Both the position numbers and the translations under genes were made by a program. The notes beneath the pieces are model-generated. The model had not been told where the DNA came from. It was given only the letters and a program-made list of their open reading frames with translations, and searched no databases. Below, piece by piece: positions 1 through 64,000 of a stretch of DNA of 64,000 bases (positions are counted from its first letter, which is position 1; each line of letters opens with the position of its first letter). The stretch is from Paraspadella gotoi (Eukaryota; Animalia; Chaetognatha): contig CM119268.1 in the NCBI GenBank assembly GCA_051294375.1, positions 14,591,396 through 14,655,395 on the forward strand, given 5' to 3'.

Positions 1-3000
1 TTGGAGCTGGAAGGAAAAAAAGGAGAAAAAGATTTAAAAGGTGAATCAGAGAACGGAAAAGAAAGAAAAAAGAAAAATAACAGATGAAAAAAGAAAAAAG
101 CGAAGTGGAGAGTGAAAAAAAAGTCGCGCTAACTGAGAAAAGACTTGTCGTTAATCGCTGCTAATCACTTACTGCCAATCAGATTCCCTGTTGGTCGCGA
201 GAAAAAATAGAAAGTTATATTTGAGAGAATCTTCGCGTGCAAGATTGGAAAGTACGATGTATAGCGAAAGGATATTAATATTTAAACTGTACCGCAAAGA
301 TTACGGTTAGTCCCAAATAAAAGTTCTAAACCCATCAAAAGTTTGAAACGCGCGATGCAGGATTAAATGAAAATTTAACTAGTGATAATTACGGTTTTAT
401 TCTCAAGCAATTTGCATGCGCCTCTTATGAGCATCATGCCTGAAAAATTAAATTATTTATACAAATTTCCTAAAGAAAAATCTCGCGTCGGTTTTTTTTT
501 TTTTTTTAAAGCGATATCTACGAAATACAGGATAGCCCCCCGTCCAGTCAGGGAAACTCACCCTTCTTGACAGGGAGCCAAGTTTTCGCCCTGCACGAAG
601 TTCCAGAGTCCGACGGGATACTGAAGGAACTTTAATCTTTCAATGCAGCCGTCAAACCGTCGATTTACAATCTCCCGCGAGATCTGAAAAATGAATGATG
701 ATAAAATTAGTTACCACGCCTACCGGGCGTCGCATATTTATATTTAAACGACTGAAGAATTACTTATTAATATGCTCTATCCAAACATGACTATGTTCAA
801 AATCCTAACTCAAAACTTACGATGGACGTAGCAGGGATTCCGCCCACGTAAAGCTTGGTCGTCTGCCGAGGAAGATCGAGCACTCGGGAGTCTCCCTGCG
901 CTTCGCCCGTCGCCGTCTGAGGTCCCTGGTCCTTTGAGAGCACGATGACTTTTCCGCGATGCTGGTCCCTGTTTGGGAAGTAGAGAAGTGCATCGGATGA
1001 GATCTAAACCAACAAAAAACAGCCAAACGTCCCTACACAACTTGCTCGAGAGTTACCTCTCCGCCCGAACTTGATGCCAGCTTCCATTGGCGAAGTTTTG
1101 TCCGTCGCAGCAGGCGACGGAGGCGGGTCCGCTGCCGAGGTCGTACTTGAAGACCACCTGCCCGTTGTCCAGCTCCAGCGACATCCAATCCTCCTTCCCT
1201 GCGATTTTCGTGCCGTCTGGGCCGAGGTAGAGGAGCAGACCGTTTTTGGAAGTCGTTCTGGGAAAGTAAGAAGTTTGATTGAATGACTGATTGATTTTAT
1301 TTATTAAAATTATGAATTCCGCTCAATAAATTAAAAAGAGTGACTGATTGATTGATTGAGCAAAGTGGATTGATTGATCATAAAAGATTACATTTTTCTC
1401 CGTCTTTGCCGATCTTACTTGAAGGAAATCTCCATCTTGGATCGAGAGGCCAACGCCTCCAAATTGGGCGTGGTCCTCAGCTGCAGCGTCGTCCTTCGTT
1501 CGAAGGTCATGCCGACCTTGATACGGTTCGAAATCTCCCGCGCCAGTTCGATCTTTTCGCGGAGGGCGGTGATGTTGGGGGCGATCTGGTTGGCCTTCAG
1601 AGTGATGCTCTGTGGGAGAGGAGCGAGTGGTTTGTTAAGTGTCCGAATGGATCGTTTTTACTTCGTGAAAAAAAAATCAAATGATGTTTTAAAAAATTTG
1701 AAAATGATTTTTTCCGTTTGTATATTACTAATAATCAACTGAGGCTTTTTATAAATATTCCGATCATCATCTTTATAATAATAGTATAATTTAAAAATAA
1801 TTTCAAGAAACGATATCATCTAGCTTCATCGCGAAAAAATAAAAAACACCAAAAAACAAAAAAAACTAAGCAGATAACGCCATTATTGGGAGGACAAAAA
1901 AGTGTCAACAAAAAACATTTATGATCCTCGGAGGATAATTGGTTTCCGCTCGATGCAACGAACGGAAAGGATAAAGAAAAACGCAACTCGGATAAACTCA
2001 TATCAGTTTAGAAAACAAAGGAAAGAGAAGCAAACCGGTAAAAAAGGAAAAAAAGGAAAAAGTATCACTTCGTTCCCCAAAAATATATTATCATTAGTTA
2101 AGCCATTACCTGCATTCTTTGAGTAAGACGCTGCATCAGGTCCGATACTTTGGGTACAAGATCTTTAACTTTGTCAACTGAAAGAGAAGGATCAAAAGTA
2201 GTAAAGAAAAAAAAACCAATCATTTTTATCACAAGACTCACCCTGATCCGTGACACCGTCGACGGTGACGTCGGTAGCCCCGCCACTTCCCGCCAAACTG
2301 TCCACCTGTCGCTGCACATCCGGGATCCGCATCATAACGTCGTTGATTGTATCGACGGCGGCGTTGGCTTTGCGTTGGGCGCCCGTCGCTCGATCGTAGA
2401 TGCGGTCGAGACGATCTTGGTCAACTGCGTCGAGAGAAGGTGTGGGGAAAGCGTGAAGAAAACGTGACGGGCGGGGGAAAGCGGGGGGGGGGGAAGGAAG
2501 AGAGAGAAACAGACGAAAGTCGATATGAAGTCGAAAAAAAAGGACAAAATTAATATTGGATACAAATCCAAAAAAATAGAGTTGGGGGTCATCTATTTTT
2601 TTTTAAAAACCAGGAACGGCAAATACTTCTGGTAAGTATAGGCATACAAAAATAAAATAAAAAAACCCTATTAGGTGTTAATACATATTATTTTTAACGC
2701 AATCAAAAGTTTTTCACTTCTACCCAAAATAAAATTCAAGAACCATTTAAAATTCCATTCGATAAAATCTAAATCGACGGCGGGAAAAAAAGTTATTTTC
2801 TTGACAGTTGGCAACCGTAAAACACTCGCGTCCTGAGAATTGATTTCGATAGGTTTTCAGCAAAACGACTTTTTTCCGTCCACGAATGGAGTTTTATAAG
2901 GTTTCGGGTATAATCTTTTCGCTATAGTTCTTGTAATGAAAATTTCAGACTTACAAATGTCAGCCATTGCTGATAGCGCAGCGCGGAAAAGGACAAAAAG

Positions 3001-6000
3001 GAAAAATCTTAAAAACGCTCATGCAAAAAATATATGAGGGCGTGAGATGTGCAATCGTGAACACTGCGAAAAGTTGACATTTTTTAAAATCCGAAAATTG
3101 GAGCAAAAGCCAGCGCGTAAATTAAATTTATTTTTTCAAATCGATCAAAAAAAATCTTTCGGCGCAAGCAAGTCCAAACTGGTATGTATCCGCCAACAGG
3201 CTGGCTCGATCCTCAAGCAGTGGTTATCGTTTTTTGTGTAGTTTACGTAATCAGCATCGCTGTTCACCAAAATCATATTACATAAGTACCCTCACCGTTG
3301 GGCAACCCGTTGATGTCCCCAGTGATGAGTCCCAAACGGCTCTCGACTTCGGCGTTTTCGTCGACGGCCTGCTTGGTCATCCTCTTGGCCTCATCCAACT
3401 CCCGGTACAAGGTCTCGTCGACGCGCCTCTTGAGGTCGCGCGCTCGATCGAGAAGTTCGGAAGAGCGGGCGGCCGAATCGCCGGCGCGACCGGAGAGGCC
3501 GTTAGTCTGGGGGAAGGAACAAACGATTAGGGCAAGGGTTCGTGGAAATTAATTATGATAATACTCTTATATACATTTTGTGCTGGCGAGAGAATCTCTA
3601 CAGTCTCTTGTAACTGCGTGCTTAAATATTTTCTTACCGAACGTTTAAGTATTAATTCTAAGTCTTCGCCGGGTAAGTCTTAACTTTCTCATAACTCACT
3701 TCGTTACGCCCCTCCGCGCCCCCTTTCATCGCCAAAAGCGCCACCAGCGGCGCCCACCCCCGAGTCAGAGCGGCCGCTTCGGAGGCGTCCCTGCTCACCA
3801 TATCAAAGGCCTGATTGGCTTTGGAGAGGGCCTCCCTGGCCGCCGCCATGGCAGAGTTGGTGGCGTTGGCGATTCGTTGATAGGCTGTAGCGGCGTTTGT
3901 GGCGTTGGCAGCCACGTCGCGGGTGCTGCCGAACATGCTGCAGAAAGAACAAAGAAAGTCGAAATGCTTGTTACGATCTATACTTTGATTGGATTTCGCC
4001 TGGGTTGGAAAGAAAGCCGTGACTGTCTGTTCAACGGTGGAAGGGAGTGTGAAGCCAAATGCGATGCTTATTTTTCTATAATGTGAAAGGCTTCAAGGTT
4101 GACATTTCGATCGACCCTCCTATTTGTAATTTATTTTTATGACAAGTTCCTTGATCTGTGACCACAAAAACCGTCATTAGCTTCACGTCAACTTCCGGCG
4201 AATAGAGGCGTGGTGACCACACTCCTTTTAAAAGAATTCGAGAGAACACGGGCGTCCGAAAATAGTAACGGAAAAGATAATGAATAATGAAGCGGGAAGG
4301 CTTTTGCATCTTTGAAAGCGCCCTTCCGATGAGAACGGGAAAGGCAGATGAGGCATAGGGGGGCGGGTAGGAGAGAAATGGTGAAAGGGTGTAGTAAATT
4401 CGAATCATATAAAGTTAGGTGGAGCTCAGAGTAAATACAAAATAATTCTAGAATCATATAAGAAGAAAGCGTTAAATGAAGAAGCGTTAAAACTTAAAAA
4501 GTGAATCAAGAACGTGACCTGGCGACGCGTCAGAACCGCGTCGCGCAGGAAATGACGCCTTAGAGACTGACAGACGAAAAAGCAACTTGGAAAGTTAATT
4601 CCCTTTTGGTTTCCGGTCGGAAAGACGACGAATGGTCTTCCTATTTTACGATGCCAGCCTCGCTTTGTTTATCCAATGTCACCGTATGACGTCATGGACC
4701 GCAAAACATATCGCACAAAATAACCGGCATCAATGAGAAAAACAGATTTCCGGGCGATTTCTGGGAATATTCCCAGAAAATATTTTTTCTTAGCCAAAAT
4801 ATCTTTTTCCATCGGTTTAATCCTCTCTCTGCCCACGACCGTCTTTTTGCGGCGGCCATTGCACCTGCTAAGCAAATTATGCGCGCGCGAAGACCAAATC
4901 GAAAGCGACAGAAATAAATGAAGCAGAAAAAAAAAAAGAAACGAATGATTTTTGGGGTCGAACCCGAAACCTTTTCACCTTCTCAAGCCACCCCCCCCCC
5001 TTTTGCCTTATTCACATAATACCACCCAAAACCCTTAGACATCAAGAACCCAAATCGAAATGGGGAAAGCATTCGAGCAGCGGGGGATTATTCGCGGCTG
5101 CATGAATAAAATAAATTGGGCTTTTTACATCAGATGGCGGAGTTACATTAACGCGGACGTTGCTGTCAAAGAAAGTCGGTCCCCTTAACCCAGCTGAGAG
5201 GAAATGAAGAGGAAACGAACTTGTTATCCGAAAAAAAAGCCGTTCATTTTCCTAGGGCTTTAGTGTGGGGCGAGATCAAAAGTGGGGCGAGGTTAGGAGG
5301 GTGGGAGGATGTATGGATTGGTTAAGAGAAAAAGAAGTCTCCGGAAAATGTATGAAATTAACAACCGCGTGAAAAAGCGAGAAAGGAAGACGTGAAGACG
5401 AATTTATTAAATCTTAATTCGATTGACTTAAAAAGATCCGCCCCAAAAATGAAACGAAACGCCTGCAAAGGTAACCTATCCGGCGATGCAGCACGATGAG
5501 TTGCGATTTTTGATAAATGTGAAGGTTAAAACGCAACCTCGATCAAAAAAATTGACCTTACTTTCAAGCTTACCCTTGATTGTTTGCTCTTTCTCTTTAT
5601 GGTCAAACGTTGACCTTGTAAATACCATTATTATAGACTTAGCATCTGAGCCTCTTATTAACCTTGTTGAAAAATAAAATCATTCCTACTCAGAAATTTG
5701 TTGTGTCCAAACGTGGTGAACCCGACGTGAAACAAAACACGAAGAATCAAGGGTAAGGTTGAAAGTAAGAGGTCAATGGTACGACCGTGTAGTAGTTGTT
5801 CGTCCACAATATGTACTATCACAATTACACTTGCCCTAATTGACAAAAATCAGATCTTATCTGGAGCCAATCTATTCACCTGTCAAGGTTCTGTGCCTCC
5901 CGTTGCAATGACAAAGCGTGATCCATGGCGCGTTGCACGCCGTCCCGCAGGCTCGCCTCTTCCGACGCCATCTCGTCTTTGTAGCCCCGCAGTTTTCGTG

Positions 6001-7574
6001 TGGCGTCGTCAAGGCGACTCGTCTCTCGCTCGGCGTCCTGCGGATGTAGTGAGGGTCGAGTAGGAGTGCGCGGGTTGAATAAGAAAAGGTTGAATAAGAA
6101 AAGTATTGTGTGAAGGTGAGGTATGAAGGTGAGGGAGAGAAAGGTTGAAAGCAATAAATTAGTTTCCCTGAGGAGCAGAGAAAACAGCATTCGTTGGAGG
6201 CCAGACTGATTTGCTTCTCGAAATTGGGGTCAGTACGGGGGCCAAGGATGGGTTACAAAGGGGTAAGTCCAGAATATTCTAGGATCATTGGAGGAAATAA
6301 CGGGTCCCCCGGGGCACTTGATATCGAGAGAAAGAAAAGGCGGTAAGCGTTAAGTTGGTCGAAAATTTCTTATTGGATTGGGAGAGTGGTGGGGTGGATA
6401 ATTAAAAACAAGTGGGTTATCCCGTGGGTGTTGGGAAAAATATGCCAAAGGTTTCGTTTCGAAGTTGGTTGTATCCAAACAGTGTCGAAAACCGATATCG
6501 GAATATCATGTAAAGATCATTAACTGTTATGAATAAGAAAATAGATTGCGTTTAATGATTAGTAAGTTTTCTTTTGAATTAAAACTACGAAATTACGCCG
6601 AGTTAATTAAAATGAAAAACATAGATTTATTAGTTTTACCGAGTCTACGAAAATACATCAACTTCAGCCTAAAATTTACATCCGTCATTCGTTGGAGAAT
6701 GAAACGGAACACGCTGTATATTTCTTCTTTTTTTTCACTCAGTTAGAATTAACAGGTGTTGGGTTAAAGAAAAATTCTGATCTAAGAAAAAAAAAAAAAG
6801 AATGATTCGTGATGGAAAAAAAAACTTTCACCGTACCCCTTTCTTTTTGAACTCCTTCTTTAAACCCTGCGAGTGAGTTCGTGATTAAAACGAAATTAGA
6901 AGCGACCGTTTGGAACGCGACCGGAATATATGCGCGAACAAAATCGAGGCCTCGGCCTTCAACTTTCGAAAAACTCGATGCGAAAAGCCGGCGAAATTCG
7001 TAACTCACCAGCGCCGATGAGTAAAGTAAGAAGCATCGGAATTTATCGTTAAAATACTCGGAAAAAAGTATAGGTATGACTGGTATGTATAACAAAATTT
7101 ACAAATAGCTTGAAGCGGGTAGAAAAATATTGACGGAAAACACGTTTCTTATGAGTCTTTCGTTAGGTTTAAAGCGTTCTTTAACACAGACAAGGTCAGA
7201 AGAAACCTCGCTGAATATCTCACCTTGTAAGCCTTTCTGGCCTCCTTGACGTTGTTTTGAGCTTCCTTGTTGAGACGCTCCGCTTCTTCCAGCTTCTCCT
7301 TTGCCATTTGTTCCTCCGGCGATTGATCTCGTCAATGAGGGACTTGAAGGGGGGAGAGATGGAGGGAAGGGGGGGAAGAGATGGAGGGAAGGGGGGGAAG
7401 AGATGGAGGGAAGGGGGAGGAATGAAGAGAAAGGGGGGAGAAACCGAAGGGAGGTGAGGTGTATGGAATGAAAAGAGGACGAAGAGGTAACATATATTTA
7501 AGGTAAGAAAGATATATTGAGAGCAGGTGGAGGAAAAAGAGGAATGGGAATGAATGTGTGTGGTGTTTGTGTGT

Positions 7575-7625
<51 letters not shown>

Positions 7626-7626
7626 G

Positions 7627-7677
<51 letters not shown>

Positions 7678-10600
7678 AGCCCCGTATGAATATGAAGGGG
7701 GAAAACGAGATGCGAGGTAGGAGGAAAACGGAATGAGAGAGAAACTGTTTATGCATCGACGCTTAACGACGTCGTTATGCGTCGGATGGAATCAGGTCAC
7801 ACACCAACGTCAGGAACAGTAATTTATAAAATCAAATGTAATATATCATCTCCAAAAAGACACAAGCAGCAATCCTCTACCCCGTTCACTGTCCTTTTCG
7901 ATAACATCTTTAATCAGTATCTTGAAGCACATTTAACTGGCCGGTTCACCATTCGTTCATTAAATTCGCCAAATGGAAAAGCTTCACCCGCCCCGATTTC
8001 ACAAGCGGCGCACGTCCCTCACATCAATCTCCGAACGGCCCACCCAGGGCGCGATATGGCGCAGTTGGTTAAGTCATTGAGGCTACGGTCCAAAGGTTAA
8101 GGGATCCAATTCAATATTAATTATTGCGGGTAAACCGAAGGAATCTGGACCCACATAACAAATGAGTTTCAGCGCAAGTCAAATCTCTCAACACATGCAA
8201 TTCAAGTTGCTTAACGTATAAAATCTGTTCAATCAAACTAAACATATCCAACTCGTCCAACTAATTGAACCCAACCCATCAAACTTCATCCCGACCCACC
8301 TCACCCCCCGCCGCCCTTCACCGCTCACCTTCGCCGGATGCGACTCGACCCGGCGGAGAATATCCTGGCTGCGGCGGCACATCCTTTCCGCCACCCCGCT
8401 CAAGTTTCTCGCCTGCTGCAGTCCCTCCTGCAGCGCCTGACGGCGGGAAGACAACCCCAAGTTCTGGTTCCAGTGATCCATGGCACGATCGTGGAAGTCC
8501 TTCACGCGAGAGTACACTGGAAAAGGGATGAGGAAGGATGAGGAGGCGGAAGTGAAGAGAGTGGAAGGTAGGACATGAAGAAAATGGAAGAAGTGAATAA
8601 AAAGAAGGGAAGAGTAAAAGGAAGGGAAGAGTAAAAGGAAGGTAAGAAAAGGGAAAAGAACGGAGCGAAGGAAAAATGGAGGAAGAGGAAAAAAAGAGGG
8701 CTAGGAAAAGGAAAGAATAGAAAAATGGAGATAGTAAAATGGAGGGATAGTAAAATGGAGGGATAGTAAAATGGAGGGAAAGGAAAAGCTAGCGAGAGAA
8801 AATAGGAAGGAGATAGGCGGAGCGAGATGAAAAGGATGAGTAAAAAGGAGGAAGTGGAAAAGGTAGCGAAAGTAAAAATAAGGAGGATCAAAAGGAAGAT
8901 AGCAAAAAGGAAAAGGGGTGGGGCAAAAAGTGAGCTTTTCTCATGGGCAGTCAAGAGAGAAAAGTTGTAATGAACCCGCTGTGCAAGACTCGGTGCAGTC
9001 GAGCTTAAAATAAAGGAGAAAGAAAAAGGCGAGCACGCGTCTCAGAAAAGTATGCGAATATTATGCGTGTTTGAAGAGTACAAAGTAAAACTTGTGCATG
9101 TGCATTGTGCAAGCACGCGAAAGATTGATGACTGAAGTACATAAGATTTAATTTTTTTCATTAAGACATAAAAAACGGTGTTTTTCTCTTCTCTGTTTGC
9201 TAATTTACGACTATAGCGGGGAAAAAAAAGGGAATAAGTACAGTCTGAGCAAGAGAAGGAGAACAAGAATTAATGTTTCCGAGTGGATGGTCTTTTGGGA
9301 GAGAGTTATTCAGATTAGGACGAGGTTGCGAAAAGAGTGAGTCGAGAAAGAACAAAGATTGAGACAATGGAGAGAACAAGAAATTATTGTTCTTTTTTTA
9401 TCCAACAGTCAAGTCCAAATCCCTTAGCTAATTTTGTACTTTTGGGGCTCCCTTTGCTGTCCAGTGACCACACGTAATCAAACTTAAAGTTTATAAAATT
9501 GATAACTTCTTTCACACATTTGAAAATAAATTTAATAAATAGTTTTGTACGTATTATTTGAATTTCACATGCGTATATTGTGGACGCAACAATTTTTCAA
9601 TTCTATAGTATCTCGGTTCAAATTCATAATCATGGTTATTTCAGGAATTTTAGTGGTTTGTTCCCTGTGTGATAAATTTTCAGGTGCCCTTCACGCGTAA
9701 AACTAAAATGACGAAAATCAAGTTGACGGCGTGTATTTTATAAGATGACTGTCGTATTCGTCCTCGCTACTCACTGAGGCTGCTGTTTCTGTAAACCCCG
9801 AGTGATGGATCATACCCGGAGGAGGCGGGGGTCAGGCTGTAAGCGGAAACTAACGCGGGGTTGAGGGACATGGCAAGCGTAGTATAAACTTTTAAAGGCT
9901 CTTCTCGCGGCGCTTACAAATACAAAGAAATCACAATTTTGTATGAGATAAAGCTGATTGATTCTCACGAATAACGAGATGCGAAAGATCAACAAAGTAA
10001 ACGGCAACTTATCGAGAATACTTTCGTTGAAATAAAATCAGAAACTCGATAAATTAGACGCATAATACAAAATGCCGAGAGGATAGAAGTAATTAAATAA
10101 ATGTAACTACGTAGGATATTACCACCTATTATTTTAAGGGCTAATAAATTACCAATTAGCCATTACTCAGTTTAGTTCCTCTTCAACTCACATGACTCGG
10201 CTGCCTTGAGCTCATCCTCGGCCGCGGCGTTCTCCCGCGAGAAGTCCCGGCGTTGAATGTCTTCCAACAGACGGCGCGCTTGCTGGAGCAAGGAGGCCGG
10301 ATCTCCGACGCCACCGCCTTGGAGACGGTCGATGACCTCTTGAATGGCAGAGATGCCCTCTGATGTTGATCAAGGGGATGAAAAAGGAAAGAGTAAAAAG
10401 CTTGAAGTCATTTTATAATTCATATAAATTTTAATTGAAACATAATTATTATCTATAAATATATATATATATATATATAAAATATTTTGTTTAATAATTA
10501 AAAATTCCTTTTTTTGGCGAGGCTTTTTTAAAAATAACAAATTTTAGGAATTCGAACAAAAAGTAATTATCAGAAAATCTCATGAGAGTGGCGTTACAAA

Positions 10601-12778
10601 AACTTATTCCCACACCATGTAGCAACTTCTCGATGCGACGTCCGATTCCACCTATGCCCTCCAAGATACCTCAACCCCCTAGATGAAGACAAGCTCCGCT
10701 TAATGGCCCCGAAGGGGGGGAGTGGGGGCGGAGCTAAAAAGGTGTCAAAACAAACGCAAACAACTCGGAACACGGGGTAAACAACGCGCGGGGACGCGAG
10801 CGACAAATAAAAAAAAGGAGAGAATAACGAGTTTTTTTTTTTCAGCGGTTTTGTTTTTATTTGAAGAGAGTCGCATGAACGGCGGGGGATGAGTAATCAT
10901 TAGCAGCCGTCGTTTTGTTTTCCACCCGAATTGCAAACATTTCCCACCCTAGTTGAGCTGGAAAATAAACCACACCCGGCAACAGCCCCGCCCCTTCGCC
11001 ACCGTCGCTCAAACTTACGCGAAACAGATCTGATGCTCTCCAAGATCTGTTGCTCGGCCTTCTTGGCGCGCTCGAGCACGGAGGTCGTCTTATCGAGGGT
11101 TCGATTGGCGGTGGACACGACGCGTTGGATGCGTCCCTCGGTGCGTTCGGCTTGAGACTGGAAAAGGAGAGAAAGGATGTTTTGTCACGTGACAATACAG
11201 CGGTCGTCGTCGTCGTTTCGGTCGCCAAAATGTTTTCGCAAAATTTGCTCAGTCGTTCCCCCATCCCCGAATTAAATTTAAGGTCCGATGAACGTCACCC
11301 AACGTCTCTCTAGAGAAAGGCGGCGTATTTTCACCGAAACCCGCAAGTGTCGCCAGTTTGCCTTGTTTTGCTCTCACTGCAGCCAATTTATTGTCGAAAT
11401 CCAACGTAATCCCTCAACCGAAGAATAAATCCTCGGAAACAACCCCCCCCTTTCAGCCTTCACCCCTTCCACAAAAATAACAACAAAAACGCGTGTTAGT
11501 CAGACGACGATCATTTTGTGGCGGGGTTTAAAAATGTAAAAGCTATTTTGATCATTAACTTAATTCTGGGTATTACTATTAGGGTATTCCTAAAGTACTA
11601 AGAATATTTTTAATTTCTTCACCAGACGGTCAGACAGAATCACTAACTTATAAACAAACAAAAGAAAACAAAAACCTCCCAATAATTTTACCGTAATTCC
11701 TTGAATTTCGCGCTCAAGTGGACCCAAATCCTTGGACAAGTCGAGGTTCAGTAATGAATCAATTTGGGGCTGATGTTGGAAATTCCGGAATGTCGAAAGT
11801 CGGGAAGTAGGGAGGTGTGGGGGAAAGAGCGTAGGATAGGGAGGGGGGGAGAAACTTAAGGTTTTAAAAACCATTTCGACAAATAGTTAGGTTTTGTAGG
11901 GCGTAATACATGCCGGTTAAAGAATAACTGACCGAAAACGAAAATTACTCGATGCAGCAGTATTCAAAATGGTGCGAAAATGTATATCCCTGTAGTAAGT
12001 TGAAATAATAAATTTTATAAGTTCCTTTTAGAAATACATTTAAGTACGCAGTGCTCAGATAAAGCATTATATCACAGAAGTCTTAGGTTACTGAAGACTT
12101 ATGGTTAAATCGATAATACAATTACAACAGTTTTTATTGTGTAGAGCAATTTTATAATTAAAATCCATGCAATTGTAACAATGCATCATTCTCCAATTAA
12201 AACCAAAAAAGTATCAATAGCACGCTCTCAACACGCATAATTACAGAATGACCACTAAGTTGAAACAGAAATCGATGACGAATCTGTAACAACAAAAAGT
12301 AAAAATTAAAATCCAAAAACGAATGCGTATTATAAAATATAATTCTACGTCCCACGACAACTAAAAAACGGAAACGAAAATAGGACTACAAGTATCGTAA
12401 ATATAAGACGTTCACAGTGGAAATTTACATAAACGGTCAAATGTTGCTCGGTAATAAAGTAATAATTAGTATTTTATCATTCTTCAACAATCAACATTTG
12501 ATCGATGAAAAACGAAAAATCAAGTTCCCCTCTCAAAAAAAAAAAAAATAACTTGGTTTTAACTCCATCCTGCCATAATCACCACAGCCCCAACCCCCAT
12601 CCTACCCAACCGACCCACTCACTCACCGCCAACTCGTGAGCCGTCCTGTTGATAACCCCGAGCCTTTCGTAGGCGGCGCGTCCCAGTCCGATGTTCTCCA
12701 CACTGGCGAGAAGACCCGACGTGTTCCCGATCATGGCGTCCATGTCGTCCAGAAGAATGTGGACGCACTTGTCACAGG
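1..12778 (-). CDS. LAMA3/5: Laminin alpha exons encoding the coiled coil (domains I/II) and first LG domain
   Basis: [12 protein letters not shown], heptad-rich exons, [11 protein letters not shown], then LG1: NGLLLYLGP...[20 protein letters not shown]...[20 protein letters not shown]...VGLWNF. Confidence 0.93.
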
Positions 12779-15700
12779 CTATTGGGGACGGGGAGGGTGG
12801 AAAGGGAGAAGAAAATGACAGTTTCGAAAACAAAGGAACAAAAGATAAATATAAAACTGGTATAAACGTGTAAAAAGGAAAATAGAAGAATAAAAACTTT
12901 GAATAAATCACCAATTCCCCCCCACTCTTTAAACCCGATTAAATCATTTTTCAACACACTGGGTGATTGCTCTCACTTCCCCTTTTCTCACTCGCGTATA
13001 AAATCTTTTTCGGTCGTTCGTCACTTTTTTCGGAGCCAAAGAAAACGACGAGCCGGTGAACTCGGCAAGAACGTAATTGACATTTGAGGAAGAAAAGTCG
13101 AAAAAGGGAATATTTGAAGGGAAACGTAGAAAGCAAAAGCTTCCAAATATGGAATACACGGAACATTCAATTACCATGATGAAAAAAAAATTGCCGCGGT
13201 TACTTTCCAGCTATTTTTCGGCATTTTAATGTAAGAATCAAAAAATAAAATTTAAATATGGAAAAACTTTGGCGTCTTGCATGAGCTGTGTCTCATTTAT
13301 GTACGACAAAAAATACAAGAGTTCCATGCAAAAAAAAAGAGCCTATCCAAAAAAATGCTTTTTTTAAATCTTTTTTATATTTATACTTTTTATATTATAC
13401 CAATTTCCGATTTTTTTTATTAATTTATAAATTAAACCATTATAATTGCCTTTTCTCATGTCAAATGGTTATTGCATCATCTTCATTAAAATAAATTCAG
13501 TATCCTAATTCATATATAAAAAAAAGCGGCATTAAAAATATATTTATGCTGCAGATGCTCCACAATATTCTTTTTATATTATTAAGTATCAATTAAAGTT
13601 ATAAAGCTCCGGGTAATGTTTCTGTGAGAAAAGTTATCATTTTTATTTACAGAACCAAGTATTAAACAAATAAAAAACAATAAATCAAAAGATTTTGTAG
13701 AAGTTAATTTTTTTTTTTCCATCGTGGTATATTCTCAGCAGTTTGGGAAGGGATCTCGAAATTAAACTGGGTAGCTAATAATCTGTAAAATGTGAGATGT
13801 TTCTTGATGTGATATATCAGCTAACCCTGGGGGGAATTACGCTCGGCGAAGCAATCTACTGAGTGGAGGGAGAGAAGGAGTACATAGAAAAAAAATAACA
13901 TTTTTGACATTAGTGGGAACGAAAGTTGTTCCGTTTCTCGGAAAGCCATCGAAAAAAAAACCCCTACCCCTACCCCAACCCCTACTATTGTAATAATAAT
14001 AGTAACTTTGAGCCGCGTCCATTAACCGCGGGATTCGCATCGAAGTTTTCCGCTCGAGCGACCAAAACAAACTTCGGCTCTAATGAGTCCGAAAATCCCG
14101 ACGAATGGCGAACTCGACCCCAACCACACCCGCCCACTAACGCAGTCGCCCCCGCCAACGCACCCGCGACAATAAAAAAAAAATCTATGCAACAGATGGC
14201 GACCGTTGATGTAAAACTCCACGAATCCCTTTTTAGATGAAAATCCAACAGATGCAGTTTTCGCAGCGTCCGACACCGCTGCGGCGCAGCCGAATTCGAT
14301 ATCCTTTTAATCACACCACAATCCTATCACATTGCGAACCCCTTTCACAGCACAGCGAATTTAACAGCAAAAAGTGAAGCCGGAGGCAAGTCATTTGCCT
14401 ACCAATCCAAAGGATCGTGGCTCTAGCCCTGTCCGCCTAGCAGTCAAGTTGGACGGTGCGCTTAACCCACCTGCAGCAGAGAGTTTACGGACTAAGCTAA
14501 GGGACTGAAATATTTTAAACGGTTAATGCATTAATACATGACCTTTAATCTGTCTCTTCTATCACCTATTATCAAATGAATGATAACAAGCAATTAAAGA
14601 CGAAAAAGTGAAAAAAAAAGTACAATTTATATTCGTTTTTGCTTTACTCTTTCACAAACAACTCACATCCCCATCGCCCCTCATCCCCCGCTACTTTTTC
14701 AGTCAATTTCGTCGTCTAGATCGACAAATCACATTTGGCCGTGGATTCTGAATTCGAGCGTGGCTTGCGTTGTAACCAAAAACGGAAAACAACGACATTG
14801 ACCTTGCAACCAAATAGATTTGATGACGTTGCAACGAAAAAGCTTCGATATTGCATGAAAATATACCATACACAATTAGCGGAATCTGTTATCAAGGAAC
14901 CAAATCGTCATCATCTCAGACGGTTTGGGAGCTCAAATGATTTGAACAAAGACGACGACGACGAATACAACGACGAAGACGACGGTCAACATATTTGTAG
15001 CCCAATCAAATGGAAAGTTTCAAGCTAACTGTGGTGTCAAATTCGAATTTAAAACCTGGCCCATCACAGCGAAAAAGTAAATTGATAGCGAAGTTTTACT
15101 TATATATGAAACTAGCTCATCGTCATAGCAACAGGCGTGGCAAAATAGAAACGCGAGTCGCAACCAATGAGGAAGTCGGCAGCCATTCGGGTGATGGAAA
15201 TTTTCCGGGTAGGGGGGGGGGAGTAAAAACTCAATTAAGTCCGGATACTTTTTTATGGCTTTTTCGGATATGTTCGTAACGTCAAAAATCGTTGGAAACG
15301 TTCTCTTTTTTTTTTCTCTCTTAGAAAAAAATTGACCGCAAATGGAGAGATGTTTTTTGTTTATTTATATATCTTTGTTATGGTTAGCATTGAGTCGATT
15401 CAAGGAGGCGCGTCTTTTATTAAAAAGTTTAAAAGTTTTAACGACGTTTTCACTCTTCACGATGATCTTATCGTCAATCGGCTTCTCTAAACGGCAATTA
15501 GCCGTTTCCAGTCCTCGACAAAGACAATTAGCATTTTATCTCTCTGAGAGTTCTTTCATCATTTGCCCTCGAGTTTTCTTATTCCTTTCTGACGCAATTA
15601 GGTTTCTTTTTTTATTTTTTCAACGAAGAAAAAAAAAACGAATTCAATGACTTTCTTTGCACATCTTTTCGGCTCATCACTCATCAGCACCCGAAGAACA

Positions 15701-18700
15701 CGACAAATCTTTTGACGTTATCAATTTAATGTAACAACAAATTACATGTTTAGAGAAAATCGCAAAACAGATGAGGAGGCTTCAACGCTTCTGTACGAAT
15801 CTTCGTTCATCGTTTCTCCTATTCGAATTCTTTTTTTCAATATGTGTCATACCCATTCCCAGTTAACATTTCTAAATAAGAGAACTGTAATCGTTAACCA
15901 ACGCGTCAAGTCGTGACTCACCCTGACAGCCTACGTTTTCGACCAAGACCCATCGATCCTGGCATCTGTCACAGCGGGGACCGGTGACACCAGGGAGGCA
16001 TTGGCACCTTCCCGTGCTAGGATCGCACCTGCGAAAGACAAATGTCAGTTATACATCTCAAACTCGCTTTTATAAAAATTTGAAATTACTATAATTTTTT
16101 TTTCGACTAACAGCAAACTCACCTTCCGCCGCTGCCGAGATGATCGCAAGAACACTTTTGACATCCGTTTGGTCCGAAGTTCCAATGGCCGTGATCGCAC
16201 TGATCGCAATTTTGACCACCGACTCCTGGTTTACACCGGCATTGACCCGTCTCCATGTCGCATTGCGGGGAGACGGCGCCTTTATGAAAAATAAATGCGC
16301 TGATATATTTACTAATAATAATAATTTTTATTATTTCAGTATAGCTCTGACATTTTAAAGCATGTTAAAAGATATAATTATGTCTTATTTTAGAAATACT
16401 TTTGATAAACACGTACATTTGTTAAATATATCATCGAAACTAATTGGCTTACCTCTTCCACAATTGCAGGGGCGGCAACCTTGTCCCGAATTGAAGCCCC
16501 AGTGATCCGGCGCGCATCTGTCGCAGTCGGGGCCCACGACGCTAGGGTGACAGGTGCACCGTCCAGAATTTCTCTCGCAGTCTCGAGACCCTAGACGAGA
16601 ACAGGTGCAGGGGGTGCAAGGCATCTGGCGGATCGGATCGCCCCAGTGCCAGGGCAGGCACTCGCCGCAGTTGGGGCCGACCGCGTTGCCGCGGCATTTG
16701 AGGCATTCGCCCGAGCGCTTGTCGCAGGCATTCGGATCCGTCAGGTCGATGAGGCCGTTGCATCCGCAAGGCTGGCATCTGACGCCGGTCATTGGGTCGC
16801 CGAAAAAGCCGGATTGGCATCTAGAAACGGCAGTAGTGATGGAGGAAAAGTTAAAAAAATGTACTAAAATTTTCTGCCATCATATTTATAAAAACGTAAG
16901 ATCCCCGTATGGGAGTATTTTAGTAGTTTCTTTCGTCCCCTACACTTCGTCCTTACCTTTCGCAAGTGGGTCCATCAAATCCGGGAAGGCAAGCACAGAC
17001 AAAACCGTGAGGGCGGTAGCGGTCCGGTTGTTGACAAGATTCCGCAAAGCTAGAATCCGAACAAAAGAACAAGGAAAATTAGAAGGACCGACTCCGGGAG
17101 AAAAGCTTATAGATTTGCAAGTTACGTAAAATCGCCACACAACTCGGAATTCAGCGACCGGTTATGACCGTTGACGTATGTTCCATTTAATCTTAGGTAA
17201 AATTTTCCCATAACTTATGGCATAAGAGGAAGATTTTAAAACGCTCTCCATGGTCTCCCATCAAAATTTAGGTTTACCTATGATCGCTTGGTAATACATA
17301 CTATACGCTAATTAATATAATTATTATTGTCAAAGAAAAGAGTGAGCGAAAAACCATGCGTGATCTTCGAATGCGATCAAGTACGAGAAAGCAAAGCTTC
17401 GTCTCAAAAGCCAATTATTATAAAAGCATTTAACGCCTTAAATTTAAATTAGTGGGCGCGTCAGAGGATGAAATTACGCAAAAATAAATTTTTTGAATAT
17501 TTTGGCTGGTAATATCTGGCTTAATAAATTTAAAAAAAATATATCGATAATTGATTGTTAATAACGGGATCTACATTATTTTAAATATTTTATAAATAAA
17601 AATAGCAATCCACCCTACTTGACAATGCCCTCAATCGGTAAAACAACATGACTCGGAAAATCAAATAAAAATCACTCGATAAATCAATGCAAATCGAGTA
17701 AGGTGGTTGCCGTTTCGGTCCGTTTTGTTTGTTTGCTGTTTCGTTTATTGTTTTTTTTTTCTTACCAAAATAATGGCCCACTGCCGAAAAAGCAAAACAG
17801 GTTTTGCCGCGCGGAGAAAGAAAATGAAGGGGACTACATTAAACCGCTTTTAGCTTGGAATCAAATATGCAACGCTAAGCTTCTTTTTTTATTTTGAAGA
17901 CTCGACAGCGAAATAGGACGCTTTTTTCGTGCAATATTGTTCTGGTCGTGATATCTACTTCGACTTACCAAAGGAAAAAGATTAGTTCAACGTTTATTTA
18001 GGAACAACCTACGTCTAAAACAGGGTCGCATCTTTGTACATCCTAAACGCAGCTCAAGCTGAAATCCTCTTTTCGAACAAACCAATTGCTAATGGTTCAT
18101 TCGTTCAATGACATTTAAGGCCGACAGAAAGAACATGACATGACGCCTTCTGTCTTGTTACATGCTTTTGTTCAGCGGTGCAAAACGTCTGAAGTCACGA
18201 AATTGATGAGAATCGAAAAAGAATCGTCCATCCTAACTCACTTGAAACCGGGGCGCGCCTGTGGGCAAGGGCAAATACGGCACGACTCGCCCGCCATGGG
18301 GTCCCCATAATGTCCAGATTCGCAACGTTCGCAATGGTCGCCCGCAGTGTTGCCGCGACAATCCTGCAAGGAGGCGAGATGTGATAAATAGCTGATCAAA
18401 CTATCAAACTATTTTGGATGGATGTATATAAAGAAAGCCAAGGGAAAAGAGAGAAAAGAATTCGAGGATTTCAACTCACGATGCATTTTCCGGTGATGGG
18501 GTCGCATCTATCAGCGCGACCATTGCACTGACAAGGAATGCACACGCCGAGGTAAGGACCGGCGTGTGATCGGTAGAAACCATCAGCGCAATCCTCACAG
18601 GAGGTTCCAACGTAGTTGGACGGGCATCTGGAAAGAAAGTTTTAGATATTTTAGGAAGATGTTCCGTCAATCATCAGTAGCTAAATAATAATAAGTAAAT

Positions 18701-21700
18701 AATAATATGGCGGTATTCCTTACCTGCATTCCTCGACATTCAGAGCGACGGCGTTGGCCGAAATCGTGTTGCGTTCGGCAATGTCGAGTTGAATATGGCT
18801 GAGCCTAAATGGGATTTGAAAGAAAGGAAGGTTCTTTAAGATTGAGGCGAAAGATTAAGAACTTTGAAACAATTTTAACGACGATAAATAAGACGAAATG
18901 AGAGAGCGAATAAAAAACGCTTTATAAATTATAATAAGAGTAAAAATAGGATTGTAATTTCTTGCAAGAGATACGACTCGATAAAAAACCTAAAACGATG
19001 ATTTCTCAGCGAGGGATGTGGGTTAAAGAAATGACGGAAAGTCGGTGAGAAAAATGATTTGAGCTTAACCAAAAAAAATTAGGTGAGAGTTGAAAGAAAT
19101 CGACAGAGAACAATCCGATTAACGCACCATATTTCGACGGTAAAAATTCAAAAGGGAAAAATGAGGCAAAAACATGATGCTAGAGTTTTTTTCTTGAGAT
19201 AAAATGAATAAGGATGACGCCTTAACGAGAACAAACGATTAGATCGTAGCGGCTTTTACGAGGGCGTTAACTACGCACTCATCTAAAGGACAACAACGAC
19301 GACAACAACGTCGCTAAAAGCATTCGACTTGAAATAACTCGTTTGACGCGGCTTCTCCCCTCACGGCAGTGGAGAGAGGAGCCCTCTCAAAATGAGCATT
19401 TCCCTTTTAGAGCGATAACCTCGTGATGATCCTGTCGGCGGTGGAACCGCCGAATGAAGAGAATAAGGGGGTTGAAAGCCGTGGATATTGGACCGATAAA
19501 TGTGAATGGGAATTAAATGAAAACGATAGGAGGAAAAAAAAAAGATATCTTTTCATTAATTTTTGTACGCAGAAAAATAACCGAATTTCTTTTCTGCTTG
19601 ATGACGCTCTGTATAATACAACACCGCGCTCATAGTAACAATTTACATCCCCTCGATCCTACACTCCTCCCATCTCCTAATGAAAACTAGAAAGAAGCGG
19701 CGCCGGCGGGTAAATACTGAGAGCCTGCGCTTAATGACAATATTAAAGCATAACTGAAATGACGTCAACCTTTGTTGCTAAATAATAGAGAAACGAAATT
19801 AAAAAGAAAAAAAAAACATAATAAAAAAGAGAAACAGAAACAAAAGAATGAGGAAATTTAAAGAAAAGGTCGGGGAGACTTGAATACGACACCATGATTT
19901 TTTTTAATTCTTCATTCAAGGTTTTTTTTAGTTGCGCCGCGAGTACTCTATATGTCACTTTTGGGTCGGTCTGTCCGTCGGTCTGTCTGCGAGTCCCACT
20001 TATGTTAAAAATGCATATAATTTGACGATCTTTGGATGCTCATTTGTTAAGACAGAAAAAACCTCAAATCTAAGAGACTGCTAGCGCCGCCTTCAGGAAT
20101 TCCTAAAACTATAAGGAATAAAATACGGAATGTGGAATTACCGTAGTTTTTTTTTTAAATACAAAACATGAAAGAAATATTGAAAAATTGACAATTGAGC
20201 CTCAATATGGCTGAAATTATTCTTATCTCTAGGAAACTGTCTCAAAACCTAAAATCCTAAGATATTGTGTGCCTATAAATTAATAATTTTAAAAAGCAAA
20301 CAATGGCGTAATATAGTGGGTCGGCTGTTGAATTAGCTCAATTTCAAAAATGTTGAAAAAGAAAATATCAGTGGCGTGGTTCCAATTCCCATTCGTTGGC
20401 AAGACCGAAACGCCGAAGAAAAATATACAATTTTGAATTGAATTGAGAAAATGAGAATATACACTGATAATAACAATTAATATTTCACAAACTAACAATA
20501 ATGACTTGATATTTATCAAAGGAAGACTTACCTCGTTTCCGAAGTGAGTTGCGTGTAAGAAGCGCGGATTTTCAGCATGGACAAGTCGGCAAGTACCATC
20601 ATGAATTGCTCCCGCGAAACCGAACCTCCGCGATCGTGATGGTGAACGAAACCGCTCTGGAGAAAATTAGAAACAGTTCGATTTGAGGGTAAGTTAGACA
20701 TAGATTTAGCAATTGTTTTTCGACTTTAATATTATATTCTAACTAAAATCGAGAGGGGGAGAGAGAGAAGGTAAGAGATGCGGGAGAGAGAGGGGCTGAG
20801 AAAAGAGAAAGAAAGAAACCAACCGGAACCAACGTCGCAATTTTTCATGGCTAAAGGGGAAAAGGAGATATGTTTTTTTTTTCGGCGCAAGGTCACGAAA
20901 TATCTCGAGGAATTCCAGAGATATTTTCGTCGGTCACAGCTTTGATGCCTTTTTGAGCGGNNNNNNNNNNAGGGTGCAACGATATTTATACCTCTAAAAA
21001 ACTCTGACCAACATTGAGCTCCGTCAATTAGCCGCCGTTTCCATTAGCGCGCAGTTATGATGATGACGAACGTGGGACCAGGTGCATTCCAAGTAAAAAA
21101 AAAAACCCTCAGAAAAGAAACCTTGATTTACATTCGCTAAAATACTATTTCCAAGAGGCGAGAAGAAAAATTGCTCTTCACCTTTTCAAAGTAGTTGGCA
21201 AAGAAGACAGACTATTCTTTTAAAAAGGTGAAGCAGGAAGAGACGATGACGAATCGATGTTCCTCTTTTTTTTTTTCAACTTTACTAAGCGCCCCGCGGA
21301 GGGGTCTCTGTCTCCAGGTTTGCGTCCCCAGAGAGTTTTCGAGAGTTCTCCGGAGAAAACGGGCGCCGGTCGCGCGTTAGAACGTGAGAACGGGGGAAGA
21401 AGGGAAGTGGGGGTTTGAGCGAGAAGGCGCGGGAAAAAAAAAACGGTCTCGAAGGAAAACCGAGGCCGCGGCGGCAAACGTCTCGCTGGGAAACTACTGC
21501 TGCGAGCGACGTCTAAATAGAAAATAAAAAAAGAGCGCGGCCTTTCAGGGAGTGAAAGGAACCAAGATGGAGCGTTGCAATGCTCAGTGCTCACTGTGAT
21601 CAAGTGAGAGCGTTCAAACTTGTGAAACCTTGAGGAATGGCAGGTGGTTATGTGATGAGCAAAAGTTTTTTAGTTGTTGTTGTTTTTTTTTTCTATCGCA

Positions 21701-24477
21701 AAAACCGTCACCGACTAATTCTTCGCTCGGGCGCCAGACAAATAATTTTCGGTCCGCACGGAGGCGATTGTTTCCAAATGGGAAAAGAGCGATGATTTGA
21801 CGGACAGAACATCGAGGCTAACGACGTATAACATAGTAACAATGTTACTAACATTGGCGAATAGTGAAATACGTGAACAAGAGAGCAGAGGGGGAGAGAC
21901 GGATAGAATGAGAGAGGGACAAGGGGATAGAGTAATTTTCTGCGTTCAATTTTTTTTCAAGGGTATTTGATGAAATTGATTTTCAAATTAAAATATAGTA
22001 AAATATAGTAATCGAAGAGAAGACGTTTTCCAACTTTTAATCACTTAAAAAGAGGACCCCTTTAACACTTCTCAATTTCCACCGATTGATTAGGGTTGTT
22101 GAGAAACAATTTTCGGAACCTTTTGACCTCCCCCCTAGTCGCCCTTCCCTCCTCCCCTCTCCTTAAACTGACCGGCAACATGTCGATCCTGACATCGGTC
22201 GGTCGGTTCGGCTCCGGTCGGACGATGGACGTGTGAGCGACGGTGATGTTGTTTCCGCTAAGAATCACGTCAGCCTCGAGACGAGTCGAGTCCCTTTGAC
22301 CGGGAGGCACGACGAAGTTGACGCGGTACCGGAGCTCGCCGCCGAAGGAGGTCACCTGTGACGTGGGTAAGTTTGACAGGGTAAAGTTTGAGAACGAAAC
22401 AAATTTTTGGTATTGGTCAGGTTTTTAAGCGTCAAAAATAGCGACGAGAATGAGAAAACGGGAACAGTTTACGAAAAGAGGTTAAGGGGGTTAAAGGGTC
22501 GTGTAAATAGAGAGGGGATAGGGGGGGGAGGAAACATCCGTGGCAAAAAAAATTGAGTTGAGCGAAATGGCGACGTCAAAGCGCCGGTTTGAGCGAGACC
22601 AGCGGAAAACTCGCTCAATAAATCAAAAAAAAAAATTGCTTTTTCCAACGCAACATGTACGAAACGGAGTCGCTACTGATATGAAGCGACCACTATAAAA
22701 AGTAAGTCACAGAATACATGACAATCGATAAAAATGTGATAAAATGACTTTAATCGATAATTTTTAAGAAACATGTTATAATGGCTGCAGTTATAATTAT
22801 GCGTAATTTGTGCACACCAATGTTAGAAAAAAAAGTCGAGAATCAACTGTATAAGTTTTGAAATATATTGTCTCCTGCATGATATAATTATAAAGACATT
22901 TTCAACGGCTTTTTTCTGCAAAAAAAATATCGGGGACGAAATTCAACGATGACGTTGGTCACGTGATTTCCGCGTGGCGCCGAAGTATCGAGCCTTCCCC
23001 CCAGTTGCTCCCACACGGAGAAAATTCCTCTTTATATTAAATTTTGACGAGGGGGAATCGGAGTCGAGCGAATAAGTGGTAAACAAATATAAACATCGTC
23101 TCGAAAAGTTCTCAAAAGGCCTTCGGCGTCTCTTTAAAAAAAATTCTTTTTTCTTTTAACTATTTTTGCTAACTATTATAGTAAGCGAGTAATGACACTT
23201 CTATCGATCAGTCCAAGTTCCATAAAATCACAGAGAAGCCGAATGACAATTAAATAACTTACCCTGTTGCCCAGGTAGGACCCTGGCGCGACCCAATAGG
23301 CCGGACGCGATGGATCGTCCGGCGATCGTCCCGCCATGTCGACGACGAGGGCGCGGTCTTGAACGTCGACGCGTCCCTGGCGGAAGTTGTCGAGACCCCA
23401 TCCGTTGAGGTCGGTCAGCTGAAATAAGGAGGCGTGGGTGGAGAATAGGGACAACTTTTAATTTATCGTTCGTTTTATGCAAATAATACAAGCCGTTTCG
23501 TCGTACACAACGCGCCACTCGAAAGAAGCGTTTAAAATCGACACGAAAACCAATTTAGAACGGAGTCGACAAACGTCATTTTAATTCGTTTTCAAGTGCA
23601 AAAAAAAAAAATTTGCTTTAAAAAGTGCCCCATGTGCGGGTGTGTGACAAAAACACAGCAGGTTTGAGCGGGTGCATTATTGAGAAGGTGCACCCGGGGC
23701 TTAATCATCATTTAATAAATGAAATTCATGACCTAGAAATATATGTTCCAAGCCATTTGCCTTCTGTTGCTAGAGCATTAAAATTTATAGTCTTAAAATC
23801 ATCCGATCTCTACAAACAAATTGTTAGAGATCAGCTCAATATTTTCTTTCATTGTCATTGGTTTTTCAGAATTATAATAAAATACGAAAATTAGAGAGAC
23901 GAAGTTGAATAAAAAATAATAATTAAAGAAACAAAGGGGAAAATAATTGAAAAGATAGTAAAGGCGGGTAAAGTAGATCGAATAAAAGAAATAGAAAAAT
24001 AAGAGGTAGGTAAAATTTGGGAAACATAAATATAAATAGTAAAAAAAAGACTGGAAAAAGGTTGTGAATAAAGTCGCGTATATAGTATATAGATAAGATA
24101 AAGTTTAACTCAATTAAAAATCAATGGTCGGAGAAGAAGAAAAAGAAACAAAAGGGAAATTCTATCAAAACTATCGGGAGAAAAAAATAAAGGAAATAAA
24201 TTGAAACTAAGAAGAGGGAATGGATAAATTACGTCATGAATGGAAATATGGCTGAAACGCTATGCGCATTGCGCAAATCCGATGGAATTCTGCTTTTTAG
24301 GGACGTTTTCAAAATACAGAAAAACCGCGAATGAACCGAGAACCGAAAAATACGATTCTGGTCATGATTGAAATTTAAAAGTTGGTTTTTGTATTGGACC
24401 TTCTACTTAAAACGATTTAATTTACACTAAATTTAGGTTTTTAACTAGTATAAAACACCTCGTTCGATTTGAGTGTG

Positions 24478-24548
<71 letters not shown>

Positions 24549-24581
24549 AGAAAGATATCATCGATGGGAAAGAAATGAGTG

Positions 24582-24649
<68 letters not shown>

Positions 24650-26127
24650 CATATGCAGCATGCGTCGCATTAAGCCGCGGCAGCAGGATTGTCGGAACTG
24701 AAGCTCATCGACGGGTACGAAAAAAGACAAAGATAAAAAATTGTCGTAATTAAAAGTCTATCCCTCTCTCTTTAATTTTAATAATTTTAACTGCACGAGT
24801 AAGGGTCGCCGAACTTAACAAGAAAAGCAAACAAGTTACTTATTTCAAGTTTTTTTTTATAAAATTCGGATAATTAGCGATGTACTGTCTAAATTAATTT
24901 TGCTAAAAAAAATAGCATAGTAATTGATTAAAAAATTTCAAGACACGAAGAGAATTTGTAAAGAGGCGACAAAAAGCAAATTATTCAAACCGCTGTAATT
25001 AACAATATCGATTTTTTTTCTTCCACTCAAGAAAGTTATTGTTATTGTTAAAGTTAGTGTTATTCCTTGGTTAAAATTGTTATTTTTTCTTTTCTCCGGA
25101 GAGAGGCTCAATAACTTTTTCAGCCTCGAATTACTGTTTTCCTTAAAACCTAAAAAAAAAGGAAAACAACTTTCTCCTCGATCCAAAACTCATTCCCACA
25201 AAAGTCGATATATCTTATCACAACCAACTTATCACACATCGGAATCACAAGATAGTTCGCTCTCAAAATCTCCCACAATCGAAACGGATTTTTATTCGCT
25301 GGGGCCGAATCATAATCGGAGCAGTTAATAAATCTTATTTTTTTTCCTCAGGAGATTGTGAGAGATCCGGTTTTGGCACGTTCAGCTAATTTTACGACTG
25401 TCGGAGCTGATTTAACTAACAAAATTGAACCGGGCGGCTGAGGAGTGAACGAAGAAGCTAATCATAACTACCATAAAGCTATCTGAAGAAATATAAAAAT
25501 CTACTGAAAAAGTTTATTCGAAAACTAAATATGATTTGATCGAGAAAATTGAATTAACGATCGTAAAAACGAGCTAACGAACGAACTCTATGACGACAAA
25601 AAGCGATGGCGAACCAATACATCTCCGACTTTTCGCAATAAAAGTCCGAAAAAGTATTTTTTTATCGAAAAATCTAAGGAGACAGAAAGTCGAACTCAAA
25701 CTTCCTCTCGGTTTTTTTTATTTTTAATTTCTTTCGATCCTTAAATTTTTTCTTCTTGCTCGTGTTTTTGTATCACCGAAGGGACCAACGATAGAGTCAA
25801 TCTCGTAAATTAAGAAAATCCTCTCGGGGGGGAAAAACGCCTTCGTTCGAATCATTTCGAAAAATGAAAAAAAGAAATAGGGACAGAGTCGTCGAGTACT
25901 TTCGAAGCAATGATCTCATTTTAAAGTAGATCGCGCTCAAAAACGACCCGACTGACATGGTTTAACGACAACAGGTTTCACAATCCGAAAGAGCTTAAAT
26001 CGATACATTTATTTTTCATCATCGTTTTCATATTTGATCGAGGAAATGATCATTTTCCGACTTCTCATTTCCTGTTACTTGGTGAGACTTAAAAAAGAAA
26101 CAATCCACAATACTCGACCCCTTTAAA

Positions 26128-26163
<36 letters not shown>

Positions 26164-26538
26164 TTCTCAAGAAGCCTACTCGTGATAACCAAATCTCTTT
26201 AAAAAAAAACTTAATACCACAACTCCCGACTAAAAGGCGAAAAAAAAAATCGATATCTTTCCTCTGAGAAGAGAGCTTTTCTTTTCTCCCTCTCGTAGCA
26301 GCGCGACGAAAAGCGAAGAGAGAAAAAGTCACAATGCGCCTATCGCACAGAACAATATAACTATAAAAAAGTATCAAAACCCCGAGGGAAACGCATTCCG
26401 AGGAATCTTTATCCGGTTTTTCCTTTTCCCGCGCTGGCTTTATTTCTCTATCTCTTTCTCTCCCCTCTTCGTGGGTTTCCATGTTCTTCGGGAGAGAGAA
26501 AATAAAGGACGAGCTCAGCGCGGCGCGCAAAGGAGGAC

Positions 26539-26569
<31 letters not shown>

Positions 26570-29500
26570 CGCCAACGCAGTTAACGTCTGTCTCTCTCTA
26601 AGCCTCGTCTTTCGCTTCTACGTTGCTCCCATCAAAAACCCAAAAAGCCTCTTTATAAATTATAAAACAAAACACCCTACATTAAAAACAACACAGAGAA
26701 AACTATTTATATATATTTTTTCATTTGCATATATAAGGAAAAAAAAAAAAAAACTTTGTTACGTTATATAAAAATACGAAAAACGAAACTGCGCCGAAAT
26801 AATTTAAAATACAGAACCCCAGTCTGAATGTAAATTAAAAGAATAAAAACTTGATATTCGCGCTTCTTTTAATCACCATCTGTAGTTAAAGCAAAATCAT
26901 CTGAAGTCATCTCTCTCCAGTAATGATCCACCATCTGTCGGATCTCGCCACAATTTTTCGATCATAAACACTCGCTCTCTGGCTTTTATTTATTTTTTCG
27001 CCATGAGCGCGGTTCCGACGCCGACAGCGTCAAACCTCAAGGTCGTTTCGGGTCACGTGACGCCGTCGCAAGTAGAGACGTTTCTGCGTCAAAATCCAGA
27101 CTTTTTAGCGAGATTCGTCGTCGCTAACGTCGACGGCGACGAGATCGAGTCATGGGGAACGATCGTGCACGAGGCCGAAGCGCGGCGTCGACGGTCTCGG
27201 CAACAGCTCCAGCAACAAAAACAGTCGTCCAATCAACAGCAACAGCCGAACCAGACACAGCAGCGACAATTGTCTCCCATTCCGCAGCAGCGGGAATCCC
27301 CGCCGCCGCCTCGGTCGCCGCTTCAACAGCGATTGGCGGAGCGGGAGGAGAAGAAAAAGTCGTGGGCCAAAAGGTCGTACCTTTCGGTTCAAGAGGATCG
27401 TCGAATGTCGTCCTCCAACGACTCCAAGACCGACGAGGACGACGACGACAAGGAGGCGGAGGATGGGACGATGACTCCGGGGAGGAGGAGGAGGAACTCA
27501 TCCTTCATCAGTCCTTACACCAGAGGTGAGTGACGGATCATCGAAAAAGTAAGATAAAGTTAAAGGAGAATTGTGGGACAGTTAAGACACGATGAGTATT
27601 AGTGAAGAAAAGAGCGAGATTGTACCAAGATTAGACAATTGGGAAGAAAAAACCAGAGTCTCTATTCATCCTTCAACTTCGCCAAAGAACGTGACGGACG
27701 AAGAGAACAGTTAACAGGTGGCAGAAAACTAAATGGCTTTGAAAATTGGTCCTGGGCGAAAAGCGAGAGAGAAGAGACCATGGATGAGATTTTTTTTTTC
27801 CTACCCTCCCTCTCTCTCTCTTTATCTCTCCCTCTCCATTGCCGAGAGAAGAGTTTTGAATTTCAAATCGGCCGGGAAATTCGTAACCGCGACGGAAATG
27901 GTAATTTGACGAAACGGTTAATGAGTAAAATTTTTAAATCGGTAAAGTCGTCACGGCCACTCGGAGGGCCGTCATAACCTGCTCTATGATTATAGTTAAG
28001 ATATATTACTAAGAGATTAATATTAGTGTCAATAATTGATAACTGCAAACATTCAAAACACCCTGGAAAATCAACTTCGTTCGAAAGACCAGAAATTCCA
28101 AGATGGAGTAACTTTGTAGCCAACTTCTCTTCCGCACGAGCGACTTTTCTTCCTCAGACACTCCCACCGAATTTAGGAGGATTTTCCATTCCCAAAGAAG
28201 AAGCTGACGTCGCGTTCGCCTAACTTGTGTCTCTCTCAGTCTCAATCTCTAAGCCCTTTCTTTCATTCGTTCTCTCTCTCTCTTTCCCTTTTTATTGTCC
28301 ATTCCAATCTGAAATCCCTAATTATCATATTCTCCCTTCTCGTCTCCATTCCGCTCTCCCCCCCCCCCGTCTTTCTCTCTCTCCCGCAGGCTTGGCTCCC
28401 GATTCTGACCCCGAATCCGCCACCGGCCGGTCCAGCTGGGACTGGGACAGTTGGGAAGAGGCCATTTCTCGACCCAATTCCGTCACGTCCGACATGTACA
28501 ACAAGTATTTGGTGAAGAATAAGAGCGCGCTGTCATCGGCCAGGCGATCTCTCAATGATCTCAACTCGGAGAGAAGTGAGTGAAAGGGGATGGGCGGTTC
28601 ACGTTGATGGTTTAGTGACGTTTGGCGCATCCGTGATTGATTGCCCTCGTTTGGTTTACCATTTGTTAATTTTTTTTTTGGGTTGTTATTGCTGTTGTAA
28701 TTGCCCAACTTTTACAGTATTGTAGATATTATTTCATTTGTTATTTTATGGAAACAGTAAACAGTAAAATGCCTTTTGAGCGAGCAAGAAAGAGGCTGCG
28801 CCTTGTAAACATATTCGAACGGCCTCGGGGCAAAACTTTCTCCCTGCCACCAGTTTTTATCGTTTCTTTTTTTCTTTTTGGCGGGGGGGAGAAGCGTTTT
28901 GCGGGGAGCGCGCTGCATATTTTACCGTAATCCCATAAAAGCCGATGGATTTCGAGAGTCGTTTTTCTTAAAAACTCAAAAACCTATGGCAAGGTTTTTT
29001 TTCCTTATTTTAATACCATTTTGGATACTAGATTTCCTCAAAATAATCCCAATTCTACTTTTAAACCCAGATAAAGAGATTTCCTTTGTTTACGCTTTGT
29101 TGAAAACAAAATTATAAAAGATGAAGGGACTAATCGCAATTCGATTAAAAAAAGAATTTTTAAAGTTAGTGGAAAGTTAAACGGTAAAATATACATAATT
29201 TTTGACCGTTTTTTACGTCTAAATAACGTCACTAAATATTGCAAAACAAAATATATCTTTTAGCGCAATATCGTGTACGTAATTTTACACAGAGAATAAC
29301 TCCAACGCGATTTTGATGGGATTGATTCGTGATATCGCCAACGAATTAGATGTCACCGCCCTGTGCCACAAAATCTTAATCAACGTTTGCGCGCTCACCG
29401 ACTCGGACAGGAGTTCAGTATTCTTAGTCAGGGGCCCTAGGTAAGTTAACTTACTCGATGTATGATAAAATGATAAAATATCATCAATCAAAACCTTAAC

Positions 29501-32500
29501 GTGCCTTCAAACCCAACTTTCCTCCATTAGGACCAACCCTTACCTCGTCTCCAAACTGTTTGATGTAACTAAAGATTCCACCCTGAAAGAATCCGTTTGT
29601 CCGGAAGGAAAGGAAATAATCATTCCGTTTGGAAAGGGAGTTATGGGGCTGGTGAGTAACGGCCATCGTTTTTCACTTTTTTTCCTTCCTTCTCATTTTC
29701 TTTCACCGATTAATGATTTCTCAGGTGGCTAAGAATAAGGAAACCATTAACATAAAGAATGCTTACTCCGACTCCAGATTCAACGAAGACATCGACCACT
29801 TGACGGGTTAGTTTGATTCTAAAAAAATTATAATGCAATGTGGACAAACAACTACAACACGCAACCTCGGTCAGACCATTGACCTTATTTTCAACCTTAC
29901 CTTTTACTCTTTCTCGTTGTGGTCAGACTTTGACCTTGTAAATAGCATTGTTATAGACTTAGCATCTGAGTCTTTTATTGTTATCGTTATTAACCTTGTT
30001 GAAAAATAAATTCATTCTTACTGTGAAACTTGTTGTGTCCACACGTGGGAGTATAGGGTAAGGTTGAAAATAAGGTCAATGGTTTGACCAAGGTTGCGTG
30101 TTGTAGTTGTTTGTCCACAGCAATTCAATAAAATTATGACAACAAGTAGCTTTCCAAAGCTGAATGAGAAGGCGCTTTTACAGAATTTAGTAACAAGCGA
30201 TTAGCCAAATAATTACGACAAATTTGTGACGTGAACAAGAAATCCAATGTGCTTTGCGTTTAAGAAAAGCCAAAATGCTTAACTTTTTAGACGAAAGAAG
30301 CAGAACGTCTTTCTCGAAAAAAAAAAAATCCTGTGTTGGGAAAGGCGCGCACTGGAAGCTGGATATGCGCCATTTTTTTTCTTTCAAGCGCTATAATGTC
30401 AGTCGCCTCTTCCCCGCTTATCTTCCACCACCCTACCCTGCCGCCCACAGGATACAAAAACCCAAAACCTCCTTCCATGCCAATTTGTAATTCGTCAGGC
30501 GAGGTTCTCGGCGTCGCGACGATCATAAATAAAGGAGTCCGTTAATTCGATTCGCTATTAATATTTTTTAATTTATACTGAATGTATAGAAAGGTTATAT
30601 ATATTGAAGAGACAGTAATTATTGATAAGTGTTAATGACAGAACGTTCAATATAAGCAGTCCCTGAGCTTCGGATCAGGCTGTAACACCTTGTTACATGG
30701 CGGTTAAGCGCCCCGTCCCTCTTAACTGCCAGACGACCACCGGGCTAGAACCCCGGACCTTTGGTTGGGAGGCGAATGACTTGCCTCCGGCACCATGGCC
30801 GCTGATGAACGGTTGTGGATTTAGTCCACCATACATCCCCCCTCCCGTAGGAGAAGTCTGTTGCGTCTCTTCAGTGAATTGTTATTGTTGGTGGAAAGTT
30901 CGTCACCAAGTGAGCATGTCGCCTGATGTGTTGTGGGCGGAAAGTGCATCGCCAGGTTGAGCATGTCGCCTGAAAGTGTTGTTGTTGCTGTTGTGTTCGG
31001 GAAGTCGGGCTCACCAATGAAGAGACAGTAATTATTGATAAGTGTTAATGACAGAAACACGTTCAATATAAGCAGTCCCTGAGCTTCGGATCAGGCTGTA
31101 CACCTTGTTACAGGCGGGTAAGCGCCCCGTCCCTCTTAACTGCCAGACGACCACCGGGCTAGAAACCCGGACCTTTGGGTTGGAGGCGAATGACTTGCCT
31201 CCGGCACCAATGGCGCTGATGAACGGTTGGTGGATTTTAGTCCACCATAATATTATATATTCATTTTATTCGGTGACCACGCTTATTCCCCGTGATTCAT
31301 TTTAAAACTATCAAATCGCTCGTAAAAATATAAATGTATAGCTGACTAAGCCCAACTTGGAATTTCCTCCTTTGAAAATGGACCAACTCGAAGCTTAAAA
31401 AAAAGCGGAGGGTCTTAAAACCAAAACTTAAAGCTAATCTGTATCTTTTCTCACGACCTCGTATTTTTTATTAAGTGTCTCTATGTTAATTTTTGAACGC
31501 TTTACGCGCATTTTAGATAGGTAACTATATTATTGATACATATAAATTAATAGGGTATGTATTATTAATTAAAAGCCATCAATGATCAGGAGGAAAAGTG
31601 GACTTTTTCCCGGAAGACGAGGCGTCTCTTCCAAGACTACTTGGCCTTTGCCGGAATCGGGTTGATGAACGCTCAACTTTCGAAATGTCCATCTTGGAAA
31701 ACAAGAGGAGCAAGATTCTTTTGAACATGGCGAGGTGGGTGCCCCCCCCCCAGTTGTGGCGCGGTTGAATGGTAGTAAGGTTGTGAGGAACGTAAACGTG
31801 TTCAATTGTTTATATTAGGGTATGGATTAATTAAGGTTATTTTGTGAGGCGTCGCAAGAAACATAAATATACAATTATACATATATACACGTATCAAGGT
31901 TTTTCAATCAACTAGTGAATGCTTAGGTGGGCCGGGAGTGACAACCTCAAAAGGAGGTGGAAGCAGCGGGGGCGCGCCTCATTGTCAACTTAGATTGACG
32001 GGCCCTGAGATCCGGGTGACGAACGACTTTTTATTCGCCCGGCGGCGTCTTTCGCCGACGGAACTAAATCTAATTAAATTGATTATTAGCAAATATATTA
32101 GTTGGGGGGGAAAGACAAATTAGAAGTTTCTCGACGTTAATCAATTTGAGCGGTTGATGGACGGGTGATATAAACGAGGAAAAAATAAACGTTAGAGCGA
32201 AGATAAAACTTTTAAGAAAAAAAATGCGACGCATCTGTTTTGACGCCGCGAGTCATTTAATTGTTCGTAAAAGTTAATAAAATATTTGATTAATATTGAA
32301 ACGATCAGGAAAATCTCGGAATCTACGACCGATTTGGACGAACTGATTCAATGCGTGATGAGAGAATTCGTTGAACTCCTCAAGAGTCAAAGATGCGCCG
32401 TCTTCTTGACGGAAGAGACACCGTGCGGGATAAGATTGGCCAAAACATTTTCTCTGGTCACAACAAAGGTGAGTTCGCAAGGGAATCCGGCTGCGAGGCT

Positions 32501-35500
32501 TTGATTAAGAAGTTTAAGGGACCTCTTAAAAATAGCTGGCCTTGATTTAAAGAGAGTAACCCCCATCAAAAAAAGATCGTTTTTTCTTGTTTGCGGTAGG
32601 CAATCGGGTCAATATGGACGAATTGATGGATGAGAAATGAAAAGGATGACCTTATTTCTTATTCTCTTCCGATGCGATGTTTGTTTTTTATTTTTTTATT
32701 TATTTATTCACTTTGACGAAAGCATAACTTGATAGAGGGAAAGCGGAAAGAAACAGCAAAAAGATTTTCATATGGTTGAAGGGGAAGAGAGACTGGGAAA
32801 GAGGGTAAGAGAGATCCAACAGATCCGACCTTATCCAAAAGAAGTTGCAAAAAAAAAAAGGCAATGTTGCAAACAAACATCGTGCCCGATCTTCTCTCAC
32901 GTTTTTTTCATTCCAATAATAACGTTTCTGATAAACAAGATTTTCTCTCTCTGATTTTTATTATATTTTTATTACATTTTCGTTTCTTTCCCCAAGGACG
33001 GAATGATAACTCAGGCCGAATCAAAGGAGCGAAAAATTAGCGACGGAACCGAAGAAATTCCGGTTTACCGGACGATGGCGGAAAGGGTGGCCATCCACGT
33101 CGCCAAAACAGGTGCCAGAAAGTTGAAATTGCGAAGGTGAATGGAGGCGTGAATTACACCCATCCTTTGTGCTTGAAAAATAATATTAACTGCTCGTTTC
33201 TTGAGGGGGCGTTTTGAACGGAAAACAAACTGTCCATGAAAAAAAAAACGAACTGCTTGCTTCAAAATGTTTATCCTCCACCTTTGTCGAACTCTGTCTT
33301 TATTTCCTAATGCACGTGGCTGTCCTGGTTCTTCGACAGACTGCTCGCCGAAATTTCCTGCTTGGGTGTTTCTTGAAAAAAAAAATGTTGGAAAACAAAG
33401 TACAAAGAAATACTTTGCTTACAGTATAAATTACTAAAGCCTCTTTTCGCTCAACTAACAGAAAAGTGGACCGAAGGCAATTTACATGTCGATCGAAACC
33501 ATTGTTCGAAATTCCAAAATCAATAAGACTGACCCAAAATGCGCCCTTTATTCTCTTTAAAAACACTGCAAATCCCTCCGATGATCTTCAGTGCAGAAGA
33601 AGAAATCAACTGTTCCCTTTTTCTCTCTCTTTTTTTTTTTGTTTCGAACAAAGTTGGAGAAAGAGGTAATAAGGATTCTGCTTCGAAATGAGATTAAGAA
33701 AAAAAGAAAATGATAAGGAGCTTTCAACAGAAAGAGATGGGTATAGCGAGTGTGGGGTGAGTGAATGTGGCCGAGGAGAGAATGAATGTGGCCGAGGAGG
33801 AAATGAATGTGGCGAGGAGAAAATGAATGTGGCCGAGAGAGAATGAATGTGGCCGAGGAGAGAATGAATGTGGCCGAGGAGGAATGAATGTGGCCGAGGA
33901 GAGAATAAATGTGGCCGAGGAGAGAATGAATGTGGCCGAGGAGAGAATGAATGTGGCCGAGGAAATCGAAAAGTTAATCAGAAAAGGAAAACATTTTTTT
34001 CTATTTTCAGTTTTTTTTTCTTTTTTCTTTCCTCACTCTGTTTGTCACTGGTTTCCAGCCAGAGTGTCTTTATTAACTTCTCTCTCTCTCCCTCTCTCTC
34101 CCTCTCTCTTTCCCTCATCTCCTTTGTTTCCGACTCGCGCCCATTTCTCTTTTGCCTTCAGAAAAAATAAAAGTAGATTGCAACGGGGATGTATTATTAA
34201 AAGTGACAGCTTCATCTCTTTCATCACTCCTTTTTTTATCTCACCCTCTCCCTCTCCCCCTTTTCAACAAAAAAAGGTGAGGTTCTGAACATCGCAAACG
34301 TTTTCTCCGCCGGAAGCGAAAAGTGTTTTCAACTGCAACAAATGACGACGAACGGAGCCGAGGAGGAGGAAGAGAAAGGGGAGGGGATGAGAGGAAAGAC
34401 CACGTCGACGAGCCTTTCCGCTCTTTCTGGAGAGCAAGGCGTTCCGGAGTTGACGGACGAAGGCGTGGAACCGATCACGTCAATCCTCTGCGTGCCGATC
34501 TTTAACTCGGCCGACAAGGTGTGGGGAGATGCGTAGAAGCGTCGAATAATCGAGTTTCCTGCGAATCAGAATGTGCGAGAGACAGAAAACTCGGAACTGC
34601 TTCAGTATCGTCCTTTGTTTTCTTTCCAGGTCATAGGCGTCGCTCAAGTCGCCAACAAAAAGAACAAACGCGCCTTCAATTCGAGTGACATCAAAGCCTT
34701 CGAGGCTTTTGCGCTCTTCTGCGGCCTGGGAATTCATAACGCGATGTTGTACGACAAAGTGTTGAAGCTTAATCTGAGGTGAAAATAACGCACATAATAC
34801 GCATATTACATATATAATACACATGATACAACAAAATGTTTGTGTCTTGAAAAGGCATGAAATTCAAGGTCAACATTAAAAAAATATTGAAATTGTATCA
34901 AGCGAATAATTTCGGCATCATTACGAATAATTTAAACGTATTTTCTCACACATTTCTCGATTACCAGGCAAGAGGTGGCATTGGAGGTTCTCTCCTACCA
35001 TACGACGGCGACGGAAGATGAAACAAAAGCCCTCCTCAACGCCATCTGCGACGTCAACGAGAACAAGCGTCTCTCGGACGCGTCCGAGGTCGCCATGGCG
35101 ACCGCTCCTTCCCTCGACTTTCTCGTCGACTTTCAATTCTCCGACTTCGAGCTCACCGACGCCGAGACGGTCAAACTCGCCATGATGATGTTCAAGGATT
35201 TCAAGTTGGACGCCAAATTCAAGATGACCGACCGACTCCTCGCTCACTGGATGCTCAGCGTGAAGAAGAACTATCGACCCGTGACTTACCATAACTGGCG
35301 TCACGCTTTCAACGTGGCACAGACGATGTTCGTCATCATGAAGAAGGGTGAGTGCGAGGGTTGGACGAGAATTTCTCTCTAAAAATGTCGTCAAGTGTCG
35401 GTATATTTTATAAAAAAAACTTTTATCGAGTTGATTTTTTCGATGTCCCCTGTTCGAAATTGGATCGTCTTTCATGCATTTAACGATAAAACCTTTCCTT

Positions 35501-37607
35501 AGATTGAATCTTTTATGTTGATCTTATTTTTGAGGAAGAGGCATTATCGAACGTCCTTGACGCCCTCTCTTTTTTATTACTTTCAAATCGCTTTGCGCTT
35601 CCGATCTCCATTTTTTTCTATCCCTCTCAGTTGTTTTTTTTTTAATATTTTTTCTATACATGTCTAACAGTTTGAAAATAACTTACCTGTCAAACCGTTT
35701 TAAATTCGAAAAAGATATTCTTAACAAAATTAAATAGTTAGAATAAACTTTAAAAAAATTGCATCGCTATGTACCTGAGCTCCTCAGTCTTTACGACCTC
35801 TTTAATACTTTATACATAGCCTTTCCTGAATGAGCAACATTATCTTATCTCTATCGTCAATCCACGACACAGAATAGCCATTTTCCCTAGGCGACAACGA
35901 CGCCATTCCAAAAAATAAATCACCCACTATAGAAAAAAAATATTCCCGCACACTCCTTTTGTTTTGTTTCTTTTTTTTCTCTCTAACTTATCGGCGTCAT
36001 TATTCATCCTCTATCTCTCCGGTTATGTTGCGATTTGCTAATTTTGTAGTAATAAACAAAAACAACAAAATTCATCGCAATGGTCATAAGTCATCGCGTG
36101 TATTTTAAATAAATACCCCCCTCCCGACATTTTAATGTCAATTTTACAGAAAGAATTCGACGAGCCTTCGATGACTTGGAAGTTTTCCTCTTTCTCGTCG
36201 CCTGCTTGTGTCACGACCTTGATCACCGAGGGCAGACGAACTCATTTCAACAAATGGTAAAATCTCCGTTGGCGCGGCTGTATTCGACGTCGACGTTGGA
36301 GCGGCACCACTTTAACCACGCCGTTATGATTCTCAATTCGAAGGTGAGTTCGAGTAGGTTAAAAATAAAGAAGAAAGGAAAGTTGAAACTCGTGTTAATG
36401 AAATTCTGCGAGGCCGGATATGGAATATTTTTTCCACCATGACGAATACATCTTTTCGTATTTCGTCCCTCAGGACAACAACATTTTTCACTCCCTCTCC
36501 GAGTGGGACTACAAAACGGCCATCACCCTTCTCGAGCGGCTTATCCTCGCCACAGACCTCACCCTCTTTTTCAAAAAGTGGGGCAGTTTCTGTCAGTTGC
36601 TGGATTCGTCGAGAGACGGCGCCGACATCGATTGGCGGAAGGAGCACAACAAGGGCCTGCTGAGTCGGATGCTGATGACCGCCTGCGACGTGGCGGCCAT
36701 TATGAAACCGTGGGAGATTCAACAAAAAGTGGCGCGACTTGTGGCTTCGGAATTTTTTGAACAGGTGAGGGGATTGAAAGAAAACGGGAGTGGCGCATTG
36801 GATGGAGGAAATAGGTTAATGAATACAATGGGAGGGAATTACCACGGTCCAACGAATGGCAACTTTTCAAAATAATGCGGACCCACCAGGGTGACATGGA
36901 ACGCGCCGCCTTCAACCGGAAGCCTTCGGCCCAGATGGACCGCGAACGAGAAGACGAATTACCCAAGATGCAGATCGACTTCATCGACGCCATTTGCCTC
37001 CCGCTCTACCAACGACTCGGGAACGAGTTTCAGGAGCTACGACCCATGCAGGAGGGTTGTCTGCGGAACCGGAACAATTGGCAGGCTTTGGATCACGTCT
37101 CCCGATCGGCGAGCAAGGATGAGGACGAGGCAGACGAGAGCAAGACTGCCGAGGACAAGGCCAGCGACGAAAGCGCTTAAAACGACGCTGGAACCGTAAA
37201 CGAGGCGAGAGGGCGTAAATCGACCAAACCTCAAAAAAGCGGCGACGGATATTAAAGGGGGGGGAAGCAAACGAGAAAAACTTGCTAACCACCAACGGGC
37301 TATTTTTACATTCTGTGTGCATTCACTTTTTTTTTTTTTTTGAATATTGATAACTGTCGAACAAAATTATTATTATTATTATTACTATTACTACATCATC
37401 CATTTGAACTTATTTTTTCTCTCGTTCGAATAAATTAAAAAAAGAGTAAAAAAAAGAACATTTTTTTCTCTTTTTTGAAAAGTTAAGAGTTCGCACTACT
37501 CAACTCCCCTAGAGAAAATAGAAATAAAAGCGAAATTCGCTCTGACAGATTTTGACAGAAACTTTCCGGGTTTTAAGAAAATCCAAAAAAGCTGTCAAAA
37601 AAAAACG

Positions 37608-37650
<43 letters not shown>

Positions 37651-40600
37651 CGACCATGCAAGTTAAAAATCAAATAAGTGTTTTGACATAATACGAATAT
37701 AGAATGTGGAAGCTTAAAAGTGATACGAGACAGTTTGACGCGAGATAAGCGTTTAAGTGTTTATTTCTTAGATTCGAAAAAATTCAAAAATAATTGTTTG
37801 TACTAATCATTACTAACATTTGTTTATCGCGCGTTTGACTGTACCCATCAAACATAATAGTAGTTTGCGTTTTACTGTATATCCATTAGTACCCTCTCAA
37901 ACTTGTTATACAAGTGTTAATGATTTAATCGCTAATCTGTTTGATGTATATATGCATGGTATATATACATTTTTGTGCTTATAACCTCTTCAGGGGATCC
38001 GAGGAACGGTCTGGACGGGTGGCAACCGGTTGAACCGCAAATGTGTTGTCGAGGACGCAGCTAGTGGCGTTTATAACATTATTTTAATACGATTACAAAG
38101 CAGAAAGTTAAAATGGTACAATTTAGTGGTACATATATAGGAAACATTAGAGATCTAAAAGGAGTAGTAATGTTCTGCGAGTACGGCTCAGATCGCGCAA
38201 GATATGCACACGTATTATAAAAAGGGGGGGTAGGGAATAACTAATAGGCGAACGTACACGAGAACGATTCGCTCAATATTCCTCCCTCTTGCGGCCACTT
38301 TCTCTAAATTCTCTCCGATTTTTCCCGCTCGAGGTTATTGACGCCGTAGGCGACACAATTTTGCTAAATAACGAATCGATAAATCGATATAAACAAACTT
38401 TTAAACAGATCTCATTCGATCAGTATGACCGACACAACAGACGAAAGGCAAGAGGGGCCGGCGCGATAAATCGATTAGCTTTTTTTTTATTCTTAATCAG
38501 AAACGAAGCATCTTGCATCGATTCAACTCTCAAATCTCATCGATTCAACTCTCAAATCTTCGTATGTCTCAACAGAAAATCGAGATGAGCTCGGGCGACG
38601 AATTTCTAACGCGCGGCCATGGAGAAAGAAAGAGATTAACTTACCACGGCGCGGGTGAGGATCTGCGTGGAAGAGCACTCGTCCACGTGACCGAAGCAGA
38701 AACATTTGGAGCAGCCTGGATGGAAACGAATTAGAATTAACGACGTTACTACAAAGATTTTTTAAACATCAAATGCTTACTACTATTTATTATTATATAA
38801 TTTTTTTTATTTATATCCCTGGTTTACCTTCAGGATTTCGCTTTTCCAGATAATAATGTCCGTAGGCGCAGGAGTCGCATCTCTGCCCAGCCACGTTTTC
38901 CTAACATAAACATTAAATATTAAACAAGCAATCAATATACAAAGGAAATACGGTAGCCATTCTAAGTTCTGTAACGGAACGAAATGTCAATAGGTTTTGA
39001 CAAAAGAACGTGCCGTAGAATCTTCCGGAAGTCGTGTCGATGAAATTGACAACCCTCTTTGCGAGCTTTCCTCGAAATCCCACGTGACCCGGTACAACGT
39101 GACACGGAGGCCGTTCTCTGCGCGCGACGTATCGACGCGCATCGATCGAGACCGCCCCTTTTTTTTTTCAATCTCGCGGAAAGGCTATTTTTAGGAGGCG
39201 TGAATGACGTCACTAACTGACGTCAAAGCCTTTGTCGTTCGACGTGACGAGAAAAATGTCAAATGGGCTCGGGCTTTTTTTTTTCTTTCTCTCTCTTTTC
39301 CTCTCTATCTTTTTGAAAGCTCTTTGGAATAATTTAAGTTCAATTCTCTGTCTTTATAAAATTAAGTCTAAGCAGCTTTAATGTATTGTACGGCGACTAC
39401 GGTTCTTGACAACAGAAGATTCATAAACCTTAAATATCTCTCGTCATGGTGGATGAGAAAATTTTTTTCCTTTGCGCGAAGGTCATAGACTCGCCATTAA
39501 CGCGTCATATACATAAGATGAAAATAAAGAGGTATACGTCTGCTACAAATTTATCGTCCTCACCTTGCAGATGCATTCCCCGGTGTTGGCGTCGCAAATG
39601 TTTCCGTGGACGCCGCGCTCGTCGCAGGCGCACGGGCGACACTCGGGGAAGTTGAAGTACCCGGGGAGACACTCGTCGCAACGACGCCCACCGACGTTTG
39701 GGCGACATCTGGTGAGAGAATTGGGAGTGAAAAGAAAAGGAGAACAGGAAAAGAGAAGAAATCGGGAAAAATGAAAAATTGGAGAGTTAAAGGGTAAATG
39801 AGAGAAAAAAGAGGAGGAGAAAGAGAAGTAAGGAAGGTTACGAAAAAGAAAAAGAAAAGGAAAGAAAGATTGAGACGCAAGAAAATAGACGAAACGGAGA
39901 GAGACGGGGTTGGGAATGGGGTCAAGGATGCGAGAGATTATTGATGGGAAGCGGAGAGAGGTAGAGAGAGACAGAGACAGAGAGCTCAAGCAAAATAGCG
40001 TGAAAGTCATGGGCATATATATATATTAGTCATACATATATTTGAGCGTCTCTGTTTTACTCTTTACTAGTATCTATTAACCAAGGCTAGCTAAGGCAAG
40101 GAAGAATAACAGCGAAAATGATGCGTTTCGAAACGCATCATCCGAACGCCTTCCTTACCTGCACTGTCCCGTTTCCGCTTCACAGTTGTAATCGTTGTCA
40201 GCGATTCCGTTCCTGTTGCAGTTGCAAGGCTGCGATGGGTCGTAAGGGGGGGTTGGAGTAGTGGGGCGGTGGGACGTGAATTGGGTGGTAAAATGACGGT
40301 AAGTTTTAGCGGATTGGGAAAAGGGAGAGGGAAAAGTGCGGTAAGAGGGTATAAAGGGAAAAGTGTTTCGGAAGCCAAGACGGGACGTGGTCGGGCGTTG
40401 GGTAGGGACGGTTTGAAAAGGTCGACGGGTTTTGAAGAAGCGATTCGGAGCGACGGTTTGGGAACGGGATGTAAGAAAGGGATTAAACGAGACGGGTTTC
40501 CAAGATGGGCCGGATGTTACGGGTGAACGAAAAGACGATGGGGAATAGGGACGGGAGAAGGGAGAATTATAAGAGTCGCGCCAGGGTGTTGTGCGGGTTT

Positions 40601-43600
40601 TAAATGGTCCGTAAGGTTTGCCGTGATCGGAGGGTCGTCGGGGAGTTACGGGATTAAAGGGTCGATAAGGTCCAAAAGAGGTCGGGGGCCGAATGGGCGG
40701 GCGAAAGGGGCCGAGCGGGTTAAAGTTGGGATCACGAGACGTATTGGGATCAGAATCGGGTATCAGGGGCAGAGAAAATCGGGGACGGGGATCGGGGAAA
40801 CGTCGTGATCCAGAGCGACGGGGATTCCCAGCGGATGAACCGTCGGGTAAGGCGTCGGGAGAGACGGCGTGGCGGTCGTCGGGTAAGGCATTGCGATCGA
40901 GCACGCCGGTGGGAGGAAAGAAAGAATTAGAGGGTGAGGCGCAGGAAAGGAGACAAATCATGGGCAGGAGAGCGCCGCCAGGTGGAGGCGGCGGCGCCGG
41001 GACGCACGCCGGTGATCGCGATCCAGGAGGGCAGGGCACTGGACCGAACGGCGAGGGGCATGCCCAGGGAGGCGCCCCTGCCATGCAAGGCGGCGGTGGA
41101 GGCGCCAGAGGACAGAATCGTTGGCACGACATTGTTAAAAATTTTAAAAAATAGGCAATGGGTGCGGATAATGTTACTTTACTACATGATAGAAAAATAT
41201 AAAAGGTTTGAAGTTTAAAATTTTCAGAAAATTTGAAAAAAAAAAAACCCCCACCGACGAATATTTTATCACGAGTCGGAAAAAAAAATTAATTTTTTTT
41301 TTTGCTTTCTAAGTCCGCGAAAGATTTTCTGCCCAGAATTTCGGCGTTTCCCTTAAACCCGACGAAAGCTTTAGTTTTATATATTTTTTTTTAAACGAAA
41401 ACAATTTTTTCCCATTTTTTTTTTCAAAAAAAAAACAAAACTTCGTTTCGTTTATAAGTCGTCGATACCGTGTTTGTCAAAAAAAAGTAACTAAAAAACA
41501 AAGTTGGAACAAGATGCTATGTATTCGAATTGGTTGGTTAGAAAACAAAGCACAGAGTTGGAACAAAACGCAGTCTACGAACTAATTTTGTTGTTGTTGT
41601 TGTTGTTGTTGTCAAAAGTCATGTGAGCAATGTTGGCAAAAAAATTACTATTTAAAAGGTTTAGCTATGATGTTTATCATTCCCAATGCCGTAACATTTT
41701 GATTAAATGTGCGAGATTATTCGAGTTGTACTTTGGTGAAAGTTAGACGATAAAATCTTAGAGCGAATTGGTTAAAATTGTTTTGCCCCCCTTATGTCAT
41801 AACTAAAAGTAAAACCGTTTCTTCCTTTCATGCTGCTTTAACACACACTCTCTCTCTCCCTCTCTCTTTAACTCTCAACATCTGCTCCACGTCAAAACAA
41901 GGAAAGTACAGATGAGTGAAGTCACTGAACGGTTGAACGGGATGACGAATGACGCCGCCAAACAACTGACTGTACATAAATGACGAAACTTAACAGGTGA
42001 ACAGTAAGTTACAGCTGTAACTGTAACTCCACACATGCCTAACAGCCTCCAAAATTAACAATCCCTACTAAGGGAAAATTGGATTGATAACCTTAACGCC
42101 AGAACTGAGCGCGGTAAAGATTTAGGCCCTAAATTCTCACCAACTCACTGATAAGGTCGGAATTTTTCTTTCTTTTTTTTTCTTTTTAATAAGAAACAAA
42201 CTTTTTTCAACTCCCAGGAAACTGAAGAAGTGTGAGAGTGGAAGGGGCAATCCGAGTTTAGAAAAGGAACATAACAAGAATATAATAAATAGATGTTCTT
42301 ATTTTAATAACCAAAATTTATTCTTCGTATACTATTTCAATAATTTTTAAACGTCTACCAACGTACTTAACCACTGTACTGTGGATAAAAATATTTACTA
42401 TGTGCGACTGAGCAAAACATTTTTTTCCCACTTGAGGTTAGAAATTAGTCCAGTTTTTAAGCTGAAACTGAATTGCTTTAGTGTATCATGAAGCCATTTC
42501 AGTTTGTTGTTAATTTTTATTATAATTATCATTACTATTATTGTTGTTATAAACACTATTTATAAAATGAATTTAACTATAAGTCGAACTCGACGTGAGG
42601 AAGCTCGGACAATTACCCTATAAATCTCACACTTACATATTCGATCGGACACTGCGGACAGCACGCACCCGCCGACCAAACTGGCCGCGGACACGGGACG
42701 GGCTCGCACTGTACCCTTTCGCACAGCACGTAGCCCCGCCTACACTTGCACACAGCGCAAGTCTCCTCAAAGAAGATCTCCTCGCCGTCTTCCAAGATCG
42801 AGTCGCCGTCTAGCGGACAGTTGTGATCGGCGCTTCGATCCCGTTGTTCTTTTGTCTTTTTTTTTTTTTTAATCGATTTTTTAAAAAAAAGGGGGAAAAA
42901 GAGAGAGTCGAAGTGGTCATGAGAAACACGCCTCCTGGGAGGATAAGAAAAAAATACCCGGGATCTTCGACTTGAACTCGAAAAGATTTCCCCCCCCCCA
43001 CTGGGTAAAATTTTTAAAGGAAGGGGAACGAGGGAGGGGTGTTGGAGCACGGGGTTATTGTTTCGAGAAATAACAGTAATTTTTTTTTTTTTTTTAAAGA
43101 AAAAAATTGTTGTTTCTCAAATTTTAAATTACGAACATGCCTTTAAAACCTGCCGCGGGTCTGGAAAAGTTATTATAAACGTCGAGGTCTAAAATCTATA
43201 AAAATACAGAAAAAAATTTGGGAAAAACGAAAAGAAAATTTGGGTTAAGCTTATCATATACTACAAATTGGTTTTCTTTTTCGTCTCGACCAGATTTTTC
43301 TGTACACTCATTTCACCATCTAGAATGCAAAATACTTACGGCCTTGCAAGGACAAGACCGACTTTAATTGACGGACTATGTAAATGGCAACCAAAGACGT
43401 TAACGTCGGTCCTACCAACGACGTACAAAAACCGACTTACGTTGTCCGGCGCCTCCGTCACCTCGTCGATCGGGCAGACCGGACAGCACTTTCCTTCGGG
43501 AAAGATCGGGATGAGGCAGTTGGGCTGTTTGCATTGCTCCTTCTCGCAATCGATGCGACCCTGCCGACACTTGCACGTCTCGCAAACGTCGACGGAGAAC

Positions 43601-43849
43601 TCCTCTCCGTCACTGTAGTAATCTCCGCGGGCCGTCTTGCAACCACTCCCAATCTTTTGTTCGTTTTTAAATTGGTTGTATTGTTTTAATGACGGACGTA
43701 AAGAGGAGTACAGTAACAAGTTCCGTGGTGCGCAGAGCGGGGTGCGGATAAAACGGTGCGAAATTTGTACCGGTTTTTTATAGTTTTTTTTTTAAGGCGA
43801 GGTGAGGGGAAAGGGGTGATAATGTGGCGAGGCGTGTGTGCAAAGCAGA

Positions 43850-43897
<48 letters not shown>

Positions 43898-45143
43898 GAG
43901 CGTGATTCCATGATTAGCGGCGAGGGATAGTGGGCGCCCCAAGGCGCAAAAAGGGGGAAGAGTAAACGAAATTTTCGAATAAGCAACAATGAAGACTCAT
44001 TGTACTCAAAATCGATGCCATATTCAAAAGCGAGGCGGGGGAAGTCCGATAATTTCTAGAATATTTATTTTACCCAGTAAAATGTGCGAAATCTTTCGAA
44101 GTTCTAAAATAAAAACGACCAGATGGCAAAAAAAAAGAAATAATCATGCGGCTTAGAAGTAACTTTTCTCGCTTTTGATAGCAACGCTCCATTTGAGTGA
44201 TTTCAACACGTCACAAAAAAAGCCGACGTCAAACTTCGTTACCTGACGTCCAGGCCGACGATCCCCAGGTCTCTGCCGCTGTCTCTGTCTCTCTCTCTGG
44301 CGCCGCAAAATGTCCCGGAAGGACGTCTGGGCGCCGCACCAATCCACCGCTAAAATCAACGCCAGCGCCACCAACAAGCAGCGCATTAACGAACCTCGCA
44401 TTTCTTTTTTTTGGGTTAAAAACCATACGGCGTCTCGTCACTCGATGATATGACAAAATTAAGAAGGAAAATTAATATTGTTTCCTCCGTCGCGTGCGCC
44501 ATCTTAAATTCAATTAACCTTTCTCGCTGAAAAACAAAAGATCTGAAAAATAAAATCCGTTCAAAATGAAATAAAAACACGATTTTGGAGAAAAAAAGAA
44601 AAAAAAAAAANNNNNNNNNNNNNNNNNNNNNNNNNNNNNNNNNNNNNNNNNNNNNNNNNNNNNNNNNNNNNNNNNNNNNNNNNNNNNNNNNNNNNNNNNN
44701 NNNNNNNNNNNNNNNNNNNNNNNNNNNNNNNNNNNNNNNNNNNNNNNNNNNNNNNNNNNNNNNNNNNNNNNNNNNNNNNNNNNNNNNNNNNNNNNNNNNN
44801 NNNNNNNNNNNNNNNNNNNNNNNNNNNNNNNNNNNNNNNNNNTTTTTTTTTTTTTTTAAATTTTAAAAGTTTAATCAGAGTCACGAAAAATATGAAAAAA
44901 TCTAGAGCAGATTCGTTGATGAAAGATTTTTCTTTGCCGATGATGATCATCATCATCATCATTTGTTCGCCAAAGCGCCTCTCTCTCCGCCCTTCTTGAA
45001 GGCAACGTTGCTGGGCGTAGTCAGAGTCTCTCTCTCTCTCGAGCTCTCTCTCTCTTTCAAAATTCAGCGCCCACAACGATAACGACTTCGAGTAACGACG
45101 TTTGACTATCGAAGGGCAGCCCAAGCTTTTCAAATATTTACAA

Positions 45144-45205
<62 letters not shown>

Positions 45206-48200
45206 GCCATGGGAAACCGAATTGGAATATATACAACTCAGAACACCAGAATCATAGAAATGAAAAAGAATCAACTCGATTTCTAACTCAGTCGATGTGA
45301 TTTTTTTTTTCTTCATCAGAATTCGGACGGATTGATAGAAAGATGGATTTACGAATAACAACTTTCCGAGGTTCTCGCGAGATAAAAAAATCCACTTGGT
45401 GATGAAGTTGAACGAATAAACCAAAGGAGATCGCACGCAAACGAATTTAAAAGTTTAATCAGAGTCACGAAAAAATATGAAAAAATCTAGAGCAGATTCG
45501 TTGATGAAAGATTTTTCTTTGCCGATGATGATCATCATCATCATCATTTGTTCGCCAAAGCGCCTTTCTCTCGCCCTTCTTGAAGCAACGTTGCTGGGCG
45601 TAGTCAGAGTCTCTCTCTCTCCTCGACCTCTCTTCGCTCTCTCTCTCTTTTCAAAATTTCAGCGCCACAACGATAAACGACTTCGAGTAACCGACGTTGA
45701 CTATCGAAGGGCAGCCCAAGCTTTTCAAAATTTACAATATCTCTCTCTCTCTTCTCTCTCTCTCTCTCCTCTCTCTTTCTCTCTCTCTCTCTAGCCATGG
45801 GAAACCGAATTGATAATATACAACTCAGAACACCAGAATCATAGAATGAAAAAGAATCAACTCGATTTCTAACTCAGTCGATGTGATTTTTTTTTTCTTC
45901 ATCAGAATTCGGACGGATTGATAGAAAGATGGATTTACGAATAACAACTTTCCGAGTTTCTCGCGAGATAAAAAAATCCACTTGGTGATGAAGTTGAACG
46001 AATAAACCAAAGGAGATCGCACGCAAACGAAGCCGGCGATGCCAAGGTCGAATATTTTCCCCGGACGTCGAAGGCCTCCATCTGGACGCCGATCGAGTCT
46101 TTCGAATCTGAGAGATTCCCACCGACGAAATGGATCGTCGAAAACGGCGCTCTTCCCCACATTTCGAACGCAATCGGGAGAGAAAACTGAGAGCCCATTA
46201 CCTTTTGGTAACTTTTACGTTCGCGCCGGAGACAGGTGTAGTTTTTTTTTTATAGATTTTTTTCTTTCTTTTTTTAAAAAAACGAGGCATAACAAATGAT
46301 AACAACAATGCCAGGAAAGGGGATATTTTTAGCATCGACAAAAAACATGCATATATATATATATATTCGGACTTTTCGCCGCAAGAATAGGAAAAAAAAA
46401 ATCGAGAATCCGGGGAAAGCAGCGGGGCCAAAGGAGAAAAAGAGTCAAAATCGCCAAGGAGGAGGAGGAAGAGGAGGATGATGATAAGAATTGTGTTTTG
46501 AAAGAGGGGGGCGTGGGGGGGGGTGTAGGAAGGCGGAAGAAGTACCCCTAGAGAAACAGAGTCAACAGAATCGAGGTAATTAAGAACGGCGATTTTCACC
46601 GAGGGGGGCGTGCGTGCTCGCAGAGGCGTGAAAGTTGGGGGAGAGGATTAAAATATGGCGGGGGCGTTGCTGAAAGTAGTGTGGTCGGAGGGCTCGCGAA
46701 ATGTGTAGTCAGGTATTGCACCGACTCGCAAAGAATATAGTGAGTTAATGGTGGGACGCTTTCAAGGCGCCGAGTGTTTCTTGAGAGCCGGGAAGCGAAG
46801 AGGGCAGGATGGAAAATTAAGTATAACTAAGTATAACTTTATACTAGAAGCTCTTGTAATCGGGTATGTCGTTTGGCAACTGTTTAATCGAAACGAGTTT
46901 TTAAATCGAAATCGAAACAGAAAATGGTCATGATCTACAGGCAATCCTATTTGTCTCATTATCCTTTAACTGGTCTCCAGTTTCTATGCAGTTTTTGACG
47001 CCATTTTCGCTTAATTTTTTCTTCCTGTCATTCTCACGTATCCCCTTCAAACGTTACGATTTCAGTGTTAATTCCAGTTGNNNNNNNNNNNNNNNNNNNN
47101 NNNNNGTAATAGTTTAAACATTGGATGGTTTCCTCTTCAGATTTGTCCTTGTCACCTTTTTCGTCTGTCATCGTTTCGTCTCCAACATCGAAGCTCTAAA
47201 AATAAACACTTCGCTGAAGTGGGCGACGGCTTCGTCCAACAGAAAACGAAACTAAAGAAGACTATGTCGCGGCCGAAAAAAAAATATTCAACCTCATATA
47301 ATGAATAAATGGATAACTTGGTATAACCAATATAACAATTATTCATTCATTTAATATTAATAAATAAGCTATCTTGTCCCTGACTATGGACAGTCTTTGT
47401 GATTTAAGGCCTCCATCACTCTTACAAGATAATGACATGGCAGTTCCCTGCAAGCTTTCAATCAAGACTCTCTCACAGTCTCGTTTATACACTCCCAGAG
47501 TACCAGGCTTCCACATCAATGAAGTGGCAAATATTATGTATATTAGCAATACCAATTTCATCAAATTCGGTTCTTTGTATTTTGATGTTAGTGCGGAGTA
47601 CAATATAGTATTCCCCGATATAATACTTAAGGGATTGGTCCTTTTAAACAATTGAAACATTCTTTGAAATATTAAACCACTTCATTGATAGAAAAGCCAG
47701 ATACTACTCAGGCAGTGAATAAATGTGACAGAGAGAGTCTTGACTGAAAGTTTGTAGGGACATGGTATATCATCTTTATAATATCTTTTAATAGAGATGG
47801 AGGCTCAAACCACCAAATTTTATTGAATAAACGGATAACTTTACGTATATAGGTAGTAGCAATTTCATAAATTTTAATATTTTTTTAAAACCTTTATAAC
47901 TAAGTATACATACCTAGTCTTAATATTAGAATAAAAAATAAAAACATAACTTTAAATAACTATTAAAGTAAAGACTACATTCATACAGAACAGCCGCGAC
48001 CAAAAAACAAAGCTTATCACAGTCTAAAAACTATTTTTTGTGACCGAATGAGCGTCGACGGGTGAAAGGGAAGGAAGCAGCGTGACGTCAGCGCTGAACT
48101 AATATTTTTTGTTTGTGTTTTTTTGCGGTTACGAGGCTCAAAAAGGTTTTTAATATTACATGTTCACATATTCATTATTCAGTTCGTGTATACCAAGCGA

Positions 48201-51200
48201 ATAAAATTTCCTCTTCTTCTGGTCATACATACTTGCCAGAGAAAACAAAGTTGGGAAACATCACAGAAAATAAACATACATTTTTCAAACAAGCTAAAGG
48301 TTTTTTTTTTAAATTAAACTCTTTTTCCATATTCTTCGGTGTAGACAATGTTTTTATTAAATACGAAGATGATAAAAGGAGGCCGAGTCTCGAAGAAGCG
48401 AGCCGCCCTCTGGAGATCAGCCAGGCACGTCTCTAGCGTCCCCTCCACCAGACCTCTGGCCTCCAAGCCACCCCTGAGGGCCACCCCGTCCACGAAAACA
48501 GGGTTAACGGCGAGAAGATAACGATGAGGACCAGGAAATAATTAAAATTCCTAAACGATACGAGCTTTCTTCTAGTCAGAAAAATACATTCGCTGTTATT
48601 CATACCAACTTAAATCATTCAAAAACAATTTCGGATCTGACGCGATAACTCTGTTTAAAAAAAAAAAAAAAAACTTTCGGATTGATTATCTGACCTATTC
48701 GTTTAGCTTTGTTAAAAATTCCACAAAAAAGGGAAAAGTTTTAAAAAAATAAATTTTTAATGATATTTAAATGTTCCAGGCCTTGTACGCTGAACACGTT
48801 TCATGGCCTGGTGATTTCTATCCTGGGATAAAAAAAGAACAGTAGGCTCAACAGAAAAAAGATATATTGGTTTCCTGATAAAAAATATACTTTCCCCAGG
48901 AGTTTTTTCCCCGAATGTTAAAAACGACGATGAAAAATACACAGGCAGTGATTTAACCAAATGAGTTTTATCACGATCTAAATCAATCATTTTTTTTTTA
49001 TCCTCATAATTTAAAAAAAAATACATTACTCGACTTTAAGTAGGGAAATGATTAGACTTCACTCCACGATAGAACAGTATCATGAGAAAACTCCGCGAAA
49101 TCGGAGAAATCGTTATCCCAACCTCTCAAATTCTAGCTCCATCTCAAATTCACAACAAGCGAGATAAAAATCCTTTTTCCACCAGGGAACTAAGATCTAG
49201 TCTTCGATTCGAAATCTTTTAAATTCTCTCTGTGATTCTTTGTCTCTCGCGAGCTCGCGTTTCTCCTCTTTCTTCTCACGCCACCAAAGGCTTTCCCCTT
49301 GACGAAAGACTCCCTCTCTCTCTTTTCTTCTCTCTCACACAAAATCCCTTTTCAGTCTTTGGGTATTGCAGAGTCGAAAGGCCGACCGATGATATCTCTC
49401 ACCCACTCGCACAAAGAGCCTCTTTATGGTTTTTCTCTTCTGAGATGGGAGAAAAGCTAGGAGAAAAAAGCAAGGAGAGAAACTAAAAGTAAAAGAAAAT
49501 CAAATCTAATAGATGCTTTATTAAATCTGAATCTTTCAAAGTGGCTCAAATTTAAATAAAGCTAGAAATGAAAAACTCAAACCTTTGTCAGAAAGAGTCA
49601 GTAAATTATTCAATATAATAATAAATTATAAACTTTGTAGGTGATTAGATGTAAAGTGATAAACATAAGTTAAAAATTAAGTGATGAAAGCTTCACGTAA
49701 ATCTTTTCTGGAGTTCGTTCGTTCGTGTTCTTTCTCTCTCTCTCTCTCTCTCTCTCTCCCCGCTCATTCGCACCTGGAACTGTTTTTGGCTTCGGAACCA
49801 AGGCCGACCCACAAGGAAAAGGAGGGTTGGTGTACTAGGGCAGTGGGGTTTTAGCCATTAAGCAAAAGATTCTCTCGCTCTCTTCAACGCTCACCTCGGC
49901 GGGTTTTGTATACTTTCGTGTAAACAGTGAACAAACAAGGAATAAACAATGAATGAACAATGAATAAACGATGAATAAACAATGGAGTCCGATATCAAGG
50001 ATCATCGTGATCCGGTCGTCGCACAAATCTTTAACGAGGCGAAAAAATTTCCCATTAACTAGACAACCAATCAATCTTTTAATATTTAGGAACATCTTTG
50101 ACAGAAAAATTCTGCCGATTTTTCTTTCAATTTAATCATTAAAAAAGCCACGGGAAAAAAAAGAAAATCAATATTTATGATTCAAATCTCCTTTTACCTC
50201 GCTGAAAGCAGAAAAGCGGGTTTTCCGTGACGACGGTTAAAAAGCTTTAAAATTCGGATCAATCCTTTTTTGAAAAAAAGGGAAAATCAAAAAGTCTCGA
50301 AAAACCGGGAAAAAGTCTAGCGATTCTCGAAGAGAAGAAGGAACCTGGCAAAAAAGAAGGAAGGAGTGGGGGAAATATGATAAGAAAAAGCGGAGATAGA
50401 AAAGCGAAAAGGAGGAAGAAATGAATAAAAAAAGTGGAAGGAAGAAACCTACAAGAACCGAAAATACCCCCCCCATCATCAAAACGGCAAGACAAAGAAA
50501 GAGCGATAGACAAAGATACTGCCCCCCCCCCTTTTCCGTTAACGGCTCATCATAAAATCGTTAAGAGTCGAAACGAGGACCCACGGGGAAGCGAACATCT
50601 ACGAAGGGAGGAGAAATGTGGTCACATTGTGGTCAAAGTCGAGGGTGGCCGTCGAAAGATCGAACGCGGGCAGTAAAAATCAAAGGGGGGGTCGGGGCAG
50701 GAGAATGGTCTGTTGTGAATGAATGAGATGAGGAATTTGATTGATCATTATCAAAAATCATGTTTTATTATCATATTATATTTAATATATTAAATATTGC
50801 TTCTGCTCCCTACAATCCCGTAGGAGAGTTAGGGACTGAAGAAAAACTAGGATCTTCGCGGCTTGACCTTTTTAGCGTGCTAGATCGGCGACGGAAAAAG
50901 GCCGTAAATGAACAAGATTTTTGACCTTTCGTCCTCTTGAGACGATTCGGGGCTAGCGGCGGAAATGGCGCTCTTGATCTCATCCTTTTCTAACCTGGTC
51001 GACCTACATAGCCTCATCACTCCCTTAAAAATGAAAGGGGCTGGTCCGCTTGGTCATTGGTCAACGTCGGACAACTTGGTAGTAAGGCGTAGTGAAAGTT
51101 GCAGATCAAAATTCGAATAGTTAATCATGAACAGTCTTGGACTAAAGAACATTGATATACAAAAATTTTTTAACATTTTTTTTAAATTTTCGCATACGCC

Positions 51201-54200
51201 TATATTTATACATAGTACTTACCATAGAAAATGTTAAAATTTTAAAATAATGTTTTCTAAGTTTTGAAAGCAGATTCGAATTCCTCATTTAAAGTTGATA
51301 AAAGAAAATATAAGTCTTAATCAAAAATTCTTACATTAAGTCAGCCAAAAATTAAAAAAACTATATTTTTTATACTAAAATTTTATTATAGGTTAATAAT
51401 AATAGTTTTTTAGGATTTTGATCCACTTAATGAAATAATTTTCTGAAAAAAGTTATATTTCCTTTTCGTGAGGAATTCGAATCTGCTTTTAAAAATAAGA
51501 AAAAAAAAATTACAATTTTCACATTTTTTATAGCGAGTACTATGTATAAATATAAGTATGCAAAAATTGAAAAATAAAAATTAATTTTATTTATTTAAAA
51601 ATGTTCACAGGTACAAGCTTGTTCATGTTCTACTATTCGAATTTTGATTCTCCTTGATTTTAATATTTTTGCTACGCTTTACTGGGTAGCTAATAGCTAC
51701 TAGCTATGGTACAACATCCGCGGCAGTCGACGATTGATTTAATAGCTATTCAAAGCAAAAATTGATGATCAAAATCAATGGCCGGGGAAAAAAAATCGAT
51801 TTTCACGGTTTTTGATCGATCGCCCCTCGGGCGGGCGGAAATCGTAAAGACTCGAGTTGAAAACTGAGAGGTCAAATTGAATCGCGGGCCAAGCCAAACG
51901 GACGTTCTTCTATAAAAGACCCGAAAGTTTGTTTTGTCAAGGAAGTCGTCCGAGTGTTTTCTTGTTTGAGGGAAAAACATTATGTACAACGATGACGGGG
52001 ACGATGAGGAAGACGATCATNNNNNNNNNNTTCTTACATTATATCAGCCAAAAATTTAAAAAACTATGTTTTTTATACTAAAATTTTATTATAGGTTAAT
52101 AATAATAATTTAGGATTTTGATCCACTTAATGAAATAATTTTCTAAAAAGAGTTATATTTCCTTTTATCAACTTTTCGTGAAGAATGCGAATCTGCTTTT
52201 AAAAATAAAAAAATATTTTAAAATTTTGACATATTTTATGGCGAGTACTATGTATAAATATGGACGTATGCAAAAATTGAANNNNNNNNNNAAAAAAAGC
52301 TAAGCGGCATAAAGGAAAACCTTGTCGGATATGCCGATTTTAACGAGTTCGTAATTTAAAGGGTTTTTTTTTTTTAGCCGACCCTTTATCAAGAAAAAAC
52401 GTCCGCCGAGGATTTTAATTGCAAATGGAAAGCGAAAGACGTCAGTCACCTACANNNNNNNNNNTTTTCTTCCGAAAAGAAAATTTCTCTCGATTTTCTT
52501 CGATGGCTTTTAACCTTTATTACAATAATAAACTGTTGATGATGGAGGCAACTGCCATTAATAGATTATTATTGGAGGAGAGAAAAAAGGAACGGCTCCC
52601 TCTTTTCTTTTATATTCTTATAATTCTCTCATATCATGAACGATTCTTTTTGAATTTCCTCGAGTTAAATGAACGTTTTATCATTTTAATTAAAAACTAA
52701 TAATTTGATGTTTTACTAAATCCTTTATGTTAGGCTACCGACGGATTTTAAAATAATAAATTATTTTTTCTATATGTAACAAAAAATAAACTTCTACATC
52801 ATGACGTCACCGGAAAAATGCAAAGATCATTGCGTGGATATTTGCCAAGAGGTAAGATTCGAGTAACACCCACTAGAGCAAGGCCAGTAGAATAGCTGAA
52901 AGATCATATATATAAACATTATATCAAAATATTTCCAACATTTGCAACCGGAAAATAAATTACAAGTAAACAACATCATAGGGAAAAAACCTAGGGAACA
53001 AATGATTAATATTCAATATTCCAATCGATGAAAATTTTCCTTTGAATATAGAGAAAAATCCTCGAAGCGAGCGAAAGACAAAAAGGGTACGCGAGATCCT
53101 TTCATCAACCTTTTTTTTTTTATTTCTCCACATCACGCAGAATCGCTTCGGTTGCGGAGACAATCACAGCAAAAACGTGCTGGAAGAGAAATGTGAGAAG
53201 GCTCATCAAATCAAGAATCATTGCCACGATTCAAATCACAAAACTGACCAATGTCGCTTCGTCGATCATTGCCACGCCCAAAGCCAATGCGACGATCGCG
53301 TCAAAGCGGAATGTCACGAATCCAATCACGTCCATGATATGTGTCACTTGCAGTCGCATTGTCAATCCACCACTCATCATGACAACACACATTGTCATCC
53401 CAAGGCTCACGCTCACGACCATTGTAAGACCAACGATCATTGCGTCAAAAAAGATCACTGTCACGCATCGAAACGCGGTGGAACGATCGGACACTGCAAG
53501 GCGGCCGACGCGGCGGGAAACGAGGGGATTTGCGTGACTCAAGAGAAAGAAGGTTAGTCAATAGACATCAGTTCACTAATCTGTTTGTTTTTTTTCCTTT
53601 GTCGTTTGCGTATAAACGGAAAATGATATACGCGTAAAATAATTAGGGTTTTTATACCAAATTTCCACGGGACTATTTATGTCAAAAATGTTTCGTAAAC
53701 ATGAGCATAGTACACTTAAGCATAGCACACTACTGCTTCTTCAGTAAGATAAGCTACGTCGTAGAGACGAAATTTTTAGTTAAGAAAGCAAATTTTGAGA
53801 TTTTCAGAGATAAAAAAAACAATTCTGAGTCGTATTCTCTCTCACTGCGCGTAAAAAACTCATTTGCATAACTAAAGAGACTGACTTTTAAGCGTGGGCA
53901 CCGGGGAGAGAGCAGAAGAGATCTAAAGCGTCATTTAATTTTTTTTAATTATATTTATGTGCTTTAATCGTAATTTGCTTCTTATTTTTTTTATTTTGAA
54001 ATCACTGTCATTTTTGCAGGTCATTGTCATCATGAACCCTGTTCCGATCACCGTTGATTTCCAACTTCAAGCCGGGAAAAGACGACAAAAGTACAACGGG
54101 AACATTTGATTTTCAAAAGATCTTTAGTTCGATGAAAGCGAAAAAATAAAGTTATTTTATGTAACAAAAAATACCCCGGTCATGATTTAAAATATGCTGA

Positions 54201-57200
54201 GAACTCAAAGGTTGTAATAAAAGTTAAAAGGTAATAAAATTTGAGTATATGTTCAAATCGAGTTTTATAAAAATATAACCATTTTCAATATTAAAGTGAT
54301 ATTATCCGCACCCTGCCTAAAAGAAAACGCCAATGTCGTGGAAGAGAAAAAGTTGAACGAAAGAGAAAAAGTTGAACGAGAGGACGAGAAATATCGAGGA
54401 AGAGATAAGAAAGGGGCTGGATGTTAGGGAGAGGAAATAAAAACTCACCTCGCATCCGATGAGCGGATCGAAACCAAAGTGACTGGGTTGACACTTGTCG
54501 CATGCATCGTCCTTGACGACGTTGGGTCCGCAAATGCAGTCCCCGTTGTTGGGATCGCACAGTCCGTACGCGCAGTTGCACGCTGTTAAAAGATGAAGAA
54601 TAGATAATAATATTAAGATTAATAGTAAATAAAATAAACGACGCCTTAGGCTCCCGTTTATGATTCATTACAGAAATTTAAAACTGACGTTAACCATTGT
54701 CGGCAAAGATTATAAGTGGGTATAATTACAAGACTAATCTCAGAGTTAATCAGATTGGTTGAATGAGGCAGAAAGAACTGCGACAGCTGATGGGCTAAGA
54801 GGATTTTTTCCACGATGACGAGCTGAAAGCAAATCGGTTTTGATGGGCGGAAAGCGATGGTGATGTAAAACTAAAAGCCTTGGCAGTGACCGTAGGCTAA
54901 AAGGATAGTCGATTTTGACTGGAATTGGTTTTAAGGGACAGGGCAGGGAAATGGACAAAGAAGAAAAAGGAAGCGTTGACAGTCTTATGAGATTGATGGG
55001 CTAAAAAGGCATGGCTGATGGGGTAGAGCGATTGTTTAGTCCCGGGGGGAAATAAAACTAGATTTGATTTCGGTGGAGTTAACGTTCGACAATAAAAATC
55101 GGAACCTCGAAAAGAAACGAGGTAGAATGAGGAAATTAACGATTGATTCTTTAGGCGAGCGGGTTTTTTAATAGAAATAGCGAAAAGAAAATAATGGGCC
55201 TGGGATCCCAGAAGGACTCCAGTAAAAGAACTTGCAAAATCTTATTACGTATAACAAACTATTCATAAACGAGCATTTTTATACAGGAGACGTATTTGTT
55301 TCCCCCTCCCCAACCACTCCTCACACCCACTCCTTCGTTGATTCCATAAGGCGGAGAGCATAACATTTCATACAGCCTCGCTCCACAGCCTGAACGACTG
55401 CCTAAGACTCACGCTTGCAGTTGGGGAATCCGTAAAAGCCCGTCTTGCACTGGGAGCAAGTTCGTCCGATGACGTGGGACTTGCAATCGCATTGTCCTCC
55501 GTAGTCGCGGCACTGGAAGGAGAGGGAACCGTCGATGTTGCACTCGCAATTGAGGGCGCCGTTGTTGTACTCGGAGGTCAGGGAAAAGGCGGACTCCTTG
55601 CAGAAACGGGCTCGAGTCGCGCGCTTTGGGAATAGCAAGAGGTTTTTTGCGGGTTGGGGGATGTGTGTGTGGGGGGGGATGAGATTTAAGTTTAAAAACC
55701 GTCGCCGAAAGTAAAATCGACAAGATAACTGAGATAACACGGCAGTAATAAACCTAGAAGATAAGCGTGTGAAATTTAATTACTTCTTTAGGTTATAACT
55801 TCACAAACCTAAATTCTAAAACTGTACTAAAACACAGCCGCGTTTCTCTTGGAACTGGCCGGGAGAAAAAACAAATATCTCGCCGCGAAAAAACGAAACG
55901 GGAGAAAATTGAATTCGGCTCAGAAAATATCATCAAAGAACGGGGGGGGGGAAAGATTGGGAAACGAACGGTTTGGCAACGATAAGGAAAACGGAGAAAG
56001 TTGAAAAAGCCAGATGTCGAAAAAATGACAGAGAAAATGAAAGCGGAGTGGGGAGGCTGGGCGGGTTGGAGTTAGCGGAGGATGAAAAGGAAAAAAGAAA
56101 CTCCTCTGGGTCAAAAGTCGAGGAAAATATGAAGTCGCGCGCGATCGAGGTGAGGAGTTGAGGAAGACGAAAATCTCGACGAGCCCCCCCCCTTTTTCCG
56201 ATCCGACTAAATCCCCACTAGATTTTTTGTTCAAGTTTGGATTAGGCGATTTACATTTTGAATACATAGCGCAGCTAATTTTTTTTCTTTTTAGATTTTT
56301 AAAACAAATATTTTTCACTAATTATATTTATAAAAGTATTAATTATATATACATATATATTATTATTAGACTTATATTTAATATTTTTAAACGAACCATG
56401 TCAAATCATATAAGATATATAGATAGATGTAGATGTAAATTAAGAAATTCGATAACATAAATCTATGTCTATATCTATGCCTATTACATACATAGTATGC
56501 CTATTACATACATAGTTCACGGAGATTGAATTAAAGTTTCTACTACAAACGCTAACTAATAAAGAGATAGAAAAATTATTAAAAAAATTTTGTCAAAACG
56601 ATTTGACACTGAAGGAACAAACCTAGTTTGATTAGTGGCCGCAATAATGGAGACGAATTTTCCGTTCTCATATCTTTTTCGTCAAAAAAGCAAACAAAAG
56701 GCGGTCATGGCAAACATTCTTTAGTAAGATGACAAATTCAAAGTAAACTTACCGAATGTAAAAACTGTCCCCGGCGCAAAACTGGATAAATTCTCCAGCC
56801 TTGTCCACTGGCAAAGGGTCCAAAACTTTTTCATTGTACGAACTTGCCGGGACGGCGATTACGTAATCCTAGTATAAGTAAATGTTCATATTTTTTTGAA
56901 AATAGTCAACGAAGTTTTGCATTTTTCTTAAAAGATTAAAAACAATGCATATTCTTGGGCATATTTTATAAATTCCAAAATATAAAACAGACAGAAAGGA
57001 TTGCACGGACATTATCTAATTGGATTAATGGATTTTATGTTTTTATATTTATAATTATTATTCTCCGATATAATATAATCTAAATTTTGAAATGTTTTCC
57101 TTTGTCTTTTGTTTTGCTTACCAACCACAGCGTTTGTTCAGAGTGAATTAGAATTTGATAAGTTGTGTCCGTAAGCTGAAAGGTATCGCTGCCTCCACTC

Positions 57201-60200
57201 GGATAAGTTATTACCGTTCTGCAACCAGACGTGTGAGGGCAGTAAGAGGCGGAGATTTTTCCTGATGAAAACAAAATAACAATGAGCCGATTATCTTTCG
57301 CAGCTTGAGATTAAAAAAAAAATTTGCAGTCCTTGAACTTAACATAAAAAAAAAACTGAACCTACATCTCTGTATTCTGAATGAAAATGTAGAGCAACCA
57401 AACATGACGAATTTATGTTATCGATATATGGTGCCCTGGCATAGCATTTAATTAACAAGCCCCAAAGCAAAAGCAACTACAAGTTTTATGACCAGTATAT
57501 TTAACTGTACTGTATTTAACCGAATCGAAAACACATTGTCCCAACACTTACAATTCTCAATAGACCCCAAAAATCCCAGTATTCTAAGCTTTTGAATTCG
57601 ATACACTTGTAACGAATTCAAAATCTTAGAATGAGCAGACACTGAAATCTTAACTGGGTTCTAGGTCACTGTTAGTCCATTATCTACCAAAAATCCCATT
57701 ATCACTAGCTGCAGAATTCTAAATTAAAATAAAAGTATAAAATAAAAAATAAAAGTTAACAAAGTATATGGCTATATATTAGTTTCACCTAGCTCATAGC
57801 AATATATTTAGTTTCCTGTAAACAATTTAACGTTAGTACTTAGTACTTAGCTAGATAATCTTGAAGCAAAATTAATACTCATAGTTCATTGGTCAGAAAT
57901 GAAGTTTGGGAGATTGAGAAAAAAGCTCGGCGCGCAGTTTCAGGGGGATAAGGACTATCTTCTATATAATGTGAACAAATGTTCTTTCACTTCTCGTTTT
58001 ACCTGCGCTTTTGAGAAACAGCGGATCTCCTACAGTCGAAGAGATTATGTACATGTACTTTTACGATTTTAAATTAATACTCGCCCAAAAAACCAATTAC
58101 GCGTCACTAGCCATATTGTATAAATCAAAGTATTAATATATTTTAGGCATTTACACTTTCCCTGTTTAGTGGAAACTCCGTTTTACCTGGATAACTCTGT
58201 GATCCCGAGGCGATGACGACTTGCGCCTCAACGACAGGAAGCAACGGTTGATAAAATTGAACCACGAAGACGTACGGTCCAGGTTGCGCAACCTGACCGG
58301 AGAAGGCCACTGTCGGCTGCGGGAGGGATGACATTGAAAAAAAAGTAATTAAACAGGGCTAGTTTTTGTTTTGTTTTTTCCTCACCAAAGACTATTATAC
58401 ATGTAAAATACATTAAAGAAAATAATTTAAACTCATTACGTTGAATTTATATTTTTTGTTATATTAAACCGGATTATATCATTTATTGATTGATTCAACT
58501 TGGTCATTCTTCTAAACTAAAAATATAAATAAACCAATAAAAATTAATATGATAAAAAAACCGGTTCTTTATCTTTATTCCTTTAGTTTGGTTTGTTGGT
58601 TGAGATCGAGAGCAGAGTTTAACAAGTTCACTCAACCGGAAAATAATTTTTGAGACCCGACACCAGTTAATGATGACTCGAGTTTTACTGCTTTAAAGTT
58701 CGGAAAATACAAAGAAAATCTATTTAAAGATAAATTACAACCAAAAATAAAACGGAGCTTTATATGACATTTACGAACTACACTATACTTCAACATTTTT
58801 TCGAAAAATAATAAACCACAACAGTGGCTTAAAATAAGAAAATTAATATTTAGCTAAATTAAATGGCACGATAGTCTAAAAACAATCGTTAAAATGTATA
58901 AAGTTGGTCGAAGTTTCGGCAGATCGGGCTACTGGCGGCGTTTCGAAAAATTTCTTCCTCGATCATCTTCACACATTCAAGAACAATTATCTCGCTCTCA
59001 AACATCTGCGGTCGCAAGTGAACCGGCCAAGGTATTGACAATGCAGTCTAAATCTAATCTTTCAATGGATTTCTATTGCATACTAAATAAGCTTTTTTCC
59101 CCAGAACGCACACATTCCACAACATGAATTGAAAGACCCTAAACCGTTTTCAGAAGTTCCGAGGCTGTCGTTTTTCCAAACAACGAATTTAATGATAAAA
59201 ATGTTGTCTCCGAAACTACAAGAACAGATACACAAAACCCAGGTACATAGCGTCTGAAATACATTAATTACGTTTGAATATTATAGGACAAGTATGCATG
59301 TATCGTAGACACAGACATGGAAAAGAAATGTTGTCAAATATAGAGAGCGAGAGAGACTGAAGAGAGAAAGCGCGGCACTGACCAAGAAAGAGAGAGAGGA
59401 AAGAGAGAGTAACCGGCTTCTCTTACTATGGATAGTCCAGGACCACCGAGGGTTGACCAAATGGCTACGAAACCTTTGTAGCCACTGTATAATGATTAGG
59501 ATTGAAGCTGAAGCGGATGATTATTCTCGAGTTTCATATCCAGATCGACGTCCAACAAATTGGCGATATGCTCTTCACACCATTTCCATCTCCCACGCTC
59601 CAAATCTACGATCCTGAAATAGCGGCAAAGGCGCTCAGGAATCAAGGATCAACGCCATCCCGAGGGGATGTGATTCCTTGGATAGAATACAGAAAAGAAA
59701 CTGGTGAACCCAAGGCGCTAATCTCGGCTGAAGGGGAAGAATGGCAAAAGTCGAGGTCAGTCGAGAGTACGAATATATTGCGTTTCTCATATAATAAATG
59801 AATTGAAAGCTTACAGGGACCTGCTATGTCATTATCTTGTAAGAGGCCTTAAAACCACCAAAGCCTGTCAAAAGTCATGGGCAAGATCGCTTATTTAATA
59901 AATGAATGGATAATTTGTATATTGGTTGTACCAATTTCATATCATCGAAAGTGGAATTGCGCCAATAATTTTTTCAAAGGTCCGTCGTTTCTAAAAAGAT
60001 AATGCCCCCTCGTCACGTGCAGACGTTTGAGGCAGGTCTCGTGGAAGTCGTGGACGAGCAAATCGAAAACATCAAGCGGCGATCTTCCAAATTCGCCGAA
60101 GCCGACCCCGAAGGAAGAAGAATTGTTGAGGTTCATAAGAAAAAAATTCCGCGGTTTTAGGTAATTTTTAAAAAAAAATTTCATCTTTAAACACAGTCTT

Positions 60201-63200
60201 CTCCGCGTAGGAACTACCCAACGAAATGTACAAATGGGCCATGGAAAGTATAGGCACGGTCCTGTTTGAAACTCGACTGGGATGCTTAAAGGATCCCGTT
60301 CCCACAGAAGTTCAAGGGTTTATCAACAGCATCAACGAAATGCTGAAGACCACTGTGCCCGCTTGGATTCTTTTCGACCTACAGAAGAAGTTGGGTTCTC
60401 CGATGGTGAAGAGACACTTCAAGGCTTGGGACAACATTTTTTCCTTTGTTAGAGAAGTTGTCAGCAGGTGACAGAGTTTTTAATAGTCAACAGGATATAA
60501 CAATAAAGCAAGGGCAACAACCTGATGGCTACTGATACCCGGTTACGAGACATGGGGCATTTAGGTCGCTCTGGACCATTATTGGCTCCCTTCGAAGTAA
60601 TAGCGATGATAACCCTAGCTTTGCCAAAGAACCGGGGTGCTCTGGGATTGAACCCGAGGCGTTGTTTGGGATGGTGCGTTAAGACTGCTGAGCAACCTAC
60701 GATCGGCGGAGGCCACGAAGCTTAAATGTGGTAGTGTCGAGCCACATCAACAAGAACACGCAATCTCAAATAACAGTGACCGTACGACTTTACCTTCGAC
60801 CACTTGCCCTCTGTCTTTTTATGGTCAACTTTGACCATGTAAATACCATTGTTATAGACTTAGCATCTTAACCTTTTTATTGTTATTGTTATTAATCTGT
60901 AGAAGAATAAAATCATTCTTACTCTGAAACTTGTTGCGTCCACAGTAGTTTGGTTTCTGTCACACAACACAAATGATAATAAAAAATGATCTTTATGAAT
61001 CTCGAAAACCTTATATAAAAACTTACCACTTCTTAAACATATTTACATTTTTTTTTCAAAAAAGACGAAAATCAGAACTCGCGAAAATGGAGGACGCAAC
61101 GTCAGTCTCCAAAAGCGAAGGCGCCGTTCTGACTTACCTCCTCCAGGAGCAAACCTTGAGCGACGAGGATATTCGGGCCAATTTAACGGAACTCCTTCTC
61201 GGGGGCGTTGACACTACGTCAAACACCCTTGTGTGGGCTTTCTACGCACTATCGCGCAACCACGAGCAGCTTGGTCGACTCGAGGAAGAGATCGAATCGG
61301 TGCTCGGCAACGTCCCTCCTAGCGTCAAACTCATCCACAAGATGCCGTTTCTCAAGAGTTGCATCAAAGAGACGCTGCGACTGTAAGTTTATTCGATCGA
61401 AGATCTTTCAGTATCTCAAAAAACCCTTTAAATTGCCATCTCGCATTCGGGTAGATATCCCGTCGCCATCGCCATGGCGAGGAAGTTGGAGAACGATCTG
61501 GAATTGGGAGGATATTTAGTCCCCAAAGGGACCCTGTGCAACGCGAATCTTTATGCCATGGCAATGTCGGAGAAGCAGTTCGCCGAACCGGAAAAATTCA
61601 ACCCCGCAAGATGGGACAAAAAGACTGGGAAGGATTTTCATCCCTTCGCGTCGATTCCGTTTGGGTACGGATTTTTTTTTTAAACTGTTAAACAAACACG
61701 GAAACAAAGTGGCAATCAACCATCTTATCATTTCCGCGACAGTTACGGACCGCGAAGTTGCATCGGAAAGCGGCTCGCCGAAATGGAGATGCATCTGATG
61801 CTCGCGAGAATGGTTCAAAAGTTCCACCTTCGTCCGGCGCCGGGATTGCCTGATATCGAACCGATCATGCGTCTGTTGCTCGTCCCGCCGCAGAATCAAC
61901 ACGTTCCGGTCGAATTTGTCCCGAAATAATGTTTTTATTTTTTTTCAAAAATCCAATTTTATACGTATGTAATTTAACACGTAGATGTAATATGCGTATC
62001 CGAAACTATCATGGTTACGTTATAATATTTTTAAAAAAAATTATCCTACTACATCCTACTACATTTAATCCCTTTTTTCTCCTCACCGTTTGTCTATCGA
62101 GTCTGACGAGTCCACCGTGCTTGACGCCGACCGGAAGTCCGCTGGCGTCAACGACAGTGACGTTTCCGTCTTCCACTTCCTTCTTGAAAGATTCGGGGGG
62201 TAGGGGGTAGCGTGATTGAATGCACTCCCCTTCGCGAACAACGCAGTTCACCTGGACAGATATTTGTCAATGGGGTGGGACAGAAGTTTGATTTGGGAAC
62301 CTTCTCGAATGAAACTTCATACATTTCTGAGAAAACTTTTAATGGACCAAATTTTTTTTTCAAATGGCTAGAAGCACTAGTGATTATTTTTTTAATATTT
62401 ATTTATCGATAGGAAATGTGAATTTTGTATTTTTAAAAGCGGATTCAGATAGTTTATGAAAAGTTGTCTACACAAAGTATAATTCTTTTTTCAATACTTT
62501 GATGATAGCGAGTTAAAATTGGGAAAAATCATTAAAAATCATCATCATCATCATCCGATGATTTTAACAGTTTTTACTAATTTTTGTAGCAGATTAATTT
62601 GTGAATTGATTTTCAGTAATAAAACATTAAAATATTAAAAAGTTGTAATTACATTTTTTACTAAACTTTTTGAGCTCTATCCGAATCAATTAAAAAAATT
62701 TAAAATATCTAAAAAAAATTTTGACATTATATAGCAATATAATTAGCGAATTACTCATGGTTCGGAACATTTTCGCAAAAAAAATATATTAACACAATAA
62801 CTAATACCAATAATGGATTAGTTTAACGCTGTTCCCATTAAAATTTGAATTTGATCGGCTACCGCTAATCAAAGACCAAATTTTCTCCCGGATAACCTTC
62901 GGCAATATGATGTTCGTGTTCCAATTATCCTCCGGAATGGCGACGACAGAGTCGATGTAAACCTAACGAAAAAATTCGGCGACAGATTACAAACGCTGAC
63001 GGCAAACCCCGCGCAACAATGAGTCAACGTCAACACCGAAAATCCCCACCGTACCTTCGTTCCCGGTTTTCCGGTCAAAACGAGTCGATTCTCCGTCTTG
63101 AGATTGACCAGCGCGACTCTGCCCTTCTCGTCCGTGACGACCTCGTTGCACAGCGACGCGTAGGCGCATTCGTAGAGGACGGCGTGACCTCGCGTCGTTG

Positions 63201-63960
63201 ACGTCGACGTGAACTTCTTGGGCGCGCGGCATCGGCGTGAGTGAAGTAGCGGATGACGAGGACGTAGAGTCCGGGGAAAGAGACGCGGAGGGAATGGTGA
63301 CGGAACTCTTGAATGGGCGGGGGAGGGTGGAGACGGTTAGAGAATTGTTAAATCGCAGTTGGTAAATATGTTTATGAAGAGACAGTAATTATTGTTATGA
63401 GTTAATGACAGAACCGTTCAATATGAGCAGTCCCTGAGCTTCGGTTCAGGCTGTAACACCGTGTTACAGGCGGGTTAAGCGCCCCGTCCCTCTTTAACTG
63501 CTTGGCGACCACCGGGCTAGAACCCCGGACCTTTGGGTTGGGAGGCGAATGACTTGCCTCCGGCACCAATGGCCACTGATGAACAGTTGGTGGATTTTTA
63601 GTCCACCATATTTATAAATATGTTTCTCTTCTTTCATTCGCATTATCGATCCTCATTATCTAGACCCATTATCTTTCATGACCCATTTTCTTTCCCCCCC
63701 ATTTCTTTCGGATCACTTTTTACATTATCTTTTACACTTTTACAAAAAGGAATCAAAAAGTAACAAATTGCAACGAGAGATTATATGTCCAGCACTTCTT
63801 TCATATTTTCTTTCACATTTTCATTTTTCAAAAACATCGACAACCTGATCGTCGTCGATGAGGACGAGTCCTTGACTCTTCAATCGATCGTCCACCCAAT
63901 TCTCGTGCACCACTTCGGGTTGCTTCAACTCCGCGCCGGAAATGACGTAACCGTCAACGC
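1..63960 (-). CDS. LAMA3/5: Laminin subunit alpha, alpha-3/5 (LanA) type; partial, both ends outside window
   Basis: GT-AG exons, phases consistent apart from the indels noted below: 63845-63960, 63055-63307, 62897-62962, 62087-62251, 58187-58316, 57122-57261, 56753-56868, 55413-55623, 54449-54582, 40159-40229, 39564-39708, 38828-38900, 38645-38715, 23263-23418, 22173-22355, 20532-20656, 18724-18804, 18480-18627, 18242-18363, 16957-17049, 16453-16820, 16123-16279, 15922-16028, 12627-12778, 11692-11769, 11019-11157, 10192-10359, 8329-8516, 7224-7342, 5880-6037, 3799-3937, 3296-3506, 2242-2424, 2110-2177, 1419-1609, 1057-1257, 821-968, 562-683, <1-6. Motifs are colinear with LAMA5/LanA: [102 protein letters not shown]. 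Frame-breaking indels lie near 7317, 55610 and 63190-63290. Confidence 0.96.
5531..5808. mobile_element. Diverged, left-truncated copy of the same MITE
   Basis: Shares ttgaccttgtaaata.catt.ttatagacttagcatctgag, aaccttgttgaaaaataaa and the right TIR ending gtccaca. Confidence 0.8.
7575..7673. repeat. (GA)n microsatellite
   Basis: Direct reading; preceded by short gggggaagagatggagggaag repeats at about 7350-7420. Confidence 0.95.
8048..8111 (+). mobile_element. Degenerate tRNA-derived (SINE-head-like) fragment
   Basis: A-box-like TGGCGCAGTTGG followed by aagtcatt and ccaaaggt, blocks shared with the tRNA-like module of the LTR; B-box is decayed. Confidence 0.4.
14345..14560 (+). mobile_element. 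Old, diverged copy of the same LTR in opposite orientation
   Basis: Colinear blocks gccggaggcaagtcatt, ccaaagg, ctagccc, ggacgg.gcgcttaacc, agggactg and ctgtctcttc match the reverse complement of the LTR; ends are approximate. Confidence 0.7.
15922..18627 (-). CDS. LAMA3/5: Laminin alpha exons encoding the LE repeats before the coiled coil
   Basis: [65 protein letters not shown]. Confidence 0.96.
18724..23418 (-). CDS. LAMA3/5: Laminin alpha exons encoding the laminin B (domain IV type A) domain
   Basis: [12 protein letters not shown]|[10 protein letters not shown]...ADVILSGNN...|[22 protein letters not shown]...NVEEC. Confidence 0.95.
19921..20010 (+). mobile_element. Possible Helentron-associated (HINE/DINE-1-like) fragment
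   Basis: T-run, then agttgcg...actctata, then a GTCG/GTCT/GTCC tetramer microsatellite, which is the layout of HINE 5' ends; the other end was not identified. Confidence 0.4.
24481..24646. repeat. Two (GA)n microsatellite tracts
   Basis: Direct reading. Confidence 0.95.
27003..37180 (+). CDS. PDE5/11-like: Class I cyclic nucleotide phosphodiesterase with tandem GAF domains (PDE5/6/11 group), nested antisense in laminin intron 23419-38644
   Basis: 15 exons: 27003-27525, 28390-28575, 29293-29440, 29531-29651, 29725-29806, 30451-30540, 31576-31734, 32309-32468, 32997-33111, 34277-34518, 34630-34778, 34968-35347, 36150-36343, 36474-36764, 36890-37180(TAA). GAF-A: [19 protein letters not shown]...LVSKLFDV...[21 protein letters not shown]. 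Catalytic motifs: [68 protein letters not shown]. Small indels in exons 6 and 7. AATAAA at 37429. Confidence 0.95.
29839..30119. mobile_element. MITE with about 63-bp TIRs, TGT...ACA ends and 4-bp TSD (Ginger-like termini)
   Basis: TIR tgtggacaaacaactacaacacgcaacc...ttcaaccttacc (29839-29901) is inverted at 30057-30119; GCAA flanks both sides. Confidence 0.88.
30605..31249 (-). mobile_element. Non-autonomous miniature LTR retrotransposon (TRIM) in PDE intron 6
   Basis: Direct repeats of about 230 bp (30605-30833 and 31018-31249) flank a 184-bp non-coding core. PBS-like TGGTGAGCCCGAC (31016-31004) lies 1 nt after the 5' LTR, a polypurine tract GGGAGGGGGGGA lies just before the 3' LTR, and ATAT flanks both ends (4-bp TSD). 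Confidence 0.88.
33762..33963. repeat. 21-bp minisatellite (gaatgtggccgaggagagaat), about 9-10 copies
   Basis: Contiguous tandem units with point variants in PDE intron 9. Confidence 0.95.
38645..55623 (-). CDS. LAMA3/5: Laminin alpha exons encoding LE (laminin EGF-like) repeats upstream of the laminin B domain
   Basis: 8-Cys LE pattern in exons 55413-55623, 54449-54582, 40159-40229, 39564-39708, 38828-38900 and 38645-38715 (e.g. [28 protein letters not shown]). Confidence 0.95.
40230..41132 (-). CDS. Pro/Ser/Thr/Arg-rich ORF continuous with laminin LE exon 40159-40229 (candidate alternative first or extended exon)
   Basis: 325-codon ORF from aacaATG at 41132 reads directly into PCNCNRNG... 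Recurrent FNP, GPF/GPY and RPF/RPY peptide motifs occur with variable third codon positions. Confidence 0.55.
42637..44401 (-). CDS. Signal-peptide exon plus two VWC (chordin-like CR) domain exons; probable alternative 5' end of the laminin alpha gene
   Basis: Exon 44243-44401 [28 protein letters not shown]... ends in a phase-0 donor. Exon 43441-43653 (CETCKC...C...C...C...CCPVC) and exon 42637-42855 (CAVCKC...CCPQC) each carry 10 Cys and are phase 0-0. There is no stop codon before the last donor (tat|gtaagt). Confidence 0.88.
43853..43895. repeat. (GA)n microsatellite
   Basis: Direct reading. Confidence 0.95.
44611..44841. other. Assembly gap (other gaps near 20961, 47081, 52021, 52283, 52455)
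   Basis: Runs of N. Confidence 0.99.
44859..46030. repeat. Tandem duplication of about 590 bp next to an N-gap
   Basis: 44859-45444 and 45444-46030 are near-identical and differ mainly by single-base indels; each contains (CT)n tracts. Confidence 0.9.
47405..47805. mobile_element. Inverted-repeat (MITE-like) element
   Basis: tccctgcaagctttcaatcaagactctctc (about 47444-47473) is inverted at 47731-47760; gcctccatc/gatggaggc form an outer pair. Confidence 0.6.
51081..51683. mobile_element. Foldback/MITE-like element with long (about 200 bp) imperfect inverted repeats
   Basis: Inverted pairs agtaaggcgtag/ctacgctttact, caaaattcgaatag/ctattcgaattttg, tatttatacatagtact/agtactatgtataaata and aaagcagattcgaattcctca/tgaggaattcgaatctgcttt. 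A partial second copy lies at 52031-52281 between N-gaps. Confidence 0.8.
52801..54057 (+). CDS. His/Cys-rich protein, 166 aa, putative metal-binding; nested antisense in laminin intron 40230-54448
   Basis: Exons 52801-52851 ([17 protein letters not shown]|gtaaga), 53141-53552 and 54020-54057 ([12 protein letters not shown]) join in frame through GT-AG sites, and all three share the HC motif. Hand count is 28 His and 20 Cys. AATAAA at 54145. Confidence 0.8.
56753..63960 (-). CDS. LAMA3/5: Laminin alpha exons encoding the alpha-3/5-specific globular domain IVb
   Basis: Translations [74 protein letters not shown] and [18 protein letters not shown] resemble the corresponding LAMA5/LanA region. 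Confidence 0.88.
58894..61929 (+). CDS. CYP27-like: Cytochrome P450, mitochondrial clan (CYP27/CYP24-like), about 536 aa, nested antisense in laminin intron 58317-62086
   Basis: 8 exons in one frame: 58894-59031, 59105-59242, 59544-59755, 59980-60130, 60211-60467, 61065-61382, 61455-61664, 61743-61929(TAA). Arg/Ser-rich transit-like N-terminus, [36 protein letters not shown]-helix [27 protein letters not shown], heme motif [17 protein letters not shown]. Confidence 0.95.
60727..60944. mobile_element. Diverged partial copy of the same MITE in CYP intron 5
   Basis: Shares tatggtcaactttgacc.tgtaaataccattgttatagacttagcatct and aataaaatcattcttact.tgaaacttgttg.gtccaca. Confidence 0.75.
62400..62730. 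repeat. Decayed inverted-repeat element
   Basis: gattcagatagtttatgaaaagtt (about 62442) is an imperfect inverted match to aactttttgagctctatccgaatc (about 62664-62687); ends unclear. Confidence 0.45.
63375..63610 (-). mobile_element. Solo LTR of the same TRIM family
   Basis: Near-identical to the 30605-30833 repeat, same termini (TGAAGAGA...CCACCATA on +), flanked by TTTA on both sides. Confidence 0.88.
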
Positions 63961-64000
63961 CTGAGGAAAAGGTATATTTTCAAACGGGGCATAGTTTATA

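Follow-up and report, generated by a model that had tools for sequence, protein, structure and literature searches.

A 645-bp element on the minus strand of the 64,000-nucleotide stretch of DNA analyzed here (the window) is, in the reading that we regard as probable, a recently inserted, repeated, and noncoding miniature LTR retrotransposon (TRIM) whose LTRs carry a segment derived from tRNA-Val. These features place it in Helenus (TRIMp3), the TRIMs with tRNA-derived sequence in the LTR (Kojima 2024, Biology 13:119, PMC10886601). As part of the same reading, Pol III likely transcribes the element, and a partner of the Gypsy type likely copies it in trans. The anatomy and an allele with an empty site are observed directly, whereas the modes of transcription and copying are proposed from the sequence.

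Anatomy of the element

The element (positions 30605 to 31249) consists of a 5′ LTR of 232 bp (31018 to 31249), a noncoding core of 184 bp (30834 to 31017), and a 3′ LTR of 229 bp (30605 to 30833), all on the minus strand. Both LTRs, delimited with BLAST, begin with TA and end with CA. The element is flanked by copies of the 4-bp target site duplication (TSD) ATAT, read from the sequence at 30601 to 30604 on the left and at 31250 to 31253 on the right. A 1-nt spacer separates the 5′ LTR from the primer-binding site (PBS) TGGTGAGCCCGAC (31004 to 31016, minus strand), which is of the tRNA-Trp type: it agrees at 12 of 13 nt with the complement of the A. mellifera tRNA-Trp given in Fig. S2 of PMC10886601, a reference that is not the host's own tRNA, and the single mismatch falls at 31010. 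At the opposite edge of the core, a polypurine tract (PPT) of 11 nt (30836 to 30846, minus strand) is followed by TG and then by the 3′ LTR.

With two LTRs within a length below the TRIM limit of 1,000 bp, a PBS after the 5′ LTR, and a PPT before the 3′ LTR, the element shows the features by which TRIMs are recognized. It also lacks coding capacity, in that the longest open reading frame (ORF) overlapping it is 97 aa and none of the four overlapping ORFs (0/4) has a Pfam match. The TRIM anatomy is confirmed. An earlier note on this DNA had described a noncoding LTR-PBS-core-PPT-LTR structure of 645 bp with a 4-bp TSD, and its coordinates hold; its match of 12 of 13 nt to a tRNA-Trp PBS is likewise borne out against the A. 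mellifera complement, and the PBS is of the Gypsy type.

By BLAST, the two LTRs are 94% identical, with 4 substitutions and 9 gap columns between them. Many of these gaps are single bases in runs, at which the contigs of other copies read differently; part of them may stem from misassembly, in which case the LTRs may be more alike than these figures show. Within the core lies an internal duplication of ∼49 nt (within 30860 to 31030), which occurs as copy-number variants in other copies. In addition, the core contains a 9-nt stretch that is complementary to the 3′ end of the LTR and predicted to fold over the LTR-PBS joint.

Family members, true ends, and recent insertion

Evidence for a family was gathered from the contigs of 7 public sequencing runs (of 11) aligned to the locus. 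Summed contig depth ranges from 2e3 to 2.6e6 in bins over 30594 to 31265, core included, compared to <200 in the flanks; this contrast is seen in 4/4 runs from 3 studies, and the depth figure is not a copy number. The core is covered by many other copies across the 7 runs. Contigs diverge into unrelated, AT-rich loose ends precisely at 31249 (three runs, with 72, 16, and 21 records), and loose ends also fall exactly at 31018 (77, 81, 23, and 54 records in four runs) and, at the inner edge of the 3′ LTR, at 30833 (5 and 11 records in two runs). Because the loose ends begin exactly at these three positions, TA...CA represents the true ends of the family, and the TA...CA termini that the earlier note had read from the letters of this locus are therefore valid at the family level. 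Contigs with several differing letters span the PBS-LTR and PPT-LTR joints; since variant contigs bridge both core-LTR joints, the core is part of the family as well.

The insertion is recent and polymorphic, as an allele with an empty site exists. A 477-nt contig from one run (X5) corresponds to 30373 to 30600 followed directly by 31250 to 31485, with no letters in between. The letters missing from this contig amount to 649 bp, i.e., the element plus one 4-bp copy of the TSD. A run from another study (X2) probably holds the same empty allele, judging from a depth value of 181.4 on both flanks. Given this polymorphic insertion, the element family is probably still moving. In the sequence from 31000 to 31017, which includes the PBS, no alternative letter reached ≥3% in 4/4 runs, and the PBS mismatch at 31010 is therefore a family trait. 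This fixed mismatch may mirror a variant of the host tRNA.

Two solo LTRs are also present in the window. The younger, of 236 bp (63375 to 63610, minus strand), has the TSD TTTA on both sides. The older, of 231 bp (14330 to 14560, plus strand), was detected as a BLAST match of 73% and proved to be a full-length LTR with ∼77% identity; it has the TSD ATCA on both sides, and its ends read CA...CT. TSD length is 4 bp at 3/3 sites in the window (ATAT, TTTA, and ATCA), so that the 4-bp TSD claimed in the earlier note is a fixed length and not a feature of one site.

tRNA origin of the LTR segment

The tRNA-like segment occupies nt 35 to 106 of the LTR. In the 3′ LTR, it is tRNA-Val-like, contains the box B GGTTCTAGCCC, and lies at 30731 to 30802 (minus strand; 25.4 bits, E 3.4e-5, in the Val-centered covariance model described below, to which the following bit scores also refer). 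The corresponding segment of the young solo LTR lies at 63503 to 63576 (minus strand; 25.7 bits, E 2.8e-5), and that of the 5′ LTR, the weakest of the three young copies, at 31145 to 31216 (minus strand; 13.6 bits, E 0.099). ARAGORN called no tRNA over the window, and the generic Rfam tRNA model gave no match to the window at E ≤10; on these grounds, the segment is a remnant and not a tRNA gene.

A gapped 20-nt motif derived from the LTR, which was chosen with tRNA-Val in mind, was scanned in public contigs. Among the matches listed, it fell inside ARAGORN tRNA genes in 12/12 viral cases and 99/115 metagenome cases (combined, 111/127). A 22-nt LTR motif gave 0 matches in metagenome contigs. 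The earlier note had likened the segment to both Val and Asn tRNAs. Among the matches listed, 64 of the 111 tRNA genes are Val and 4 are Asn; the resemblance to Val is upheld, and that to Asn is not.

The commonest Val gene among the matches listed was aligned locally to the three young LTRs, giving scores of 37 (the 5′ LTR), 41, and 44. Shuffles averaged ∼18, and for each young LTR 0/3,000 shuffles reached the observed score; the same gene scored at most 33 in 511 other tiles of the window. Gumbel-fitted p values for the three young LTRs are 5e-5, 8e-6, and 2e-6, which become 0.02, 0.004, and 0.0009 when multiplied by 500. The older solo copy scored 28, a value reached by 5/3,000 shuffles, and its fitted p fails the ×500 correction.

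Several features that lie outside the motif, or that depend on pairing, point the same way. In an ungapped register, 10/13 invariant tRNA positions outside the motif are kept (G52 was left out, as it lies in the motif), and T8, G10, G15, and G18 are kept in the segment. The acceptor-like stem pairs at 7/7 positions in two of the three young LTRs, including the 3′ LTR, and at 6/7 in the third; the probability of 7/7 pairs in two of the three by chance is ∼0.02. The D stem and the anticodon stem are broken. The 3′ LTR shares the box B form GGTTC with the young solo LTR; the 5′ LTR has GGTTTC instead, and the old solo LTR has GGCTC. A consensus fold of three LTRs contains 1 covarying pair of 58, a figure that derives from three copies only.

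A Val-centered covariance model, built from 26 of 52 distinct tRNAs among the matches listed, ranks the four LTR copies 1, 2, 3, and 6 of 13 window matches; this ranking is partly circular, since the training tRNAs were picked with the LTR motif. The earlier note had proposed that a lack of covariance-model support would count against a tRNA origin. The partly circular Val-centered model ranks the LTRs first, while the generic Rfam model misses them. The tRNA-like segment described in that note is beyond chance by motif matches, shuffles, invariant positions, and acceptor pairing. By its sequence, then, this part of the LTR descends from a Val-like tRNA and represents a promoter-like remnant rather than a working tRNA.

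Comparison with Helenus, Cassandra, and Ajax

In the available part of PMC10886601, Helenus is reported from six animal phyla, with 4-bp TSDs, Gypsy-like PBSs, and family lengths ranging from 311 to 1263, and Pol III transcription of the published families is stated to be unvalidated. The present element resembles these families in being shorter than 1 kb, in having two LTRs that each carry a nonfunctional tRNA-derived segment in the sense orientation, and in its PBS, PPT, and solo LTRs. Its 4-bp TSD is that of the animal families, its length of 645 lies within the published range, and the GGTTC in box B of its 3′ LTR and young solo LTR is shared with Helenus. Helenus-2_SyJa and Gypsy-32_NVi likewise have a PBS of the Trp type preceded by a 1-nt spacer (PMC10886601). 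Ends of the form TA...CA were considered as a novelty and rejected as such, as the LTRs of at least five wasp Helenus families start with TA (PMC10886601).

Differences from the published families concern layout and detail. In most Helenus families, the tRNA part lies in the 3′ half of the LTR and is followed by T-rich sequence (judged by eye from the available part of the source), whereas in the present element it lies near the 5′ end of the LTR and is followed by a 130-nt tail with no T run. The box A of the element, TGGTG...AGG, does not follow the typical Helenus form, TRGCY...YGG (PMC10886601), and the one fixed PBS mismatch is likewise unlike Helenus as described there. A similar layout is found in Helenus-1_MLe from the ctenophore Mnemiopsis leidyi, an element of 629 bp in total whose long LTR (266 bp) has its tRNA-like part at the 5′ end. 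However, the LTR of Helenus-1_MLe begins with TG, the start of its core is not a TGG-type PBS, and no sequence likeness to the present element is visible by eye. Four diagnostic motifs of the element matched no family in the available part of Data S1 of PMC10886601, in which line breaks can hide matches, and the four motifs were not found in the literature searched. A close relationship between the host and the bivalves, brachiopods, or insects named as Helenus hosts in the available text is unlikely, although its phylum may be among the six reported. Under the definition given in that text, the element is a new family of Helenus/TRIMp3, of a known kind and not a new class.

Cassandra and Ajax are LTR elements whose LTRs carry 5S rRNA sequence. 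According to the available part of PMC10886601, transcription by Pol III has been demonstrated for Cassandra alone, whose RNA ends inside the 3′ LTR, and Ajax has a TSD of 5 bp. Like both, the present element is noncoding and carries a small-RNA-derived internal promoter (putative here) in its LTR; unlike both, its LTR holds no 5S rRNA-derived sequence, and Rfam gave no 5S rRNA match in the window at E ≤10. The suggestion of the earlier note that this is an animal analogue of Cassandra was right as to kind but not as to novelty, as animal Helenus elements were described in 2024 (PMC10886601).

Alternative explanations

The alternative that survives best, although we judge it unlikely, is that of an ordinary Pol II-driven TRIM: the SINE head of tRNA origin would be a dead passenger in the LTR, and the promoter would lie in the AT-rich sequence toward the 3′ end of the LTR. 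The element would then still be Helenus by sequence, yet it would not be a working TRIMp3. Each of the three young LTRs has C in place of A14 in box A and, in box B, T at position 57, where tRNA has a purine, as might be expected of a dead promoter; against this, box A and box B are spaced exactly as in a tRNA, and GGTTC-A-CC is kept in 2/3 young LTRs. TATA-like and AATAA-like words can be seen by eye near nt 185 to 215 of the LTR, where a Pol II promoter would be placed, but the TATA-like word varies between copies. A passenger would also agree with the pattern of conservation: between young and old copies, 53/72 columns are kept in the tRNA-like part and 95/135 in the LTR tail, so that the former is not clearly better conserved than the latter. 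On the other hand, the tRNA segment stands in the sense orientation in every copy, and the same design recurs across many lineages in the available part of PMC10886601.

The lack of a Pol III terminator in the LTR also fits Pol II transcription. No TTTT occurs on the sense strand of the element, whereas none of 182 window tiles (0/182) is without one; because 23% of element shuffles are also without TTTT, its absence is weak evidence.

It is very improbable that the "LTR" is instead a free tRNA-derived SINE and that the 645-bp unit arose from two nearby SINE insertions or a segmental duplication. The repeat does resemble a SINE in layout, with a tRNA head, a body of 130 nt, and an AT-rich tail, but it ends in CA and has no poly(A) or simple-repeat tail, and 4-bp TSDs are found at 3/3 sites. 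Similarly, although the window holds two single copies and only one paired unit, in that unit the PBS and PPT lie exactly at the inner LTR edges, the core is common to many copies, and the empty allele is missing the unit as a whole. The earlier note had named copies without the shared core as a sign of independent SINE insertions. Other copies in fact join the core to the LTR, and the two-SINE reading is refuted by this shared core together with the empty site.

Equally improbable is a retrozyme-like element, spread via circular RNA with a self-cleaving ribozyme in a structured LTR: the predicted folds of the young LTRs surpass those of shuffles (z of −1.5 to −3.8), but the older copy folds no better than chance (z of ∼0), no Rfam ribozyme family matches at E ≤10, and no hammerhead core is present on either strand or across the circular joint. 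In the young LTRs at 30605 to 30833 and 63375 to 63610, z is −3.3 to −3.8 for the antisense strand and −1.5 to −3.1 for the sense strand. A likeness to twister or hairpin ribozymes was dropped as a candidate, as the shared words are those of the tRNA T-arm and Rfam gave no match. Weak Rfam matches to sR38 did not come near the gathering score, so they were taken as chance.

Genomic context

According to Pfam matches, laminin-alpha-type exons (minus strand) flank the element on either side, and a GAF/PDEase gene (plus strand) surrounds it, with the nearest PDE-like exons recognized by eye. The element thus appears to be intronic to both the laminin-alpha-like gene and the GAF/PDEase gene. The former (1056 to 63336, minus strand) spans the window, and two genes on the opposite strand are nested inside it: the GAF/PDEase gene (26886 to 37177, plus strand) and a mitochondrial-type cytochrome P450 gene (59496 to 61926, plus strand). 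Named PDE homologues are at most 57 to 59% identical, and named P450s are at most 56% identical. In a 36-row tree, the window exon and two relatives lie on a long branch; one relative is 81% identical, and its own identity to the named animals listed, Lingula, Ostrea, and Drosophila included, does not exceed 60%. Interspersed with the laminin exons, and on their strand, are two VWC-domain exons (42616 to 43791, minus strand), which reflect an unusual fusion of laminin with VWC or else a further nested gene.

Other repeats were also observed in the window. A MITE-like element at 29839 to 30119 has terminal inverted repeats of 71 nt (94%), with related copies near 5583 to 5716 and 60804 to 60949. 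A tandem array of ∼10 copies of a 20- to 21-nt unit (33738 to 34002) lies in a PDE intron, and long, imperfect inverted repeats that may be nested MITEs are clustered at 51105 to 52281. An assembly gap of N adjoins a 99% identical duplication of 187 nt with a spacing of 586 bp (44596 to 44857 and 45259 to 46031); this duplication is possibly an assembly artifact.

Proposed mechanism and implications

If the element is a Pol III-transcribed TRIM copied in trans, as we favor, TFIIIC would bind the 5′ LTR (nt 35 to 106) through box B and a degenerate box A, and Pol III would start near nt 35. With no terminator inside the element, the RNA would extend across the core and the 3′ LTR as far as the first run of T in the flanking DNA, which at this site lies 137 nt downstream of the element, and would thereby acquire a long terminal redundancy. 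The partner would package this RNA, and a tRNA-Trp-like primer would anneal at the PBS. Second-strand synthesis would be primed by the PPT, and integrase would insert the product at AT-rich sites with a 4-bp stagger. Recombination between LTRs would leave solo LTRs with the TSD intact. A Pfam scan of 118 ORFs in the window gave no match to a reverse transcriptase or integrase. One run (X6), guessed to be RNA, also covers the intronic flanks of the element and has no bearing on expression.

More tentatively, and with more doubt than assent, we suggest a bolder version of this reading. The element may belong to an independently born and currently active Helenus family in a phylum outside the six reported; it may be transcribed by terminator-less Pol III read-through from LTR nt 35 into host DNA and primed by a variant of the host tRNA-Trp whose acceptor stem has changed. 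If true, this would provide a live animal model of Pol III-driven LTR retrotransposition, which has so far been shown for no tRNA-type TRIM.

In all, the element adds a young, abundant, and apparently independent animal family to Helenus/TRIMp3 and supports the repeated capture of tRNA promoters by miniature LTR elements. With its polymorphic insertion, the organism is suited to testing both the Pol III transcription of Helenus and the identity of its copying partner.
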